Assembly: GCF_000940845.1 (NCBI RefSeq)
Contig: NZ_CP010341.1
Coordinates: forward strand, 2,340,001 to 2,372,000
Direction of reading: 5' to 3'
Source of the DNA: Propionibacterium freudenreichii subsp. freudenreichii
Lineage (GTDB): Bacteria > Actinomycetota > Actinomycetes > Propionibacteriales > Propionibacteriaceae
DNA length: 32,000 nucleotides
This document shows positions 1 to 32,000 of the stretch, piece after piece (the stretch's first letter is position 1; every line of letters begins with the position of its first letter). The notes under the pieces are model-generated. The model had not been told where the DNA came from, searched no databases, and worked only from the letters and a program-made list of their open reading frames with translations. Position numbers and translations under genes: made by a program.

Positions 1-410
1 GGTGAGCAGAATCCGGGGGCGTTCGTCACGGCCACCCCGTGGGCGGTGGCGGCATCGGGGTCGATGTTCGACGAGCCGATCGCCTGCACCGCCGCGATCT
101 TCAGGTGGGGAAGTTGGTCGAGCACCGGATTGGTGACCTCGAAGTACTCCACCACCACGCCCTCGGCGTCGCCGACGGCCTTCACGAAGGTGTCGGGCCG
201 GTTGTCGCCGGGCTTGGCGTCCACCAGGTCGATGCGGTCGGTCATGCCCCACTGCTCGAGCAGCGCGTGCTCGTAGTCGAGGTCACCGTCGATGTTGAAG
301 TAGACCACCCGGGGGGTGCCGGTGGTCGGCTCGGCGACGCCCGGCGCCGTGGCTGCCGAGCTGGTGGCCCGCGCGGGGGCGGGCCGTCGGGCGTCCATCA
401 GCTCGCTCAT
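1..410 (-). CDS. D-isomer-specific 2-hydroxyacid dehydrogenase family protein, N-terminal part (gene runs off the left edge)
   Basis: Absent from the ORF track because there is no stop in the window. My reverse-strand translation from ATG at 410 gives MSELMDARRPAPARATSSAATAPGVAEPTTGTPRVVYFNIDGDLDYEHALLEQWGMTDRIDLVDAKPGDNRPDTFVKAVGDAEGVVVEYFEVTNPVLDQLPHLKIAAVQAIGSSNIDPDAATAHGVAVTNAPGFCS. The ...LKIAAVQAIGSSNIDPDAATAHGVAVTNAPG stretch is typical of this family. The ATG overlaps the upstream aminotransferase stop (ATGA, 407-410). Confidence 0.7.
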   Translation of the reverse strand, partial: MSELMDARRPAPARATSSAATAPGVAEPTTGTPRVVYFNIDGDLDYEHALLEQWGMTDRIDLVDAKPGDNRPDTFVKAVGDAEGVVVEYFEVTNPVLDQLPHLKIAAVQAIGSSNIDPDAATAHGVAVTNAPGFCS

Positions 411-1741
411 GCCGCCACCGCCTGCTTCGTGGTGGCGCCGGAGGTGTGCCGGGGCGCTTCCCGTGCCGAGACGGTGGTCAGGGCCTGGTGCAGGATGTCG
501 AGGCCCTCGTCGATGAGCTCGGTGGTGGTGTTGAGGGGCGTGGCGAAGCGCATGCCGTTGTGGCGCACCCCGCACGACAGGGTCATCAGGCCCTTGTCGA
601 GGCAGATGGCCCGCACCTCCTCCAGCAGGTCACCGCCGGGGCGCCCGTCGACGTGGTTGAGCTCGATGGCGCGCATCAGGCCCAGGCCGCGGGCGTCGGT
701 GACGATCGGGAACTCGTCCTTCAGCTCGTCGAGGCGGCCGGCCAGGTAGGAGCCGACGGCGTTGACGTTGTCGAGCAGGTGGGTCTCGGCGTAGACGTCG
801 AGCACGGCGAGCCCGGCGGATGCCACCACCGGGTTGCCGCCGAAGGTGCCGCCATGGCGTCCCGGACCCCAGGCGGCCATGATCTCGGGGGTGGACACCA
901 CGCCGCTGGCCGGCAGTCCACCGGCCATTGCCTTGCCGATGGTCATGATGTCGGGCACCACGTCGAAGTTCTCGGAGGCGAACATGCGCCCGGTGCGTCC
1001 GTAGCCGGCCTGGATCTCGTCGAAGATCAGCAGGATGCCGTTGTCGGTGCACAGCTGGCGCAGCGCCTTGACGAACCTGGTGGGCGGCACCACATAGCCG
1101 CCCTCGCCCTGCACCGGCTCCATGAGCACGGCGGCCACCGAATGGGGGTCGCGCACATAGGCGAACAGGTCGGTGAGCTGGCGCAGCGCCCAGTCGGCGA
1201 TCTGGTCGTCGGTGTAGCCCTCGGGTGACTGGTCGGCGCTGGGATAGGTCACCAGGTCGATGCCGGGAACCAGCGGGTCGTAGCCGGCGCGGTAGTGGGC
1301 GCTCGAGGCGGTCACCGAGGTGGCGGCGATCGTGCGTCCGTGGAAGGAGCCCTTGAAGGCGATGATGCCCGGACGCCCGGTGTACGCCTTGGCCAGCTTG
1401 AGGGCGCCGTCGGTGGCCTCGGCGCCGCCGTTGGAGAAGAAGGTGCTGCCCAGTTCGCCCGGTGCGATCTCGGCGATCCGCTTGGCCCACTTGAGGGTGG
1501 ACTCGTAGTTCACCACGTTGAACGAACAGGTGAGCAGTTTGCCGACCTGCTCGCGGATGGCCTCCACCACGCGCGGATGGCAATGGCCCAGCGCGTTCAC
1601 GGCGATGCCCTGCACCCAGTCGAGGTAGCGCCGTCCGCTCACGTCCCACACATAGGAACCCTCGCCGTGGTCGATCACCAGGTTGGTGGCCTTCGACAGC
1701 GCAGGGCTGAGGTACTGCTTGTAGTCCTCGTAGGTGATCAC
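407..1741 (-). CDS. Class-III pyridoxal-phosphate-dependent aminotransferase (GabT-like)
   Basis: ORF 407..1855. Family motifs: SNGGAEATDGALKLA, LIFDEIQAGYGRTGRMFA, PDIMTIGKAMAGGLP (PLP-lysine context), GGTFGGNP. I place the start at GTG 1741 (VITYEDYKQYL...) because GAGGAGG lies just upstream; the upstream 38 codons are Pro/Arg-rich and non-protein-like. Confidence 0.9.
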   Translation of the reverse strand: MITYEDYKQYLSPALSKATNLVIDHGEGSYVWDVSGRRYLDWVQGIAVNALGHCHPRVVEAIREQVGKLLTCSFNVVNYESTLKWAKRIAEIAPGELGSTFFSNGGAEATDGALKLAKAYTGRPGIIAFKGSFHGRTIAATSVTASSAHYRAGYDPLVPGIDLVTYPSADQSPEGYTDDQIADWALRQLTDLFAYVRDPHSVAAVLMEPVQGEGGYVVPPTRFVKALRQLCTDNGILLIFDEIQAGYGRTGRMFASENFDVVPDIMTIGKAMAGGLPASGVVSTPEIMAAWGPGRHGGTFGGNPVVASAGLAVLDVYAETHLLDNVNAVGSYLAGRLDELKDEFPIVTDARGLGLMRAIELNHVDGRPGGDLLEEVRAICLDKGLMTLSCGVRHNGMRFATPLNTTTELIDEGLDILHQALTTVSAREAPRHTSGATTKQAVAA

Positions 1742-1920
1742 ATCGTCCTCCTCGGGTCGTCGCTGCGGATTCCGTGGCCCGTCGGTTCGTGGCCTGTTCA
1801 ACCGGGGATCCGTACTGTTTGGCGCCAGCCTAGGAACGGTCCACGGCCCGTCCATGGGCCGTCTCGTACACTTTCTGGACGCGCATGGTCCCGTATGTAC
1901 CGCGCGCGTAGCCTGCTGCC

Positions 1921-3417
1921 ATGGCGATCACGGTGCGCGACCTGCTGGCGGCCCCCGAACTGCGCCTCGTGCTGCGCGAGCCCGGCGGCGAGGGTGCCCT
2001 GGACCGTGCCGTGCGGTGGATCCACCAGAGCGAGCTGCCCGATTCCACCGGTTTCACCGAGCCGGGCGAGGTGCTCATCACCACCGGGGCGGTGTTGCCG
2101 CAGGGCGCCGAGGCCGATTCGGACCACGGTCGTCGCCTGTACGCCGACTATGTGCAACGGCTGCGCGACACCTCGGTGGTGGCGCTGGGCTTCGGCCTGG
2201 GCCCGCAGCACGAAACGGTGCCCGGATCACTGCTCACCGCCGCCCACCAGGCCGGCCTGCCGCTGTTCGAGATCCCCTGGGCGATTCCCTTCTCGGCGGT
2301 GGTGAAGGCGGTCTCGCAGGCGCAGGCCAGTGCCGAGCAGGCGAACCTGTTGCGCACCAACCGGGCGCAGCGACGCCTCATCGGGGCGGTCGGACGGGCC
2401 GATGCGGCCCATGCGCTGGTGTCCACCACGGCCCAGATCATCGACGGCTGGTCGGCGCTCACCGACACCAGCGGGCATGTGATCACGCGCGCCGGGGCGG
2501 TGCCCCTGGAACGCCTGGCCGAGCTGGCCACCGTGCACCAGGGGGCCGGGCGCGCATCGAGCTTCGCGACCGGGGCGATGGTGCAGAACATCGACGGCGT
2601 GCAGGGCCGGCGCATCGGCCTGCTCATGGCCGGACGACGCCGCGACCTCGACTCGATCGAACAGTCGGCCTGCCTGCTCGCCGCCCAGTTGTTGGGGGTG
2701 CAATTGGCGTTGTCACAGCAACATCACGACGCCATGGCCGGGGTGCGCAACCTGCTGCTCGCCGAGGTGCTGGCCGGACGCACCCTGGCCGCGCAGCATT
2801 CCGACGACGTCGTATGGCCCCAGGTGCCGGCCGACCCGGTGCTGCTGGCCTGCGTGGCGGGCGACCCACGGGTGCTGGCCGAGATCCCGCTGGCCGACCT
2901 GCGGGTGGTGTGGGGCATCGTCGAGGAGCGGTTGTGGATCGTACTGGCGCCGGCGCAGCGCCAACGCCTGGCGGAGCGCCTGCGGCGTCGGGCCCTGTCG
3001 TTCTCGATCTCAGCGCCGTGCGGATGGGGGGACCTGGCCGAGGTGAAGCACGCCACGCTGGCCGGCTTGTTGGGTGAGGGCAGTGCGGGGCAGGCGTCGC
3101 TGCTCGACCTGTTGCCGCCGCGTCAGGCGTCGGCCTTCGCCACGGCGACGCTGGGTCCGCTGGCCACCGCCGAGTTCAGTGACCTGCTGGCCACCCTGGG
3201 CGTGTGGCTCGACCAGAACGGTTCGGTGGAGCGTGCCGCCGAGCAGCTGGGCGTGCACCGCCACACCGTGCGACGCCGGGTGCAGCGCGCCGCCACCCTG
3301 GTGGGTCCCAGCGTCGAGACCCCGCAGGGACGCCACGAGCTGTGGTTCGCCTGCGAGGTGTTGCGACGCGCCCGGGGCGGTGCCGACGCCTCTGGTCCGC
3401 GACCCGCCACCGGATGA
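1921..3417 (+). CDS. PucR-family transcriptional regulator
   Basis: N-terminus MAITVRDLLAAPELRLVLREPGGEGALDRAVRWIHQSELPD...GEVLITTG is a typical PucR N-domain. The C-terminal HTH is LATLGVWLDQNGSVERAAEQLGVHRHTVRRRVQRAATLVG. Divergent from the aminotransferase operon. Confidence 0.9.
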   Translation: MAITVRDLLAAPELRLVLREPGGEGALDRAVRWIHQSELPDSTGFTEPGEVLITTGAVLPQGAEADSDHGRRLYADYVQRLRDTSVVALGFGLGPQHETVPGSLLTAAHQAGLPLFEIPWAIPFSAVVKAVSQAQASAEQANLLRTNRAQRRLIGAVGRADAAHALVSTTAQIIDGWSALTDTSGHVITRAGAVPLERLAELATVHQGAGRASSFATGAMVQNIDGVQGRRIGLLMAGRRRDLDSIEQSACLLAAQLLGVQLALSQQHHDAMAGVRNLLLAEVLAGRTLAAQHSDDVVWPQVPADPVLLACVAGDPRVLAEIPLADLRVVWGIVEERLWIVLAPAQRQRLAERLRRRALSFSISAPCGWGDLAEVKHATLAGLLGEGSAGQASLLDLLPPRQASAFATATLGPLATAEFSDLLATLGVWLDQNGSVERAAEQLGVHRHTVRRRVQRAATLVGPSVETPQGRHELWFACEVLRRARGGADASGPRPATG

Positions 3418-3427
3418 TGGGGTCGAC

Positions 3428-3451
3428 AAAAGCACCGTCCACGGTGCTTTA
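3428..3451 (+). terminator. Intrinsic-terminator-like hairpin downstream of the PucR gene
   Basis: AAAGCACCG-tcca-CGGTGCTTT: 9-bp stem, 4-nt loop, A-tract before and T-tract (CTTTAT) after, 11 nt past the stop codon. Confidence 0.5.
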
Positions 3452-3488
3452 TCCGCACCTATCCTGCTGGTCCCCATGCCCACGGCCG

Positions 3489-3536
3489 TTAAGTGGGCAC
3501 CTGTGCGGCGTCATTCCCGCACAACTGCCCACTCAG
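3489..3536. repeat. 48-bp palindromic intergenic repeat, copy 1
   Basis: ttaagtGGGCACCTGTGCGGcgtcattCCCGCACAACTGCCCactcag. The arms form a roughly 15-bp imperfect stem. The 42-nt core 3495-3536 is identical to 3698-3739. Confidence 0.85.
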
Positions 3537-3571
3537 CGATCAGATGGCGGCGGGACCAGCCTGATCGGGCC

Positions 3572-3619
3572 TTAAGTGGAGGGTTTCGATGCGTCTAATC
3601 ACCACAACCATCCACTGAG
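3572..3619. repeat. Degenerate copy of the 48-bp repeat
   Basis: Same 48-nt length and same termini (ttaagtgg...ccactgag); the 3' half is partly conserved and the palindrome is largely lost. Confidence 0.4.
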
Positions 3620-3691
3620 TGACGAACCAGGACGAACCGGACGCCACACACATGCCGCGGGCCGCCAGGCCGCGTCCGGCAAGGAACCCCA

Positions 3692-3739
3692 CTAATTGGG
3701 CACCTGTGCGGCGTCATTCCCGCACAACTGCCCACTCAG
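3692..3739. repeat. 48-bp palindromic intergenic repeat, copy 2
   Basis: ctaattGGGCACCTGTGCGGcgtcattCCCGCACAACTGCCCactcag. The core is identical to copy 1. Confidence 0.85.
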
Positions 3740-3919
3740 CCGCCATCGCAACCGCTTCCGGCGTCACGGGCCGCCCATCCGACCCGCTCCAGCACTGACC
3801 GCCGCGGCCGACTACTCCCGCACCGGCCTCCCACCCCCGCGCTGGCTACGCTGAGGAGTCGGGCCCGCCCCACGCGGCCGGGCCCGACCACCACGCACCC
3901 GTGAACGCCAGGAGATCCG

Positions 3920-4048
3920 ATGAGACGTGCAGCCCTGATCATTGCCGCAATCGCCGCCACCGCCGCGGGGGCCGTGCTGATCCACCGCCGCAACGCCCGG
4001 GCGCGCGATGCCGAGCTGTGGAGCCGGGCAGCGGACCCGATCGCCTGA
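3920..4048 (+). CDS. Small single-pass membrane protein, DLW-39-family-like (42 aa)
   Basis: Below the ORF-track size cutoff. AGGAGA (3910-3915) lies 4 nt before ATG 3920. Translation: MRRAALIIAAIAATAAGAVLIHRRNARARDAELWSRAADPIA*, i.e. one hydrophobic helix, a basic patch, then D-x-E-L-W. From memory this matches the pattern of the actinobacterial 'DLW-39' micro-protein family. Confidence 0.55.
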   Translation: MRRAALIIAAIAATAAGAVLIHRRNARARDAELWSRAADPIA

Positions 4049-4134
4049 TCCACCACCGGACGCACCCGTCCACGCGCCCGGGGGCCCGTGCAACCCGGAT
4101 CCAGCCCCTGATCGGGTTCAACCCATGACCGGCT

Positions 4135-6018
4135 TCAGCCCATGATCGGCAGGTCCTCGCGACTGCCGGCCTCCCAATCAAGCAGCAACAGGTGCTCGTC
4201 GCCACGCACCGGGATCGCCTGCGGAAAGCGCTCGGCACTCACCTGGCGACTCTTGTACCGCGCGTACTCGGGGGGCACCCGCCGACTGCCGACGCGCAGC
4301 CCCTCCTGCCAGGTGAGCTGCGCCTTGCCGTAGGGCGGCCGCAGGCTCAGCCGGTCGCCGGTCAGCGCCACGCGATGTTGCTTGAGCTGGTCGACGAAGG
4401 CCCCGATCGAACGGAACTCCCGCTCGTCGCCCAGCACCACCGCATATCCGGTGTGCACGCCACGCTGCACCACCTCGAACTCACTGGCGAGGTCCAAGGT
4501 GCTGGTCGCCACGATGCCCACATAGCTGCCGTCGCGGCTGCCGGCCACCCACGTCGGCCCCACCCGGGTGACGTCGAAGTCGACGAAGGGGAAGTGGATG
4601 TGCGTGTACAGGTTGCGGTTGCCCTCCAGGTGCCCGCGACGCCCCGACAGGTCGTACTGCACCAGCAACAGGTTGTCGCGCTGGGCGATGTCGGGGTTCA
4701 CGCCGTTGCCCACCCAGCCACCGCCGGCCCAGCCATCGGACGCGCGACCATTGGACGCGCCACCGGGAACCCCGTCGCCGACCGTGCGGAAGGCGGGATG
4801 GTTGCCGAACACGGCGATGCCGCCGGGCAGGCACGCCTGCCACAGGGCCTGCTGGTCGCCGAAGCCGCCGGGGTGATAGCTCTGCGCGCTGCTCAACAGG
4901 TAGGCGGGAGTGCGGAAGGTCTGCACATTGCCGCGCTGCAGCGCCATCCCGTCGGTCACCGGACGCAGCGCCCTCAGCAGCGGCGAGCGCAGGGACGCCG
5001 GCACCGCATCCAGTTGCGTCATTGACGCCAGGAAGCGGTTGGTGGACTGCTTGGCGCTCATCCGCACGGCGCGGGTGGCCGACACCACCTCGCGGTTGGT
5101 GAATGCCTGCATCGCCCACCAGAAGCGGGCCAGCGCGGCAGGTGAGGTGCGGGGGAAGTTGGGGTCGGCGGCCAACACCTCGGGAACCTCGTCCACGTCG
5201 AGGCCCTGGGAGGTGAGCACCCGCATGGTGGCATCGCTGGCGGCGATCTCACGCAACGCCAGCGGCACCTTGTAGCGGTGGCGGCACACGAAGATCGCGC
5301 CCAGCTGGTCGGTATCGATCAGCGGCAGGGCCGGGCCGTAGGCGGCATCCACGATCACCTGCGCCGCCGAGTGCTCGGGGTGCATGCGCACCATCGCGCT
5401 GGCGCTGGCCGACGCCGCCACGAAGCGTCCATCGAAGCGGTGCAGCGCCAGATCGGCCAGCAGCAGGTCGAGCACCATGCTGGCCCTGATCACCAGTTTC
5501 TCGTCGCGGGCGTAGTCGATCAGCAGGGTCAGCGCGGCCACGTCAATGGCGTAGCAGTCGCCCGAGAGCCATTCACTGAAGCCATAGCGGAATCGATCGC
5601 TGAGCCAGCGCACCACCCGCGTGGCCCCGTGGCCCAGCAGTTCCCCGCCGCGGCGACGCTCGTCGGTGAACGTGTTATCGACAAACTCCTGGCCGGCCAG
5701 GTATTCGCATACCGCGAAGCTGATCTGGTGGCTCTCGGTCCAGGTGCACATGGCGTCGCTGCCGGGATGGTCGACGTCGTAACGGAAGCCGAGGATGGCG
5801 GCGCGCACGCGGTCGCGCTGCTGGTCATCGAACTGCCCGCGACACTCGAACCATGTCTTGAGTAGGAGCAACAGCCGATGATCGGCCCGGTCGACGCGCT
5901 GATCGACGTCGCGGCACAGCCTTTCCACGTAGTGCTCGTCGCAGCCGGCCATGCCGTAGCCGGGCCACTCGGCTGCGCGGTGGGTGGGGACCTTTGTGGG
6001 AATGTCGTGCAGCGACAT
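4135..6018 (-). CDS. Large conserved hypothetical protein (weak resemblance to heparinase II/III-type polysaccharide lyases)
   Basis: ORF 4135..6126. Start placed at ATG 6018 (MSLHDIPTKV...) because AGGAGG lies upstream (reverse complement of 6023-6028). The helical N-half and beta-rich C-half (…YHPGGFGDQQALWQACLPGGIAVFGNHP…) suggest an alpha/alpha-toroid plus beta-sandwich; the functional call is weak. Confidence 0.8.
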   Translation of the reverse strand: MSLHDIPTKVPTHRAAEWPGYGMAGCDEHYVERLCRDVDQRVDRADHRLLLLLKTWFECRGQFDDQQRDRVRAAILGFRYDVDHPGSDAMCTWTESHQISFAVCEYLAGQEFVDNTFTDERRRGGELLGHGATRVVRWLSDRFRYGFSEWLSGDCYAIDVAALTLLIDYARDEKLVIRASMVLDLLLADLALHRFDGRFVAASASASAMVRMHPEHSAAQVIVDAAYGPALPLIDTDQLGAIFVCRHRYKVPLALREIAASDATMRVLTSQGLDVDEVPEVLAADPNFPRTSPAALARFWWAMQAFTNREVVSATRAVRMSAKQSTNRFLASMTQLDAVPASLRSPLLRALRPVTDGMALQRGNVQTFRTPAYLLSSAQSYHPGGFGDQQALWQACLPGGIAVFGNHPAFRTVGDGVPGGASNGRASDGWAGGGWVGNGVNPDIAQRDNLLLVQYDLSGRRGHLEGNRNLYTHIHFPFVDFDVTRVGPTWVAGSRDGSYVGIVATSTLDLASEFEVVQRGVHTGYAVVLGDEREFRSIGAFVDQLKQHRVALTGDRLSLRPPYGKAQLTWQEGLRVGSRRVPPEYARYKSRQVSAERFPQAIPVRGDEHLLLLDWEAGSREDLPIMG

Positions 6019-6218
6019 ACGCCTCCTAGGGGGGATCGAAGGTGTTTGAGTTGGTGGAAAAAACGATACGAACCGCCCCCCGGCCACAAATCGGCGCCCC
6101 GGCGATGAGTGCGGCAGGGGCCTCATTTAGGATCGCGAGACCTGCACTGGTGCAGCAGCGTGAAATGGGCGCTTTCCGGCACGAACCGGCGACGCAAACC
6201 GTTATCGCCGCAACGGTC

Positions 6219-6354
6219 GCCTGCCCTGTGGGTCGCTGACGGTCCACTCGCGACATCGTCCATGCGGGACGCCCACGCCCGGGGGCCTGCCCTGTGGGTC
6301 GCTGCCTCCCCGGAGGGCCCACCCAGCCGCCCGCGGGCACGCCCACCGCAGGGC
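6219..6354. repeat. Diverged tandem duplication (~67-69 bp x2) in the divergent intergenic region
   Basis: The 20-mer gcctgccctgtgggtcgctg occurs at 6219-6238 and 6286-6305. The unit ends are also similar (gcgggacgcccacgcc vs gcgggcacgcccaccgc). Confidence 0.6.
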
Positions 6355-6391
6355 TCCCGGCCGCGTCGGGGCGCATCTAGGCTGGTGAATC

Positions 6392-7801
6392 ATGACTTCT
6401 ACCCGCCTGCCGTGGCCCACGATGCCCGGCGGCTGGGACCGCGAGGGTCCCGAGCCGGTGTCGCGTTGGGACGTGATGCTCACCGCCGCCCTCATGGTGG
6501 GCACCAGCTTCTGGGGCGACCTGATGGCCAACCACCAGGGCCACTATGTGGCGTCCGTGCTCACCTCGCTGGCGATCACCGCGCCGGTGGTGCTGCGGCG
6601 TCGGCGTCCCCTGCTCATGCTGGCGATCGTGTCGGTGGCAAGCCTCGTGCAGTGCGTCACCGTGTCGGGACCCACCGCCTCACTGCTGGCCGTGCCGGTG
6701 GTCGCCTATTCGGTGGCCAAGTGGGTCAGCGGCCACGACTCGCGCCTGGTGCTGCTCAGCGGCCTGATCGGTGCCGTCATCGGCCCGCTGCGCTGGATCG
6801 GGTCGGTGAACTTCGTCGACGGCTATGCCGGACGCGTCCGCATGCTCGTGCTGCTGTTCGTGATGTGCTTCGCGGCCGTGCTGGTGCCCTATCTCATCGG
6901 ACGCCGGGTGCGCGAGAACGACATCACGGGCCAGGAGCGGGCGCGCGCCGCCGAGCAGCGCTACCAGGCCGAGCTGGCCACCCGCGAGGAGCGGGCGCGG
7001 GCCACCGAGGCCCGGGTGCGCAATGACATCGCGCGCGAGCTGCACGATGTGGTGGCCCACTCGCTGAGCGTGATCATCGTGCAGGCCGAGGGGGGCAAGG
7101 CGCTGGCGCGCAAGAACCCGCCCGCGGCCGCCGAGACCCTCGACACCATCGCCGAGACCGGACGCGAGGCACTCACCGAGATGCGCCGCATGGTGGGCGT
7201 GCTGCGCGCCGGGCCGGGCGGCACCGAATATGCACCGCAGCCCGGCCTGGGCGACATCGCCGAGATGGTGCAACGCGCCGGCGACCGGGTGAGCCTGCAG
7301 GTCACCGGGGCCCAGCCCGCAGTGCCCGCCACCGTGGGGCTGGCCGCCTACCGGGTGGTGCAGGAGGCGTTGACCAACTTCTTCAAGCATGCCGGCCCGC
7401 AGGCCACCTGCCGGGTGCAGATCAACTACGGCGCGGCCGATATCGACATCGAGGTGGCCGACAACGGCATGGGTTCCAAGGCCCCCAATGACGGGGCCGG
7501 CAATGGGCTGAAGGGCATGCAGGAGCGCGTCGGGGCCGTCGGCGGAAAGCTGAATGCCCGCGCCCGGCGCACCGGTGGGTTCCAGGTGAAGGCGCTGTTG
7601 CCGATCGCCGCGAAGCCCCCGAAGGTCGCCACGTCAGAGCCCGCCAGTGCCCCGGCGCAGGCCGATGGCGGGGAGCCGGCCGACGGCGGGGTGCCGGCTG
7701 CGCAGCCCGCCGATCCCGCGCCGGAAGGTCGCGTCGATCGCGGAGCGCCGCATCAGGCGTCCCCTCAGGGGCCCGGGCACCACGACGGGCCGGTAGCGTG
7801 A
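6392..7801 (+). CDS. Sensor histidine kinase, HisKA_3 (NarX/DesK/LiaS) type
   Basis: N-terminal hydrophobic segments. H-box RNDIARELHDVVAHSLSVIIVQAEGG. HATPase_c boxes EALTNFFKHAG, VADNGMG, GNGLKGMQERV. Pro/Ala-rich C-terminal tail. Confidence 0.9.
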   Translation: MTSTRLPWPTMPGGWDREGPEPVSRWDVMLTAALMVGTSFWGDLMANHQGHYVASVLTSLAITAPVVLRRRRPLLMLAIVSVASLVQCVTVSGPTASLLAVPVVAYSVAKWVSGHDSRLVLLSGLIGAVIGPLRWIGSVNFVDGYAGRVRMLVLLFVMCFAAVLVPYLIGRRVRENDITGQERARAAEQRYQAELATREERARATEARVRNDIARELHDVVAHSLSVIIVQAEGGKALARKNPPAAAETLDTIAETGREALTEMRRMVGVLRAGPGGTEYAPQPGLGDIAEMVQRAGDRVSLQVTGAQPAVPATVGLAAYRVVQEALTNFFKHAGPQATCRVQINYGAADIDIEVADNGMGSKAPNDGAGNGLKGMQERVGAVGGKLNARARRTGGFQVKALLPIAAKPPKVATSEPASAPAQADGGEPADGGVPAAQPADPAPEGRVDRGAPHQASPQGPGHHDGPVA

Positions 7802-7834
7802 GGCGACAAGGTGACGCGATGACGAGGAGAACGC

Positions 7835-8497
7835 ATGTCTGATCCGATCACGGTCTTTCTGGCGGACGATCAGGAGCTGGTCCGCAGCGGGTTCCGCATG
7901 CTCATCGACGCCGAGGACGACATGGAGGTGGTCGGCGAGGGCGTCGACGGGGCCGATACCGTGCGCCAGATCGCCACGCTGCGTCCCGATGTGGTGCTGA
8001 TGGACATCCGCATGCCGGGCATGGATGGCGTGGAGGCCACCAAGCAGGTGGTGGCGCTGGACAATGGCACGAAGGTGCTGGTGCTCACCACCTTTGACCT
8101 CGACGAATATGTGTTCGCCGCACTCAAGGCCGGCGCCTCCGGCTTCCTGCTGAAGGACACCCGCCCGGCCGACCTGCTCAGCGCGATCCGTGCGGTGGCC
8201 GCCGGTGATTCGGTGGTGGCTCCCAGTGCGACGCGCCGGCTGCTCGACCATGTGGCGCCCACCCTGCCCGACCACGTGGGCGAGCCCGACGAGCGCCTCG
8301 ACGTGCTCACCGACCGCGAGCGCGAGGTGCTGGTGGAGGTGGCCAAGGGCGCCACGAACGCCGAGATCGCCACGAACCTGTTCATGGCCGAGGGCACCGT
8401 GAAGACCCACATCGGACGCCTGCTGGCGAAGTTGCATTGCCGTGACCGCGTGGGCCTGGTGCTGTTCGCCTATGAGACGGGACTGGCGCCCGCCTGA
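7835..8497 (+). CDS. Response regulator, NarL/LuxR family
   Basis: REC domain (ITVFLADDQELVR...DVVLMDIRMPGMDG) plus LuxR HTH (LTDREREVLVEVAKGATNAEIATNLFMAEGTVKTHIGRLLAKL). GAGGAG RBS before the ATG. Confidence 0.93.
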   Translation: MSDPITVFLADDQELVRSGFRMLIDAEDDMEVVGEGVDGADTVRQIATLRPDVVLMDIRMPGMDGVEATKQVVALDNGTKVLVLTTFDLDEYVFAALKAGASGFLLKDTRPADLLSAIRAVAAGDSVVAPSATRRLLDHVAPTLPDHVGEPDERLDVLTDREREVLVEVAKGATNAEIATNLFMAEGTVKTHIGRLLAKLHCRDRVGLVLFAYETGLAPA

Positions 8498-8600
8498 GGT
8501 GGGGCGGTTCGGCGTCGGCCATCCCCCCAGATATCGCCCTGCCGCCGGGCCCCGGCATCCTGCGGCCCACATGCTGCGATCCGCCGCCCTGTGGACACCG

Positions 8601-8648
8601 TTAGGTGGACAGTTGTGCGGCAATGACGCCGCACAGTTGACCACTTAG
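8601..8648. repeat. 48-bp palindromic intergenic repeat, inverted-orientation copy
   Basis: ttaggtGGACAGTTGTGCGGcaatgacGCCGCACAGTTGACCacttag. This is similar to the reverse complement of copies 1/2; the loop caatgac corresponds to the reverse complement of cgtcatt. Confidence 0.8.
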
Positions 8649-8734
8649 CGCCCGATCCGGGACCGCGGCCGCGTCGGCGTCCGGGTCGGCACGCTCCCCT
8701 CCGGCGCCGACCACCACCCCCGGCCGACCCCGTC

Positions 8735-8805
8735 CGGCCAACACGCGACACGAACGGGCAACACGCACCCCGTGCGGGCAACACCCGCGCGTGCTCGGAC
8801 AACAC
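8735..8805 (+). promoter_or_regulatory. Four phased direct repeats CGG-N-CAACAC upstream of the sigma-like gene
   Basis: CGGCCAACAC 8735-8744, CGGGCAACAC 8755-8764, CGGGCAACAC 8775-8784, CGGACAACAC 8796-8805. Spacing is 20, 20 and 21 bp. The last repeat ends 46 bp before ATG 8851. Confidence 0.55.
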
Positions 8806-8850
8806 CGGCGCACACACCTGCTCGGGAGGCTGTTGGGCAAGGAGGTCACC

Positions 8851-9816
8851 ATGACCACGCACCCGCAGTTCACCCGCCCCGTCGACGCAGAGGCCGCACC
8901 CCTGCATGCAGCGCGCACCTCGAGCACCGACATCGCCGTCGACAGCGCTCGTCCGGCCGGCATCGCCGCCCACACCAGCCCCACCGGACACACCGCGGCC
9001 ATCGGTCAGCTGGCCGAGGTCCGTCAACAGCGGGGCACGCCCACCCATGACGGAGCCATGATCCTCCAGCGCGCCGCTCAGCCAACCCGGCCGGGCACAC
9101 GACGCGCGGCCCGTCCCACCGAGGCACCCCTGACCCGCATCAGCGCGGGCACGCGGGTCTCCAGCGCCGACCCGGTGGTCGACGCGCTGCGCACCGAGTG
9201 GCAGGGATGGCGCGACCAGCCCCTCCCCGACGCATGGCGCTGCGCCTGCCCCGAGCTGGCGCAGGTGCCCAGCTTCCGGCAAGCACTCGAGGTGGCCTGC
9301 CTCGACGATGTCGCCGCCTTCCTGGTGATCGCCTGCCAGGGCGGGGGACGCCGCGCCGGCCGCCTGCTCGTCCAGGCACTCTTGCCACGACTGGCCGCGC
9401 AGGCCTCCCGTGACCGCCGCCACGAGGTGGGCGACTATGTCTCAACGCTGTGGGAGCTGCTGCACGACTTCCCCATCGAGCGTCGCACCCATGCTGTGGC
9501 CACCAACCTGGTGCTCGACACCCGCAAGCGCCTGCACCGTGCCGCGGGACGGGAGGTGCCCTGTTCGCAACCTCCCGAGCCACCCACCCCACCAGCCAGC
9601 AGCAGCCGGGAACGCGCCGCGGTGATCATCGACCTGGCGGCCCGTCGCGGACTCATCACCGCACCCAGTGCCGAGGTGCTGCGCAGCGTCTACCTGTACG
9701 GCCTGTCGGGACGCGAGGCCGCCGGACGACATGAGATGTCCGAGGACATGGTGCGCTACCGGTGCAGCTCGTCGGTGAAGCGCCTGCGCCGGCACATGAG
9801 CGATCTGGCGGGTTGA
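8851..9816 (+). CDS. Sigma-70-family-like protein with a long low-complexity N-terminal extension
   Basis: ORF 8791..9816. Start at ATG 8851 with AAGGAGG upstream. The C-terminal HTH resembles sigma region 4 (AEVLRSVYLYGLSGREAAGRHEMSEDMVRYRCSSSVKRLRRHM). The central segment (LLVQALLPRLAAQASRDRRHEVGDYVSTLWELLHDF) resembles region 2. About 140 aa of N-terminus is probably disordered. Confidence 0.6.
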   Translation: MTTHPQFTRPVDAEAAPLHAARTSSTDIAVDSARPAGIAAHTSPTGHTAAIGQLAEVRQQRGTPTHDGAMILQRAAQPTRPGTRRAARPTEAPLTRISAGTRVSSADPVVDALRTEWQGWRDQPLPDAWRCACPELAQVPSFRQALEVACLDDVAAFLVIACQGGGRRAGRLLVQALLPRLAAQASRDRRHEVGDYVSTLWELLHDFPIERRTHAVATNLVLDTRKRLHRAAGREVPCSQPPEPPTPPASSSRERAAVIIDLAARRGLITAPSAEVLRSVYLYGLSGREAAGRHEMSEDMVRYRCSSSVKRLRRHMSDLAG

Positions 9817-10074
9817 GCGGCCCGACACGCCAAGAACTTCAGAAGAATCTCAACCGGTTCTTGAGACTCCGCCACGCGTACCGGGCGCCAGATCCTGAGA
9901 GCGGGTCCAAAACTGAGAGCCAATTCTCACGTTCTGTTCATGTGTGTGTAGCATCGGACCAAGGTTGAGGGCTGATGCAGCACTCATTTCCCCGCACACA
10001 GCAGTCGCCGGGGGAATCGAGCAGAGCCGACCCACAACCGTCGTGAGGGTCCCCGGACCTTCACCCATAGACGC

Positions 10075-10120
10075 CCAGGGGGCTGTTGGGGGTGACCAGC
10101 AGCCCCTTGGTGCTTTTCTC
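10075..10120 (+). terminator. Strong intrinsic terminator
   Basis: CCAGGGGGCUGUUGG-GGGUGA-CCAGCAGCCCCUUGG: a 15-bp stem including G.U pairs and a 6-nt loop, followed by UGCUUUUCUCC. Only the + strand has the U-tail. Confidence 0.7.
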
Positions 10121-10236
10121 CTCCATGTCGTGCATCCCCTCGCCGACTGATGCCCCGCGTGCGCCGGCGGCAGCGCGATACGATTCGGATGCTCTCAGCG
10201 CCGACCCGTGCAAACCAATCGTTCGAAGGGGAGTAC

Positions 10237-11577
10237 GTGGAATTCACCCAACGACTGCGCCGACTGTGGCGCCATCGTGCGTTCCGACGCCTCACGCTGG
10301 TGAGGCTGTTCTCCCAGACCGGCGACGGCACCGTGCAGATCGGCATGGCGTCCTATCTGCTGTTCAGCCCGCAGAGCGCCACCAGCGCCTGGGCCGTGGC
10401 GGGGGTGCTGGCGCTCACGATGCTCCCCTACTCGCTGGTCGGGCCGTTCGTCTCGTTGGCGCTCGACCGCTTCCCGCGGCAGCGCATCTCACTGCTCGTC
10501 GACACGGTGCGGGCCATCTGCTCGGTGGTGCTGGCGATGATGATCGCCAACCACCTCACCGGTGCCGGCAGCCAGGTGGCACTGATGCTCCTGCTGCTGG
10601 TGATGCTGAGCCTCAACCGCTTCTCACTGGCCGGCCTGTCGGCCGGGCTTGCCTACACGGTGGACGACGATGAATACCTCGATGCCAGTTCGATCATGCC
10701 GATGATCGGGCCGGTGGGCATGATCATCGGCGGTGGTTCGGGCGGGGCCATCCGGCTGTTCGCCGCCGACCCGCTGGGCATTGACGGCGCCAATGCGCTG
10801 ATCTTCGGGGTGGGCGCCCTGTTCTTCTGCCTGTCGGTGGCCACGTTGTGGCGCATCCCGAGGGCCGGGCTGGGCCCCGACACCCCCGACCACCACGGCT
10901 CGGCACGCGAGGTGGCCGCCGGGCTGGTCGACGGCTTCCGTCACCTGATGGCACACCGTCCGGCATGGTTGGCGATGGCCACCGAGGTGGTCGTGCGACT
11001 CGGCTACGGCCTGCTCATGGCGTTCGTGATCGTGATCTACCGCCACCATTTCTTCCCGAATGCCGACCAGCTCAACCTGGCGATCTTCGGCATCGGCATC
11101 TGGTTCCTGGTCAGCGGGGTGGGCTTCGCCCTGTCCGGAGTGATCTCGGTGCCGATCGCCAACCACCTGGGCGTGCGCTACTGCATCATCGCGATGCTGG
11201 TGGTGATGGGCGTCTCGCAGGCCGTGGTGGGCACGGTGTTCTGGGCGCCGGCGCTGGTGGCCAACGGCTTCATCATCGGCCTGGCCGGCCAGTCACTGAA
11301 GGTGCAGGTGGACACCGTGGTGCAGGCCCACATCGCCGACTCGCACCGCGGCCGGGTGTTCACCATCTACGACGTGGTCTACAACGTCGCCACCGTGCTC
11401 GGTGCCGTGATCGGCGCGCTGCTGCTCGCCCCCGACGGGGTAAGCCCCGCCCTGACGATCGGCGCCGGCGTGTTCTACCTGCTTGCCGCGCTGGCGTTCA
11501 CCATCGGATCCCATTCGCTGGGCAATGCCACCTTCAACAAGGGCACCCGCGCGGTCTCGCCGGTTGAGGTGCCCTGA
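10237..11577 (+). CDS. MFS transporter
   Basis: ORF 10150..11577 with about 12 hydrophobic segments. N-terminus EFTQRLRRLWRHRAFRRLTLVRLFSQTGDG...LDRFPRQR is typical of the MFS_3/EntS-like group. Start at GTG 10237 (GAAGGGGAG upstream); ATG 10189 is an alternative. Confidence 0.85.
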   Translation: MEFTQRLRRLWRHRAFRRLTLVRLFSQTGDGTVQIGMASYLLFSPQSATSAWAVAGVLALTMLPYSLVGPFVSLALDRFPRQRISLLVDTVRAICSVVLAMMIANHLTGAGSQVALMLLLLVMLSLNRFSLAGLSAGLAYTVDDDEYLDASSIMPMIGPVGMIIGGGSGGAIRLFAADPLGIDGANALIFGVGALFFCLSVATLWRIPRAGLGPDTPDHHGSAREVAAGLVDGFRHLMAHRPAWLAMATEVVVRLGYGLLMAFVIVIYRHHFFPNADQLNLAIFGIGIWFLVSGVGFALSGVISVPIANHLGVRYCIIAMLVVMGVSQAVVGTVFWAPALVANGFIIGLAGQSLKVQVDTVVQAHIADSHRGRVFTIYDVVYNVATVLGAVIGALLLAPDGVSPALTIGAGVFYLLAALAFTIGSHSLGNATFNKGTRAVSPVEVP

Positions 11578-12167
11578 TGGGCCACATCCTGTCGTCGGCG
11601 TTCACGCTGTTCCTGGTGATGGACCCGTTGGGCAATATCCCGCTGTTCCTCACGGCGTTGCGCCATGTGCCGGCGTCACGACGCCAGAAGGTGCTCGCCC
11701 GCGAGTTGTTGATCGCCCTGGTGATCATGGTGATCTTCCTGCTTGCCGGACGCGGCCTGCTCGCCGTGCTGCACGTCACCCAGCCCGCGCTTGCGACGGC
11801 CGGGGGCCTGATCCTGCTGCTCATCGCGGTGCGGATGATGTTCCCCACCCCCGAGGCCTCGCTACGGGAACGCACCTTCGAGGAGCCGCTGATCGTGCCG
11901 CTGGCGGTGCCCTACACGGCCGGGCCCTCGGTGCTTGCCATCGAGGTGATCATGATCAACCAGACGCCCGACGCCATGCCGGCGCTGCTCGCGGCGGTTG
12001 GCTTCGCCTGGTTGCCCACTGCGCTGATCCTGTTCTTCGCCGGATACCTGCACCACTGGTTGGGCGAGCGGTTCCTCACCGCCATCGAACGCCTGATGGG
12101 CATGATCCTGATCATCGTGGCCACGCAGATGCTCATGGGCGGCGTGAAGGAGTTCTTCGGCTTCTGA
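11577..12167 (+). CDS. MarC-family (UPF0056) integral membrane protein
   Basis: MGHILSSAFTLFLVMDPLGNIPLFLTAL... is the family's signature N-terminus. The start overlaps the MFS stop (TGATG). Confidence 0.85.
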   Translation: MGHILSSAFTLFLVMDPLGNIPLFLTALRHVPASRRQKVLARELLIALVIMVIFLLAGRGLLAVLHVTQPALATAGGLILLLIAVRMMFPTPEASLRERTFEEPLIVPLAVPYTAGPSVLAIEVIMINQTPDAMPALLAAVGFAWLPTALILFFAGYLHHWLGERFLTAIERLMGMILIIVATQMLMGGVKEFFGF

Positions 12168-12177
12168 GGCGTCCGGC

Positions 12178-15100
12178 TCATGCCAGCCGTGCGCGGGCCT
12201 GGCCCTCCATCACCTCCTGCAACAGTTCGACGGTCTCGTCCTGCAGGTCGACGCCCAACAGCCGTGCATGGCGGGTGATGTGCAACACGAGCCGCTCCAC
12301 CTCGAACCGGTTGCCGGCCAGGTGCTCGGAGCGCAACCGCAGGCGCAGCAACATCTCGTCCTCCGGGGCGGCGCTCAATGCCCGTGCCGCAGCCCACCGG
12401 GCGAGGTCGACGTTCCCGGCGGCCAGGCCGCGTTCCCCCAGGGTGACCCCGATGTCGCGGATGGTGCACACCATGTCGGTGCGCAGTTCCTCGGCCCAAC
12501 GCCATTCGCCGGGTGCCGCGTCGGCCAGTGGCGCGCCACGCACCATCGACAGGGCGGCCACCAGGGCCTCATCGCCGGCCTTGTTGACGCCCACCGAGAT
12601 CAGCAGCTGCAGCTGCTCCCAGTCGGAACTGACGCCGGGATGCAGCGCGATGTGGCCGGTGTAGGCATCGGGCAGATAGGGCTCGCCGGCCTCGTCGGCC
12701 CCCAACCAGGCACGCAGCCGCGACATGTTCGAGCGTCGGGTGGTGTCGGCGATGAGCAGGTCGCGTGTCATGCGCACGGCGTTCGATCCGGGATGGTGCA
12801 GGATCCATGCGCAGTATTCCTGGCACTGGCGCACGGCCCGGCTGGGCTGGCGTCCCCGGGTGTTGACCAGCTCAACCGGCCCCAGGATCTTGAGGAAGGG
12901 TGCATCTATCGGCGGCGCAAGCACGGTGGACTCCTCCGGTAATGAGGTGGCGGGAACGGTGGGTAGGGCGACGAGCGGCACATCCGCGCCGGCGGGTGGG
13001 CCGGCATGGGGGTCGCCGTCACCGTCGAAGCGCCACCACCACGCCTCCTCGTAGTCGGTGTCGTCCGCGGCGTCGAGCAGCTCGACGATGGCCCGGCGTG
13101 CCGGCGGCATCACCAGGTCGGGGGTGAACTCGGTGCCCCGCCAGCGGGCCCGGTCTTCGCCCAGTACGAGCGGGCACTCGTGCGCGTCGTCGTGGCAGAC
13201 CACCGCGATTCCCAGGCGCCGCAGCGCCTCCGGACTCTCGGTGCATGGGTCGTGCAGGAAGAACACGGCGGGCAACCAGGCGTCGCGCAGCTCCGGGTCC
13301 AGGCGCAGGACGTCGGCGTCGCGATCGGGGGGCAGGTTTCCGCTGCGGTGGGCGACCAGGGCCGCCAACCGCGCCGCCAGGTCGTCCTCGCTGGCCGCGA
13401 CGAGCAGGTTCGGTGCTTCGAGGCGTTCCAGCCAGCCACAGTCGGGTGGCACATGCACTTCGGCGACGGCCTGGTTGGCCGACAGCTGCACCGCCATGGC
13501 GGCGAACAGGCCGGTCACCAGTTCGGTGTCGGGGGAGCTGACCGCCAGCACCCCCAGGGATGCGAGGTCCAGGCGCACCGGGTCGTCCCCGGCGACGCCC
13601 AGCTGCACGGCCCCGCCGCCTGCGTCCTGCGGGATCAACCCACCGGGGCCCAGGTCGTCAGGGGCCGGGTCGTCAGGGTCCATGTCTTCAGGGCCCATGT
13701 CGTCTGGGCCCGGGCCACCGGCCTCGATGTCGCCACGGTGCGGGACACCATCAAGGCCCCCAGTGGCCGGATCAATCACCGAAGGGTCGCCACGGTCGCC
13801 AGTGCTGAGGCGTCCGACCGGCTCGTCCGGCCATGATCGATCAAGGGACGAGCTCCGGGCCCCGGGGCGGGAGATCTCGAGGACATCGGCCACATCGTCC
13901 GCGCCGGGCGCGCCGGGCGCGCCGTGCATGCCCCGCACCGACCCGGGCGACGCCGAGACCGCGGCAAGGGCCGCTCCGGCGCGGGCGCTGTCTGCACCCA
14001 CGGCGTGGCGGCGGCGTCCCAGCGGACGCGCATTGAGCTGCCAGCGACGCCGCAGTCCCAGCACGCCCAGTACGGCAGCGGCGGAGGCCGCCCCGATCGG
14101 GCCCACCAACGAGAGCACCTGATTGCGCACATCGCGCTGGCTGCTCAACACCGCTCCGTCGCGCGCGGCCTGCTGAGCGGGTTCCTCACCGGTCGCCGAT
14201 TCCGCCACTCCCGTCCAGCGCGCGATGTCCGAGGCGCCGGCCTCGTCTGATGACGCCTCGCGCGCGGAGGTCTCCTCGCCGGAAGACCCCTGCGATGCGG
14301 CGTCGTGCCCCTCGCCGGCGGATTCGCTCGCAGGCCCGTGCGCGCGTGCCGTGCCGGAACTCGCGTCGGCCACGGCATGGTCCCGGGATTCCTGCTCCCC
14401 GGCCGCTGGGTCGGCATCTGCTCCCACGCCACCGGCCCGGGCCACCTCGTCCGGCGCTGCTGCGTGGGCGTCGCCGCCTGCGTTTCCGGGCACCACGGCC
14501 CGAGCCCCGGTCCCTGTCCCGTCAACCAGTTGGAAGTCGGCACGCTGGGGGCCGGCCGGCTGTGAACCGGCCGTTGTGGCGGGCCCCTGCCCCGGTGCCA
14601 CCGCGGGCAGCACCAGGCGCTGTCCGGGGTGGATCAGGTCGGGTTGTGGCACCTCCCCCGCGTTCGCGGCGGCCAACAGGGGCCACTGCGCACCGCCACC
14701 CAGATGGGTCTCAGCCAGCTGCCACAGCGTGTCGCCCGGGGCGACGACAACATCGCCGCCGCCATGGCCGGCACCCGATGGATCCGGCGACGCGGGTGGC
14801 TCAGCGGGCACTGCCGCTTCCCCGTTCCCGCCCGCATCCGGCTGTCCGGCTTCGTCGGCCTGCCCCGTTCCGGTCGCTGGCCCAGCATCATCTGACAACC
14901 CGGCATCATCTGACAACCCAGCATCATCCGAGAACCCGGCGCCTTCCGGCGACCCTGGATCATCCGGCGACCCTGCATCGAGGGATGGCTCCGCCGACTC
15001 GTCCACACCGTCGTCGTCCGTCACGATGGCCGAACCATCCGGACCGCCGTCGGACAGGACGGCCACGCCGTCCGGATCGTCCTCGTCAGACGGGGCGTGC

Positions 15101-15888
15101 GCCCCGAACTCCTCATTGAGCAGCTGGACGGTCGAGTTGGCGACGGCCCCTTCGGATGCGTGCGATCCCTCGGGAACCGCCGTGTCCTGCAGGGCGTCGG
15201 GCACCGTCGCGCCGGGAATCTCGATCATCACGCCCACGGGCAGGGCGTCCACGGCGGAAAGCCCCAGCGTGGCGTTCGCCCCGACGATGTCGCGCCACTG
15301 TTCCCCGGCGCCGTAGTAGTGCTCGGCCAGGGTCCACAGGTCGTCACCGGAGACGATCTGGTGCCACTGGGAATCGGCCCGAGGGCTTGTTGCTGCCGAG
15401 TCGGTACGGGAATCCCGTGACGGTGCTTCCTGCGCATCTGCTGCGGCCAGGGGCGTCGCAGCCGCCGGCCCCTCCCCCGCTACTGACTCCGCAGACACTG
15501 CGGCCGACGTGGACGACACCGAGGCACAGGGCGCGGAGTTCGTCGCAGCCGATTGCACGCCGATCAGCCCGGCGATGGAGGCGACGAGCACGGCGGCGGC
15601 CGGACCGAACAGCCGTGATCCCGGAAGGCGCACCGAGATGCGGCCATGGCTCACCGCCGACAGTGCCTCGGCCACCACCGAGCCGGTGAGCATTGCCCAC
15701 GCGACCCAGCCGAGCACGGTGAGGGCCAACAACACCAGGGAGCCGTCGTCGGGACGCGAGAGGATGCCCGACCACTCGATGCTGAACAGCAGGTCTCCGC
15801 GGCCCCAGTGCACCAGGGCGATGGCCCCGCCGGGGACCAACGCGAGCAGCACGAGCAGGGACGTGACACTCGACAGGACTCTTCTCAT
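12178..15888 (-). CDS. Membrane-anchored LysM x2 / winged-helix + BTAD (SARP-like) fusion protein, last gene of the tad operon
   Basis: 1236 aa. Three N-terminal TM segments (approx. aa 5-27, 50-75, 93-113). LysM-like segments: HQIVSGDDLWTLAEHYYGAGEQWRDIVGANATLGLSAVDALPVGVMIEIPG (DNA 15211-15363) and VVVAPGDTLWQLAETHLGGGAQWPLLAAANAGEVPQPDLIHPGQRLVLP (DNA 14605-14754). Fourth TM VLSLVGPIGAASAAAVLGVLGL is followed by RRRWQLNARPLGRRRH. The C-terminal 239 aa (DNA 12181-12897), FLKILGPVELVNTRGRQPSR...MSRLRAWLG...DWEQLQLLI...EWRWAEELR...LLRLRLRSEHLAGNRFEVERL, fits OmpR-type wHTH plus BTAD. ATGA overlap with the upstream tadE-like gene. Confidence 0.85.
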   Translation of the reverse strand: MRRVLSSVTSLLVLLALVPGGAIALVHWGRGDLLFSIEWSGILSRPDDGSLVLLALTVLGWVAWAMLTGSVVAEALSAVSHGRISVRLPGSRLFGPAAAVLVASIAGLIGVQSAATNSAPCASVSSTSAAVSAESVAGEGPAAATPLAAADAQEAPSRDSRTDSAATSPRADSQWHQIVSGDDLWTLAEHYYGAGEQWRDIVGANATLGLSAVDALPVGVMIEIPGATVPDALQDTAVPEGSHASEGAVANSTVQLLNEEFGAHAPSDEDDPDGVAVLSDGGPDGSAIVTDDDGVDESAEPSLDAGSPDDPGSPEGAGFSDDAGLSDDAGLSDDAGPATGTGQADEAGQPDAGGNGEAAVPAEPPASPDPSGAGHGGGDVVVAPGDTLWQLAETHLGGGAQWPLLAAANAGEVPQPDLIHPGQRLVLPAVAPGQGPATTAGSQPAGPQRADFQLVDGTGTGARAVVPGNAGGDAHAAAPDEVARAGGVGADADPAAGEQESRDHAVADASSGTARAHGPASESAGEGHDAASQGSSGEETSAREASSDEAGASDIARWTGVAESATGEEPAQQAARDGAVLSSQRDVRNQVLSLVGPIGAASAAAVLGVLGLRRRWQLNARPLGRRRHAVGADSARAGAALAAVSASPGSVRGMHGAPGAPGADDVADVLEISRPGARSSSLDRSWPDEPVGRLSTGDRGDPSVIDPATGGLDGVPHRGDIEAGGPGPDDMGPEDMDPDDPAPDDLGPGGLIPQDAGGGAVQLGVAGDDPVRLDLASLGVLAVSSPDTELVTGLFAAMAVQLSANQAVAEVHVPPDCGWLERLEAPNLLVAASEDDLAARLAALVAHRSGNLPPDRDADVLRLDPELRDAWLPAVFFLHDPCTESPEALRRLGIAVVCHDDAHECPLVLGEDRARWRGTEFTPDLVMPPARRAIVELLDAADDTDYEEAWWWRFDGDGDPHAGPPAGADVPLVALPTVPATSLPEESTVLAPPIDAPFLKILGPVELVNTRGRQPSRAVRQCQEYCAWILHHPGSNAVRMTRDLLIADTTRRSNMSRLRAWLGADEAGEPYLPDAYTGHIALHPGVSSDWEQLQLLISVGVNKAGDEALVAALSMVRGAPLADAAPGEWRWAEELRTDMVCTIRDIGVTLGERGLAAGNVDLARWAAARALSAAPEDEMLLRLRLRSEHLAGNRFEVERLVLHITRHARLLGVDLQDETVELLQEVMEGQARARLA

Positions 15889-16442
15889 GGCCTTCGCTCC
15901 TTGTAGGTGTCCAGCCGCGACACGGCATGGCCGGTGGCTTCCAGGGTCCCGGGCATCGCCAGCACGAGGTCCGAGAACGCGACCCGGCAGGTGACGTCGA
16001 CGCCGATCTCGCCGGAGCGGCCCGCCGCCAGGGAGAAGGCCGAACCGTCGACCTGCACCTCGGGGTCGACACAGTGGCTGGACACGGCGTCAAGGTCGGC
16101 GGCGATGGCCGATCGGGCGGCCTGGACGGCCTTGTCGTGGGTTGCGGCAAGGCTCGCTGCCCGGGCACCGGCCGCGGCGGCGTCGTGCACCTGGGCACGC
16201 ACCGACCAGATGCGCCACCCGGCAGTCATCAGGGCGATGAACAGGACGATTCCGGGCACGATCACCACCACTTCGATGCTCACCGCTCCCCGCTCGCCGT
16301 GCCGGCTCTCCCGCCGACCTGCCTTCCGACCTACCCACTCGCGCGGGCCGGCCCACCTGCGGCGTCCCGAGCTCTCCGGGGACGCGGCTTCGTGCACGGC
16401 CCTGCCGCCGACGTGTCGGCCGGTCCGGCCCAGCGTGTTCAC
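15885..16442 (-). CDS. TadE/TadG-like pseudopilin
   Basis: ...GERGAVSIEVVVIVPGIVLFIALMTAGWRIWSVRAQVHDAAAAGARAASLA: the G/AVSIE processing-type motif plus a hydrophobic helix is typical of the TadE-like domain. GTG start at 16442. Confidence 0.8.
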   Translation of the reverse strand: MNTLGRTGRHVGGRAVHEAASPESSGRRRWAGPREWVGRKAGRRESRHGERGAVSIEVVVIVPGIVLFIALMTAGWRIWSVRAQVHDAAAAGARAASLAATHDKAVQAARSAIAADLDAVSSHCVDPEVQVDGSAFSLAAGRSGEIGVDVTCRVAFSDLVLAMPGTLEATGHAVSRLDTYKERRP

Positions 16443-16507
16443 GGTGTGGTCAACCCCTCCTGCTGTTTGCTTGCCCGGGTGCTTCCCGGCCGTACTCGTC
16501 CCGGGCC

Positions 16508-16930
16508 CTACTGCTCCTTCGCGCGGGTGGCCGTCACCGTGACGTCACCCAGCCCGACGTCGAGTGGCAACGGAACGGTCGCCTCGACCGTCACCGAGAT
16601 CTCCGTGTCACTCACAAGGGAGTGTGTGCGCACCGCCTCCAGTTGACCGGTCATGTCGGCAACGACCTTCTCTGCGGCATCCGAGGAGATCCCGGACAGG
16701 GCCTGCGTCTCGGCGGCGGTGAGCGCCGCCTGCTGCACGATGCTGCGTCCGTGCAGCCACACGCCGGCCTCGATGAGCCCGAGCACGATGAGCATCAGCA
16801 CCGGCGCGAGCACGCCCCATTGCAGTGATTCGCTCAGGCCACGCTCGTCGCGCCGACGTCGCACGACGACCGACCGCGACCCCCGGCGGGTGCGGCCGGC
16901 CGCCTCACTTGGGCATATTGGATTCGACAT
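16508..16930 (-). CDS. TadE-like pseudopilin
   Basis: ...RRRRDERGLSESLQWGVLAPVLMLIVLGLIEAGVWLHGRSIVQQAALTAAE. The maximal ORF start ATG 16930 overlaps flp by 26 nt; GTG 16864 (VRRRRDERG...) is an alternative start giving a canonical TadE N-terminus. Confidence 0.8.
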   Translation of the reverse strand: MSNPICPSEAAGRTRRGSRSVVVRRRRDERGLSESLQWGVLAPVLMLIVLGLIEAGVWLHGRSIVQQAALTAAETQALSGISSDAAEKVVADMTGQLEAVRTHSLVSDTEISVTVEATVPLPLDVGLGDVTVTATRAKEQ

Positions 16931-17129
16931 AGCTGCGCACGGCGGCGATCACGATGCCGGCAACCACCACGGCGCCGGCCAGCAGCACGGCGTTCTCGGT
17001 GGACTGCGACAGGCCACGTTCATCGTCGCGGGCGCCGTGGTCGTCGCGGACCGCCGGCGTGGGCATCGCGACGAATCCGACGACCAGGGCGGTGAGGCGG
17101 CTCAGTGTCTCCAGTGCTCTGCTTGCCAT
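16905..17129 (-). CDS. flp: Flp-family type IVb prepilin (actinobacterial type)
   Basis: AAGGAG lies 9 nt before ATG 17129. Translation: MASRALETLSRLTALVVGFVAMPTPAVRDDHGARDDERG|LSQSTENAVLLAGAVVVAGIVIAAVRSYVESNMPK. A Gly is followed by a short polar stretch with Glu and then a hydrophobic helix. Positioned between tadC and the tadE genes. Confidence 0.75.
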   Translation of the reverse strand: MASRALETLSRLTALVVGFVAMPTPAVRDDHGARDDERGLSQSTENAVLLAGAVVVAGIVIAAVRSYVESNMPK

Positions 17130-17213
17130 GTGGATCAACTCCTTGTGGGGGGCGACCCCGGCGGGTGCCGGGATCGGTGGGGATGGTTCAGGTCAATTCC
17201 GTGCGGGGCGCCC

Positions 17214-18125
17214 TCATGCCACACCGGCCAGGCGCATCAGGGGCGGCGCGATGAACGACAGGCCGAAGACCATCACCGGCAACGCCATCCACAACGTCAT
17301 GCGTTCGCTGACCTCCTGGGCCTCCATGCGCCCCGCACTGAGGTGGGCGTCGCGCAGTTCCTCCACGCGGGCGGCCAGCGCCTCGGTCAGTGAGGCGCCC
17401 TGCTCGTCGAGCTGCATGATGTCGGCGAGGTCCTCCAGGGGAGGTAGGCGCAGGTCGTGGGCCAGCCGCCGCAGGCCGTCCCAGGGCGGACGCTGTTCGA
17501 GTCCCGCCTGGGCCAGCACGCCACGCACCCGCCGGAAGATCGCCACATCGGACACCGATGCGGCTGCCGACAGGGCCTGGGTGGCGGAGCGATTGGCCAT
17601 GCGTTCCAGCATCACGAGGTCGAACAGCGTCAGCAGCGCCTCGTCGGCCTCGAACCGGGTGCGCTTCGACCCGGCCCGCAGCGACAGGTCGGGCCAGCAC
17701 CAGCCCAGTGCGCCCAGTGCCAGCGCCACCAACAGGGTGGGGGCACGCAGCGGCGAGCCCATCGCCGCGCTGACCGCCGTGACGATGGTGGGCAGCGCCA
17801 GGCCGGCCAGGCACAGCACGATCTTCTCGGCCATGAAATCGCCGATCGACCGGTCGCTGAGCTGCAGCATGCCTCGTGCGCGACGCCCCAGGGGCAGGTG
17901 CAGACGCGCATAGGCGTAGGCACCGAGGCGCTCCAGCGAGGAATCGGCGTCGCGCACCAGGTCTTCTTCGGGGCCCTGCCGGCCGGCCACGGTGCCATCC
18001 AGCGCGGCAAAGGCGTCGCCCATGCGCACCGGACGACGTGCCCAGCCGGCGAGCACGAGGAATGCGCCCAGTCCTGCCACGGCACCGGAGATGATCACCA
18101 GGATCGCTGGGTCAGGCATCGTCAC
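17214..18125 (-). CDS. tadC: Tad platform protein TadC (type II secretion system F family)
   Basis: Polytopic membrane protein with a T2SSF-like cytoplasmic domain. Follows tadB with a 14-nt overlap. Confidence 0.8.
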   Translation of the reverse strand: MTMPDPAILVIISGAVAGLGAFLVLAGWARRPVRMGDAFAALDGTVAGRQGPEEDLVRDADSSLERLGAYAYARLHLPLGRRARGMLQLSDRSIGDFMAEKIVLCLAGLALPTIVTAVSAAMGSPLRAPTLLVALALGALGWCWPDLSLRAGSKRTRFEADEALLTLFDLVMLERMANRSATQALSAAASVSDVAIFRRVRGVLAQAGLEQRPPWDGLRRLAHDLRLPPLEDLADIMQLDEQGASLTEALAARVEELRDAHLSAGRMEAQEVSERMTLWMALPVMVFGLSFIAPPLMRLAGVA

Positions 18126-19002
18126 CCCCGGCGGGGGCCAGCTCGACGCCGTCGCCCTGCAGGATGCGCTCCCGCTGCTCGGGCGTCGACATGCGGCGCA
18201 GCATCACCAACGAGCCCAGGTAGGCGGCCAACAGGCCGGCACCGAGCAGTTGGCCGGTCGGTGTGAGGTAGGGCGCCACATAGTCGGGGTTGAACACGGC
18301 CACGCCGACCAGCACCACGACGGTGATGAGCGTCACCTGACGCACCACGATGCGCGGTTTCGCCCGCTCGGTGGCGATCTCGCGCAATGACTGCAGGCGA
18401 CGCCGGGAGTGCTGGCCCAGTGCCCGCAGGGCGTCGCCGGTGCCGGTGCCACCGCGGCGGGTGGCCACGATGAGGGCGGCGATGATGGCGTCGGCATCGG
18501 GGTGGGCCAGGTCATCGGCCATCGCCCGCAGTGCCGAGGCGGTGGACCAGCGGGCATCGAGCCTGGCGATCAGCCCGTCGACGGGGGCCCGCAGCACCGG
18601 CGCCACCTGGTTGCGGGTGGCCCGGATTGCGTCGGGCACCGACTTGCCGGTGGACACTGATCCGATGAGCAGCCGCACCCACCGATCGCAGGCCTCCAAC
18701 ACCTCGACGTCACGGTTCGGGGGCGCCGACAGCAGGCCGGGCAGCACCAGGATCAACGCGGGCACGCCGCCGGTAACCAGCAGCGATCGTGTGAGCAGGT
18801 AGCCGACGAGCGCGCCGGCCACCGCCAGTGACCAGCTGATCTGTTGGGCACGGGTGGCGCCGTGCCACCGGGCGCGCACCAGCACCGGGATGCCCGGGCC
18901 CGAGACATCGCCACGACGACGCGGCCTGCGCACCAGCCCCTCCACCACGGCGAAGACACCGAAGATGGCGGCGGCACACAGCGCGACGAGGACCGGGTTC
19001 AT
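18112..19002 (-). CDS. tadB: Tad platform protein TadB (type II secretion system F family)
   Basis: T2SSF-type pattern (...DAIIAALIVATRRGGTGTGDALRALGQHSRRRLQSLREIATERAKPRIVVRQVTLITVVVL...). ATGA overlap with tadA. Confidence 0.8.
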   Translation of the reverse strand: MNPVLVALCAAAIFGVFAVVEGLVRRPRRRGDVSGPGIPVLVRARWHGATRAQQISWSLAVAGALVGYLLTRSLLVTGGVPALILVLPGLLSAPPNRDVEVLEACDRWVRLLIGSVSTGKSVPDAIRATRNQVAPVLRAPVDGLIARLDARWSTASALRAMADDLAHPDADAIIAALIVATRRGGTGTGDALRALGQHSRRRLQSLREIATERAKPRIVVRQVTLITVVVLVGVAVFNPDYVAPYLTPTGQLLGAGLLAAYLGSLVMLRRMSTPEQRERILQGDGVELAPAGGDDA

Positions 19003-20774
19003 CGCCCACGCTCCCGCGACGCCGGGTCGCCGGCGCTCCGACGATGGGTGGCCGGAGCGCCGGTGGGCTCCGCGAAGGGGGCCAGATCGTCGAGCAGGCC
19101 CTGGCCCGGGTCGAACACCTGCGGCTCACCGGTACGGGAGGTGGCGTAGACGAGGTGGGTGGTGGGCTGGCCATTCTCCATCGATCCGGTGAGTGCGCGG
19201 ATCTCGGAGATGAAGCGCTTGCGCACCCCGCCGCGCCAGGTGTCGTCCACCAGCGAGACATGCACCAGCAGGTGCACGTTGTAGGCGATCTGGCGATAGG
19301 CCTCGTCGAGGCGCAGCACACCGCCGGCCGCCACGCGTGCCGCGAGCCGGTCGATGGTGGATGCCGCTGAATGCGAGTGGGTGGTGGTCAGCGCGCCGGC
19401 GCCGGATTGCATGGCCTGGAGCATGGCGCCGGCCTCGTTGCCACGTACCTCACCGATCACCAACCGGGACAGGTTCTGGCGCAGGGCCTCGGGAATCAGG
19501 TCGGCGACCGTGTATTCGCCGATGCGGCGTCCGTCGACCACCTCGCCCAGGCCGATCTTGGCCTGCAGGGCCACCATGTTCTGACGGCGCGATTGCAGGT
19601 GGGTGAGCAGCTCGTAGTCGGTCTCCAGCGTGCCGAATCGCTCGGTGGCCGGGATCGCGCCCACCATCGCGCGCAGCAGCGTGGTCTTGCCGGCACCCTG
19701 GTCGCCGGAGATCACCACCGACTTGCGGGCCAGCACGCAGCGACGCAGCAGGTCGGCCACCTCGGTGGGCATCATCGAACCGTGGGCCAGTTGCTTGAGG
19801 CTCACCTCGGTGAGCAGGTGCTGACGGATGATCACCGAGGGACGATCGGCCAGCCCGAAGGCCACCGCATGCAGCCGGAACTTGTTGCCCAGCGCCACGG
19901 TGATGGTGGGGTGGGCGTCGTCGAAGGGCCGCGGCGGATCGGCGTTCTCGCCCAGGAAGCGCACGGCGGCCACGAGTTCGTCGTCGGAGTCGGCCACCGG
20001 GTCGAGCCGGGTGCGGCGCCCGTCGCCGAATTGGGCGAAGACGCAGTCGTAACCGTGGATCTCGATGTTCTCCGCCTCGGAGACCTCGAAGATCGGCTGC
20101 ATCCGTCCGTAGCCGAAGATGGCGTCCTCGACGGCCTTCACGTACCGCTGTTCCAGGGCGATCGGCCACAGGGCCCGGCCGGCGCGGTTCAGCTCGTCGG
20201 CGTAGTCGTGCACGGCGCGCCGGATCAGCGAGCGGCCCATCAGCCGGCGATCATCGTCGGCCATGCGTCGGTGGTGTTCCTGCTCCCACCGGGCCTGTTC
20301 GGCGGTGATGAGCTCGCTGATCGTGGACCGCAGCTGGGCGACGATGGACCAGTCAGTGGTTTGGTGGCCCGACGGGCCGGGGACACCGCCCGCACCCGGA
20401 CGCTGATTGTCGGCGGCCTGCATCGGCGTGCCGACGGGACGCCCAGCGGGCACCGTGCCCGGGGTCCGCACGCGGTGGGCTGCTCCTGCAGAGGTGGGGG
20501 CCGACTCGGATTCCTGCGGGACCCCACGCTGCGGGAGGTCCACCGGCTGCGTCCCGAGCGGTGAAGCGGACGCGGAAACGTTCGCCGGGGTCGTGACGAC
20601 CTGGTCAAGGAGCGACAGGGCGTCGGCCAGGCCACCGGGGGACGGGCCATCCCCCCGGTCAGGGTGCGGTGCCCCATCCCCCGCGTGGAGCGGTGGCGCA
20701 GCCTGCCCCGGACGAAGGAACGGAAGGGCTCGTCCCGGGCCAAGGGGCGGCAGATCGGACGCGCGGTGGGTCAT
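18999..20774 (-). CDS. tadA: Tad secretion ATPase TadA/CpaF with a Pro/Gly-rich N-terminal extension
   Basis: Walker A is VISGDQGAGKTTLLRAMVGAI. RLVIGEVRGNEA (Walker B/Asp-box region) and TTHSHSAASTIDRL (His box) are also present. About 190 aa of low-complexity sequence precedes the conserved core. Confidence 0.92.
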   Translation of the reverse strand: MTHRASDLPPLGPGRALPFLRPGQAAPPLHAGDGAPHPDRGDGPSPGGLADALSLLDQVVTTPANVSASASPLGTQPVDLPQRGVPQESESAPTSAGAAHRVRTPGTVPAGRPVGTPMQAADNQRPGAGGVPGPSGHQTTDWSIVAQLRSTISELITAEQARWEQEHHRRMADDDRRLMGRSLIRRAVHDYADELNRAGRALWPIALEQRYVKAVEDAIFGYGRMQPIFEVSEAENIEIHGYDCVFAQFGDGRRTRLDPVADSDDELVAAVRFLGENADPPRPFDDAHPTITVALGNKFRLHAVAFGLADRPSVIIRQHLLTEVSLKQLAHGSMMPTEVADLLRRCVLARKSVVISGDQGAGKTTLLRAMVGAIPATERFGTLETDYELLTHLQSRRQNMVALQAKIGLGEVVDGRRIGEYTVADLIPEALRQNLSRLVIGEVRGNEAGAMLQAMQSGAGALTTTHSHSAASTIDRLAARVAAGGVLRLDEAYRQIAYNVHLLVHVSLVDDTWRGGVRKRFISEIRALTGSMENGQPTTHLVYATSRTGEPQVFDPGQGLLDDLAPFAEPTGAPATHRRSAGDPASRERGR

Positions 20775-21808
20775 GGTCGGGGCCTCCCGGTTGCCAGCGG
20801 CGGGTCCACGGGGCCGGCCATCCGATCGCGAGCGCCCGGGGTGACGCCGGCGGACTGTACGGGTGCCCGGCCGATGCTCCCTGTCAGCGGGTCATGCGAT
20901 CGGGAGGTCCCCGTCGCGAGGTCACGGGAGGAATTCGGTGTGGCGATCACGCGGGCCGAGACGGCCGATGCCGCCGCACTGGCACTGCGCATGAATGAGC
21001 GCTCACGGAAGCGGCGCGGCTCGTCGCCACCCTCGCTGAGCACGGCGGCCTCCTCGGGCTGCCAGGCCATGTCGGCAACCACCGGCACGCCGAATTGGGC
21101 CTCCACGTCGCCATCGGAATAGGGCCGCGAGGGGCCCACCACGAGCAGCCCCAGCTTCGCCGCAGGCGCCAGGGCTGCCGTCCGCTCACGAAGGGGCGGC
21201 AGGTGGAGGCGGGCGGCGGCCAGTGACCGCAGTGAGCTCCGCACCACCATCAGCACCACGTCCGCGGCACCCAACAGCGCCGAAGGCAGGCCCTGATGGC
21301 CGACGCGCCCGGCATCCACGATCACGTCGACCCCGCTGCCGGCCAGGCCGGCGAGGGCCTCGGCGACTTCGGGCCAGACGGGATCGAAGACCGCGACCGA
21401 TCCCGGATGGGAGAACCCGGGCAGGAACTGCCGGGCGACGGGGCGGGACTCCGCCACGGCCGGGGCGCCGGGCCGCTGGTCGGCGATGGGCTGCCCCGTA
21501 GCATCGAACCGGCCCATGGCCTGGTCGGGAACGCCAGCCGATCCGGCGGGCGCGTCGTCCAGCAGGGAGACCGTGCGGTCCCACAACAGCGGGGCCACCG
21601 GACGCATCTCGCGGTGCGCCTGGGCAAGTTCGACCAGGCCGCGCGTGGCCAGCGGCCGTGCGCCGAGCCAGCCCGCCTGCACGGTCTGGGAGACATCGCG
21701 ATCAGAGTCGACCAGCAGCACATCGCGCGGCCAGCACAGGGTGAGTGCCAGGGCACTGGTGGTCACGCCGGGTGATCCGGTGGCGCAGGTGAGCAGGACG
21801 ATGGCCAT
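20771..21808 (-). CDS. tadZ: TadZ/CpaE-like (Ssd-like) ParA/MinD-superfamily protein with a deviant P-loop
   Basis: MAIVLLTCATGSPGVTTSALALTLCWPRDVLLVDSD...: GSPGVTT stands in place of the canonical KGGxGKT. Located directly upstream of tadA (ATGA overlap). Confidence 0.75.
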   Translation of the reverse strand: MAIVLLTCATGSPGVTTSALALTLCWPRDVLLVDSDRDVSQTVQAGWLGARPLATRGLVELAQAHREMRPVAPLLWDRTVSLLDDAPAGSAGVPDQAMGRFDATGQPIADQRPGAPAVAESRPVARQFLPGFSHPGSVAVFDPVWPEVAEALAGLAGSGVDVIVDAGRVGHQGLPSALLGAADVVLMVVRSSLRSLAAARLHLPPLRERTAALAPAAKLGLLVVGPSRPYSDGDVEAQFGVPVVADMAWQPEEAAVLSEGGDEPRRFRERSFMRSASAAASAVSARVIATPNSSRDLATGTSRSHDPLTGSIGRAPVQSAGVTPGARDRMAGPVDPPLATGRPRP

Positions 21809-22362
21809 CAGGCTGCCGTCCCGTGCACCACGACGAGACGTCCCGCCGCGGCCAGCGTCGCGATCCGCAAGGAGGCACCGGCCGGCACGTCCAGGTCGAA
21901 GTTCCAGGAGCCGTCGGACTGACGGCTCGGGGTGCCCACGATGGTGGCCGGCACGCTCAGCTGCTCAGCCCTGAAGCTGGCGTCATCGGTGGGCCCGGGG
22001 GCGGCCGAGATGATCACGGCCGAACCGGCCACAAGATCACCGGGAACGCGGCCGGCCACGAGGTGGACCCCCACGTGATGGCGCCCGGGACGCACGGTCT
22101 CCTCGCCCAGGGCGCTGGCCGGCACCAGCATGCCCTGCTGCAGTTCCACCAGGGCGGTGGTGCCGATCAACGTCGACAGCTGTTCGGCCCCGATGGTGGC
22201 GACGCCGGGCGCCGAACCGATGCTCGTGGTGCCCAGGTCGGCGCCGTCAATGGTGGCGCCACGCGGCACGGCGCGCACCATGACCACGACCTGGCGGGCG
22301 TCGGTTGCCTGGTGCCAGGCCACGGCGCAACCAAGTCCGCCGAGGCAGGCACAGAGCACGCC
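21808..22362 (-). pseudogene. cpaB: cpaB/rcpC-like Flp pilus assembly gene, C-terminal fragment (interrupted by the IS)
   Basis: Residual ORF ...G-VLCACLGGLGCAVAWHQATDARQVVVMVRAVPRGATIDGADLG... (TM helix then SAF-like domain). The reading frame continues upstream into the IS end with no start codon. Its 5' part lies at 23810-23902. Confidence 0.8.
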
Positions 22363-22370
22363 GATAATGA
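22363..22370. repeat. Target-site duplication (left copy) GATAATGA
   Basis: Identical 8-mer at 23810-23817, immediately flanking the IS ends. Confidence 0.75.
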
Positions 22371-23809
22371 GGGTCTTCTCAGATGAGGGTGTAGGTCGGC
22401 CGGGCGCGTCGGTCCGCAGATAGACGTCGAGGTCTCCCGACGATGGAGGTTCCTACGCCATCCATCCGAAAGACCTCGACGTGTCCGACGCTACCCCGCC
22501 GGCCGGCTTCGGCCGCCCTGACCTGACCGCCTTCGCTCGACTCGACGGCCTCGGTCTGAGCGTGACCGGACAACGACTTGAACCGGATCGTGCGGTCCTC
22601 GCGTGCCGCGTGGTGGAACCAGATCAGTGGTGCCGACGGTGCGGCAGCGAAGGCGCTGCTCGTGACACCGTGATCCGGCGGTTGGCCCACGAGCCGCTGG
22701 GCTGGCGACCGACCGTGCTGGAAGTTGTAGTGCGCCGCTACCGCTGTGCCGACTGCGGACACGTGTGGCGCCAAGACACCAGCGCCGCGGCGGAGCCACG
22801 CGCGAAGCTCTCGCGCACCGGGCTGCGGTGGGCGCTGGAAGGGATCGTGGTCGCACACCTCACCGTCGCCCGTGTCGCCGAGGGACTCGGGGTCGCGTGG
22901 GACACCGCCAACAACGCGGTCCTGGCTGAAGGCAAGCGGCTGCTGATCAACGACCCCACGCGGTTTGAGGGCGTGAAGGTCATTGGCGTCGATGAGCACG
23001 TCTGGCGCCACACCAGGCGTGGCGACAAGTACGTCACCGTGATCATCGACCTCACCCCGGTCCGCGATGGCGCCGGCCCAGCAAGGCTGCTGGACATGGT
23101 CGAGGGCCGGTCGAAGGCGGCGTTCAAGACCTGGCTCGCCGACCGCGACGACGCCTTCCGTGACGCGGTCGAGGTGGTCGCGATGGACGGCTTCACCGGG
23201 TTCAAGACCGCCGCTGCAGAGGAGATCCCGGACGCGGTCACGGTGATGGATCCCTTCCACGTCGTGCGCCTGGCCGGTGACGCCCTCGACAGGTGCCGGC
23301 GCCGGGTCCAACTCGCGATCCACGGGCACCGTGGGTTCAGGGACGACCCGCTCTACAAGTCGCGGCGCACGCTGCACACCGGCGCGGACCTGCTCACCGA
23401 CAAGCAGAGCGACAGGCTACGCGCGCTGTTCGTTGATGACGCTCACGTCGAGGTCGAGGCGACCTGGGGTGTCTACCAGCGCATGATCGCCGCCTATCGC
23501 CACGAGGACCGGCAACGTGGCCGCGAGCTCATGGAGAAGCTGATCACCGACCTCAGCGCCGGCGTCCCCAAGGTGCTCACCGAGCTCACCACCCTGGGCC
23601 GGACCCTGAAGAAGCGAGCCGCTGACGTGCTCGCCTACTTCGAACGACCCGGCACCAGCAACGGGCCGACCGAGGCGCTCAACGGACGGCTCGAACACCT
23701 GCGCGGCTCCGCACTCGGGTTCCGCAACCTGACCAACTACATCGCCCGAAGCCTGCTCGAGACCGGCGGCTTCAGACCCCAACTCCTACACCCCCGATTG
23801 GGATGAGCC
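22371..23809 (+). mobile_element. ISL3-family insertion sequence (1439 bp)
   Basis: Single transposase ORF. Terminal inverted repeats GGGTCTTCTCAGATGAGGGTGTAGG (22371-22395) and the reverse complement of 23785-23809, GGCTCATCCCAATCGGGGGTGTAGG, match at 18/25 positions and begin like typical ISL3 ends (GGCTCTT-like). An 8-bp direct duplication flanks the element. Confidence 0.88.
22481..23806 (+). CDS. ISL3-family transposase
   Basis: 441 aa. N-terminal zinc-finger pattern CRRCG...CADCGH, then VIGVDEHVWRH...YVTVIIDL...VVAMDGFTGFK...VMDPFHVV... and TSNGPTEALNGRLEHLRGSALGFRNLTNY, all characteristic of the ISL3 DDE transposase. The stop codon lies inside the right IR. Confidence 0.93.
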   Translation: MSDATPPAGFGRPDLTAFARLDGLGLSVTGQRLEPDRAVLACRVVEPDQWCRRCGSEGAARDTVIRRLAHEPLGWRPTVLEVVVRRYRCADCGHVWRQDTSAAAEPRAKLSRTGLRWALEGIVVAHLTVARVAEGLGVAWDTANNAVLAEGKRLLINDPTRFEGVKVIGVDEHVWRHTRRGDKYVTVIIDLTPVRDGAGPARLLDMVEGRSKAAFKTWLADRDDAFRDAVEVVAMDGFTGFKTAAAEEIPDAVTVMDPFHVVRLAGDALDRCRRRVQLAIHGHRGFRDDPLYKSRRTLHTGADLLTDKQSDRLRALFVDDAHVEVEATWGVYQRMIAAYRHEDRQRGRELMEKLITDLSAGVPKVLTELTTLGRTLKKRAADVLAYFERPGTSNGPTEALNGRLEHLRGSALGFRNLTNYIARSLLETGGFRPQLLHPRLG

Positions 23810-23817
23810 GATAATGA
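23810..23817. repeat. Target-site duplication (right copy) GATAATGA
   Basis: See 22363-22370. Confidence 0.75.
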
Positions 23818-23902
23818 TCAACCGCGGACTTCTGCGCGCACGCAACGACGGGACTGCCCGGCGTGTGAGCTCGGAAAGTGATTTGCGGGGAAATGCCACC
23901 AT
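23810..23902 (-). pseudogene. cpaB: cpaB/rcpC-like gene, N-terminal 31-codon fragment
   Basis: ATG 23902: MVAFPRKSLSELTRRAVPSLRARRSPRLIII, which then runs into the IS (…GSSQSGV*). Joined to 22362 downward it gives ...RRSPRLIIIGVLCACLGGLG..., a typical CpaB N-terminus (basic stretch then TM). Confidence 0.75.
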
Positions 23903-23947
23903 GGAGAGATCCCTTTCGGCACGGGCCGGGGGGACCCGTGCGTGAGA

Positions 23948-23977
23948 AACATAGATGAATCCCATTCCGCAACTCAA
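23948..23977 (-). promoter_or_regulatory. Candidate sigma-A-type promoter of the tad operon
   Basis: Minus strand reads TTGAGT (rc of 23972-23977), an 18-nt spacer, then TATGTT (rc of 23948-23953). The predicted TSS is near 23941, about 40 nt upstream of the cpaB ATG. Confidence 0.4.
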
Positions 23978-24508
23978 CTCAGATTTGCACCATTGTGGAC
24001 GACCGCATAGTTATCCACAGGCATTGACATCGACGAATTCAGGCGTGTCGCCGACCCCGGCCAACGAGGAACTAAACCTGCGTCCCCCAAGAGATTGATG
24101 GCATTCACCCTTGTCATCACCGCAATGACGCCCAGCGGGCCGGCGAACCACAGCGATGCCATTCATCGCGCGGCACGGGCCCGCTGAATCCCCTTGGGGG
24201 AAACCGGAAAGATTCCTGCCGGCACGACGCCGAATCACCGCCAGCGGCGACCATGCCGAACTTCAGCGTGCCCCGCTCATGGTTGACGCCGCACTGCGCC
24301 GGGGAAGCCCCGTGAACGGCCACTGGACACGGCGCCCACGCCCGCACGGCCAGCACCCGCCGCGCACCATCAACGACAGCGTCCGGCCGGGAATTCGCCA
24401 GCACCGCCCGGGATGGAAACGCGCCGTGGAAGGGGCCGGTCAGACATCTTCACCAGATCCGGAAAGGTGGAGAAAAGCGGCCCACCACTAGGCCTTTCAC
24501 CATGTTGG

Positions 24509-25198
24509 CTAACGACGCCTGATCCGGATATATCTCCGGAAGTCCTTGCCCTTGAAGGGATTGGAGATCGAGCACGGAAGCGTCCAACCGCGCCAGGCGG
24601 AGACGATCGTCAACAGGCTGCCGACAGCCATCGCAATCACCGCGCCCCACGCCGAATCGCCCAGCTTGTAGAAAATCACCACGAGAACCGATGAAACCAG
24701 CGCCGACGTGGCGTACAGGGTGTTGTCACCGAAGATCACGGGCATCTTGCGGCTCAACAGATCGCGCAACATGCCACCACCGGTTGCCGACACGACGCCC
24801 AACAGCACCGCCTGCACGGGGCCCAGCCCGAAGACCAATCCCTTGTGCGTTCCGGTGTAGGCCCAGGCACCCAGTGCCAACGCGTCCATCAGGGGGAACA
24901 GCCGTTCCTGGAAGACCTTGCGGATGGGCACGACGAAGGCCACCAGCGCCCCGACGGCCGCCAGCGGAATGTAGATCGGGTTGGTGAGCGCCACCGGTGT
25001 GCCGCGACCGAGCAGCACGTCGCGCAGGATGCCACCGCCCAGCCCGGTGGCCAGTGCGAGCACGGTGAATCCCACCAGGTCGAAGCGCAGTCGCTTGGCG
25101 GTGATGCCGCCCAGGATCGCATTGGCCAGCACTCCGATGAGGTCGATCACGAGGAATGCCTCGCCCATGATCGGCAAGGTGCCTGCACCGATGGGCAT
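24509..25198 (-). CDS. TRIC-family cation channel / UPF0126 (YadS/YicG-like) membrane protein
   Basis: Two internal repeats carry the family glycine motifs (ATGLGGGILRDVLLG and ATGGGMLRDLLS) across seven hydrophobic segments. GGGAG RBS 6 nt before ATG 25198. Confidence 0.85.
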   Translation of the reverse strand: MPIGAGTLPIMGEAFLVIDLIGVLANAILGGITAKRLRFDLVGFTVLALATGLGGGILRDVLLGRGTPVALTNPIYIPLAAVGALVAFVVPIRKVFQERLFPLMDALALGAWAYTGTHKGLVFGLGPVQAVLLGVVSATGGGMLRDLLSRKMPVIFGDNTLYATSALVSSVLVVIFYKLGDSAWGAVIAMAVGSLLTIVSAWRGWTLPCSISNPFKGKDFRRYIRIRRR

Positions 25199-25377
25199 GA
25201 GGGGCTCCCGCTAGAGGCTTGGCCGGAAGGCGGTAGAAGTGCCTGATTTCACCGCGTGGACGCTCGCATCGTACAAGGCTGGCGCACGCCCACGATGCAG
25301 CCCGCAGCTTGTGGAACACCACCACCGCCGCGTCCACAGGGCCCCCTGGTCAGCCCCCTGAGCCCTACCATGGTGCC

Positions 25378-25986
25378 GTGCCCGAGCAATCCCGCAGCGT
25401 CCGCAGCCACCAGGCGATCATCGATGCCACTGCCGACCTGATCCGCACCCGTGGGGTGGCGGGCACCTCCATCGCCGACATCATCACCGCGTCGGGAACC
25501 TCGGCGGGCTCGATCTACCACCACTTCCCCAACAAGCAGGCGATCGTGGTGGAGGTGGCGCACCAGACGATGCGCTGGCCACTCACCGCCATCGAGGCCT
25601 ACCTCAACCGTCCCGCACCACCCGCCGACCTGTTCGGCTACGCCCTGGACGCCCTGCGCGTGGCTCCCGAGCTGAGCGACCTGCTGGTGCAACTGGGCTC
25701 GGGCTCCCTGAGCGACGATGAGCTCGGCCGCCAGCTGCGTGCCGAGTTCAGCCAACTGCGCGATGCCCTCGACGAGACCCTGGCCGTGTGGGCCACCCGC
25801 AACGGCCTCACCGACGACCGGGTCGCCGGCCTGGGCCAGATGCTGGTGGGACTGGTGCTCGGCTACGCCGCCCAGCGCGTGCTCATCGACCAGTTCGATG
25901 AGGAGGCCTATGTGTCCCACGGCAAGGCGATGCTCGACGCGGCGGTCTGCCGACCCGGCAACGACCAACTCCCCGACGGGCGCTGA
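25378..25986 (+). CDS. TetR/AcrR-family transcriptional regulator
   Basis: HTH: IIDATADLIRTRGVAGTSIADIITASGTSAGSIYHHFPNKQAIV. Start set at GTG 25378 (TACCAT -10-like hexamer 6 nt upstream, suggesting a leaderless mRNA). The maximal ORF begins at TTG 25309. Confidence 0.85.
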   Translation: MPEQSRSVRSHQAIIDATADLIRTRGVAGTSIADIITASGTSAGSIYHHFPNKQAIVVEVAHQTMRWPLTAIEAYLNRPAPPADLFGYALDALRVAPELSDLLVQLGSGSLSDDELGRQLRAEFSQLRDALDETLAVWATRNGLTDDRVAGLGQMLVGLVLGYAAQRVLIDQFDEEAYVSHGKAMLDAAVCRPGNDQLPDGR

Positions 25987-26131
25987 CACCGGCCCGGCAG
26001 CGTGCATGCGTGCATTTCCACCCTCAAGAACCATTGACTGGCGACGCGCAGGTGGGAGAATTGAACTGACAACACAGCGGTTGTCACCCGGCCCGCAAGG
26101 CCGCGGCCGCATCGGTTCCGAAGGAGGAATC

Positions 26132-26356
26132 ATGATGCACAGTCGACGCAGGCTCGTCTACAAGTGGGTAACGATCACCGTCCTGATGCTGGGCCTGGCC
26201 GTGGCCATCGACGTGATGATCGGCGATCGTCGCTCCGACATCGAATACCTGATGTGGTCCGTGACCGCCGCCGCCATCGGATATGCCGGATCCTTCGGTC
26301 ACGACTGGTGGGTGCGCGCCGGCTTCTCCGGACGCCACCACCCGCTCGCCGGCTGA
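26132..26356 (+). CDS. Small hypothetical membrane protein (74 aa, two hydrophobic helices)
   Basis: AAGGAGG lies 4 nt before ATG 26132. Translation: MMHSRRRLVYKWVTITVLMLGLAVAIDVMIGDRRSDIEYLMWSVTAAAIGYAGSFGHDWWVRAGFSGRHHPLAG. Confidence 0.6.
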   Translation: MMHSRRRLVYKWVTITVLMLGLAVAIDVMIGDRRSDIEYLMWSVTAAAIGYAGSFGHDWWVRAGFSGRHHPLAG

Positions 26357-26415
26357 GCCGCACCAGATCGGCCCCACGACATCGGTCGCGCGACACCAGT
26401 CCGGCGTCGCAGGCC

Positions 26416-27225
26416 TCAGAAGATCAGCTTGCGCACCTCGGCGCGCGCGTCGGTCATGCCCGGGCCGTACCAGGCCATCGGACGCTCGGGCATGATGCGC
26501 ACATCCATGCCCTCGAACGCCTCGGGCCCGTCGGTGGGGCTGAACGCATAGGGCTGGTCCATGAGCAGCACGCGGTCGGCGCCGCTGGCCTGCAGGGCGT
26601 ACAGGTCCACCTTGGGATAGCGGGCGTTCTTCCAGTCGTCCACCGGCAGCGGGGCCAGGTCGACGCCGCTGCGATGCAGCACATCGGCCACATAGGTGTT
26701 GGGGCCCACGACCATCCACGGGTCACGCCAGATGCAGACCACCGCGCTGGCGGTGACGGTGGGATCGGGCTCGGCCCAGTTCTGCTCGGCACGGGTCAGC
26801 CAATCGGGCCGTTCCCTGCCCAACGCTTCGGTGAAGAGCCTTGTCAGGCTGGTGATCGCGCTGTCCACGGTGTCGATGCTGGTAACCCAGACGGGCACGC
26901 CATCGGCCCTCAAGTGCTCCACGTCGAACGCCCGGTTCTCCTCCTGGTTGGCCACCACGAGGTCGGGGTGCAGCTGCTCGATCACCGTGCGATCGGGATT
27001 CTTGGGGCCGCGCACGCGCGTGACCGGATGGCCGGCCACCTCGTCGAGGTTCTCCGGACGCACGCAGAAGTCGGTGGCCCCATAGATGATTTCGCGGGCG
27101 CTCTCGGCAAGCGCCTCGGTGAGCGAGGGCACCAGGCTCACGACGCGCTCCACGGGGCGGGAAATCCGCACCGGGGCCCCCAGATCGTCGGCCAGCAGGT
27201 CGCCGCCCATCAGTTCGTCAGACAT
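26416..27225 (-). CDS. BtuF-like / 'helical backbone' metal-receptor-type periplasmic-binding-fold protein without a signal peptide
   Basis: Start ATG 27225 (GAGGAAG upstream). ...RVVSLVPSLTEALAE...YGATDFC...HPDLVVANQEENR...VPVWVTSIDTVDSAI...VVCIWRDPWMVVGPNTYVADVL... fits the class III (BtuF/FhuD-type) binding-protein pattern. The N-terminus MSDELMGGDLLADDLG is acidic and not a signal peptide. Confidence 0.75.
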   Translation of the reverse strand: MSDELMGGDLLADDLGAPVRISRPVERVVSLVPSLTEALAESAREIIYGATDFCVRPENLDEVAGHPVTRVRGPKNPDRTVIEQLHPDLVVANQEENRAFDVEHLRADGVPVWVTSIDTVDSAITSLTRLFTEALGRERPDWLTRAEQNWAEPDPTVTASAVVCIWRDPWMVVGPNTYVADVLHRSGVDLAPLPVDDWKNARYPKVDLYALQASGADRVLLMDQPYAFSPTDGPEAFEGMDVRIMPERPMAWYGPGMTDARAEVRKLIF

Positions 27226-27280
27226 CAGTGCTTCCTCTCGCTTGTGGCCATCATGGCACCGCGACCAAGGCCGCCCTGCG

Positions 27281-27886
27281 TCAGCCCGCAGAGGGCTCCT
27301 CGGCTGCGCCGGGCTCGCGCGATGCGTCAGGCGCACCGGGCTCGTCGGGCGCGTCGGGGGCGGTGTTGGCCGCCTCCTGCGGGTACAACATGCGACGCCC
27401 CTCCATGATCGTCTCGCCGAGATCGGCCAGCTGGCCGTCGGGGGTGAGGATCAGGAACACCGGCACCCACTGCAGCATGGGATTCGAGGCGCTCATCTCG
27501 GTGACGTCCTTGCCCACCTCCACCAGCGTCGTGTCGACGAACTCGCCCTCATAGGGCGAGCCGGTCTGGATCGCATTGATGAAGCTCTGGCGCCCGGTGG
27601 GGCGTCGCAGGCGGCCGCCGGCACCCAGCACCACGGGCCACAGCGAGGGACGCTGCATCAGCTTCGAGAACTCGGTGACCACCGGCAGGATGAGCAGGCC
27701 CTGCTGCTCACCGCGCAGGCTGAGTCGTGCCGTCAGCTCACGAAAGTCCTTGGCCACCTCTTCGAGCTCGCCGTCGGGACGGTTCGTCAACAGGGTTCCG
27801 TCGGGATTGACCGACACCCGGTAACCCTGGACCTGCCGGGGCGCCTTGCCACGCTGGGGGCCCTTCGGCCCTGTGCTGCGACTCAC
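27281..27886 (-). CDS. Hypothetical protein, unknown-family paralog A (201 aa)
   Basis: GTG 27886 preceded by GAATGGAGAAGCACG. Homologous along its length to paralog B. Shared C-terminal block: Y-EGEFVDTTLVEVG...LQWVPVFLILTPDGQLADL. Acidic/Pro-rich tail. Confidence 0.7.
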   Translation of the reverse strand: MSRSTGPKGPQRGKAPRQVQGYRVSVNPDGTLLTNRPDGELEEVAKDFRELTARLSLRGEQQGLLILPVVTEFSKLMQRPSLWPVVLGAGGRLRRPTGRQSFINAIQTGSPYEGEFVDTTLVEVGKDVTEMSASNPMLQWVPVFLILTPDGQLADLGETIMEGRRMLYPQEAANTAPDAPDEPGAPDASREPGAAEEPSAG

Positions 27887-28004
27887 CGTGCTTCTCCATT
27901 CGATTGCCCATCGGGACCGTTGGCTCCAGCCCGCGCATGGGTCCACATTAATTGGACGCTCCCACAGCGCCAGCATCCCCCCGGTGCACAGCCTGCGCCG
28001 ACGC

Positions 28005-28496
28005 CTATTTGATCCAGCCCTTGTGCAGTGCGTAGGCGAGGTCAACCAGCTTGCGGTCAGGGGTGATGAGGATGAATCCGGGCACCCAGTGCACCCGCTG
28101 GTCGGCGGCGTGGGAGGCCTCCGCGAGGTTCAGGTCATTGACCAGCGTGCCCACCTGCGCCAGCGTGACGTCGTGGTATTCGCCGTCGTATGCCTCGTTG
28201 GCCCCGAAGGCATCCATGAACGCATCGGGGTCATCGGGCGACACCAGCGCGCCGGTGGTGGCCACCATGATGGGACGCGGTCGCGGTGCGGCCATGCCGT
28301 CGCCGAAACCGGTGACCACGGGGATCTTGGTGACGCCGCGCTGGGTGAACTGCTGGTCGAGGTCGTCGAACAGCACCGCGAAATCGGGGGCGATCGTGTG
28401 GTACTGGTCGTCGTCCTCCATCTGAGCGATGCTTCCGTCAGTGTCGACCACCACCGAGAAGACCTCCAGGCCGGTGCCGGGGGTGCTTACGCTCAT
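28005..28496 (-). CDS. Hypothetical protein, unknown-family paralog B (163 aa)
   Basis: ATG 28496 preceded by GAATGGAGATCCACG, the same RBS context as paralog A. ...IPVVTGFGDG...YDGEYHDVTLAQVG...VHWVPGFILITPDRKLVDL. Confidence 0.7.
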   Translation of the reverse strand: MSVSTPGTGLEVFSVVVDTDGSIAQMEDDDQYHTIAPDFAVLFDDLDQQFTQRGVTKIPVVTGFGDGMAAPRPRPIMVATTGALVSPDDPDAFMDAFGANEAYDGEYHDVTLAQVGTLVNDLNLAEASHAADQRVHWVPGFILITPDRKLVDLAYALHKGWIK

Positions 28497-28547
28497 CGTG
28501 GATCTCCATTCGTCAGGCCGTATGCGCGCCACCTGTGGCGTGACTCA

Positions 28548-30662
28548 TCAGGCAGAATGCGCCACCATCCGTGGCGCCGCGGGCCCCTCCACACTAGGGG
28601 GCACGGGGCCCTGGGCTGCCGGGGCCCCGCCGCGGGCCCGTGCCACGCGCGCCGCCCGGATGCCGTTGGCGATCACGATCACCTCGGCGCCCTCATGGAT
28701 CAGCACCACGGTGGCCAGGCCGAGCACCCCGGTGATGGCCAGCGGCAACAGGGTGGCAATGATCAGCAGGGACAGGGCGATGTTCTGGTTCATGATGCGC
28801 CGCCCGCGCCGGGTGAAGGCGAAGGCCCCGGGCAGCAGCCGCAGGTCACTGCCGGTGAAGGCGACGTCGGCCGATTCGATGGCGACGTCGGATCCGCCGG
28901 CGCTTCCTTGTCCGCCGCGTGCACCCATCGCGATGCCGAGGCTGGCCGCCGACAGGGCCGGCGCGTCGTTGATGCCGTCGCCGATCATGGCGGTGGGCGT
29001 GCGCCGTGACAACTCGCTGACCGCGCTCGCCTTCTGTTCGGGACGCAGCCCGGCGCGCACATCGTCGATGCCGGCCTGACGCGCCAGTGCCTGCGCGGTG
29101 CGTTCGTTGTCGCCGGTGAGCATGGTGACGCCGATGCGCTGCTCGCCCAGTGCGCGGATGGTCTCGGCGGCCTCCGGGCGCAGCTCGTCGCGGATGCCGA
29201 TGGCCCCGAGCGGCTGTCCGTCGCGGTGCACGAGCACCACCGTCATGCCGTCGGTCTCAAGCTGCTCAACGCCGGCGGCCCGCGCGCCGGGCGCCAGCCA
29301 GCGGGGACTGCCGACGGTGATCTCGTGGCCCTGCACACGGCCCCGGATGCCCCGGCCGGGGAGCTCGGTCACGTCGGTGGCGCCGGGCGCGTTCGTCGCA
29401 GCGGCGACGATGGCGGTGGCCAGCGGGTGGTTGCTGCCGCGTTCCAGCGCCGCGGCGGCGTCGACCACCTGCTGCTCGCTGACGCCGGCGGGGCGGGCGT
29501 CAGCGGTGGACGCCGTGCTGGTTGTGGACGCCGGGTCTGTCGTGGACGCTGCGTCACTCGTGCGCACGCTGTCCTCCATGGACCCACCGTCCACTGTGGA
29601 CGCTGTGAGCACGCGCCCCACGCAGGGGCTGCCCTGGGTGAGGGTGCCGGTCTTGTCGAAGGCGACATGGCGCACGGCCCCGAACTCCTCGAAGGCGGCA
29701 CCGCTCTTGATCACCAGGCCGAACCTGCTGGCGGCACCGATGGCGGAGACCACCGTCACGGGCACGGCGATGGCCAGCGCACACGGCGAGGCGGCCACGA
29801 GCACCACCAGGGCCCGGCCGATCCACACCTCGGGGCTACCCAGCAACGAGCCGAGCACGCCCACCGCCACGGCCAGGATGAGCACGCCGGGCACCAGGGG
29901 TGCGGCGATGCGGTCGGCGAGGCGGGCGCGACGGCCCTTCTTCGCCTGCGCCTGCTCGACCAGGGTGACGATCGTGGTGAGCGAATTGTCGCTTCCGGGC
30001 GCGGTGGCGCTCACCTGCAACGGACCCGAGATGTTGATGCACCCGGCGGAGACCGCGTCGCGCGAGCCCACCTGCACCGGAATCGACTCCCCGGTGATGG
30101 CCGAGGTGTCCAGCGAGCTGGCGCCGTCCCGCACGACGCCGTCGGTGGCGACGCGCTCGCCGGGGCGCACCAGCAGGAGGTCACCGACCTGCAGCTGCGA
30201 CGCCTCGACGTCGGTCGGCTTGCCGTCCACCAGCACGGTGGCCGTCTTCGGGGTGAGCTCGAGCAGGGCGCGCAGGCCGCTGCGGGCCCGGTCCATGGCC
30301 TTGTCCTCAAGCGCCTCGGAAATGGAATACAGGAAGGCCAGGGCGGCGGCCTCGGCCACCGCACCCAGGATGACCGCACCGATGGCGCTGATCATCATCA
30401 ACAGGCTGATGCCCAGGCGTCCCTTCAGCAGGGCCCGCAGGGCACCGGGCACGAAGGTCGACGCGCCGAGCAGCAGGCCGGCCCAGTAGAGCACCAGCGA
30501 GGCCGTATTGGCCTGGGCCAACGCGCTGACGAAGCCCGCGGCCAGCAGCACGCCGGAGCCGATCGGGAAGATCACCTCACGGTCGCGCCACCAGGCGAGC
30601 TCGTCGTGGTCGTCCGCGCCGGCGGGCGCATCGTGGTCGCAGCACTGCGTTGCGGAGCTCAT
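28548..30662 (-). CDS. Heavy-metal-translocating P1B-type ATPase (SPC-motif type)
   Basis: Motifs: TGES (AITGESIPV), membrane SPC (VAASPCALAIAVP), phosphorylation site FDKTGTLT, MIGDGINDAPAL, C-terminal TM HEGAEVIVIANG. N-terminal Cys/His/Asp patch MSSATQCCDHDAPAGADDHD. Confidence 0.93.
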   Translation of the reverse strand: MSSATQCCDHDAPAGADDHDELAWWRDREVIFPIGSGVLLAAGFVSALAQANTASLVLYWAGLLLGASTFVPGALRALLKGRLGISLLMMISAIGAVILGAVAEAAALAFLYSISEALEDKAMDRARSGLRALLELTPKTATVLVDGKPTDVEASQLQVGDLLLVRPGERVATDGVVRDGASSLDTSAITGESIPVQVGSRDAVSAGCINISGPLQVSATAPGSDNSLTTIVTLVEQAQAKKGRRARLADRIAAPLVPGVLILAVAVGVLGSLLGSPEVWIGRALVVLVAASPCALAIAVPVTVVSAIGAASRFGLVIKSGAAFEEFGAVRHVAFDKTGTLTQGSPCVGRVLTASTVDGGSMEDSVRTSDAASTTDPASTTSTASTADARPAGVSEQQVVDAAAALERGSNHPLATAIVAAATNAPGATDVTELPGRGIRGRVQGHEITVGSPRWLAPGARAAGVEQLETDGMTVVLVHRDGQPLGAIGIRDELRPEAAETIRALGEQRIGVTMLTGDNERTAQALARQAGIDDVRAGLRPEQKASAVSELSRRTPTAMIGDGINDAPALSAASLGIAMGARGGQGSAGGSDVAIESADVAFTGSDLRLLPGAFAFTRRGRRIMNQNIALSLLIIATLLPLAITGVLGLATVVLIHEGAEVIVIANGIRAARVARARGGAPAAQGPVPPSVEGPAAPRMVAHSA

Positions 30663-31009
30663 GCCCGGGCCTCCAATTCGATCGGCTGGTCGGCCTCATT
30701 GAGGCAGGAATCGGTGGGTGTCACATCGAGCGCCACCTGCGCGAGCTGCACCAGGGCCGCCGACAGGTGCGCGCCGGCAATGGCATAGCGCACCCGGCGC
30801 CCCTCATAGGTGGCACTCACCAGGCCGCAATCGCGCAGGCAGGCCAGGTGGTTCGACACATTGGCACGCGACAGCTCCAGGTGCTCGGCCATCTGCGCCG
30901 GATAGACCACGCCGTCGACGATAGCCAACAGCAGGCGGCACCGCGTGGGATCGGCCAGGGCATGGCCCACCCGCGCCAGAGCCTGTTCGCGCGTCTCATG
31001 AATCATCAC
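30659..31009 (-). CDS. cmtR: ArsR/SmtB-family metalloregulator, CmtR-like
   Basis: ...ALARVGHALADPTRCRLLLAIVDGVVYPAQMAEHLELSRANVSNHLACLRDCGLVSATYEGRRVRYAIA...DSCLNE. It has the CxxxC pair in the helix after the HTH plus a C-terminal Cys, as in my recollection of M. tuberculosis CmtR. The stop overlaps the ATPase start (ATGA). The start may be ATG 31006 rather than GTG 31009. Confidence 0.8.
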   Translation of the reverse strand: MMIHETREQALARVGHALADPTRCRLLLAIVDGVVYPAQMAEHLELSRANVSNHLACLRDCGLVSATYEGRRVRYAIAGAHLSAALVQLAQVALDVTPTDSCLNEADQPIELEARA

Positions 31010-31194
31010 GGACGCAATAGTAAACCCTCGGCTGAACCATCACAACGGATTCCCATGCCGGACGCCGCCCCACCCGCGCCCCGCTCCCCAGCACGCATTC
31101 GATCCGAGCCGCCCCAGTCGGTAGGGTCGGGCAGGTTATGTGGCTCCCCTCATTCTTCAGCCGCACGTTCGGACGCGCGGGCAATAATGGCCGA

Positions 31195-31683
31195 ATGGCA
31201 TCTGCTCCCGGACACGTGCGGGTTCGCCCCTACATGGACTCCGACGCCGGCATCACGCGGTCGATCTTCCTGCAATCGGTCACGCTCACCGCTGCCGAGG
31301 ACTACACGAAGCAGCAGATCGACGCCTGGGCCTCGCCCCAGGACCGCCCGCTTGACGAGTGGAACCGCGACCGGCAGGAATCGGGCACCCTGGTGGCCGT
31401 GGTGGCCGGCGTGGTGATGGGCTTCACCGACATCCGCGAGACCGGCTACATCGACATGTTGTTCGTCTCGCCCAAGTTCGTGCGTCGTGGCATCGGCTCG
31501 GCGCTCCTGCGGGAGGCCGAGAACCGGGCGCGCATCGCCAAGGCACCCCTGTTGTACTCGAATGTGAGCATCACGGCGCGTCCCTTCTTCGCCCACCACG
31601 GCTTCGTGGAGGTGGCCGAGCAGCACCCGATCATCCACGGCGTGCAGGTGAAGAACTACCGGATGAACAAGCACCTGTTCTGA
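31195..31683 (+). CDS. GNAT-family N-acetyltransferase
   Basis: VRVRPYMDSDAGI...YIDMLFVSPKFVRRGIGSALLREAE...ITARPFFAHHGF contains the acetyl-CoA-binding R-x-x-G-x-G/A motif. Start at ATG 31195; the maximal ORF starts at 31138. Confidence 0.85.
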   Translation: MASAPGHVRVRPYMDSDAGITRSIFLQSVTLTAAEDYTKQQIDAWASPQDRPLDEWNRDRQESGTLVAVVAGVVMGFTDIRETGYIDMLFVSPKFVRRGIGSALLREAENRARIAKAPLLYSNVSITARPFFAHHGFVEVAEQHPIIHGVQVKNYRMNKHLF

Positions 31684-31753
31684 CGAAGCCCGTCGCCCGG
31701 GCCGGGGCCAACGTTGCGGGCAGGTCCGCCGCAGCCAGCAGCGCTGGACGCCA

Positions 31754-32000
31754 TCACCCCTTGTCGGGGCCGGATTCCTCGTCGGCGCTCGCCTGCGGGG
31801 CACCCTGCGTCCCGGGCTCCTGCCCACCATGGTTGCGGCGCTGCACGGCATTGAAGTACTTCGCGTCCAGTGGCACCAGCCGACCGTCCGACTCCTTCAG
31901 CACGAACAACGGCACCCACAGGGTGTCGGGCAGCTTCTGGTTCATCTCGCCCACCACGACACCCACCCGGGTGAGCGTCACATCGTGGCGATAGCTGCCC
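31754..32000 (-). CDS. Hypothetical protein, unknown-family paralog C, C-terminal part (runs off the right edge)
   Basis: The reverse-strand frame is open to the window edge: ...GSYRHDVTLTRVGVVVGEMNQKLPDTLWVPLFVLKESDGRLVPLDAKYF... followed by an acidic/Gly/Pro tail. It has the same C-terminal block as paralogs A and B. Confidence 0.65.
   Translation of the reverse strand, partial: GSYRHDVTLTRVGVVVGEMNQKLPDTLWVPLFVLKESDGRLVPLDAKYFNAVQRRNHGGQEPGTQGAPQASADEESGPDKG

Follow-up and report, generated by a model that had tools for sequence, protein, structure and literature searches.

A conserved direct-repeat array as a probable activator-dependent promoter of a divergent ECF-like sigma factor gene in Propionibacterium freudenreichii, with a SARP-fold membrane protein as candidate binder

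Introduction

To our knowledge, SARPs are known almost exclusively as streptomycete antibiotic regulators. They act on direct repeats with a spacing of 11 or 22 bp, and 8 bp separate the 3' repeat from the -10 element (PMC10936776). In the afs box, which extends from -40 to -19, AfsR makes contact with each repeat over its first 8 bp, and a weak CACTGT serves as the -10 element (PMC10936776). Direct repeats are also the target of MtrA, for which the consensus is (G/T)T(G/A)ACC-N5-GT(G/T)AC (PMC5650626). ECF sigma factors that lack an anti-sigma factor are often controlled at the level of transcription by two-component systems (PMC8999054).

Here, an array of direct repeats was analysed in a 32-kb stretch of DNA, referred to as the window, from Propionibacterium freudenreichii, a dairy and probiotic species. 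Positions are counted from the first nucleotide of the window, and other loci are referred to by L numbers. The array lies upstream of a gene for a sigma-factor-like protein, and the initial annotation had likened it to the sites bound by SARP-type activators. A full-text literature search for the box sequence returned primer noise only, and the literature searched contained nothing on the box motif, on the sigma-like family, or on tad pili or their regulation in Propionibacterium freudenreichii.

Results

Four boxes can be read directly on the + strand upstream of the sigma-like gene (8851..9816, +, 321 aa). These are box 1, CGGCCAACAC (8735..8744), box 2, CGGGCAACAC (8755..8764), box 3, again CGGGCAACAC (8775..8784), and box 4, CGGACAACAC (8796..8805), and their starts are separated by 20, 20 and 21 bp. 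The initial annotation had reported four same-strand repeats starting at 8735, 8755, 8775 and 8796, and the direct reading and the shuffle tests agree in supporting it. The pattern CGGNCAACAC matches six times in the 32-kb window, the expectation from dinucleotide shuffling being 0.43, and none of 100 shuffles reached six. When a weight matrix was used, a cluster of four hits within 75 bp was seen in none of 300 dinucleotide shuffles, the maximum being two hits (in 2/300), so that the comparison with shuffled DNA that had been proposed as a check on chance phasing never reproduced the cluster of four. One detail needs correction: box 4 ends 45 nt from the start codon (8805 to the ATG at 8851) and not 46 bp as first given. 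Two further elements had been overlooked, namely a degenerate, promoter-proximal box 5, GCGCACACAC (8808..8817, +), 12 bp past box 4, and the conserved hexamer GAGGCT (8826..8831, +), 8 nt past box 5. The boxes are asymmetric, and no inverted half-site was found within those of the window.

Orthologous loci were obtained by means of the sigma-like protein (13 loci), with one more (L021) added by means of the SARP protein described below, giving a total of 14. The array is present upstream of the sigma-like gene in all 14 of these protein-found loci, at protein identities down to 33%; repeats and phasing, whose conservation in orthologs had been put forward as a check, are thus conserved in every orthologous locus obtained. 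A DNA-pattern scan of metagenomes was too permissive and returned at least 120 loci, mostly AAC low-complexity repeats, with at least 12 genuine high-GC arrays among them. Nine of the metagenome arrays listed precede further sigma-like genes, and a tenth pattern-derived array at a sigma-like promoter (L032a) is on the contig of one of the remaining three. Taken together, every one of the 24 sigma-like genes whose upstream DNA could be read is preceded by same-strand CGGACAACAC boxes, the protein identity ranging from 33 to 100%; this count is partly biased, as the array pattern itself had led to 10 of the 24 loci.

Alignment of 28 arrays on their last box gives the consensus CGGACAACAc-N11-CGGACAACAc-Ct-cgGaCAACAC-C.g.tCG.-nAG.cT, in which the box motif is cGGaCAACAc. 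All boxes in the 28 arrays are on the coding strand. Relative to the last box, they start only at offsets 0, -12, -33, -53/-54, -75 and -96, with no intermediate half-sites, so that the proximal pair is spaced by 11-12 bp and the upstream boxes are 20-22 bp apart. The sequence between the boxes is unconserved, and a search for weak half-sites inside the 21-bp units across the aligned arrays found none. On this ladder, box 1 of the window has the offset -73, the position of box 3 is occupied in 89% of 27 arrays, and that of box 4 in 93% of arrays. Box 4 is also the closest to consensus among the boxes of the window, with a matrix score of 19.1. At the position of box 5, 85% of arrays have a strong box, and the window has a degenerate one, as do its close relatives L001 and L002.

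Additional arrays are found directly beside the sigma-like gene, downstream of it, in L021, L032 and L097. In L032 (7369-7431 on the array strand) and L097 (810-872 on the array strand), this second array precedes a small ORF or RNA with the shared motif RLCCA..ALA.RVP, which is a putative further target of the same promoter type. An orphan array of four boxes in L045 (array strand, 3761-3824) lacks a sigma-like gene within 14 kb and is directed into the 3' end of a gene that converges on it. Its -10 hexamer, GGGACG, departs from the conserved pattern, and the array may be a copy in decay or may drive an unannotated transcript.

The hexamer that lies exactly 8 nt past the last box follows the pattern nAnnnT, with A at its second position in 26/28 arrays and T at its sixth in 27/28. 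In L039, L063 and L032 the ATG of the sigma-like gene, which opens the full-length protein, is found 6-7 nt past the hexamer, and in L007 the alignment gives the same spacing at the called start codon. The four mRNAs are accordingly leaderless, and it follows that the hexamer is the -10 element and that the boxes are upstream of the transcript. The element has the A(-11)/T(-7) signature recognised by housekeeping sigma factors, plus a conserved G at -14. From the distance of 6-7 nt between hexamer and start codon in the leaderless orthologs, transcription in the window is predicted to start at about 8838..8839 (+). A Shine-Dalgarno sequence, AAGGAGG, can be read directly at 8840..8846 (+) and is retained in L001 and L002.

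Numbered from the predicted start, box 1 extends from about -103 to -94, box 2 from about -83 to -74, box 3 from about -63 to -54, box 4 from about -42 to -33 and box 5 from about -30 to -21. The box cores are centred at about -98.5, about -78.5 to -79.5, -58.5, -37.5 and -25.5, the last of these being the degenerate one. A generic scan of the array region detected no sigma-70-type promoter with a -35 element, and the place of such an element is occupied by box 4. In the kinase operon next door, a canonical leaderless -10 element, TAGGCT, precedes the ATG by 7 nt, and for this reason GAGGCT can be seen as a weakened form of the local consensus. A weakened element is as expected for an activator-dependent promoter. 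There is thus very good reason to regard the array as a conserved, activator-type promoter element of the sigma-like gene. We infer the binding of a protein to the boxes, activation by such binding, and the identity of the binder considered below.

Residues 105-321 of the sigma-like protein form a divergent ECF-type pair of sigma2 and sigma4 domains. The predicted structure has pLDDT values above 95 for residues 110-230 and 260-320, in keeping with this two-domain architecture. Residues 1-100 or so (window 8851-9150) are predicted to be disordered, with pLDDT below 50, and this N-terminal extension of about 100 residues is missing from most orthologs, which are 216-270 aa long. The top Foldseek matches are mostly ECF sigma factors (SigL, AlgU, sigma-E and SigH); their probabilities are 0.93-1.0, but the E-values are weak (0.007-0.05) and the TM scores low. 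A profile of the family matches region 4 of SigL at E 0.003. The window protein has no match in Pfam, including Sigma70_r2/r4, at E 0.01, and the family has only sub-threshold Pfam matches to region 4, in 11/13 members. In NCBIfam, the homolog P0259 reaches 29.4 bits for TIGR02937, the cut-off being 42.9, and the window protein has no such match. The protein is therefore a divergent ECF-like protein that falls below every curated ECF threshold. Its family comprises 148 clusters (at 50% identity) matching at E <= 1e-30, and the recognition helix of region 4, VRYRCSS, is invariant in an alignment of 13 sequences.

There is no anti-sigma gene alongside the sigma-like gene. Downstream of it are genes for an MFS transporter and a MarC protein, and then, on the opposite strand, those for a LysM protein and the tad pilus. 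A hairpin at 10072-10113 (within 10040-10120), with the conserved loop GCCCAGGGGGYTG-TTGGGGGTGACCA-GCAGCCCCCTGGTGC followed by a U-rich tail, is found upstream of the MFS transporter gene in seven lineages (the window, L001, L002, L007, L008, L010 and L143). It has 95% identity over 41 nt to Brooklawnia cerclae, where the sigma-like gene is absent, and shows a compensatory change from C:G to T:A in L007 and a fold z-score of -3.5. The region 9817-10160 has no match in Rfam even at E <= 1, and the hairpin is a candidate leader, attenuator or small RNA. Upstream of it, at 9920-9958, there is a conserved promoter-like stretch, CAATTCTCA...TGTGTGTAGCATCGG, with a -10 element TAGCAT (TAGTAT in relatives). 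Together with TGAGAG/TCTCA repeats at 9848-9930, this may be a promoter for the MFS gene or the leader, with an operator.

The LysM protein is a membrane protein of 1236 aa (12178..15888, -). Its C-terminal 260 aa (12181-12960) have the fold of a SARP, and it is this domain that we consider as the candidate box-binding activator. The AlphaFold model of the 260 aa has a pLDDT of 91.2, and the top Foldseek matches are AfsR in its transcription initiation complex (8K60, 8HVR) and EmbR (2FF4, 2FEZ), with E-values of 2e-6 to 2e-5 and TM scores of 0.62-0.66 over 256-264 aligned columns. On the basis of the model, the C-terminus would consist of a winged helix and an all-helical BTAD, that is, a SARP domain. 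Pfam gives no match to Trans_reg_C or BTAD even at E <= 1, NCBIfam gives none, and no match to the sequences of solved structures was found by single sequence or by profile; one homolog of the domain is named 'bacterial transcriptional activator domain-containing protein' by NCBI. The winged helix and BTAD assigned to this tad-linked membrane protein in the initial annotation are thus upheld at the level of the fold but have no counterpart in Pfam or among the sequences of solved structures. In the translation, hydrophobic segments flank the LysM region, which suggests that LysM faces outwards and that the SARP domain is cytoplasmic.

The SARP domain family is widespread, and its gene is usually the last one of actinobacterial tad loci. 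The window, L001, L002/L018 and L007 have it next to the sigma-like module, these being only three lineages in which it is near an array, and in L001 and L007 it is present without tad genes. No SARP gene was found within 6-8 kb either side of the array in L005, L008, L011 and L013-L017, nor on the 12 metagenome array contigs listed. In L021, a second array, again with an 8-nt gap and with the hexamer CAGTCT, is found just past the sigma-like gene; it is directed towards the flp/tad operon, the flp gene being about 370 nt away, and this operon ends with the LysM and SARP genes. The L020 tad locus has a SARP gene and no sigma-like gene, and neither arrays nor other direct repeats were found upstream. 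A second array was looked for near the tad genes of the window and none was found. The first of these genes, a SAF-domain gene (21808..22359, -), has a gene for an ISL3-family transposase (22481-23806, +) about 120 bp upstream, and the lack of a second array in the window could be due to the ISL3 insertion, which may have displaced the native tad promoter.

On its other side, the sigma-like gene is adjoined by a two-component system, made up of a histidine kinase (DUF7134, HisKA_3, HATPase_c; 6392..7801, +) and its cognate NarL/GerE-type response regulator (7835..8497, +), which is 100% identical to a Propionibacterium freudenreichii protein and is a rival candidate for the binder. Such a pair adjoins the sigma-like gene in five lineages (the window/L001/L018 group, L007, L011, L017 and L063), and none was found within 6-8 kb either side in L005, L008 and L013-L016. 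Orthologous systems in Propionicimonas paludicola and Brooklawnia cerclae are accompanied by neither a sigma-like gene nor arrays. A search for a shared motif upstream of the kinase genes found only the leaderless TAGGCT -10 element and a direct repeat specific to the window, and no boxes. This repeat, CTGCCCTGTGGGTCGCTG, is 18 bp long and occurs twice, about 60 bp apart, within 6225-6330; unrelated to the boxes, it may be a site of autoregulation by the NarL-type regulator. The divergent neighbour of the kinase gene (4135-6126, -) encodes a protein of 663 aa that has no Pfam or NCBIfam match. Its homologs are 72% identical in L001 and 46% identical in L011, and in L143 an unannotated protein likened to it by size and position is found at the same place; it is a putative conserved partner of the two-component system. 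At 8599-8650, in the interval from the regulator gene to the box array, there is an imperfect 23-nt inverted repeat (CGTTAGGTGGACAGTTGTGCGGC / GCCGCACAGTTGACCACTTAGCG, 78% complementary, with a 6-nt loop) that is not followed by a U-run and that could be the terminator of the kinase/regulator operon, or an operator.

Discussion

The initial annotation had proposed a direct-repeat architecture of the SARP type, and this is borne out by the conserved phasing, by the spacings of 11-12 and 20-21 bp, and by the position of the last repeat, 8 bp from the -10 element. The best overall explanation, which we put forward tentatively and rate at somewhat below an even chance, is that this is an activator-dependent promoter of the sigma-like gene with the SARP domain as the most likely binder. 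A protein that binds direct repeats head to tail would occupy the two proximal boxes in place of a -35 contact, and would bring in RNA polymerase with the housekeeping sigma factor, in the way that AfsR, a SARP, acts at the afsS promoter. With their distance of two helical turns and their position on the same face of the helix, the boxes further upstream would serve to load more copies of the binder cooperatively. The binder would be the LysM membrane protein encoded 3.4 kb away, through the SARP domain at its presumably cytoplasmic C-terminus. The result would be a cascade leading from a sensor that faces the cell wall to an orphan ECF-like sigma factor, and in at least one relative boxes of the same kind would drive the tad pilus operon too.

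As to the binder itself, the SARP protein is the best single candidate, although we rate it at less than an even chance. It is favoured by the fact that in L001, L002/L018 and L007, as in the window, its gene adjoins the sigma-like module, and by the second array of L021, in front of a tad operon that includes the LysM and SARP genes. The link between a tad-associated sensor and the sigma-like factor that the initial annotation had suggested gains from this one relative, although it still depends on an inferred binder. The small number of lineages in which the gene is near an array argues against this assignment, as do the L020 locus, where tad and SARP genes are present and both arrays and sigma-like gene are missing, and the tad genes of the window, which have no second array. 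In addition, the assignment of the domain depends on a predicted fold that is missed by Pfam and by comparison with the sequences of solved structures, the two proximal boxes are 12 and not 11 bp apart, and the proximal box is degenerate in the window. The box sequence is also unlike any SARP heptamer known to us.

Several other readers of the boxes have to be weighed against the SARP domain. The only constant partner of the array is the sigma-like protein itself. It could read the boxes as a sigma factor whose promoters are laid out unusually, or else as an activator derived from a sigma factor and binding by its region-4 helix-turn-helix, giving positive autoregulation and a small regulon that in some species includes the tad pilus operon. 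The array accompanies all 24 sigma-like genes with readable upstream DNA (with the bias noted above for the 10 loci found by pattern), it stays with them in L013-L016 where the neighbours vary freely, and second arrays follow the sigma-like gene immediately in L021, L032 and L097, while L020 has neither gene nor arrays; the invariance of the VRYRCSS helix fits as well. An AAC core is typical of the -35 elements of ECF sigma factors, and the boxes have such a core. In known ECF promoters, however, 16-18 nt separate the AAC of the -35 element from the -10 element, and here the AAC of the box at -37.5 is 22 nt from the hexamer and that of the box at -25.5 is 10 nt from it, a geometry that does not suit a self-recognised ECF promoter. 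The -10 element moreover carries the housekeeping signature with G at -14, and we know of no precedent for a sigma factor that reads a ladder of 3-6 boxes at 21 bp. Overall, we consider it rather unlikely that the sigma-like protein is the reader. A similarly low probability is given to the NarL/GerE-type regulator, which when phosphorylated would bind the boxes as dimers every two helical turns and so switch on the sigma-like gene; for this, SigE under CseBC would be a precedent. Its gene pair adjoins the sigma-like gene in five lineages, and across lineages it is 73-78% identical where the sigma-like protein is only 33-47% identical, in keeping with an invariant box; the common control of orphan ECF genes by two-component systems (PMC8999054) also points this way. 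Against it, the pair is missing near half of the arrays, its orthologs in Propionicimonas paludicola and Brooklawnia cerclae do without sigma-like gene or arrays, the regulator is far commoner than the arrays (>6000 close homologs), and its own operon promoter has no boxes. BvgA-type arrays with a 22-bp period are known, and the 21-bp period fits, but a NarL/BvgA array of inverted heptads was rejected in view of the asymmetry of the boxes, which have no inverted copy and no weak site at the half period. A box inside the spacer, at -25.5, is also unusual for the NarL family.

Tandem direct repeats of 11-12 bp that replace the -35 element are a hallmark of winged-helix proteins of the OmpR/PhoB type, and no single candidate gene adjoins the array in all loci. 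Both points would suit an unlinked DNA-binding protein conserved in Propionibacteriales, for example a regulator of the OmpR family. There is no OmpR-type gene among the window genes tested, and MtrA was rejected as its consensus (PMC5650626) fails to match cGGaCAACAc; an unlinked binder is, in our judgement, distinctly improbable. Least credible, to the point of being very nearly dismissed, is the idea that the repeats are a leader element, active in RNA, or a functionless product of chance or mutation. The one point in its favour is the intergenic location. A role of the boxes in RNA is excluded by the leaderless orthologs, in which they lie wholly upstream of the transcript, and the window has no Rfam match at the gathering threshold; as to chance, shuffling never reproduced the cluster, and it is the boxes that are conserved and not the sequence between them.

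The present analysis defines a new and sharply conserved regulatory motif, cGGaCAACAc, and a promoter layout in which boxes are 21 bp apart, the final pair is 12 bp apart and the -10 element comes after another 8 bp. It is the promoter of ECF-like sigma proteins, a family that every curated model has missed, and it links this family with tad pili and with a LysM membrane protein that has a SARP-fold domain. If the SARP domain is indeed the binder, a membrane-tethered, cell-wall-facing SARP that drives a sigma factor would broaden the role of the SARP family. The proposed circuit is short, with three named candidate proteins and one DNA target of 100 bp.

Comparison with known systems

In Streptomyces coelicolor, SigE with CseBC and SigQ with AfsQ1/Q2 (PMC8999054) resemble the present locus in that an ECF-type gene without an anti-sigma neighbour is adjoined by a two-component system, and in that the promoter appears to depend on an activator and not on its own sigma factor. 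They differ in that the neighbouring regulator is here of the NarL type and not the OmpR type, and that the sigma-like family is below every curated ECF threshold. The link of the two-component system to the promoter is also only putative here, the pair being missing in half of the lineages.

A second resemblance is to the Pho boxes of PhoB/PhoP, where the -35 element gives way to direct repeats in tandem, of 11-bp period, and the site is extended by upstream units, and for an activator that is anchored in the membrane and binds direct repeats ToxR is a precedent. In contrast to PhoB and ToxR, the motif is different, the window has no OmpR-family gene among those tested, and the DNA-binding domain of the candidate is C-terminal and accompanied by a BTAD domain.

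The closest system is the afs box, at which AfsR acts on afsS in Streptomyces coelicolor (PDB 8K60, 8HVR). The present array departs from SARP promoters in the sequence of its box, GGACAACA, in a proximal spacing of 12 bp and not 11, and in having up to six boxes. Its target is a sigma-factor-like gene (plus the tad operon in one relative) and not an antibiotic cluster, and the candidate, unlike known SARPs, is a membrane-anchored LysM protein that Pfam misses and for which binding is predicted only. What the two have in common is the use of same-strand direct repeats, with about 8 conserved bp each, of which the proximal ones are about one helical turn apart and cover about -41 to -22. In both, the 3' repeat is 8 bp from a weak nAnnnT -10 element (CACTGT in afsS) and there is no usable -35 element; as in SARP promoters, more repeats are found two turns upstream, and a SARP-fold protein is encoded nearby. 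The array conforms to the published SARP geometry, with a new box sequence and a proximal spacing of 12 bp.

Follow-up and report, generated by a model that had tools for sequence, protein, structure and literature searches.

A LysM membrane protein with a SARP-type module closes the tad operon of Propionibacterium freudenreichii and may act as a tethered transcription factor

The last gene of the Flp/Tad pilus operon of Propionibacterium freudenreichii encodes a polytopic membrane protein of 1236 aa, in which predicted extracytoplasmic LysM modules and a C-terminal module of the SARP type (an OmpR-type winged helix followed by BTAD) belong to a single chain. The same gene closes Tad operons across Actinobacteria and on many plasmids and is thus not a local oddity. 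Our reading, tentative and with somewhat less than an even chance, is that the protein follows ToxR/CadC-type logic as a cluster-situated transcription factor tethered to the membrane. The function proposed in the initial annotation, a one-component sensor through which the state of the wall or pilus acts on transcription, is what we infer; a scaffold or hub role fits the layout of LysM modules, acidic linker and TPR-like domain about equally well.

Results

Translation of the window (the whole 32,000-nucleotide stretch of DNA analysed) gives an intact open reading frame of 1236 aa plus stop, with an ATG start, at 12178..15888 on the minus strand, where all genes and domains below also lie unless stated. 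Its start overlaps the stop of the upstream tadE-like gene in an ATGA (15885..15888; ATG at 15888-15886, TGA at 15887-15885, read as 'ccATGAgaaga'), and GGAG is present 8-13 nt upstream of the ATG. In 32 of 36 related loci, 21 nt or less separate the end of the TadE-like match from the extrapolated start. The downstream genes, MarC (11577-12167) and MFS (10150-11577), are convergent, so the frame closes the tad operon and, as first annotated, is coupled to it through the ATGA.

A frame of this length could be an artefact, produced either by a sequencing error that merged two genes or by the decay of a pseudogene, and selection on it could be relaxed since the tad operon is broken by an IS in this strain. 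However, comparison with the sister-strain protein and 90 homologs gave no sign of a frameshift or artificial fusion. The 1227-aa protein of another P. freudenreichii strain (P0001) is colinear with it at 99% identity, and the gaps are solely in-frame repeat-unit differences, one deletion of 6 aa and one of 3 aa. The same architecture is colinear in the 90 homologs and in about 970 protein clusters, which refutes a join by sequencing error, and AlphaFold models the domains at high confidence. We regard the chance of an artefact or pseudogene as negligible.

The upstream minus-strand set comprises SAF/CpaB, TadZ-like, TadA, TadB, TadC, a Flp-size ORF and two TadE-like ORFs. The first tad gene, cpaB, is split in this strain by an ISL3-family insertion sequence (22371..23809, plus strand; inverted repeats at 22371-22395 and 23785-23809; 8-bp duplication TCATTATC), whose empty site is present in strain GCA_030235235.1. 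The element severs the 3' part of cpaB/rcpC, with its Pfam SAF domain (21808..22370), from the 5' part (23810..23902; MVAFPRKSLSELTRRAVPSLRARRSPRLIIIG), and the tad operon in this strain is cut off from its promoter. Beyond cpaB lie a gene in the TadZ position without a Pfam match (20771..21808), the tadA/cpaF secretion ATPase gene (18999..20774; T2SSE 6.6e-21), and tadB (18112-19002) and tadC (17214-18125), which both match T2SSF and together span 17214..19002. These are followed by a small Flp-size ORF, listed at 77 aa and a candidate pilin (16905..17138; locus L089 has a 74-aa gene called here), and by tadE pseudopilin gene 1 (16508..16930; TadE 36 bits) and tadE-like pseudopilin gene 2 (15885..16442; TadE 21.4 bits, just below the 22.9 cut-off).

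The survey of homolog neighbourhoods was strongly positive. The gene directly follows tad genes in 60 of 62 evaluable Propionibacteriales loci, which show two different gene orders, and occupies this position in Kitasatospora, Sanguibacter, Streptomyces, Cellulomonas and Rhodococcus as well as on a Streptomyces plasmid (eight loci outside Propionibacteriales, from four other orders and plasmids). We conclude that it encodes an accessory part, conserved among Actinobacteria, of the Tad pilus locus. The part is probably accessory rather than core, because Micrococcus luteus makes Flp pili from Tad clusters that lack a gene of this kind (PMC4322843). The initial annotation knew of no functional description of the fusion, and our literature search agrees: the fusion appears once, as 'LysM, BTAD', in a table of a P. 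acnes plasmid Tad locus (PMC3666418), and beyond this entry we found no study of function, no experiment and no mutant for any family member.

Hydrophobicity and AlphaFold together indicate four transmembrane segments: TM1 (aa 8-26, 15811..15867), which may alternatively be a signal peptide; TM2 (aa 51-69, 15682..15738), with nearly invariant W61 and W64 and then E74; TM3 (aa 93-111, 15556..15612); and TM4 (aa 591-609, 14062..14118). The AlphaFold helices lie at aa 2-28, 50-79, 91-116 and 573-620, and the 3+1 pattern is kept in nearly all 90 homologs. Pfam LysM (PF01476) scored 44.1 bits, above its cut-off of 20.9, and the match falls into two stretches, aa ~176-225 (15214..15363) and aa 381-428 (14605..14748), both of which AlphaFold models at pLDDT above 90. 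This is thus a polytopic membrane protein in which TM1-3 and TM4 bracket a very acidic, mostly disordered ectodomain with two LysM modules.

On the cytoplasmic side of TM4, sequence and charges mark a basic motif, RRRWQLNARPLGRRRH (aa 613-628, 14005..14052), in which R614 is invariant and R621 nearly invariant across the family. The 21 aa after TM4 contain seven K+R and no D+E, and the ectodomain (aa 112-590) contains 15 K+R and 79 D+E; the N-terminus has two K+R, and the loop at aa 70-92 has three K+R and one D+E. Because of the 3+1 pattern and these positive-inside charges, the predicted topology is N-in, LysM-out and C-in, and the LysM modules would be outside whether aa 8-26 form TM1 or a signal peptide. 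Hydrophobicity, charges and AlphaFold thus agree with the order first annotated (three TM helices, an acidic LysM segment, a fourth helix and then the basic motif), and its placement of LysM outside and the DNA-binding end inside fits.

The following ~380 aa, annotated as a linker or domain, are present but not featureless. A flexible tether of ~125 aa (aa 629-755, 13624..14004), cytoplasmic, rich in Pro, Gly and Asp and poorly conserved (mean pairwise identity 0.28), connects the basic stop-transfer motif to an overlooked alpha/beta domain of ~190 aa (aa ~756-944, 13057..13623; AlphaFold pLDDT above 90). Foldseek on the AlphaFold model matched the EccC5 DUF domain as well as TcpA, EccC, FtsK and EssC at E 5e-4 to 1e-2 with a probability of ~1.0 (residue ranges are not part of its output), and the FtsK profile matched weakly (E 0.039). 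Walker A GK[ST] is absent from the domain in 48 of 48 aligned homologs, and we therefore predict a non-catalytic pseudo-ATPase that has lost its nucleotide-binding loop. A motif, LVxLGxDxxGxxVxxDLxxxGxLxLxG, sits before the position at which FtsK has its P-loop.

An FtsK-like fold raises the possibility of a DNA-handling partner in Tad-based DNA uptake or transfer, FtsK/TraB-like, that would engage peptidoglycan outside and hold DNA inside by its winged helix; such a role would explain how frequent the gene is on actinobacterial plasmids and integrative elements. Streptomyces TraB has TM segments, a long linker, an FtsK-like fold and a C-terminal winged helix, and the present protein parallels TraB and FtsK in this layout. 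Relatives are found on 213 actinobacterial plasmids, the gene adjoins an integrase and a TrbL-like gene in Cellulomonas, and Tad pili mediate M. luteus transformation (PMC4322843). However, the M. luteus transformation clusters do not have this gene, the absence of Walker A in all 48 homologs means no motor, and the winged helix is of the OmpR/SARP type with BTAD, not of the FtsK-gamma type. We consider a DNA-handling role highly improbable.

The SARP module occupies aa ~997-1236, C-terminal in a four-TM protein rather than N-terminal in a soluble one. AlphaFold models its winged helix-turn-helix (aa ~997-1074, 12667..12900) in the order beta-alpha1-alpha2-alpha3-wing at pLDDT above 90, followed by the TPR-like helical BTAD (aa ~1084-1236, 12181..12639), which also has TPR profile matches. 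With a model at pLDDT 88.6, Foldseek matched AfsR (8k60, 8hvr) and EmbR (2fez) at E 8e-7 to 4e-5 and TM 0.64-0.66 over 256-263 columns, and the match therefore spans winged helix and BTAD together; identity to these SARP relatives is only 17-24%. The annotated winged helix plus BTAD thus stands as a fold, whereas Pfam, which recovered LysM, is silent on this part of the sequence: Trans_reg_C matched neither this protein nor nine homologs, BTAD (PF03704) gave no match on the 1236-aa sequence (TPR_14 alone, E 0.024), and sequence searches from the protein family did not reach AfsR or EmbR. BTAD does exceed its Pfam cut-off of 22.1 in the same region of close and distant homologs (P0002 23.5, P0005 27.2, P0056 29.5, P0059 30.6 and P0076 31.3 bits), and the DNA-binding domain of CadC (5ju7) gave a weak profile match (E 0.098). 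On the AfsR/EmbR fold match, the homolog BTAD matches and the weak CadC match, we assign a complete SARP module that, as modelled, is probably real and looks functional.

This module is the most conserved part of the protein, with identities of 0.63 for the winged helix and 0.58 for BTAD, compared with 0.45-0.47 for LysM, 0.41 for TM1-3 and 0.30 for the FtsK-like domain. The recognition helix alpha-3 (aa 1048-1062, 12703..12747), TRRSNMSRLRAWLG, is almost invariant in Propionibacteriales, and the overlapping motif T1050-RRSNMSRLRAWLG-1063 has 12 of 14 positions invariant among 24 Propionibacteriales sequences. The pattern R-[ST]-x-x-S-R-x-R is kept; aligned by motif, its residues would correspond to R87, T88, S91, R92 and R94 of AfsR, which contact DNA (PMC11301090).

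As activators, SARPs bind heptamers in direct repeat that overlap the -35 region. Upstream of cpaB or flp in 48 loci, we found no conserved SARP-type operator; these regions have no direct repeats in common with spacings of 10-12 or 21-22 nt. The sole conserved cis motif of the tad upstream regions is identical to the DnaA box, and here a pair of DnaA-box-like motifs lies in the native tad promoter region (CTGTGGATAAC ... GTCGTCCACAA; 23986..24027, no strand assigned). This motif is also found upstream of dnaB, where it is often palindromic, and tad loci with the second gene order lack it despite an identical recognition helix. Because no conserved SARP-type operator was found, a regulatory function is one that we infer.

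The lack of an operator in these 48 loci would suit a role in which the protein, like FimV/HubP or TsaP, anchors the Gram-positive Tad machine or serves as its structural hub. LysM would fix the machine in the thick peptidoglycan, the pseudo-ATPase and TPR-like BTAD would recruit TadZ, TadA or others, and the winged helix would be re-used for protein binding, with no transcriptional output. Such a role is consistent with an operon-terminal gene translationally coupled to pseudopilin genes, with the match of the family profile to TsaP, which supplies LysM in the type IVa pilus machine (3jc8, E 2.5e-10), and with the resemblance of the Walker A-less FtsK-like fold to the scaffold-type EccC DUF domain (8rin). 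In FimV/HubP, LysM, a TM, an acidic region and a TPR domain at the C-terminus are arranged similarly (PMC12918733). On the other hand, it is the winged helix that is best conserved, and the Arg/Ser pattern of residues that contact DNA is retained in its recognition helix. To our knowledge, all characterised proteins with a SARP module are transcription activators. AfsR is a case in point (PMC11301090), and Tad systems work without the present protein (PMC4322843), which also argues against a hub. We consider the hub rather unlikely and favour the tethered regulator, tentative as that reading is.

Discussion

For a tethered transcription factor, the LysM and TM part would sit in the wall and membrane beside the pilus machine and read wall, pilin or machine state. 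The pseudo-ATPase domain may serve as an oligomerisation or docking module, and the SARP module, whether tethered or freed by proteolysis, would bind DNA and RNA polymerase. In this way the status of the envelope or pilus would be converted into transcription.

Several results speak for such a regulator: the LysM Pfam matches, the conserved 3+1 TM pattern, the charges and the AlphaFold models agree on architecture and topology; the winged helix and BTAD are best conserved, with an AfsR-like DNA-contact pattern in the recognition helix; and the cluster-situated position is typical of SARPs. Against it, the only conserved cis motif is the DnaA box and not a SARP-type operator, Trans_reg_C is unmatched in the members tested, and AfsR and EmbR are out of reach of sequence searches. 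It is also unusual for a regulator to be encoded at the end of a structural operon by a translationally coupled gene, and the size, LysM modules and pseudo-ATPase look like those of a structural hub.

A more specific proposal, which we regard as doubtful, is that the Gram-positive Tad machine includes the protein as an integral sensor subunit. The protein's conserved TM bundle and wall-bound LysM arms would sense the pool of pilin, the activity of the machine or strain in the wall, and its own SARP module would turn that signal directly into promoter activation. If this proposal is true, a single protein would provide a route from a type IV filament to transcription without a kinase or second messenger, and this route would be common to hundreds of actinobacterial chromosomes and plasmids.

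Comparison with known systems

The protein shares with SARP activators (AfsR, DnrI, ActII-ORF4, and EmbR of M. tuberculosis) the two-part order of OmpR-type winged helix and BTAD, the SRLRxxLG end of the recognition helix and a cluster-situated genomic position. SARPs, however, are soluble with an N-terminal module, whereas here the module is C-terminal in a 1236-aa integral membrane protein and is attached to a pilus locus, not to a biosynthetic gene cluster, with no direct-repeat operator found.

The likeness to ToxR/CadC drawn in the initial annotation holds in part. ToxR, CadC and TcpP likewise have a membrane-tethered, cytoplasmic OmpR-type winged helix and a sensor domain outside, but the domain order here, from an N-terminal sensor to a C-terminal DNA-binding domain, is reversed, which is possible because the number of TM helices is even. 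There are four TMs here and one there, BTAD and the pseudo-ATPase are additional, and the sensor is LysM.

FimV/HubP of type IVa pili in Pseudomonas and Vibrio likewise combine extracytoplasmic LysM, a membrane anchor, long low-complexity acidic stretches and, at the cytoplasmic C-terminus, a TPR-type domain, and are functionally linked to pilus machines and ParA/MinD-like ATPases (PMC12918733). In contrast to our protein, FimV has one TM, no DNA-binding domain and a cytoplasmic acidic region, and we detected no homology to it in sequence other than LysM; searches of PDB and NCBIfam gave no match to FimV. In TsaP (the 3jc8 match), a LysM module likewise grips peptidoglycan for a type IV filament machine, but TsaP is periplasmic, secretin-associated and without a cytoplasmic part, and Gram-positive Tad loci have no secretin.

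FtsK/SpoIIIE, EccC/EssC, TcpA and Streptomyces TraB likewise carry a RecA-like alpha/beta fold below a membrane anchor, with a winged helix at the C-terminus of FtsK and TraB as well. Here, by contrast, none of the 48 members has the P-loop lysine or the serine/threonine, so the domain is predicted to be non-catalytic, like the EccC DUF domain, and it has only ~190 aa.

Position and integrity of the gene

The open reading frame (ORF) at 12178..15888 on the minus strand, in a window of ~70% G+C, begins with ATG and encodes a 1236-aa product that is 99% identical to P0001, a P. freudenreichii homolog. Its start codon overlaps the stop codon of the preceding tadE-like ORF (ATGA), with GGAG just upstream, and the same strand carries a Tad set upstream of it: cpaB (SAF domain), a gene in the TadZ position (20771-21808, no Pfam match), tadA (T2SSE, 6.6e-21), tadB and tadC (both T2SSF), a Flp-size ORF of 77 aa and two TadE-like ORFs. 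Because the MarC and MFS genes downstream are convergent, the ORF marks the end of the operon, which confirms the earlier proposal of a translationally coupled last tad gene. An artificial joining of two genes, for example by a frameshift, was excluded by comparison with homologs including P0001, against which the only gaps are repeat units. In-frame tandem repeats at 13646-13731, 13900-13924 and 14881-14977, with periods of 15/45, 9 and 18/36 nt, fall within disordered acidic spacers. One 18-nt unit (LSDDAG) and one 9-nt unit distinguish the other strain's 1227-aa allele; repeat copy number is therefore strain-variable.

In this strain, an ISL3-family element at 22371-23809 lies inside cpaB, the first tad gene, leaving cpaB fragments at 21808-22370 and 23810-23902. 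The element encodes a transposase (DDE_Tnp_ISL3, 22481-23806), has imperfect 25-nt inverted repeats and is accompanied by an 8-bp duplication, TCATTATC. The native promoter and the first ~30 codons of cpaB are thereby separated from the remaining operon; in another P. freudenreichii strain (GCA_030235235.1) the site is uninterrupted. Since the operon is thus cut from its native promoter, expression of all of it here, including the 1236-aa gene, is doubtful.

Distribution and synteny

The genome scan was made with a Propionibacteriales subset; the 47-sequence alignment had no sufficiently conserved stretch. At least 368 relatives were found, the best 80 loci all being from Propionibacteriales. 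When the window's Tad proteins were used in tblastn, tad genes were located directly upstream in 60 of the 62 loci with enough flanking DNA. One of the remaining two (L039) does carry tad genes, with TadE undetected. The other, a MAG contig (L024), is a true exception: its homolog (8007-11156) has no tad genes within 8 kb before it but instead genes for a PQQ beta-propeller protein and a LuxR-type regulator, with dnaB ~4 kb downstream, an arrangement possibly due to rearrangement. Two gene orders occur, cpaB-tadZ-A-B-C-flp-tadE-tadE-X and flp-tadE-tadE-cpaB-tadZ-A-B-C-X, and X, the gene under study, is last in both, whichever neighbour precedes it. The tad-then-X arrangement was also found in Kitasatospora, in Sanguibacter, in Cellulomonas, where an integrase and a TrbL-like gene adjoin, in Streptomyces loci, and on the Streptomyces plasmid pRVR1 and the Rhodococcus plasmid pREL1. 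At one Streptomyces locus (L084), tadE/tadG are set apart from the homolog by four genes on the opposite strand, and an A24 prepilin peptidase (TadV) gene at 13048-14085 directly follows the homolog. The placement after tad genes that the initial annotation drew from a single operon recurs in nearly all the loci surveyed.

Relatives were detected by tblastn on 213 actinobacterial plasmids (143 Streptomyces, 28 Rhodococcus, 6 Cutibacterium), mostly annotated as 'LysM peptidoglycan-binding domain-containing protein'. Such plasmids commonly carry the whole tad module, X included, which points to frequent lateral spread and possibly to a connection with conjugation. With aa 745-1236 as query, an exhaustive HMMER search returned 971 clusters (50% identity) at E <=1e-10 and 263 at E <=1e-30; the match lies at the C-terminal end of proteins of ~850-1400 aa. 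The family is more general than was first supposed.

It is also essentially unstudied, a large family of known modules in a new arrangement. We found no functional study of it in literature on SARP (Streptomyces antibiotic regulatory protein) or BTAD modules combined with LysM, transmembrane or tad. A Tad-locus table for the P. acnes plasmid pIMPLE-HL096PA1 lists PAGK_2369 with 'LysM, BTAD' and calls it TadB (PMC3666418); no other mention of a LysM/BTAD Tad protein was found in the literature. Papers on the C. acnes Flp plasmid and on Tad-dependent transformation in M. luteus describe no such protein, and the M. luteus Tad clusters are functional without such a gene (PMC4322843). That Tad systems can work without the protein suggests an accessory role.

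LysM domains and predicted topology

Pfam detects LysM in two stretches, aa ~176-225 and 381-428 (44.1 bits; cut-off 20.9), and NCBIfam concurs. In an AlphaFold model of aa 1-625, both modules are confidently folded (pLDDT >90), and the remaining chain is disordered apart from helices at 2-28, 50-79, 91-116 and 573-620. A Kyte-Doolittle scan gave four hydrophobic segments (aa 8-26, 51-69, 93-111 and 591-609), a 3+1 pattern that recurs in nearly all of 90 homologs. The charges obey the positive-inside rule: K+R against D+E is 2 to 0 at the N-terminus, 3 to 1 in the loop 70-92, 15 to 79 in the ectodomain 112-590, and 7 to 0 in the 21 aa after TM4. The predicted topology, with the LysM modules outside and the C-terminal half in the cytoplasm, would be the same if TM1 were a cleaved signal peptide instead of a helix. 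Profile match, hydrophobicity, model and charges bear out the two LysM modules, the 3+1 order and the orientation initially proposed.

TM2 and its flank (aa 51-74; 15667-15738) contain nearly invariant W61, W64 and E74, and a conserved PDDGS loop precedes them. A plain anchor would seldom be conserved so strongly, and an intramembrane contact, with pilins or TadB/C for instance, may be the reason.

The C-terminal SARP module

Neither Trans_reg_C nor BTAD was matched by Pfam or NCBIfam on the 1236-aa protein or on its C-terminal 260 aa, where TPR_14 (E 0.024) was the sole match. None of four sequence or profile queries against the PDB (C-terminal fragment, full-length profile, SARP module alone as a profile, Streptomyces-type homolog) led to SARP structures. 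They gave only LysM and TPR matches and weak ones to FtsK and CadC; the CadC match, to its DNA-binding domain (E 0.098), came from the module-only profile, as did matches to TPR proteins.

Structure comparison did reach them. A model of aa 745-1236, built from 46 aligned homologs, showed two compact domains (mean pLDDT 88.6); its best Foldseek matches in the PDB were the SARP modules of AfsR (8k60, 8hvr) and EmbR (2fez, 2ff4), at E 8e-7 to 4e-5. Target-normalised TM-scores for the AfsR chains were 0.64-0.66 over 256-263 columns; as this is the full length of the ~250-aa AfsR module, winged helix and BTAD are both matched. Among the homologs, BTAD is recognised in P0002 of P. australiense (23.5 bits; cut-off 22.1), whose C-terminal part shares 55% identity, and in Streptomyces, Kitasatospora and Sanguibacter members (26-31 bits); Streptomyces-type members retain the classic SARP 'ALWP' turn. 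Thus the winged helix plus BTAD proposed for the C-terminus is supported by fold, and BTAD by homologs too, but not by Pfam or NCBIfam on the protein's own sequence.

The recognition-helix motif T1050-RRSNMSRLRAWLG-1063 is invariant at 12 of its 14 positions in 24 sequences. In AfsR, helix alpha-3 contacts DNA through R87, T88, Y89, S91, R92, R94 and K95 (PMC11301090), and the pattern R-S-N-M-S-R-L-R-A retains five of these seven positions when aligned by motif rather than by structural superposition. Across 25 Propionibacteriales sequences, mean pairwise identity is 0.63 for the winged helix and 0.58 for BTAD, compared with 0.45-0.47 for the LysM modules, 0.41 for TM1-3, 0.30 for the FtsK-like domain described below and 0.20-0.28 for spacers. 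The SARP module is strongly constrained, the most so of the whole protein.

We tentatively favour a membrane-tethered, cluster-situated regulator that would follow ToxR/CadC logic, because the module is complete, is the most constrained part, keeps residues of the DNA-contact type and belongs to a family whose members are, to our knowledge, activators in every characterised case. The main rival, which need not exclude a regulator and which we hold to be possible though rather doubtful, is an anchor and hub like FimV/HubP or TsaP. TsaP is matched by the family profile, and the layout of FimV/HubP (PMC12918733) is strikingly alike, with LysM, membrane, acidic linker and TPR-like end.

An FtsK-like domain without a P-loop

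A second set of Foldseek matches comprised TcpA, a conjugation coupling protein, EccC, FtsK, EssC and the EccC5 'DUF' domain (E 5e-4 to 1e-2). Foldseek gives no residue ranges; we assign these FtsK-type P-loop matches to aa ~756-944, an alpha/beta domain, because of its secondary-structure pattern, the weak FtsK match of the full-length family profile at corresponding positions (E 0.039) and the motif LVxLGxDxxGxxVxxDLxxxGxLxLxG, which precedes the position of the FtsK P-loop. GK[ST] occurs in this domain in none of 48 aligned homologs, and the ATPase motif being lost, the domain is a probable pseudo-ATPase. A role in DNA handling related to FtsK or TraB, for all the likeness in fold, is very improbable given the missing P-loop.

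Where a low-confidence linker begins after this domain, Pro-Ala-Pro-Trp-Trp is nearly invariant (family consensus 'TxPAPWW'; EAWWW in the window's version, aa ~949-952, ~13030-13045) and may be a docking peptide. Elsewhere in the operon, the N-terminus of the TadZ-position product, TCATGSPGVTTSAL, resembles, as read by eye, a degenerate ParA/MinD deviant Walker A, and this protein may be a second pseudo-ATPase.

Search for a DNA target

Given the invariant recognition helix, autoregulation by the favoured regulator should leave a visible conserved operator. A single strong motif, G-TT[G/A]TCCACA-G, emerged from k-mer enrichment over 48 regions that precede cpaB and flp; its 9-mer TTGTCCACA, with one mismatch allowed, was present in 30 of the 48 regions and in none of 48 controls. 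Position weight matrix (PWM) matches cluster ahead of cpaB, around the tadA/tadB junction and in the tadC-flp interval, with up to three such places inside the tad loci of many Propionibacteriaceae (loci L002-L080). In the window, the DnaA-box-like matches lie at 23986-24027, and GTTGTCCACAG boxes are found in the tad promoter.

As a SARP site this motif is disfavoured on four grounds. It matches exactly the DnaA box of high-G+C Gram-positives (the actinobacterial consensus). In nine loci (L024, L026, L037, L040, L041, L058, L061, L062 and L071), a copy with identical flanks, in many cases palindromic, stands 160-430 nt upstream of dnaB. At tad, the motif lies ~40 nt, not 8 nt, upstream of the likely -10. 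Lastly, tad loci of the second gene order lack it, although their recognition helix is identical. We tentatively attribute it to DnaA or another dimeric factor. Its occurrence at both tad and dnaB suggests that the two share a control linked to replication (perhaps through DnaA) or of another kind.

A scan of the upstream regions for a shared direct repeat at spacings of 10, 11, 12, 21 or 22 nt found none. The lack of a shared SARP-spaced repeat weakens autoregulation, and leaves targets elsewhere in the genome unaffected. The architecture, its conservation, the fixed place in tad loci, the loss of the ATPase motif and the constraint on the SARP module are established; what the module does, including the initially proposed coupling of pilus or wall state to transcription, is inferred.

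Implications

Tad pili serve gut colonisation in bifidobacteria and DNA uptake in Micrococcus and are plasmid-borne in Cutibacterium, and their anchoring and regulation in Gram-positive bacteria are poorly understood. Here one very widespread gene, labelled only 'LysM domain protein' in databases, combines a complete SARP activator module with a wall-binding ectodomain and an FtsK-like domain that is apparently inactive. If that module does not bind DNA, a transcription-factor module would have been re-used as a machine scaffold. If it does, it would provide a simple, testable link between a surface appendage and gene expression, SARPs would extend well beyond antibiotic clusters, and the protein would join the few membrane-tethered winged-helix regulators as a member with reversed domain order.

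Follow-up and report, generated by a model that had tools for sequence, protein, structure and literature searches.

An ISPfr2-like ISL3 insertion splits the first gene of a tad-type operon in Propionibacterium freudenreichii

The stretch of Propionibacterium freudenreichii subsp. freudenreichii DNA analyzed here (the window; 32,000 nucleotides of contig NZ_CP010341.1) carries an insertion sequence (IS) at the head of a tad-type operon. This raises the question of whether the IS has broken a gene that was recently whole or merely precedes one, and what follows for the genes downstream. We conclude that an active, ISPfr2-like ISL3 element very probably transposed into the first gene of this Tad/Flp-type operon, inactivating a CpaB/RcpC-like gene and probably lowering the expression of the genes behind it. 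The features discussed are collected in Table 1.

Table 1. Features of the insertion site and of the interrupted operon, numbered by position in the window
Feature	Position	Strand	Description
LysM-containing protein	12178..15888	-	1236 aa, last co-directional ORF; Pfam LysM 2e-11; start overlaps preceding stop by 4 nt
Second TadE-like protein	15885..16283	-	132 aa as in other strains, or 185 aa from GTG 16442
TadE-like pseudopilin	16508..16930	-	140 aa; Pfam TadE (PF07811) 7.6e-9
Candidate Flp-type prepilin	16905..17129	-	74 aa; …DERG/LSQSTENAVLLAGAVVVAG…; AAGGAG before start
TadC-like platform protein	17214..18119	-	301 aa; Pfam T2SSF 0.0025, below cut-off; assigned by position
TadB-like platform protein	18112..19002	-	296 aa; Pfam T2SSF 2.4e-9
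TadA-type secretion ATPase	18999..20774	-	591 aa; Pfam T2SSE 6.6e-21; TIGR03819 TadA family 1.5e-40, below cut-off
TadZ-position ORF	20771..21808	-	345 aa; start overlaps stop of split gene by 1 nt
3' fragment of split gene	21808..22362	-	Codons 32-215 and stop; distal TM helix, SAF domain, putative second beta domain
Target-site duplication, left copy	22363..22370		GATAATGA
Left terminal inverted repeat	22371..22395		GGGTCTTCTCAGATGAGGGTGTAGG; 18/25 match to right arm
Hairpin in transposase leader	22424..22482	+	Strong; covers GTG start codon; 12-nt perfect stem
Transposase gene	22481..23806	+	441 aa, intact; sole ORF of the IS
Right terminal inverted repeat	23785..23809		Reverse complement GGCTCATCCCAATCGGGGGTGTAGG; 18/25 match to left arm
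Target-site duplication, right copy	23810..23817		GATAATGA
5' fragment of split gene	23810..23902	-	Codons 1-31 (MVAFPRKSLSELTRRAVPSLRARRSPRLIII); includes right target-duplication copy
Upstream intergenic region	23903..24508	-	606 bp; presumed site of operon promoter

The element occupies 22371-23809 (1439 bp). These limits coincide with the limits of its identity to nine other copies in complete P. freudenreichii genomes (100.000% over 1439 bp), and the imperfect terminal inverted repeats (IRs), which begin GG(G/C)TC, lie at exactly those ends. ISL3 elements range from about 1.2 to 2.3 kb, and 1439 bp fits this range. One ORF fills the interior and there are no passenger genes. Its product matched Pfam DDE_Tnp_ISL3 (PF01610; 4.2e-56, 190.9 bits) and the NCBIfam model NF033550 for ISL3 family transposases (364.5 bits, cut-off 180), with a subthreshold match to Zn_ribbon_ISL3 (23.0 bits, Pfam cut-off 25.5). 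The initial annotation, which had described a 1439-bp ISL3 element with IRs matching at 18 of 25 positions, thus held in its coordinates and family, as did its statement that the IS is transcribed opposite to the operon, the transposase lying on the plus strand and the split gene on the minus strand. The leader of the transposase gene folds strongly (-39.5 kcal/mol and z = -4.4 for 22410-22500), and this hairpin may have a role in translational control.

Copies that are 99 to 99.8% identical to the element are labelled by NCBI as "ISL3-like element ISPfr2 family transposase." With the name taken from this annotation, the element appears to be ISPfr2 or one indistinguishable from it. The ISPfr names originate in the CIRM-BIA1 genome paper (PMC2909200). 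Copy-and-paste transposition of ISL3 within cultures of strains JS12, JS15, and JS17 was described by Deptula et al. in 2017, who annotated the actively transposing ISL3 transposase as "ISAar20"; the two genome versions of JS12 differ by exactly 1447 bp (1439 + 8), and those of JS17 do likewise (PMC5644110). Because this increment matches that in the window, we assume that "ISAar20" and the window IS are one element. The identical transposase protein was found in 467 blocks of a public collection. When representative genome contigs were searched with the 31-nt left end of the IS, there were seven matches, all in other actinobacterial genera, and none in a P. freudenreichii representative.

The 8-bp direct duplication reported earlier was confirmed as a perfect GATAATGA at both ends of the element. 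The chance of an 8-nt match at the exact ends is estimated at about 5e-5 at the local base composition, and the repeat exceeds chance expectation. The exact direct repeat is in fact 11 nt long (GCCGATAATGA), as the last 3 nt of the right IR happen to match the three nucleotides just left of the target. Four of the nine other copies are flanked by perfect 8-bp duplications, at moderately AT-rich targets, indicating that 8 bp and not 11 is the correct reading. The target in the window is AT-rich, comprises the Ile codons of the conserved motif RSPRLIIIG, and is single-copy at the empty site. One ISL3 copy would have transposed into it by copy-and-paste, generating the duplication.

The IS is multicopy and its copies are 100% identical, which is the situation in which assemblers err and might misplace an element during repeat resolution. 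However, the perfect duplication reproduces an exact target that is uninterrupted in other strains, and the same left junction was found in contigs from at least four independent public datasets (short-read and metagenome). Because independent contigs carry the same junction, an assembly artefact is so improbable that we give it almost no weight. Three of these contigs end 28 nt into the left end of the IS and a fourth ends 139 nt into it; all four otherwise match the window at 99.99 to 100%. Scans of metagenome contigs for the IS junction and for the empty site gave no matches; that collection apparently does not contain the species, and the result has no bearing on allele frequency.

The insertion site is uninterrupted in 14 other P. 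freudenreichii loci. In three of them, both flanks are 100.000% identical to the window over 12.6 to 13.9 kb, minus only the 1447 bp; the other 11 are 99.0 to 99.9% identical and contiguous across the site. The right-hand IS junction was absent from all loci searched for it. These identical flanks, and the 100% identity of the IS to its other copies, bear out the proposal that the insertion is recent. By these sequence comparisons, it appears to be very recent and to be segregating within one clonal lineage.

In silico deletion of 22371-23817 (1447 bp) joined MVAF...SPRLIII to GVLCACLGG... in frame and restored a 215-aa ORF, as had been predicted, and the product matched a P. freudenreichii protein over its full length (100% identity, 100% coverage). 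The break falls after codon 31 and before codon 32, a position that lies both in the transmembrane (TM) helix and in the family's most conserved block. Past its 31 codons, the 5' fragment reads on for 7 codons into the IS (GSSQSGV) up to a stop at 23786-23788; a look-up found no 63-aa N-terminal fragment on record. The sole in-frame start left to the 3' fragment is GTG 22359, which would give 183 aa. No start codon lies between the in-frame stop inside the IS and this GTG, and an IS-gene fusion protein is therefore ruled out. A promoter created at the junction with a leaderless start at GTG 22359 was also rejected, since the CATTAT hexamer concerned is part of the native target and its spacing to the GTG is too short.

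Gene callers disagree on the start even in IS-free strains, where the product is called at 236, 215, 183, or 171 aa, the 171-aa start being the call of the NCBI pipeline in several of these strains. If the gene began at GTG 22359 or at the 171-aa start, the IS would lie in a 5' untranslated leader, the protein would be intact, and only regulation would be affected. However, the best-conserved part of the family is encoded by the sequence that precedes the IS. In an alignment of 25 homologues (38 to 55% identity), the N-terminal block RARRSPRLI is nearly invariant, and R21, R23, R24, S25, P26, R27, L28, G32, L34, C37, L38, G39, G40, and L41 are invariant or nearly so. That homologues at this distance conserve exactly this block argues against GTG 22359 as the natural start of the gene. 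The block also supplies the beginning of a TM helix predicted with confidence, so that shorter products would have no membrane anchor, and no Shine-Dalgarno sequence is evident before GTG 22359. Relatives lacking both the IS and the segment 23810-23902 had been named as possible counterevidence; IS-free relatives keep the segment contiguous. We therefore consider a leader insertion highly improbable. The 183-aa C-terminal ORF is on record only as a gene call in an IS-free strain. A 171-aa call would make the IS look intergenic, and the pipeline calls of 171 to 236 aa represent an annotation problem that is corrected here.

With the IS interrupting the block that is most conserved in the family, the split gene itself is almost certainly inactivated. 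Any 183-aa product would be missing the N-terminal portion of the anchor helix together with the positive-inside signal. The comparison with RcpC33-303 of P. aeruginosa suggests that such a product would remain cytoplasmic, leaving the gene null. RcpC is essential for Tad function and is cytoplasmic without its N-terminal helix (PMC12307814). An older report, as it is cited in that paper, described P. aeruginosa rcpC mutants as still piliated, and on this account the loss of the split gene need not abolish the filament.

The restored product is predicted to be a bitopic membrane protein with a short basic cytoplasmic N terminus, one TM helix, and an SAF domain and second beta domain outside the membrane, the topology following from the positive-inside rule. 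The AlphaFold2 model (pLDDT 83) has a helix at residues 26-51 over LIIIGVLCACLGGLGCAVAW, preceded by RARRSPR. Support for the earlier label "CpaB/RcpC-like" was divided. In its favor, the SAF domain scored 24.8 bits, above the Pfam cut-off of 21, the TM helix is N-terminal, and the best PDB matches in Foldseek were to RcpC (9gzr_B and 9gzr_A; E values of 4e-8 and 4e-7). These alignments covered 174 to 189 columns, but the global TM-score was only 0.3, owing to domain orientation. On the other side, the CpaB equivalog model TIGR03177 gave 20.4 bits against a cut-off of 71, with only the SAF region aligned. The Pfam RcpC domain was not detected in the 215-aa protein, and a secretin domain, the mark of the RcpA/CpaC partner, was absent from all nine operon ORFs, as expected for a monoderm. 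A PDB sequence search with the family profile found no relatives, leaving the fold comparison as the sole informative search. The split gene ends in an overlap with the beginning of the 345-aa ORF, after which comes the T2SSE ATPase gene. The protein may be regarded as an actinobacterial counterpart of CpaB/RcpC, an assignment that the models and domain matches support in part.

The genes that follow agree with the initial description of a tad-type operon whose first gene is split: a TadA-type ATPase, T2SSF platform proteins, and TadE-like ORFs lie downstream. The 345-aa ORF had no Pfam or NCBIfam match, and its TadZ label is given by position only. The second TadE-like protein scored 21.4 and 18.9 bits with Pfam TadE, just under the cut-off of 22.9. 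No Pfam family matched the 74-aa ORF, which is a candidate Flp-type prepilin by its size, its position, and an ERG-hydrophobic motif shared with the two TadE-like ORFs; its putative cleavage motif (...DERG/LSQSTENAVLL...) is followed by a hydrophobic stretch. No TadV prepilin peptidase was found among the window ORFs scanned, and in actinobacteria this enzyme is typically encoded away from the tad operon (PMC4322843). Eight downstream genes had been described as translationally coupled. There are eight co-directional ORFs, and five of the junctions overlap by 1 to 26 nt, but at the other junctions about 65 to 85 nt separate the ORFs, so that coupling applies only to part of the operon.

It is plausible that the IS uncouples these eight genes from their promoter. 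Transcripts from the native promoter would have to cross 1.4 kb of untranslated IS RNA that is antisense to the transposase gene, and expression downstream is for this reason probably reduced, though not necessarily abolished, through Rho-dependent polarity and convergent transcription. A scan of 21700-24600 found no sigma-70-like site, including in 23903-24508, nor did it predict an intrinsic terminator on either strand of the IS. Read-through is therefore physically possible, and the downstream genes might still be transcribed by it or from unseen internal promoters; in a 70% GC actinobacterium, a promoter and terminator scan of this kind is uninformative and cannot settle polarity. At 24479-24494, the upstream gene has a terminator-like hairpin. 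Rfam gave nothing credible, either across the entire window or in a permissive scan limited to 22300-24600, and the region preceding the operon showed neither a riboswitch nor a leader RNA.

The insertion could instead be regulatory: a promoter at the IS end, either outward or hybrid, would drive the tad genes, possibly more strongly than the native one. Other ISL3 elements are able to contribute an outward -35 and to form hybrid promoters (PMC13216065, PMC13142319). However, the outward -35 documented for ISL3 is located at the 3' end (PMC13216065); in the window this end points away from the operon, and the IS-derived read-out suggested in the initial annotation therefore finds no support. 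There is also no sigma-70-like site on the operon strand at the left end of the IS, and the first gene is destroyed regardless. We regard an activating insertion as very unlikely and retain gene inactivation with probable polarity.

A further explanation accepts the insertion as real and holds that it is phenotypically neutral, the Tad locus having already been dispensable or silent and decaying under relaxed selection. One strain (GCA_053839625.1) has a 2-bp frameshift in tadB, electron microscopy studies of several strains reported no Tad pili (PMC5644110, PMC5902329), and an SSF symporter gene in CP191348.1 is likewise split by this IS. The pili studied in PMC5644110 were sortase pili only, and P. 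freudenreichii is not known to make Tad pili. Against decay, the operon is otherwise intact and is 99 to 100% conserved in the other 15 loci compared, making long-standing pseudogenization unlikely. We take neutrality seriously as a possibility without favoring it. It is compatible with the inactivating insertion proposed here and concerns only the consequence.

The IS marks one clonal P. freudenreichii lineage as a probable Tad-pilus mutant, with a possible bearing, in cheese and probiotic strains, on adhesion, aggregation, biofilm, or DNA-uptake traits, and IS-positive and IS-negative relatives with identical flanks allow direct comparison. The strains of GCA_900000125.1 and GCA_030235365.1 are examples of IS-free clonemates. 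The occurrence of both alleles on 100% identical backgrounds and the recurrence of the IS-positive allele in several public datasets could mean that a widely used dairy lineage is under selection for loss of the Tad machinery, or at least tolerates this loss and lets it spread; we consider this reading doubtful. If this were the case, the isogenic pair would be a natural knockout for the role of a CpaB/RcpC-type ring protein in a secretin-less monoderm. The tadB frameshift in the other strain would then be an independent second hit.

Among known systems, the split gene is closest to CpaB of Caulobacter and RcpC of P. aeruginosa, an inner-membrane-anchored alignment ring (PDB 9gzr), with which it shares the predicted TM helix, the SAF-type domain, a putative second beta domain, and a place directly upstream of a TadZ-position gene and tadA. 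In contrast to these proteins of about 260 to 300 aa, its product has about 215 aa, its host is a monoderm with no secretin in the operon, and the motif RARRSPRLIxIGVLCACLGGLG is specific to its own family. The actinobacterial tad loci of Micrococcus luteus (tad-1 and tad-2), Bifidobacterium breve, M. tuberculosis (Rv3654c-3660c), and the C. acnes plasmid have in common with the window the gene order (TadZ-position gene), tadA, tadB, tadC, small pilin (a candidate in the window), and TadE-like genes, and they likewise have no prepilin peptidase gene clustered with the operon (PMC4322843). Unlike them, the window locus has an SAF/RcpC-like gene at its head and a 1236-aa LysM protein at its end, and its candidate pilin motif, ERG/LSQSTEN, departs from the G/XXXXEY consensus. 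In its expected effect, the insertion resembles the classical polarity of IS1 and IS2 in gal and lac, where an IS in a promoter-proximal gene causes gene loss and lower downstream expression, and the promoter-proximal ISL3 disruption of the agr operon in E. faecium (PMC13216065), with the polarity in the window being a prediction. The element itself does not appear to differ from ISPfr2 of P. freudenreichii in its 1439 bp, its 441-aa DDE transposase, its imperfect IRs, or its 8-bp duplication, and only the insertion site is particular. The locus is thus an ordinary natural IS knockout, not a new kind of system, caused by an element that is apparently already named and is known to be active in the species.

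The element splitting the first gene of the tad operon ends in 25-nt inverted repeats with 18/25 positions matching and lies between two copies of the target-site duplication GATAATGA. The only ORF that it carries matched the Pfam DDE_Tnp_ISL3 domain (4e-56) and the NCBIfam ISL3 transposase model (364 bits; cut-off, 180), together with a weaker, sub-threshold match to Zn_ribbon_ISL3 (23.0 bits; cut-off, 25.5). The duplication, limits, inverted repeats, and ISL3 type proposed in the initial annotation were thus borne out by the sequence and the family matches. The exact direct repeat flanking the element is 11 nt long (GCCGATAATGA), because by chance the right inverted repeat ends in the same three bases as those just left of the target; 8 bp is the correct reading, since 8-bp duplications flank other copies of the same element. 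The GTG start of the transposase gene is covered by a hairpin at 22424 to 22482 (plus strand; 12-bp perfect stem, -39.5 kcal/mol, z = -4.4), which probably locks translation and so guards against activation of the transposase by read-through.

Features of the insertion and of the tad operon (window positions)
Feature	Coordinates	Strand	Length	Family match
Target-site duplication	22363-22370 and 23810-23817		8 bp	
IS	22371-23809		1439 bp	
Transposase ORF	22481-23806	+	441 aa	DDE_Tnp_ISL3
TadZ-position ORF		-	345 aa	none
TadA-type ATPase		-	591 aa	T2SSE
TadB-like platform protein		-	296 aa	T2SSF
TadC-like platform protein		-	301 aa	T2SSF, below cut-off
Candidate pilin		-	74 aa	none
TadE-like protein		-	140 aa	PF07811
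Second TadE-like protein		-	132 or 185 aa	PF07811, just below cut-off
LysM protein	12178-15888	-	1236 aa	LysM

The in-silico removal of 22371 to 23817 joined the minus-strand fragments in frame into a 215-aa ORF (MVAFPRKSLSELTRRAVPSLRARRSPRLIII before the junction and GVLCACLGG... after it), which is identical (100%, full length) to P0001, a protein recorded as 'Hypothetical membrane protein [Propionibacterium freudenreichii]', confirming that excision restores the gene. The comparison with sister strains that had been proposed also revealed uninterrupted sites. The L001 locus (GCA_900000125.1) was 100.000% identical to the window over 6563 and 6096 nt on the two sides of the site, and the two alignments overlapped by exactly the duplicated bases, so that 1447 bp is the sole difference. 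Loci L030 and L031 showed the same IS-free pattern with 100% flanks over 10.8 and 3.1 kb, and eleven more (L002 to L011 and L029) were contiguous across the site at 99.0 to 99.9% identity. None of the loci compared up to that stage held the right-hand IS junction.

The occupied allele was seen independently in four contigs that were 99.99 to 100% identical to the window. Those from SRR32572257, SRR21196186, and SRR33789955 end 28 nt inside the left end of the IS, and the ERZ27292419 k141 contig ends 139 nt inside it; short-read assemblers stop at that depth within a repeat. Because empty sites occur on identical flanks and the occupied allele recurs, the insertion is real; it segregates in a single clonal background and occurs in several public datasets. 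A 3-bp GCC-repeat indel in the region of 18973 to 18975 (about tadB codon 10) accounts for TadB lengths of 296 versus 297 aa and marks the lineage holding both alleles.

The element was 100.000% identical over 1439 bp to nine other P. freudenreichii copies, taken from the complete genomes CP120880.1, LT576034 (JS18), LT576032 (JS2), and CP191348.1. Perfect 8-bp duplications flanked four of the nine (CTGAAAGA, GGTAATCG, GGTTTGGT, and CGTTTGCA). The annotation 'ISL3-like element ISPfr2 family transposase' is attached to copies with 99 to 99.8% identity on plasmids of Rhodococcus, Tsukamurella, Pseudonocardia, and other actinobacteria. Copy-and-paste movement of an ISL3 transposase has been reported within JS12, JS15, and JS17 cultures (Deptula et al. 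2017, PMC5644110), and the two JS12 genome versions, like the two of JS17, are exactly 1447 bp apart, that is, 1439 + 8 (Table 1, PMC5644110). The identical copies, the ISPfr2 labels, and this transposition record indicate that the element and its activity in P. freudenreichii are already known; here a named and demonstrably active IS has, in an identical copy, occupied a further site within its usual host species and disrupted a gene in a conventional way. In CP191348.1, compared to CP120880.1, the copy flanked by CGTTTGCA interrupts a gene for a sodium:solute symporter, turning 539 aa into 123-aa and 429-aa pieces. Four other copies (L020, L021, L024, and L026) share the left flank GCAGCGTTTGTC, beside another ISL3 remnant, and differ in their right flanks, a pattern that suggests that IS copies have recombined with one another, in keeping with the rearranged genomes described in this species (PMC5644110).

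The same IS was present at 98.7 to 99.8% identity in very distant Actinomycetota (L012 to L018, L023, and L040), both on plasmids of Rhodococcus, Tsukamurella, Pseudonocardia, Rathayibacter, Cryobacterium, and Dietzia and in Kineosporia, Serinicoccus, Brevibacterium, Phycicoccus, Gordonia, and Corynebacterium sputi, an identity that implies recent inter-genus transfer. Outside Propionibacterium, every full-length genome copy that was read (L013, L014, L016 to L018, and L023) had the left flank AAGACGTTTCAG and no target duplication. This flank is adjoined in L018 and in L040, a Rhodococcus plasmid copy, by genes for an AraC-type regulator and a small antibiotic-biosynthesis monooxygenase. Several loci have IS bases 1 to 166 a second time, as a solo copy in the vicinity; its distance from the left end is about 2.1 kb in L014, L018, and L023, and L012 and L015 have partial copies. 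The IS thus resembles an end of some larger mobile unit.

All eight co-directional ORFs downstream of the split gene are open in the window. Their description as eight translationally coupled genes holds for the five of eight junctions that overlap, but the others have gaps of 65 to 85 nt. Alignments to L030 and L031 remain 100% identical as far as window position 11612 and so include all eight ORFs, whereas that to L001 includes seven of them and reaches into the beginning of the last, the LysM gene. That gene overlaps the preceding TadE-like gene at its start, and its 1236-aa product had no family match other than LysM. This protein, in which a membrane segment at the N terminus is accompanied by two LysM-like stretches and by long low-complexity regions rich in Asp, Gly, and Pro, is not a usual accessory of tad loci. 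The operon has no prepilin peptidase gene clustered with it, as is typical for actinobacteria (PMC4322843). In strain JS7 (L007, LT618777.1), an IS30-like element at 2640 to 3760 (344-aa transposase, HTH_38 and rve) lies at about window position 24496, 12 nt past the Gly_transporter stop, just before a terminator-like hairpin and about 530 bp upstream of the operon start.

The 5' fragment of the split gene terminates 7 codons inside the IS. GTG 22359 is the only in-frame start of the 3' fragment and has no obvious Shine-Dalgarno sequence; any 183-aa product made from it would be missing the basic motif and the first part of the anchor helix. Since RcpC of P. aeruginosa is cytoplasmic when its N-terminal helix is removed, and Tad function there depends on RcpC (PMC12307814), the split gene is very likely null. 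A polar effect on the genes downstream is plausible, because any operon transcript would include 1.4 kb of RNA that is untranslated and runs antisense to the transposase gene. A promoter/terminator scan found no intrinsic terminator within the IS and located no native operon promoter, and the outward -35 of ISL3 elements sits at the 3' end (PMC13216065), which here faces away from the tad operon; we therefore put the suggestion that the operon is uncoupled from its promoter at even or slightly better. With the IS+ allele, which recurs in public datasets, a CpaB/RcpC-like gene of a monoderm would be naturally knocked out on an isogenic background. In another strain (L005, GCA_053839625.1), a 2-bp deletion at about position 8210 (about window position 18597) frameshifts tadB into 163-aa and 136-aa pieces. 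That the operon has been damaged a second time, independently, hints that selection on Tad pili may be relaxed or negative among dairy strains.

In the IS-free strains (L002 to L011 and L029 to L031), automated start calls for the gene (region 21808 to 23977, minus strand) give 236, 215, 183, or 171 aa. The 171-aa call drops the transmembrane helix, and the IS would then look intergenic; a natural start at GTG 22359 would likewise leave the coding region uninterrupted. In an alignment of 25 homologues with 38 to 55% identity, the best-conserved block of the family (R21, R23, R24, S25, P26, R27, L28 ... G32, L34, C37, L38, G39, G40, and L41) straddles the insertion between residues 31 and 32, which settles, on conservation, that the predicted coding region spans the site. 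An AlphaFold2 model of this 215-aa protein (mean pLDDT, 83) has a helix at 26 to 51 followed by beta domains, and the Pfam SAF domain scored above its cut-off. The operon has no secretin, as expected for a monoderm. The two top Foldseek matches in the PDB were RcpC of the Tad alignment complex (9gzr; E values of 4e-8 and 4e-7 over 174 to 189 columns), followed by FlgA and NeuB SAF domains. We retain the CpaB/RcpC-like label on architecture and position, not as a certified equivalog member: the protein scored only 20 bits against the CpaB equivalog model TIGR03177 (cut-off, 71).
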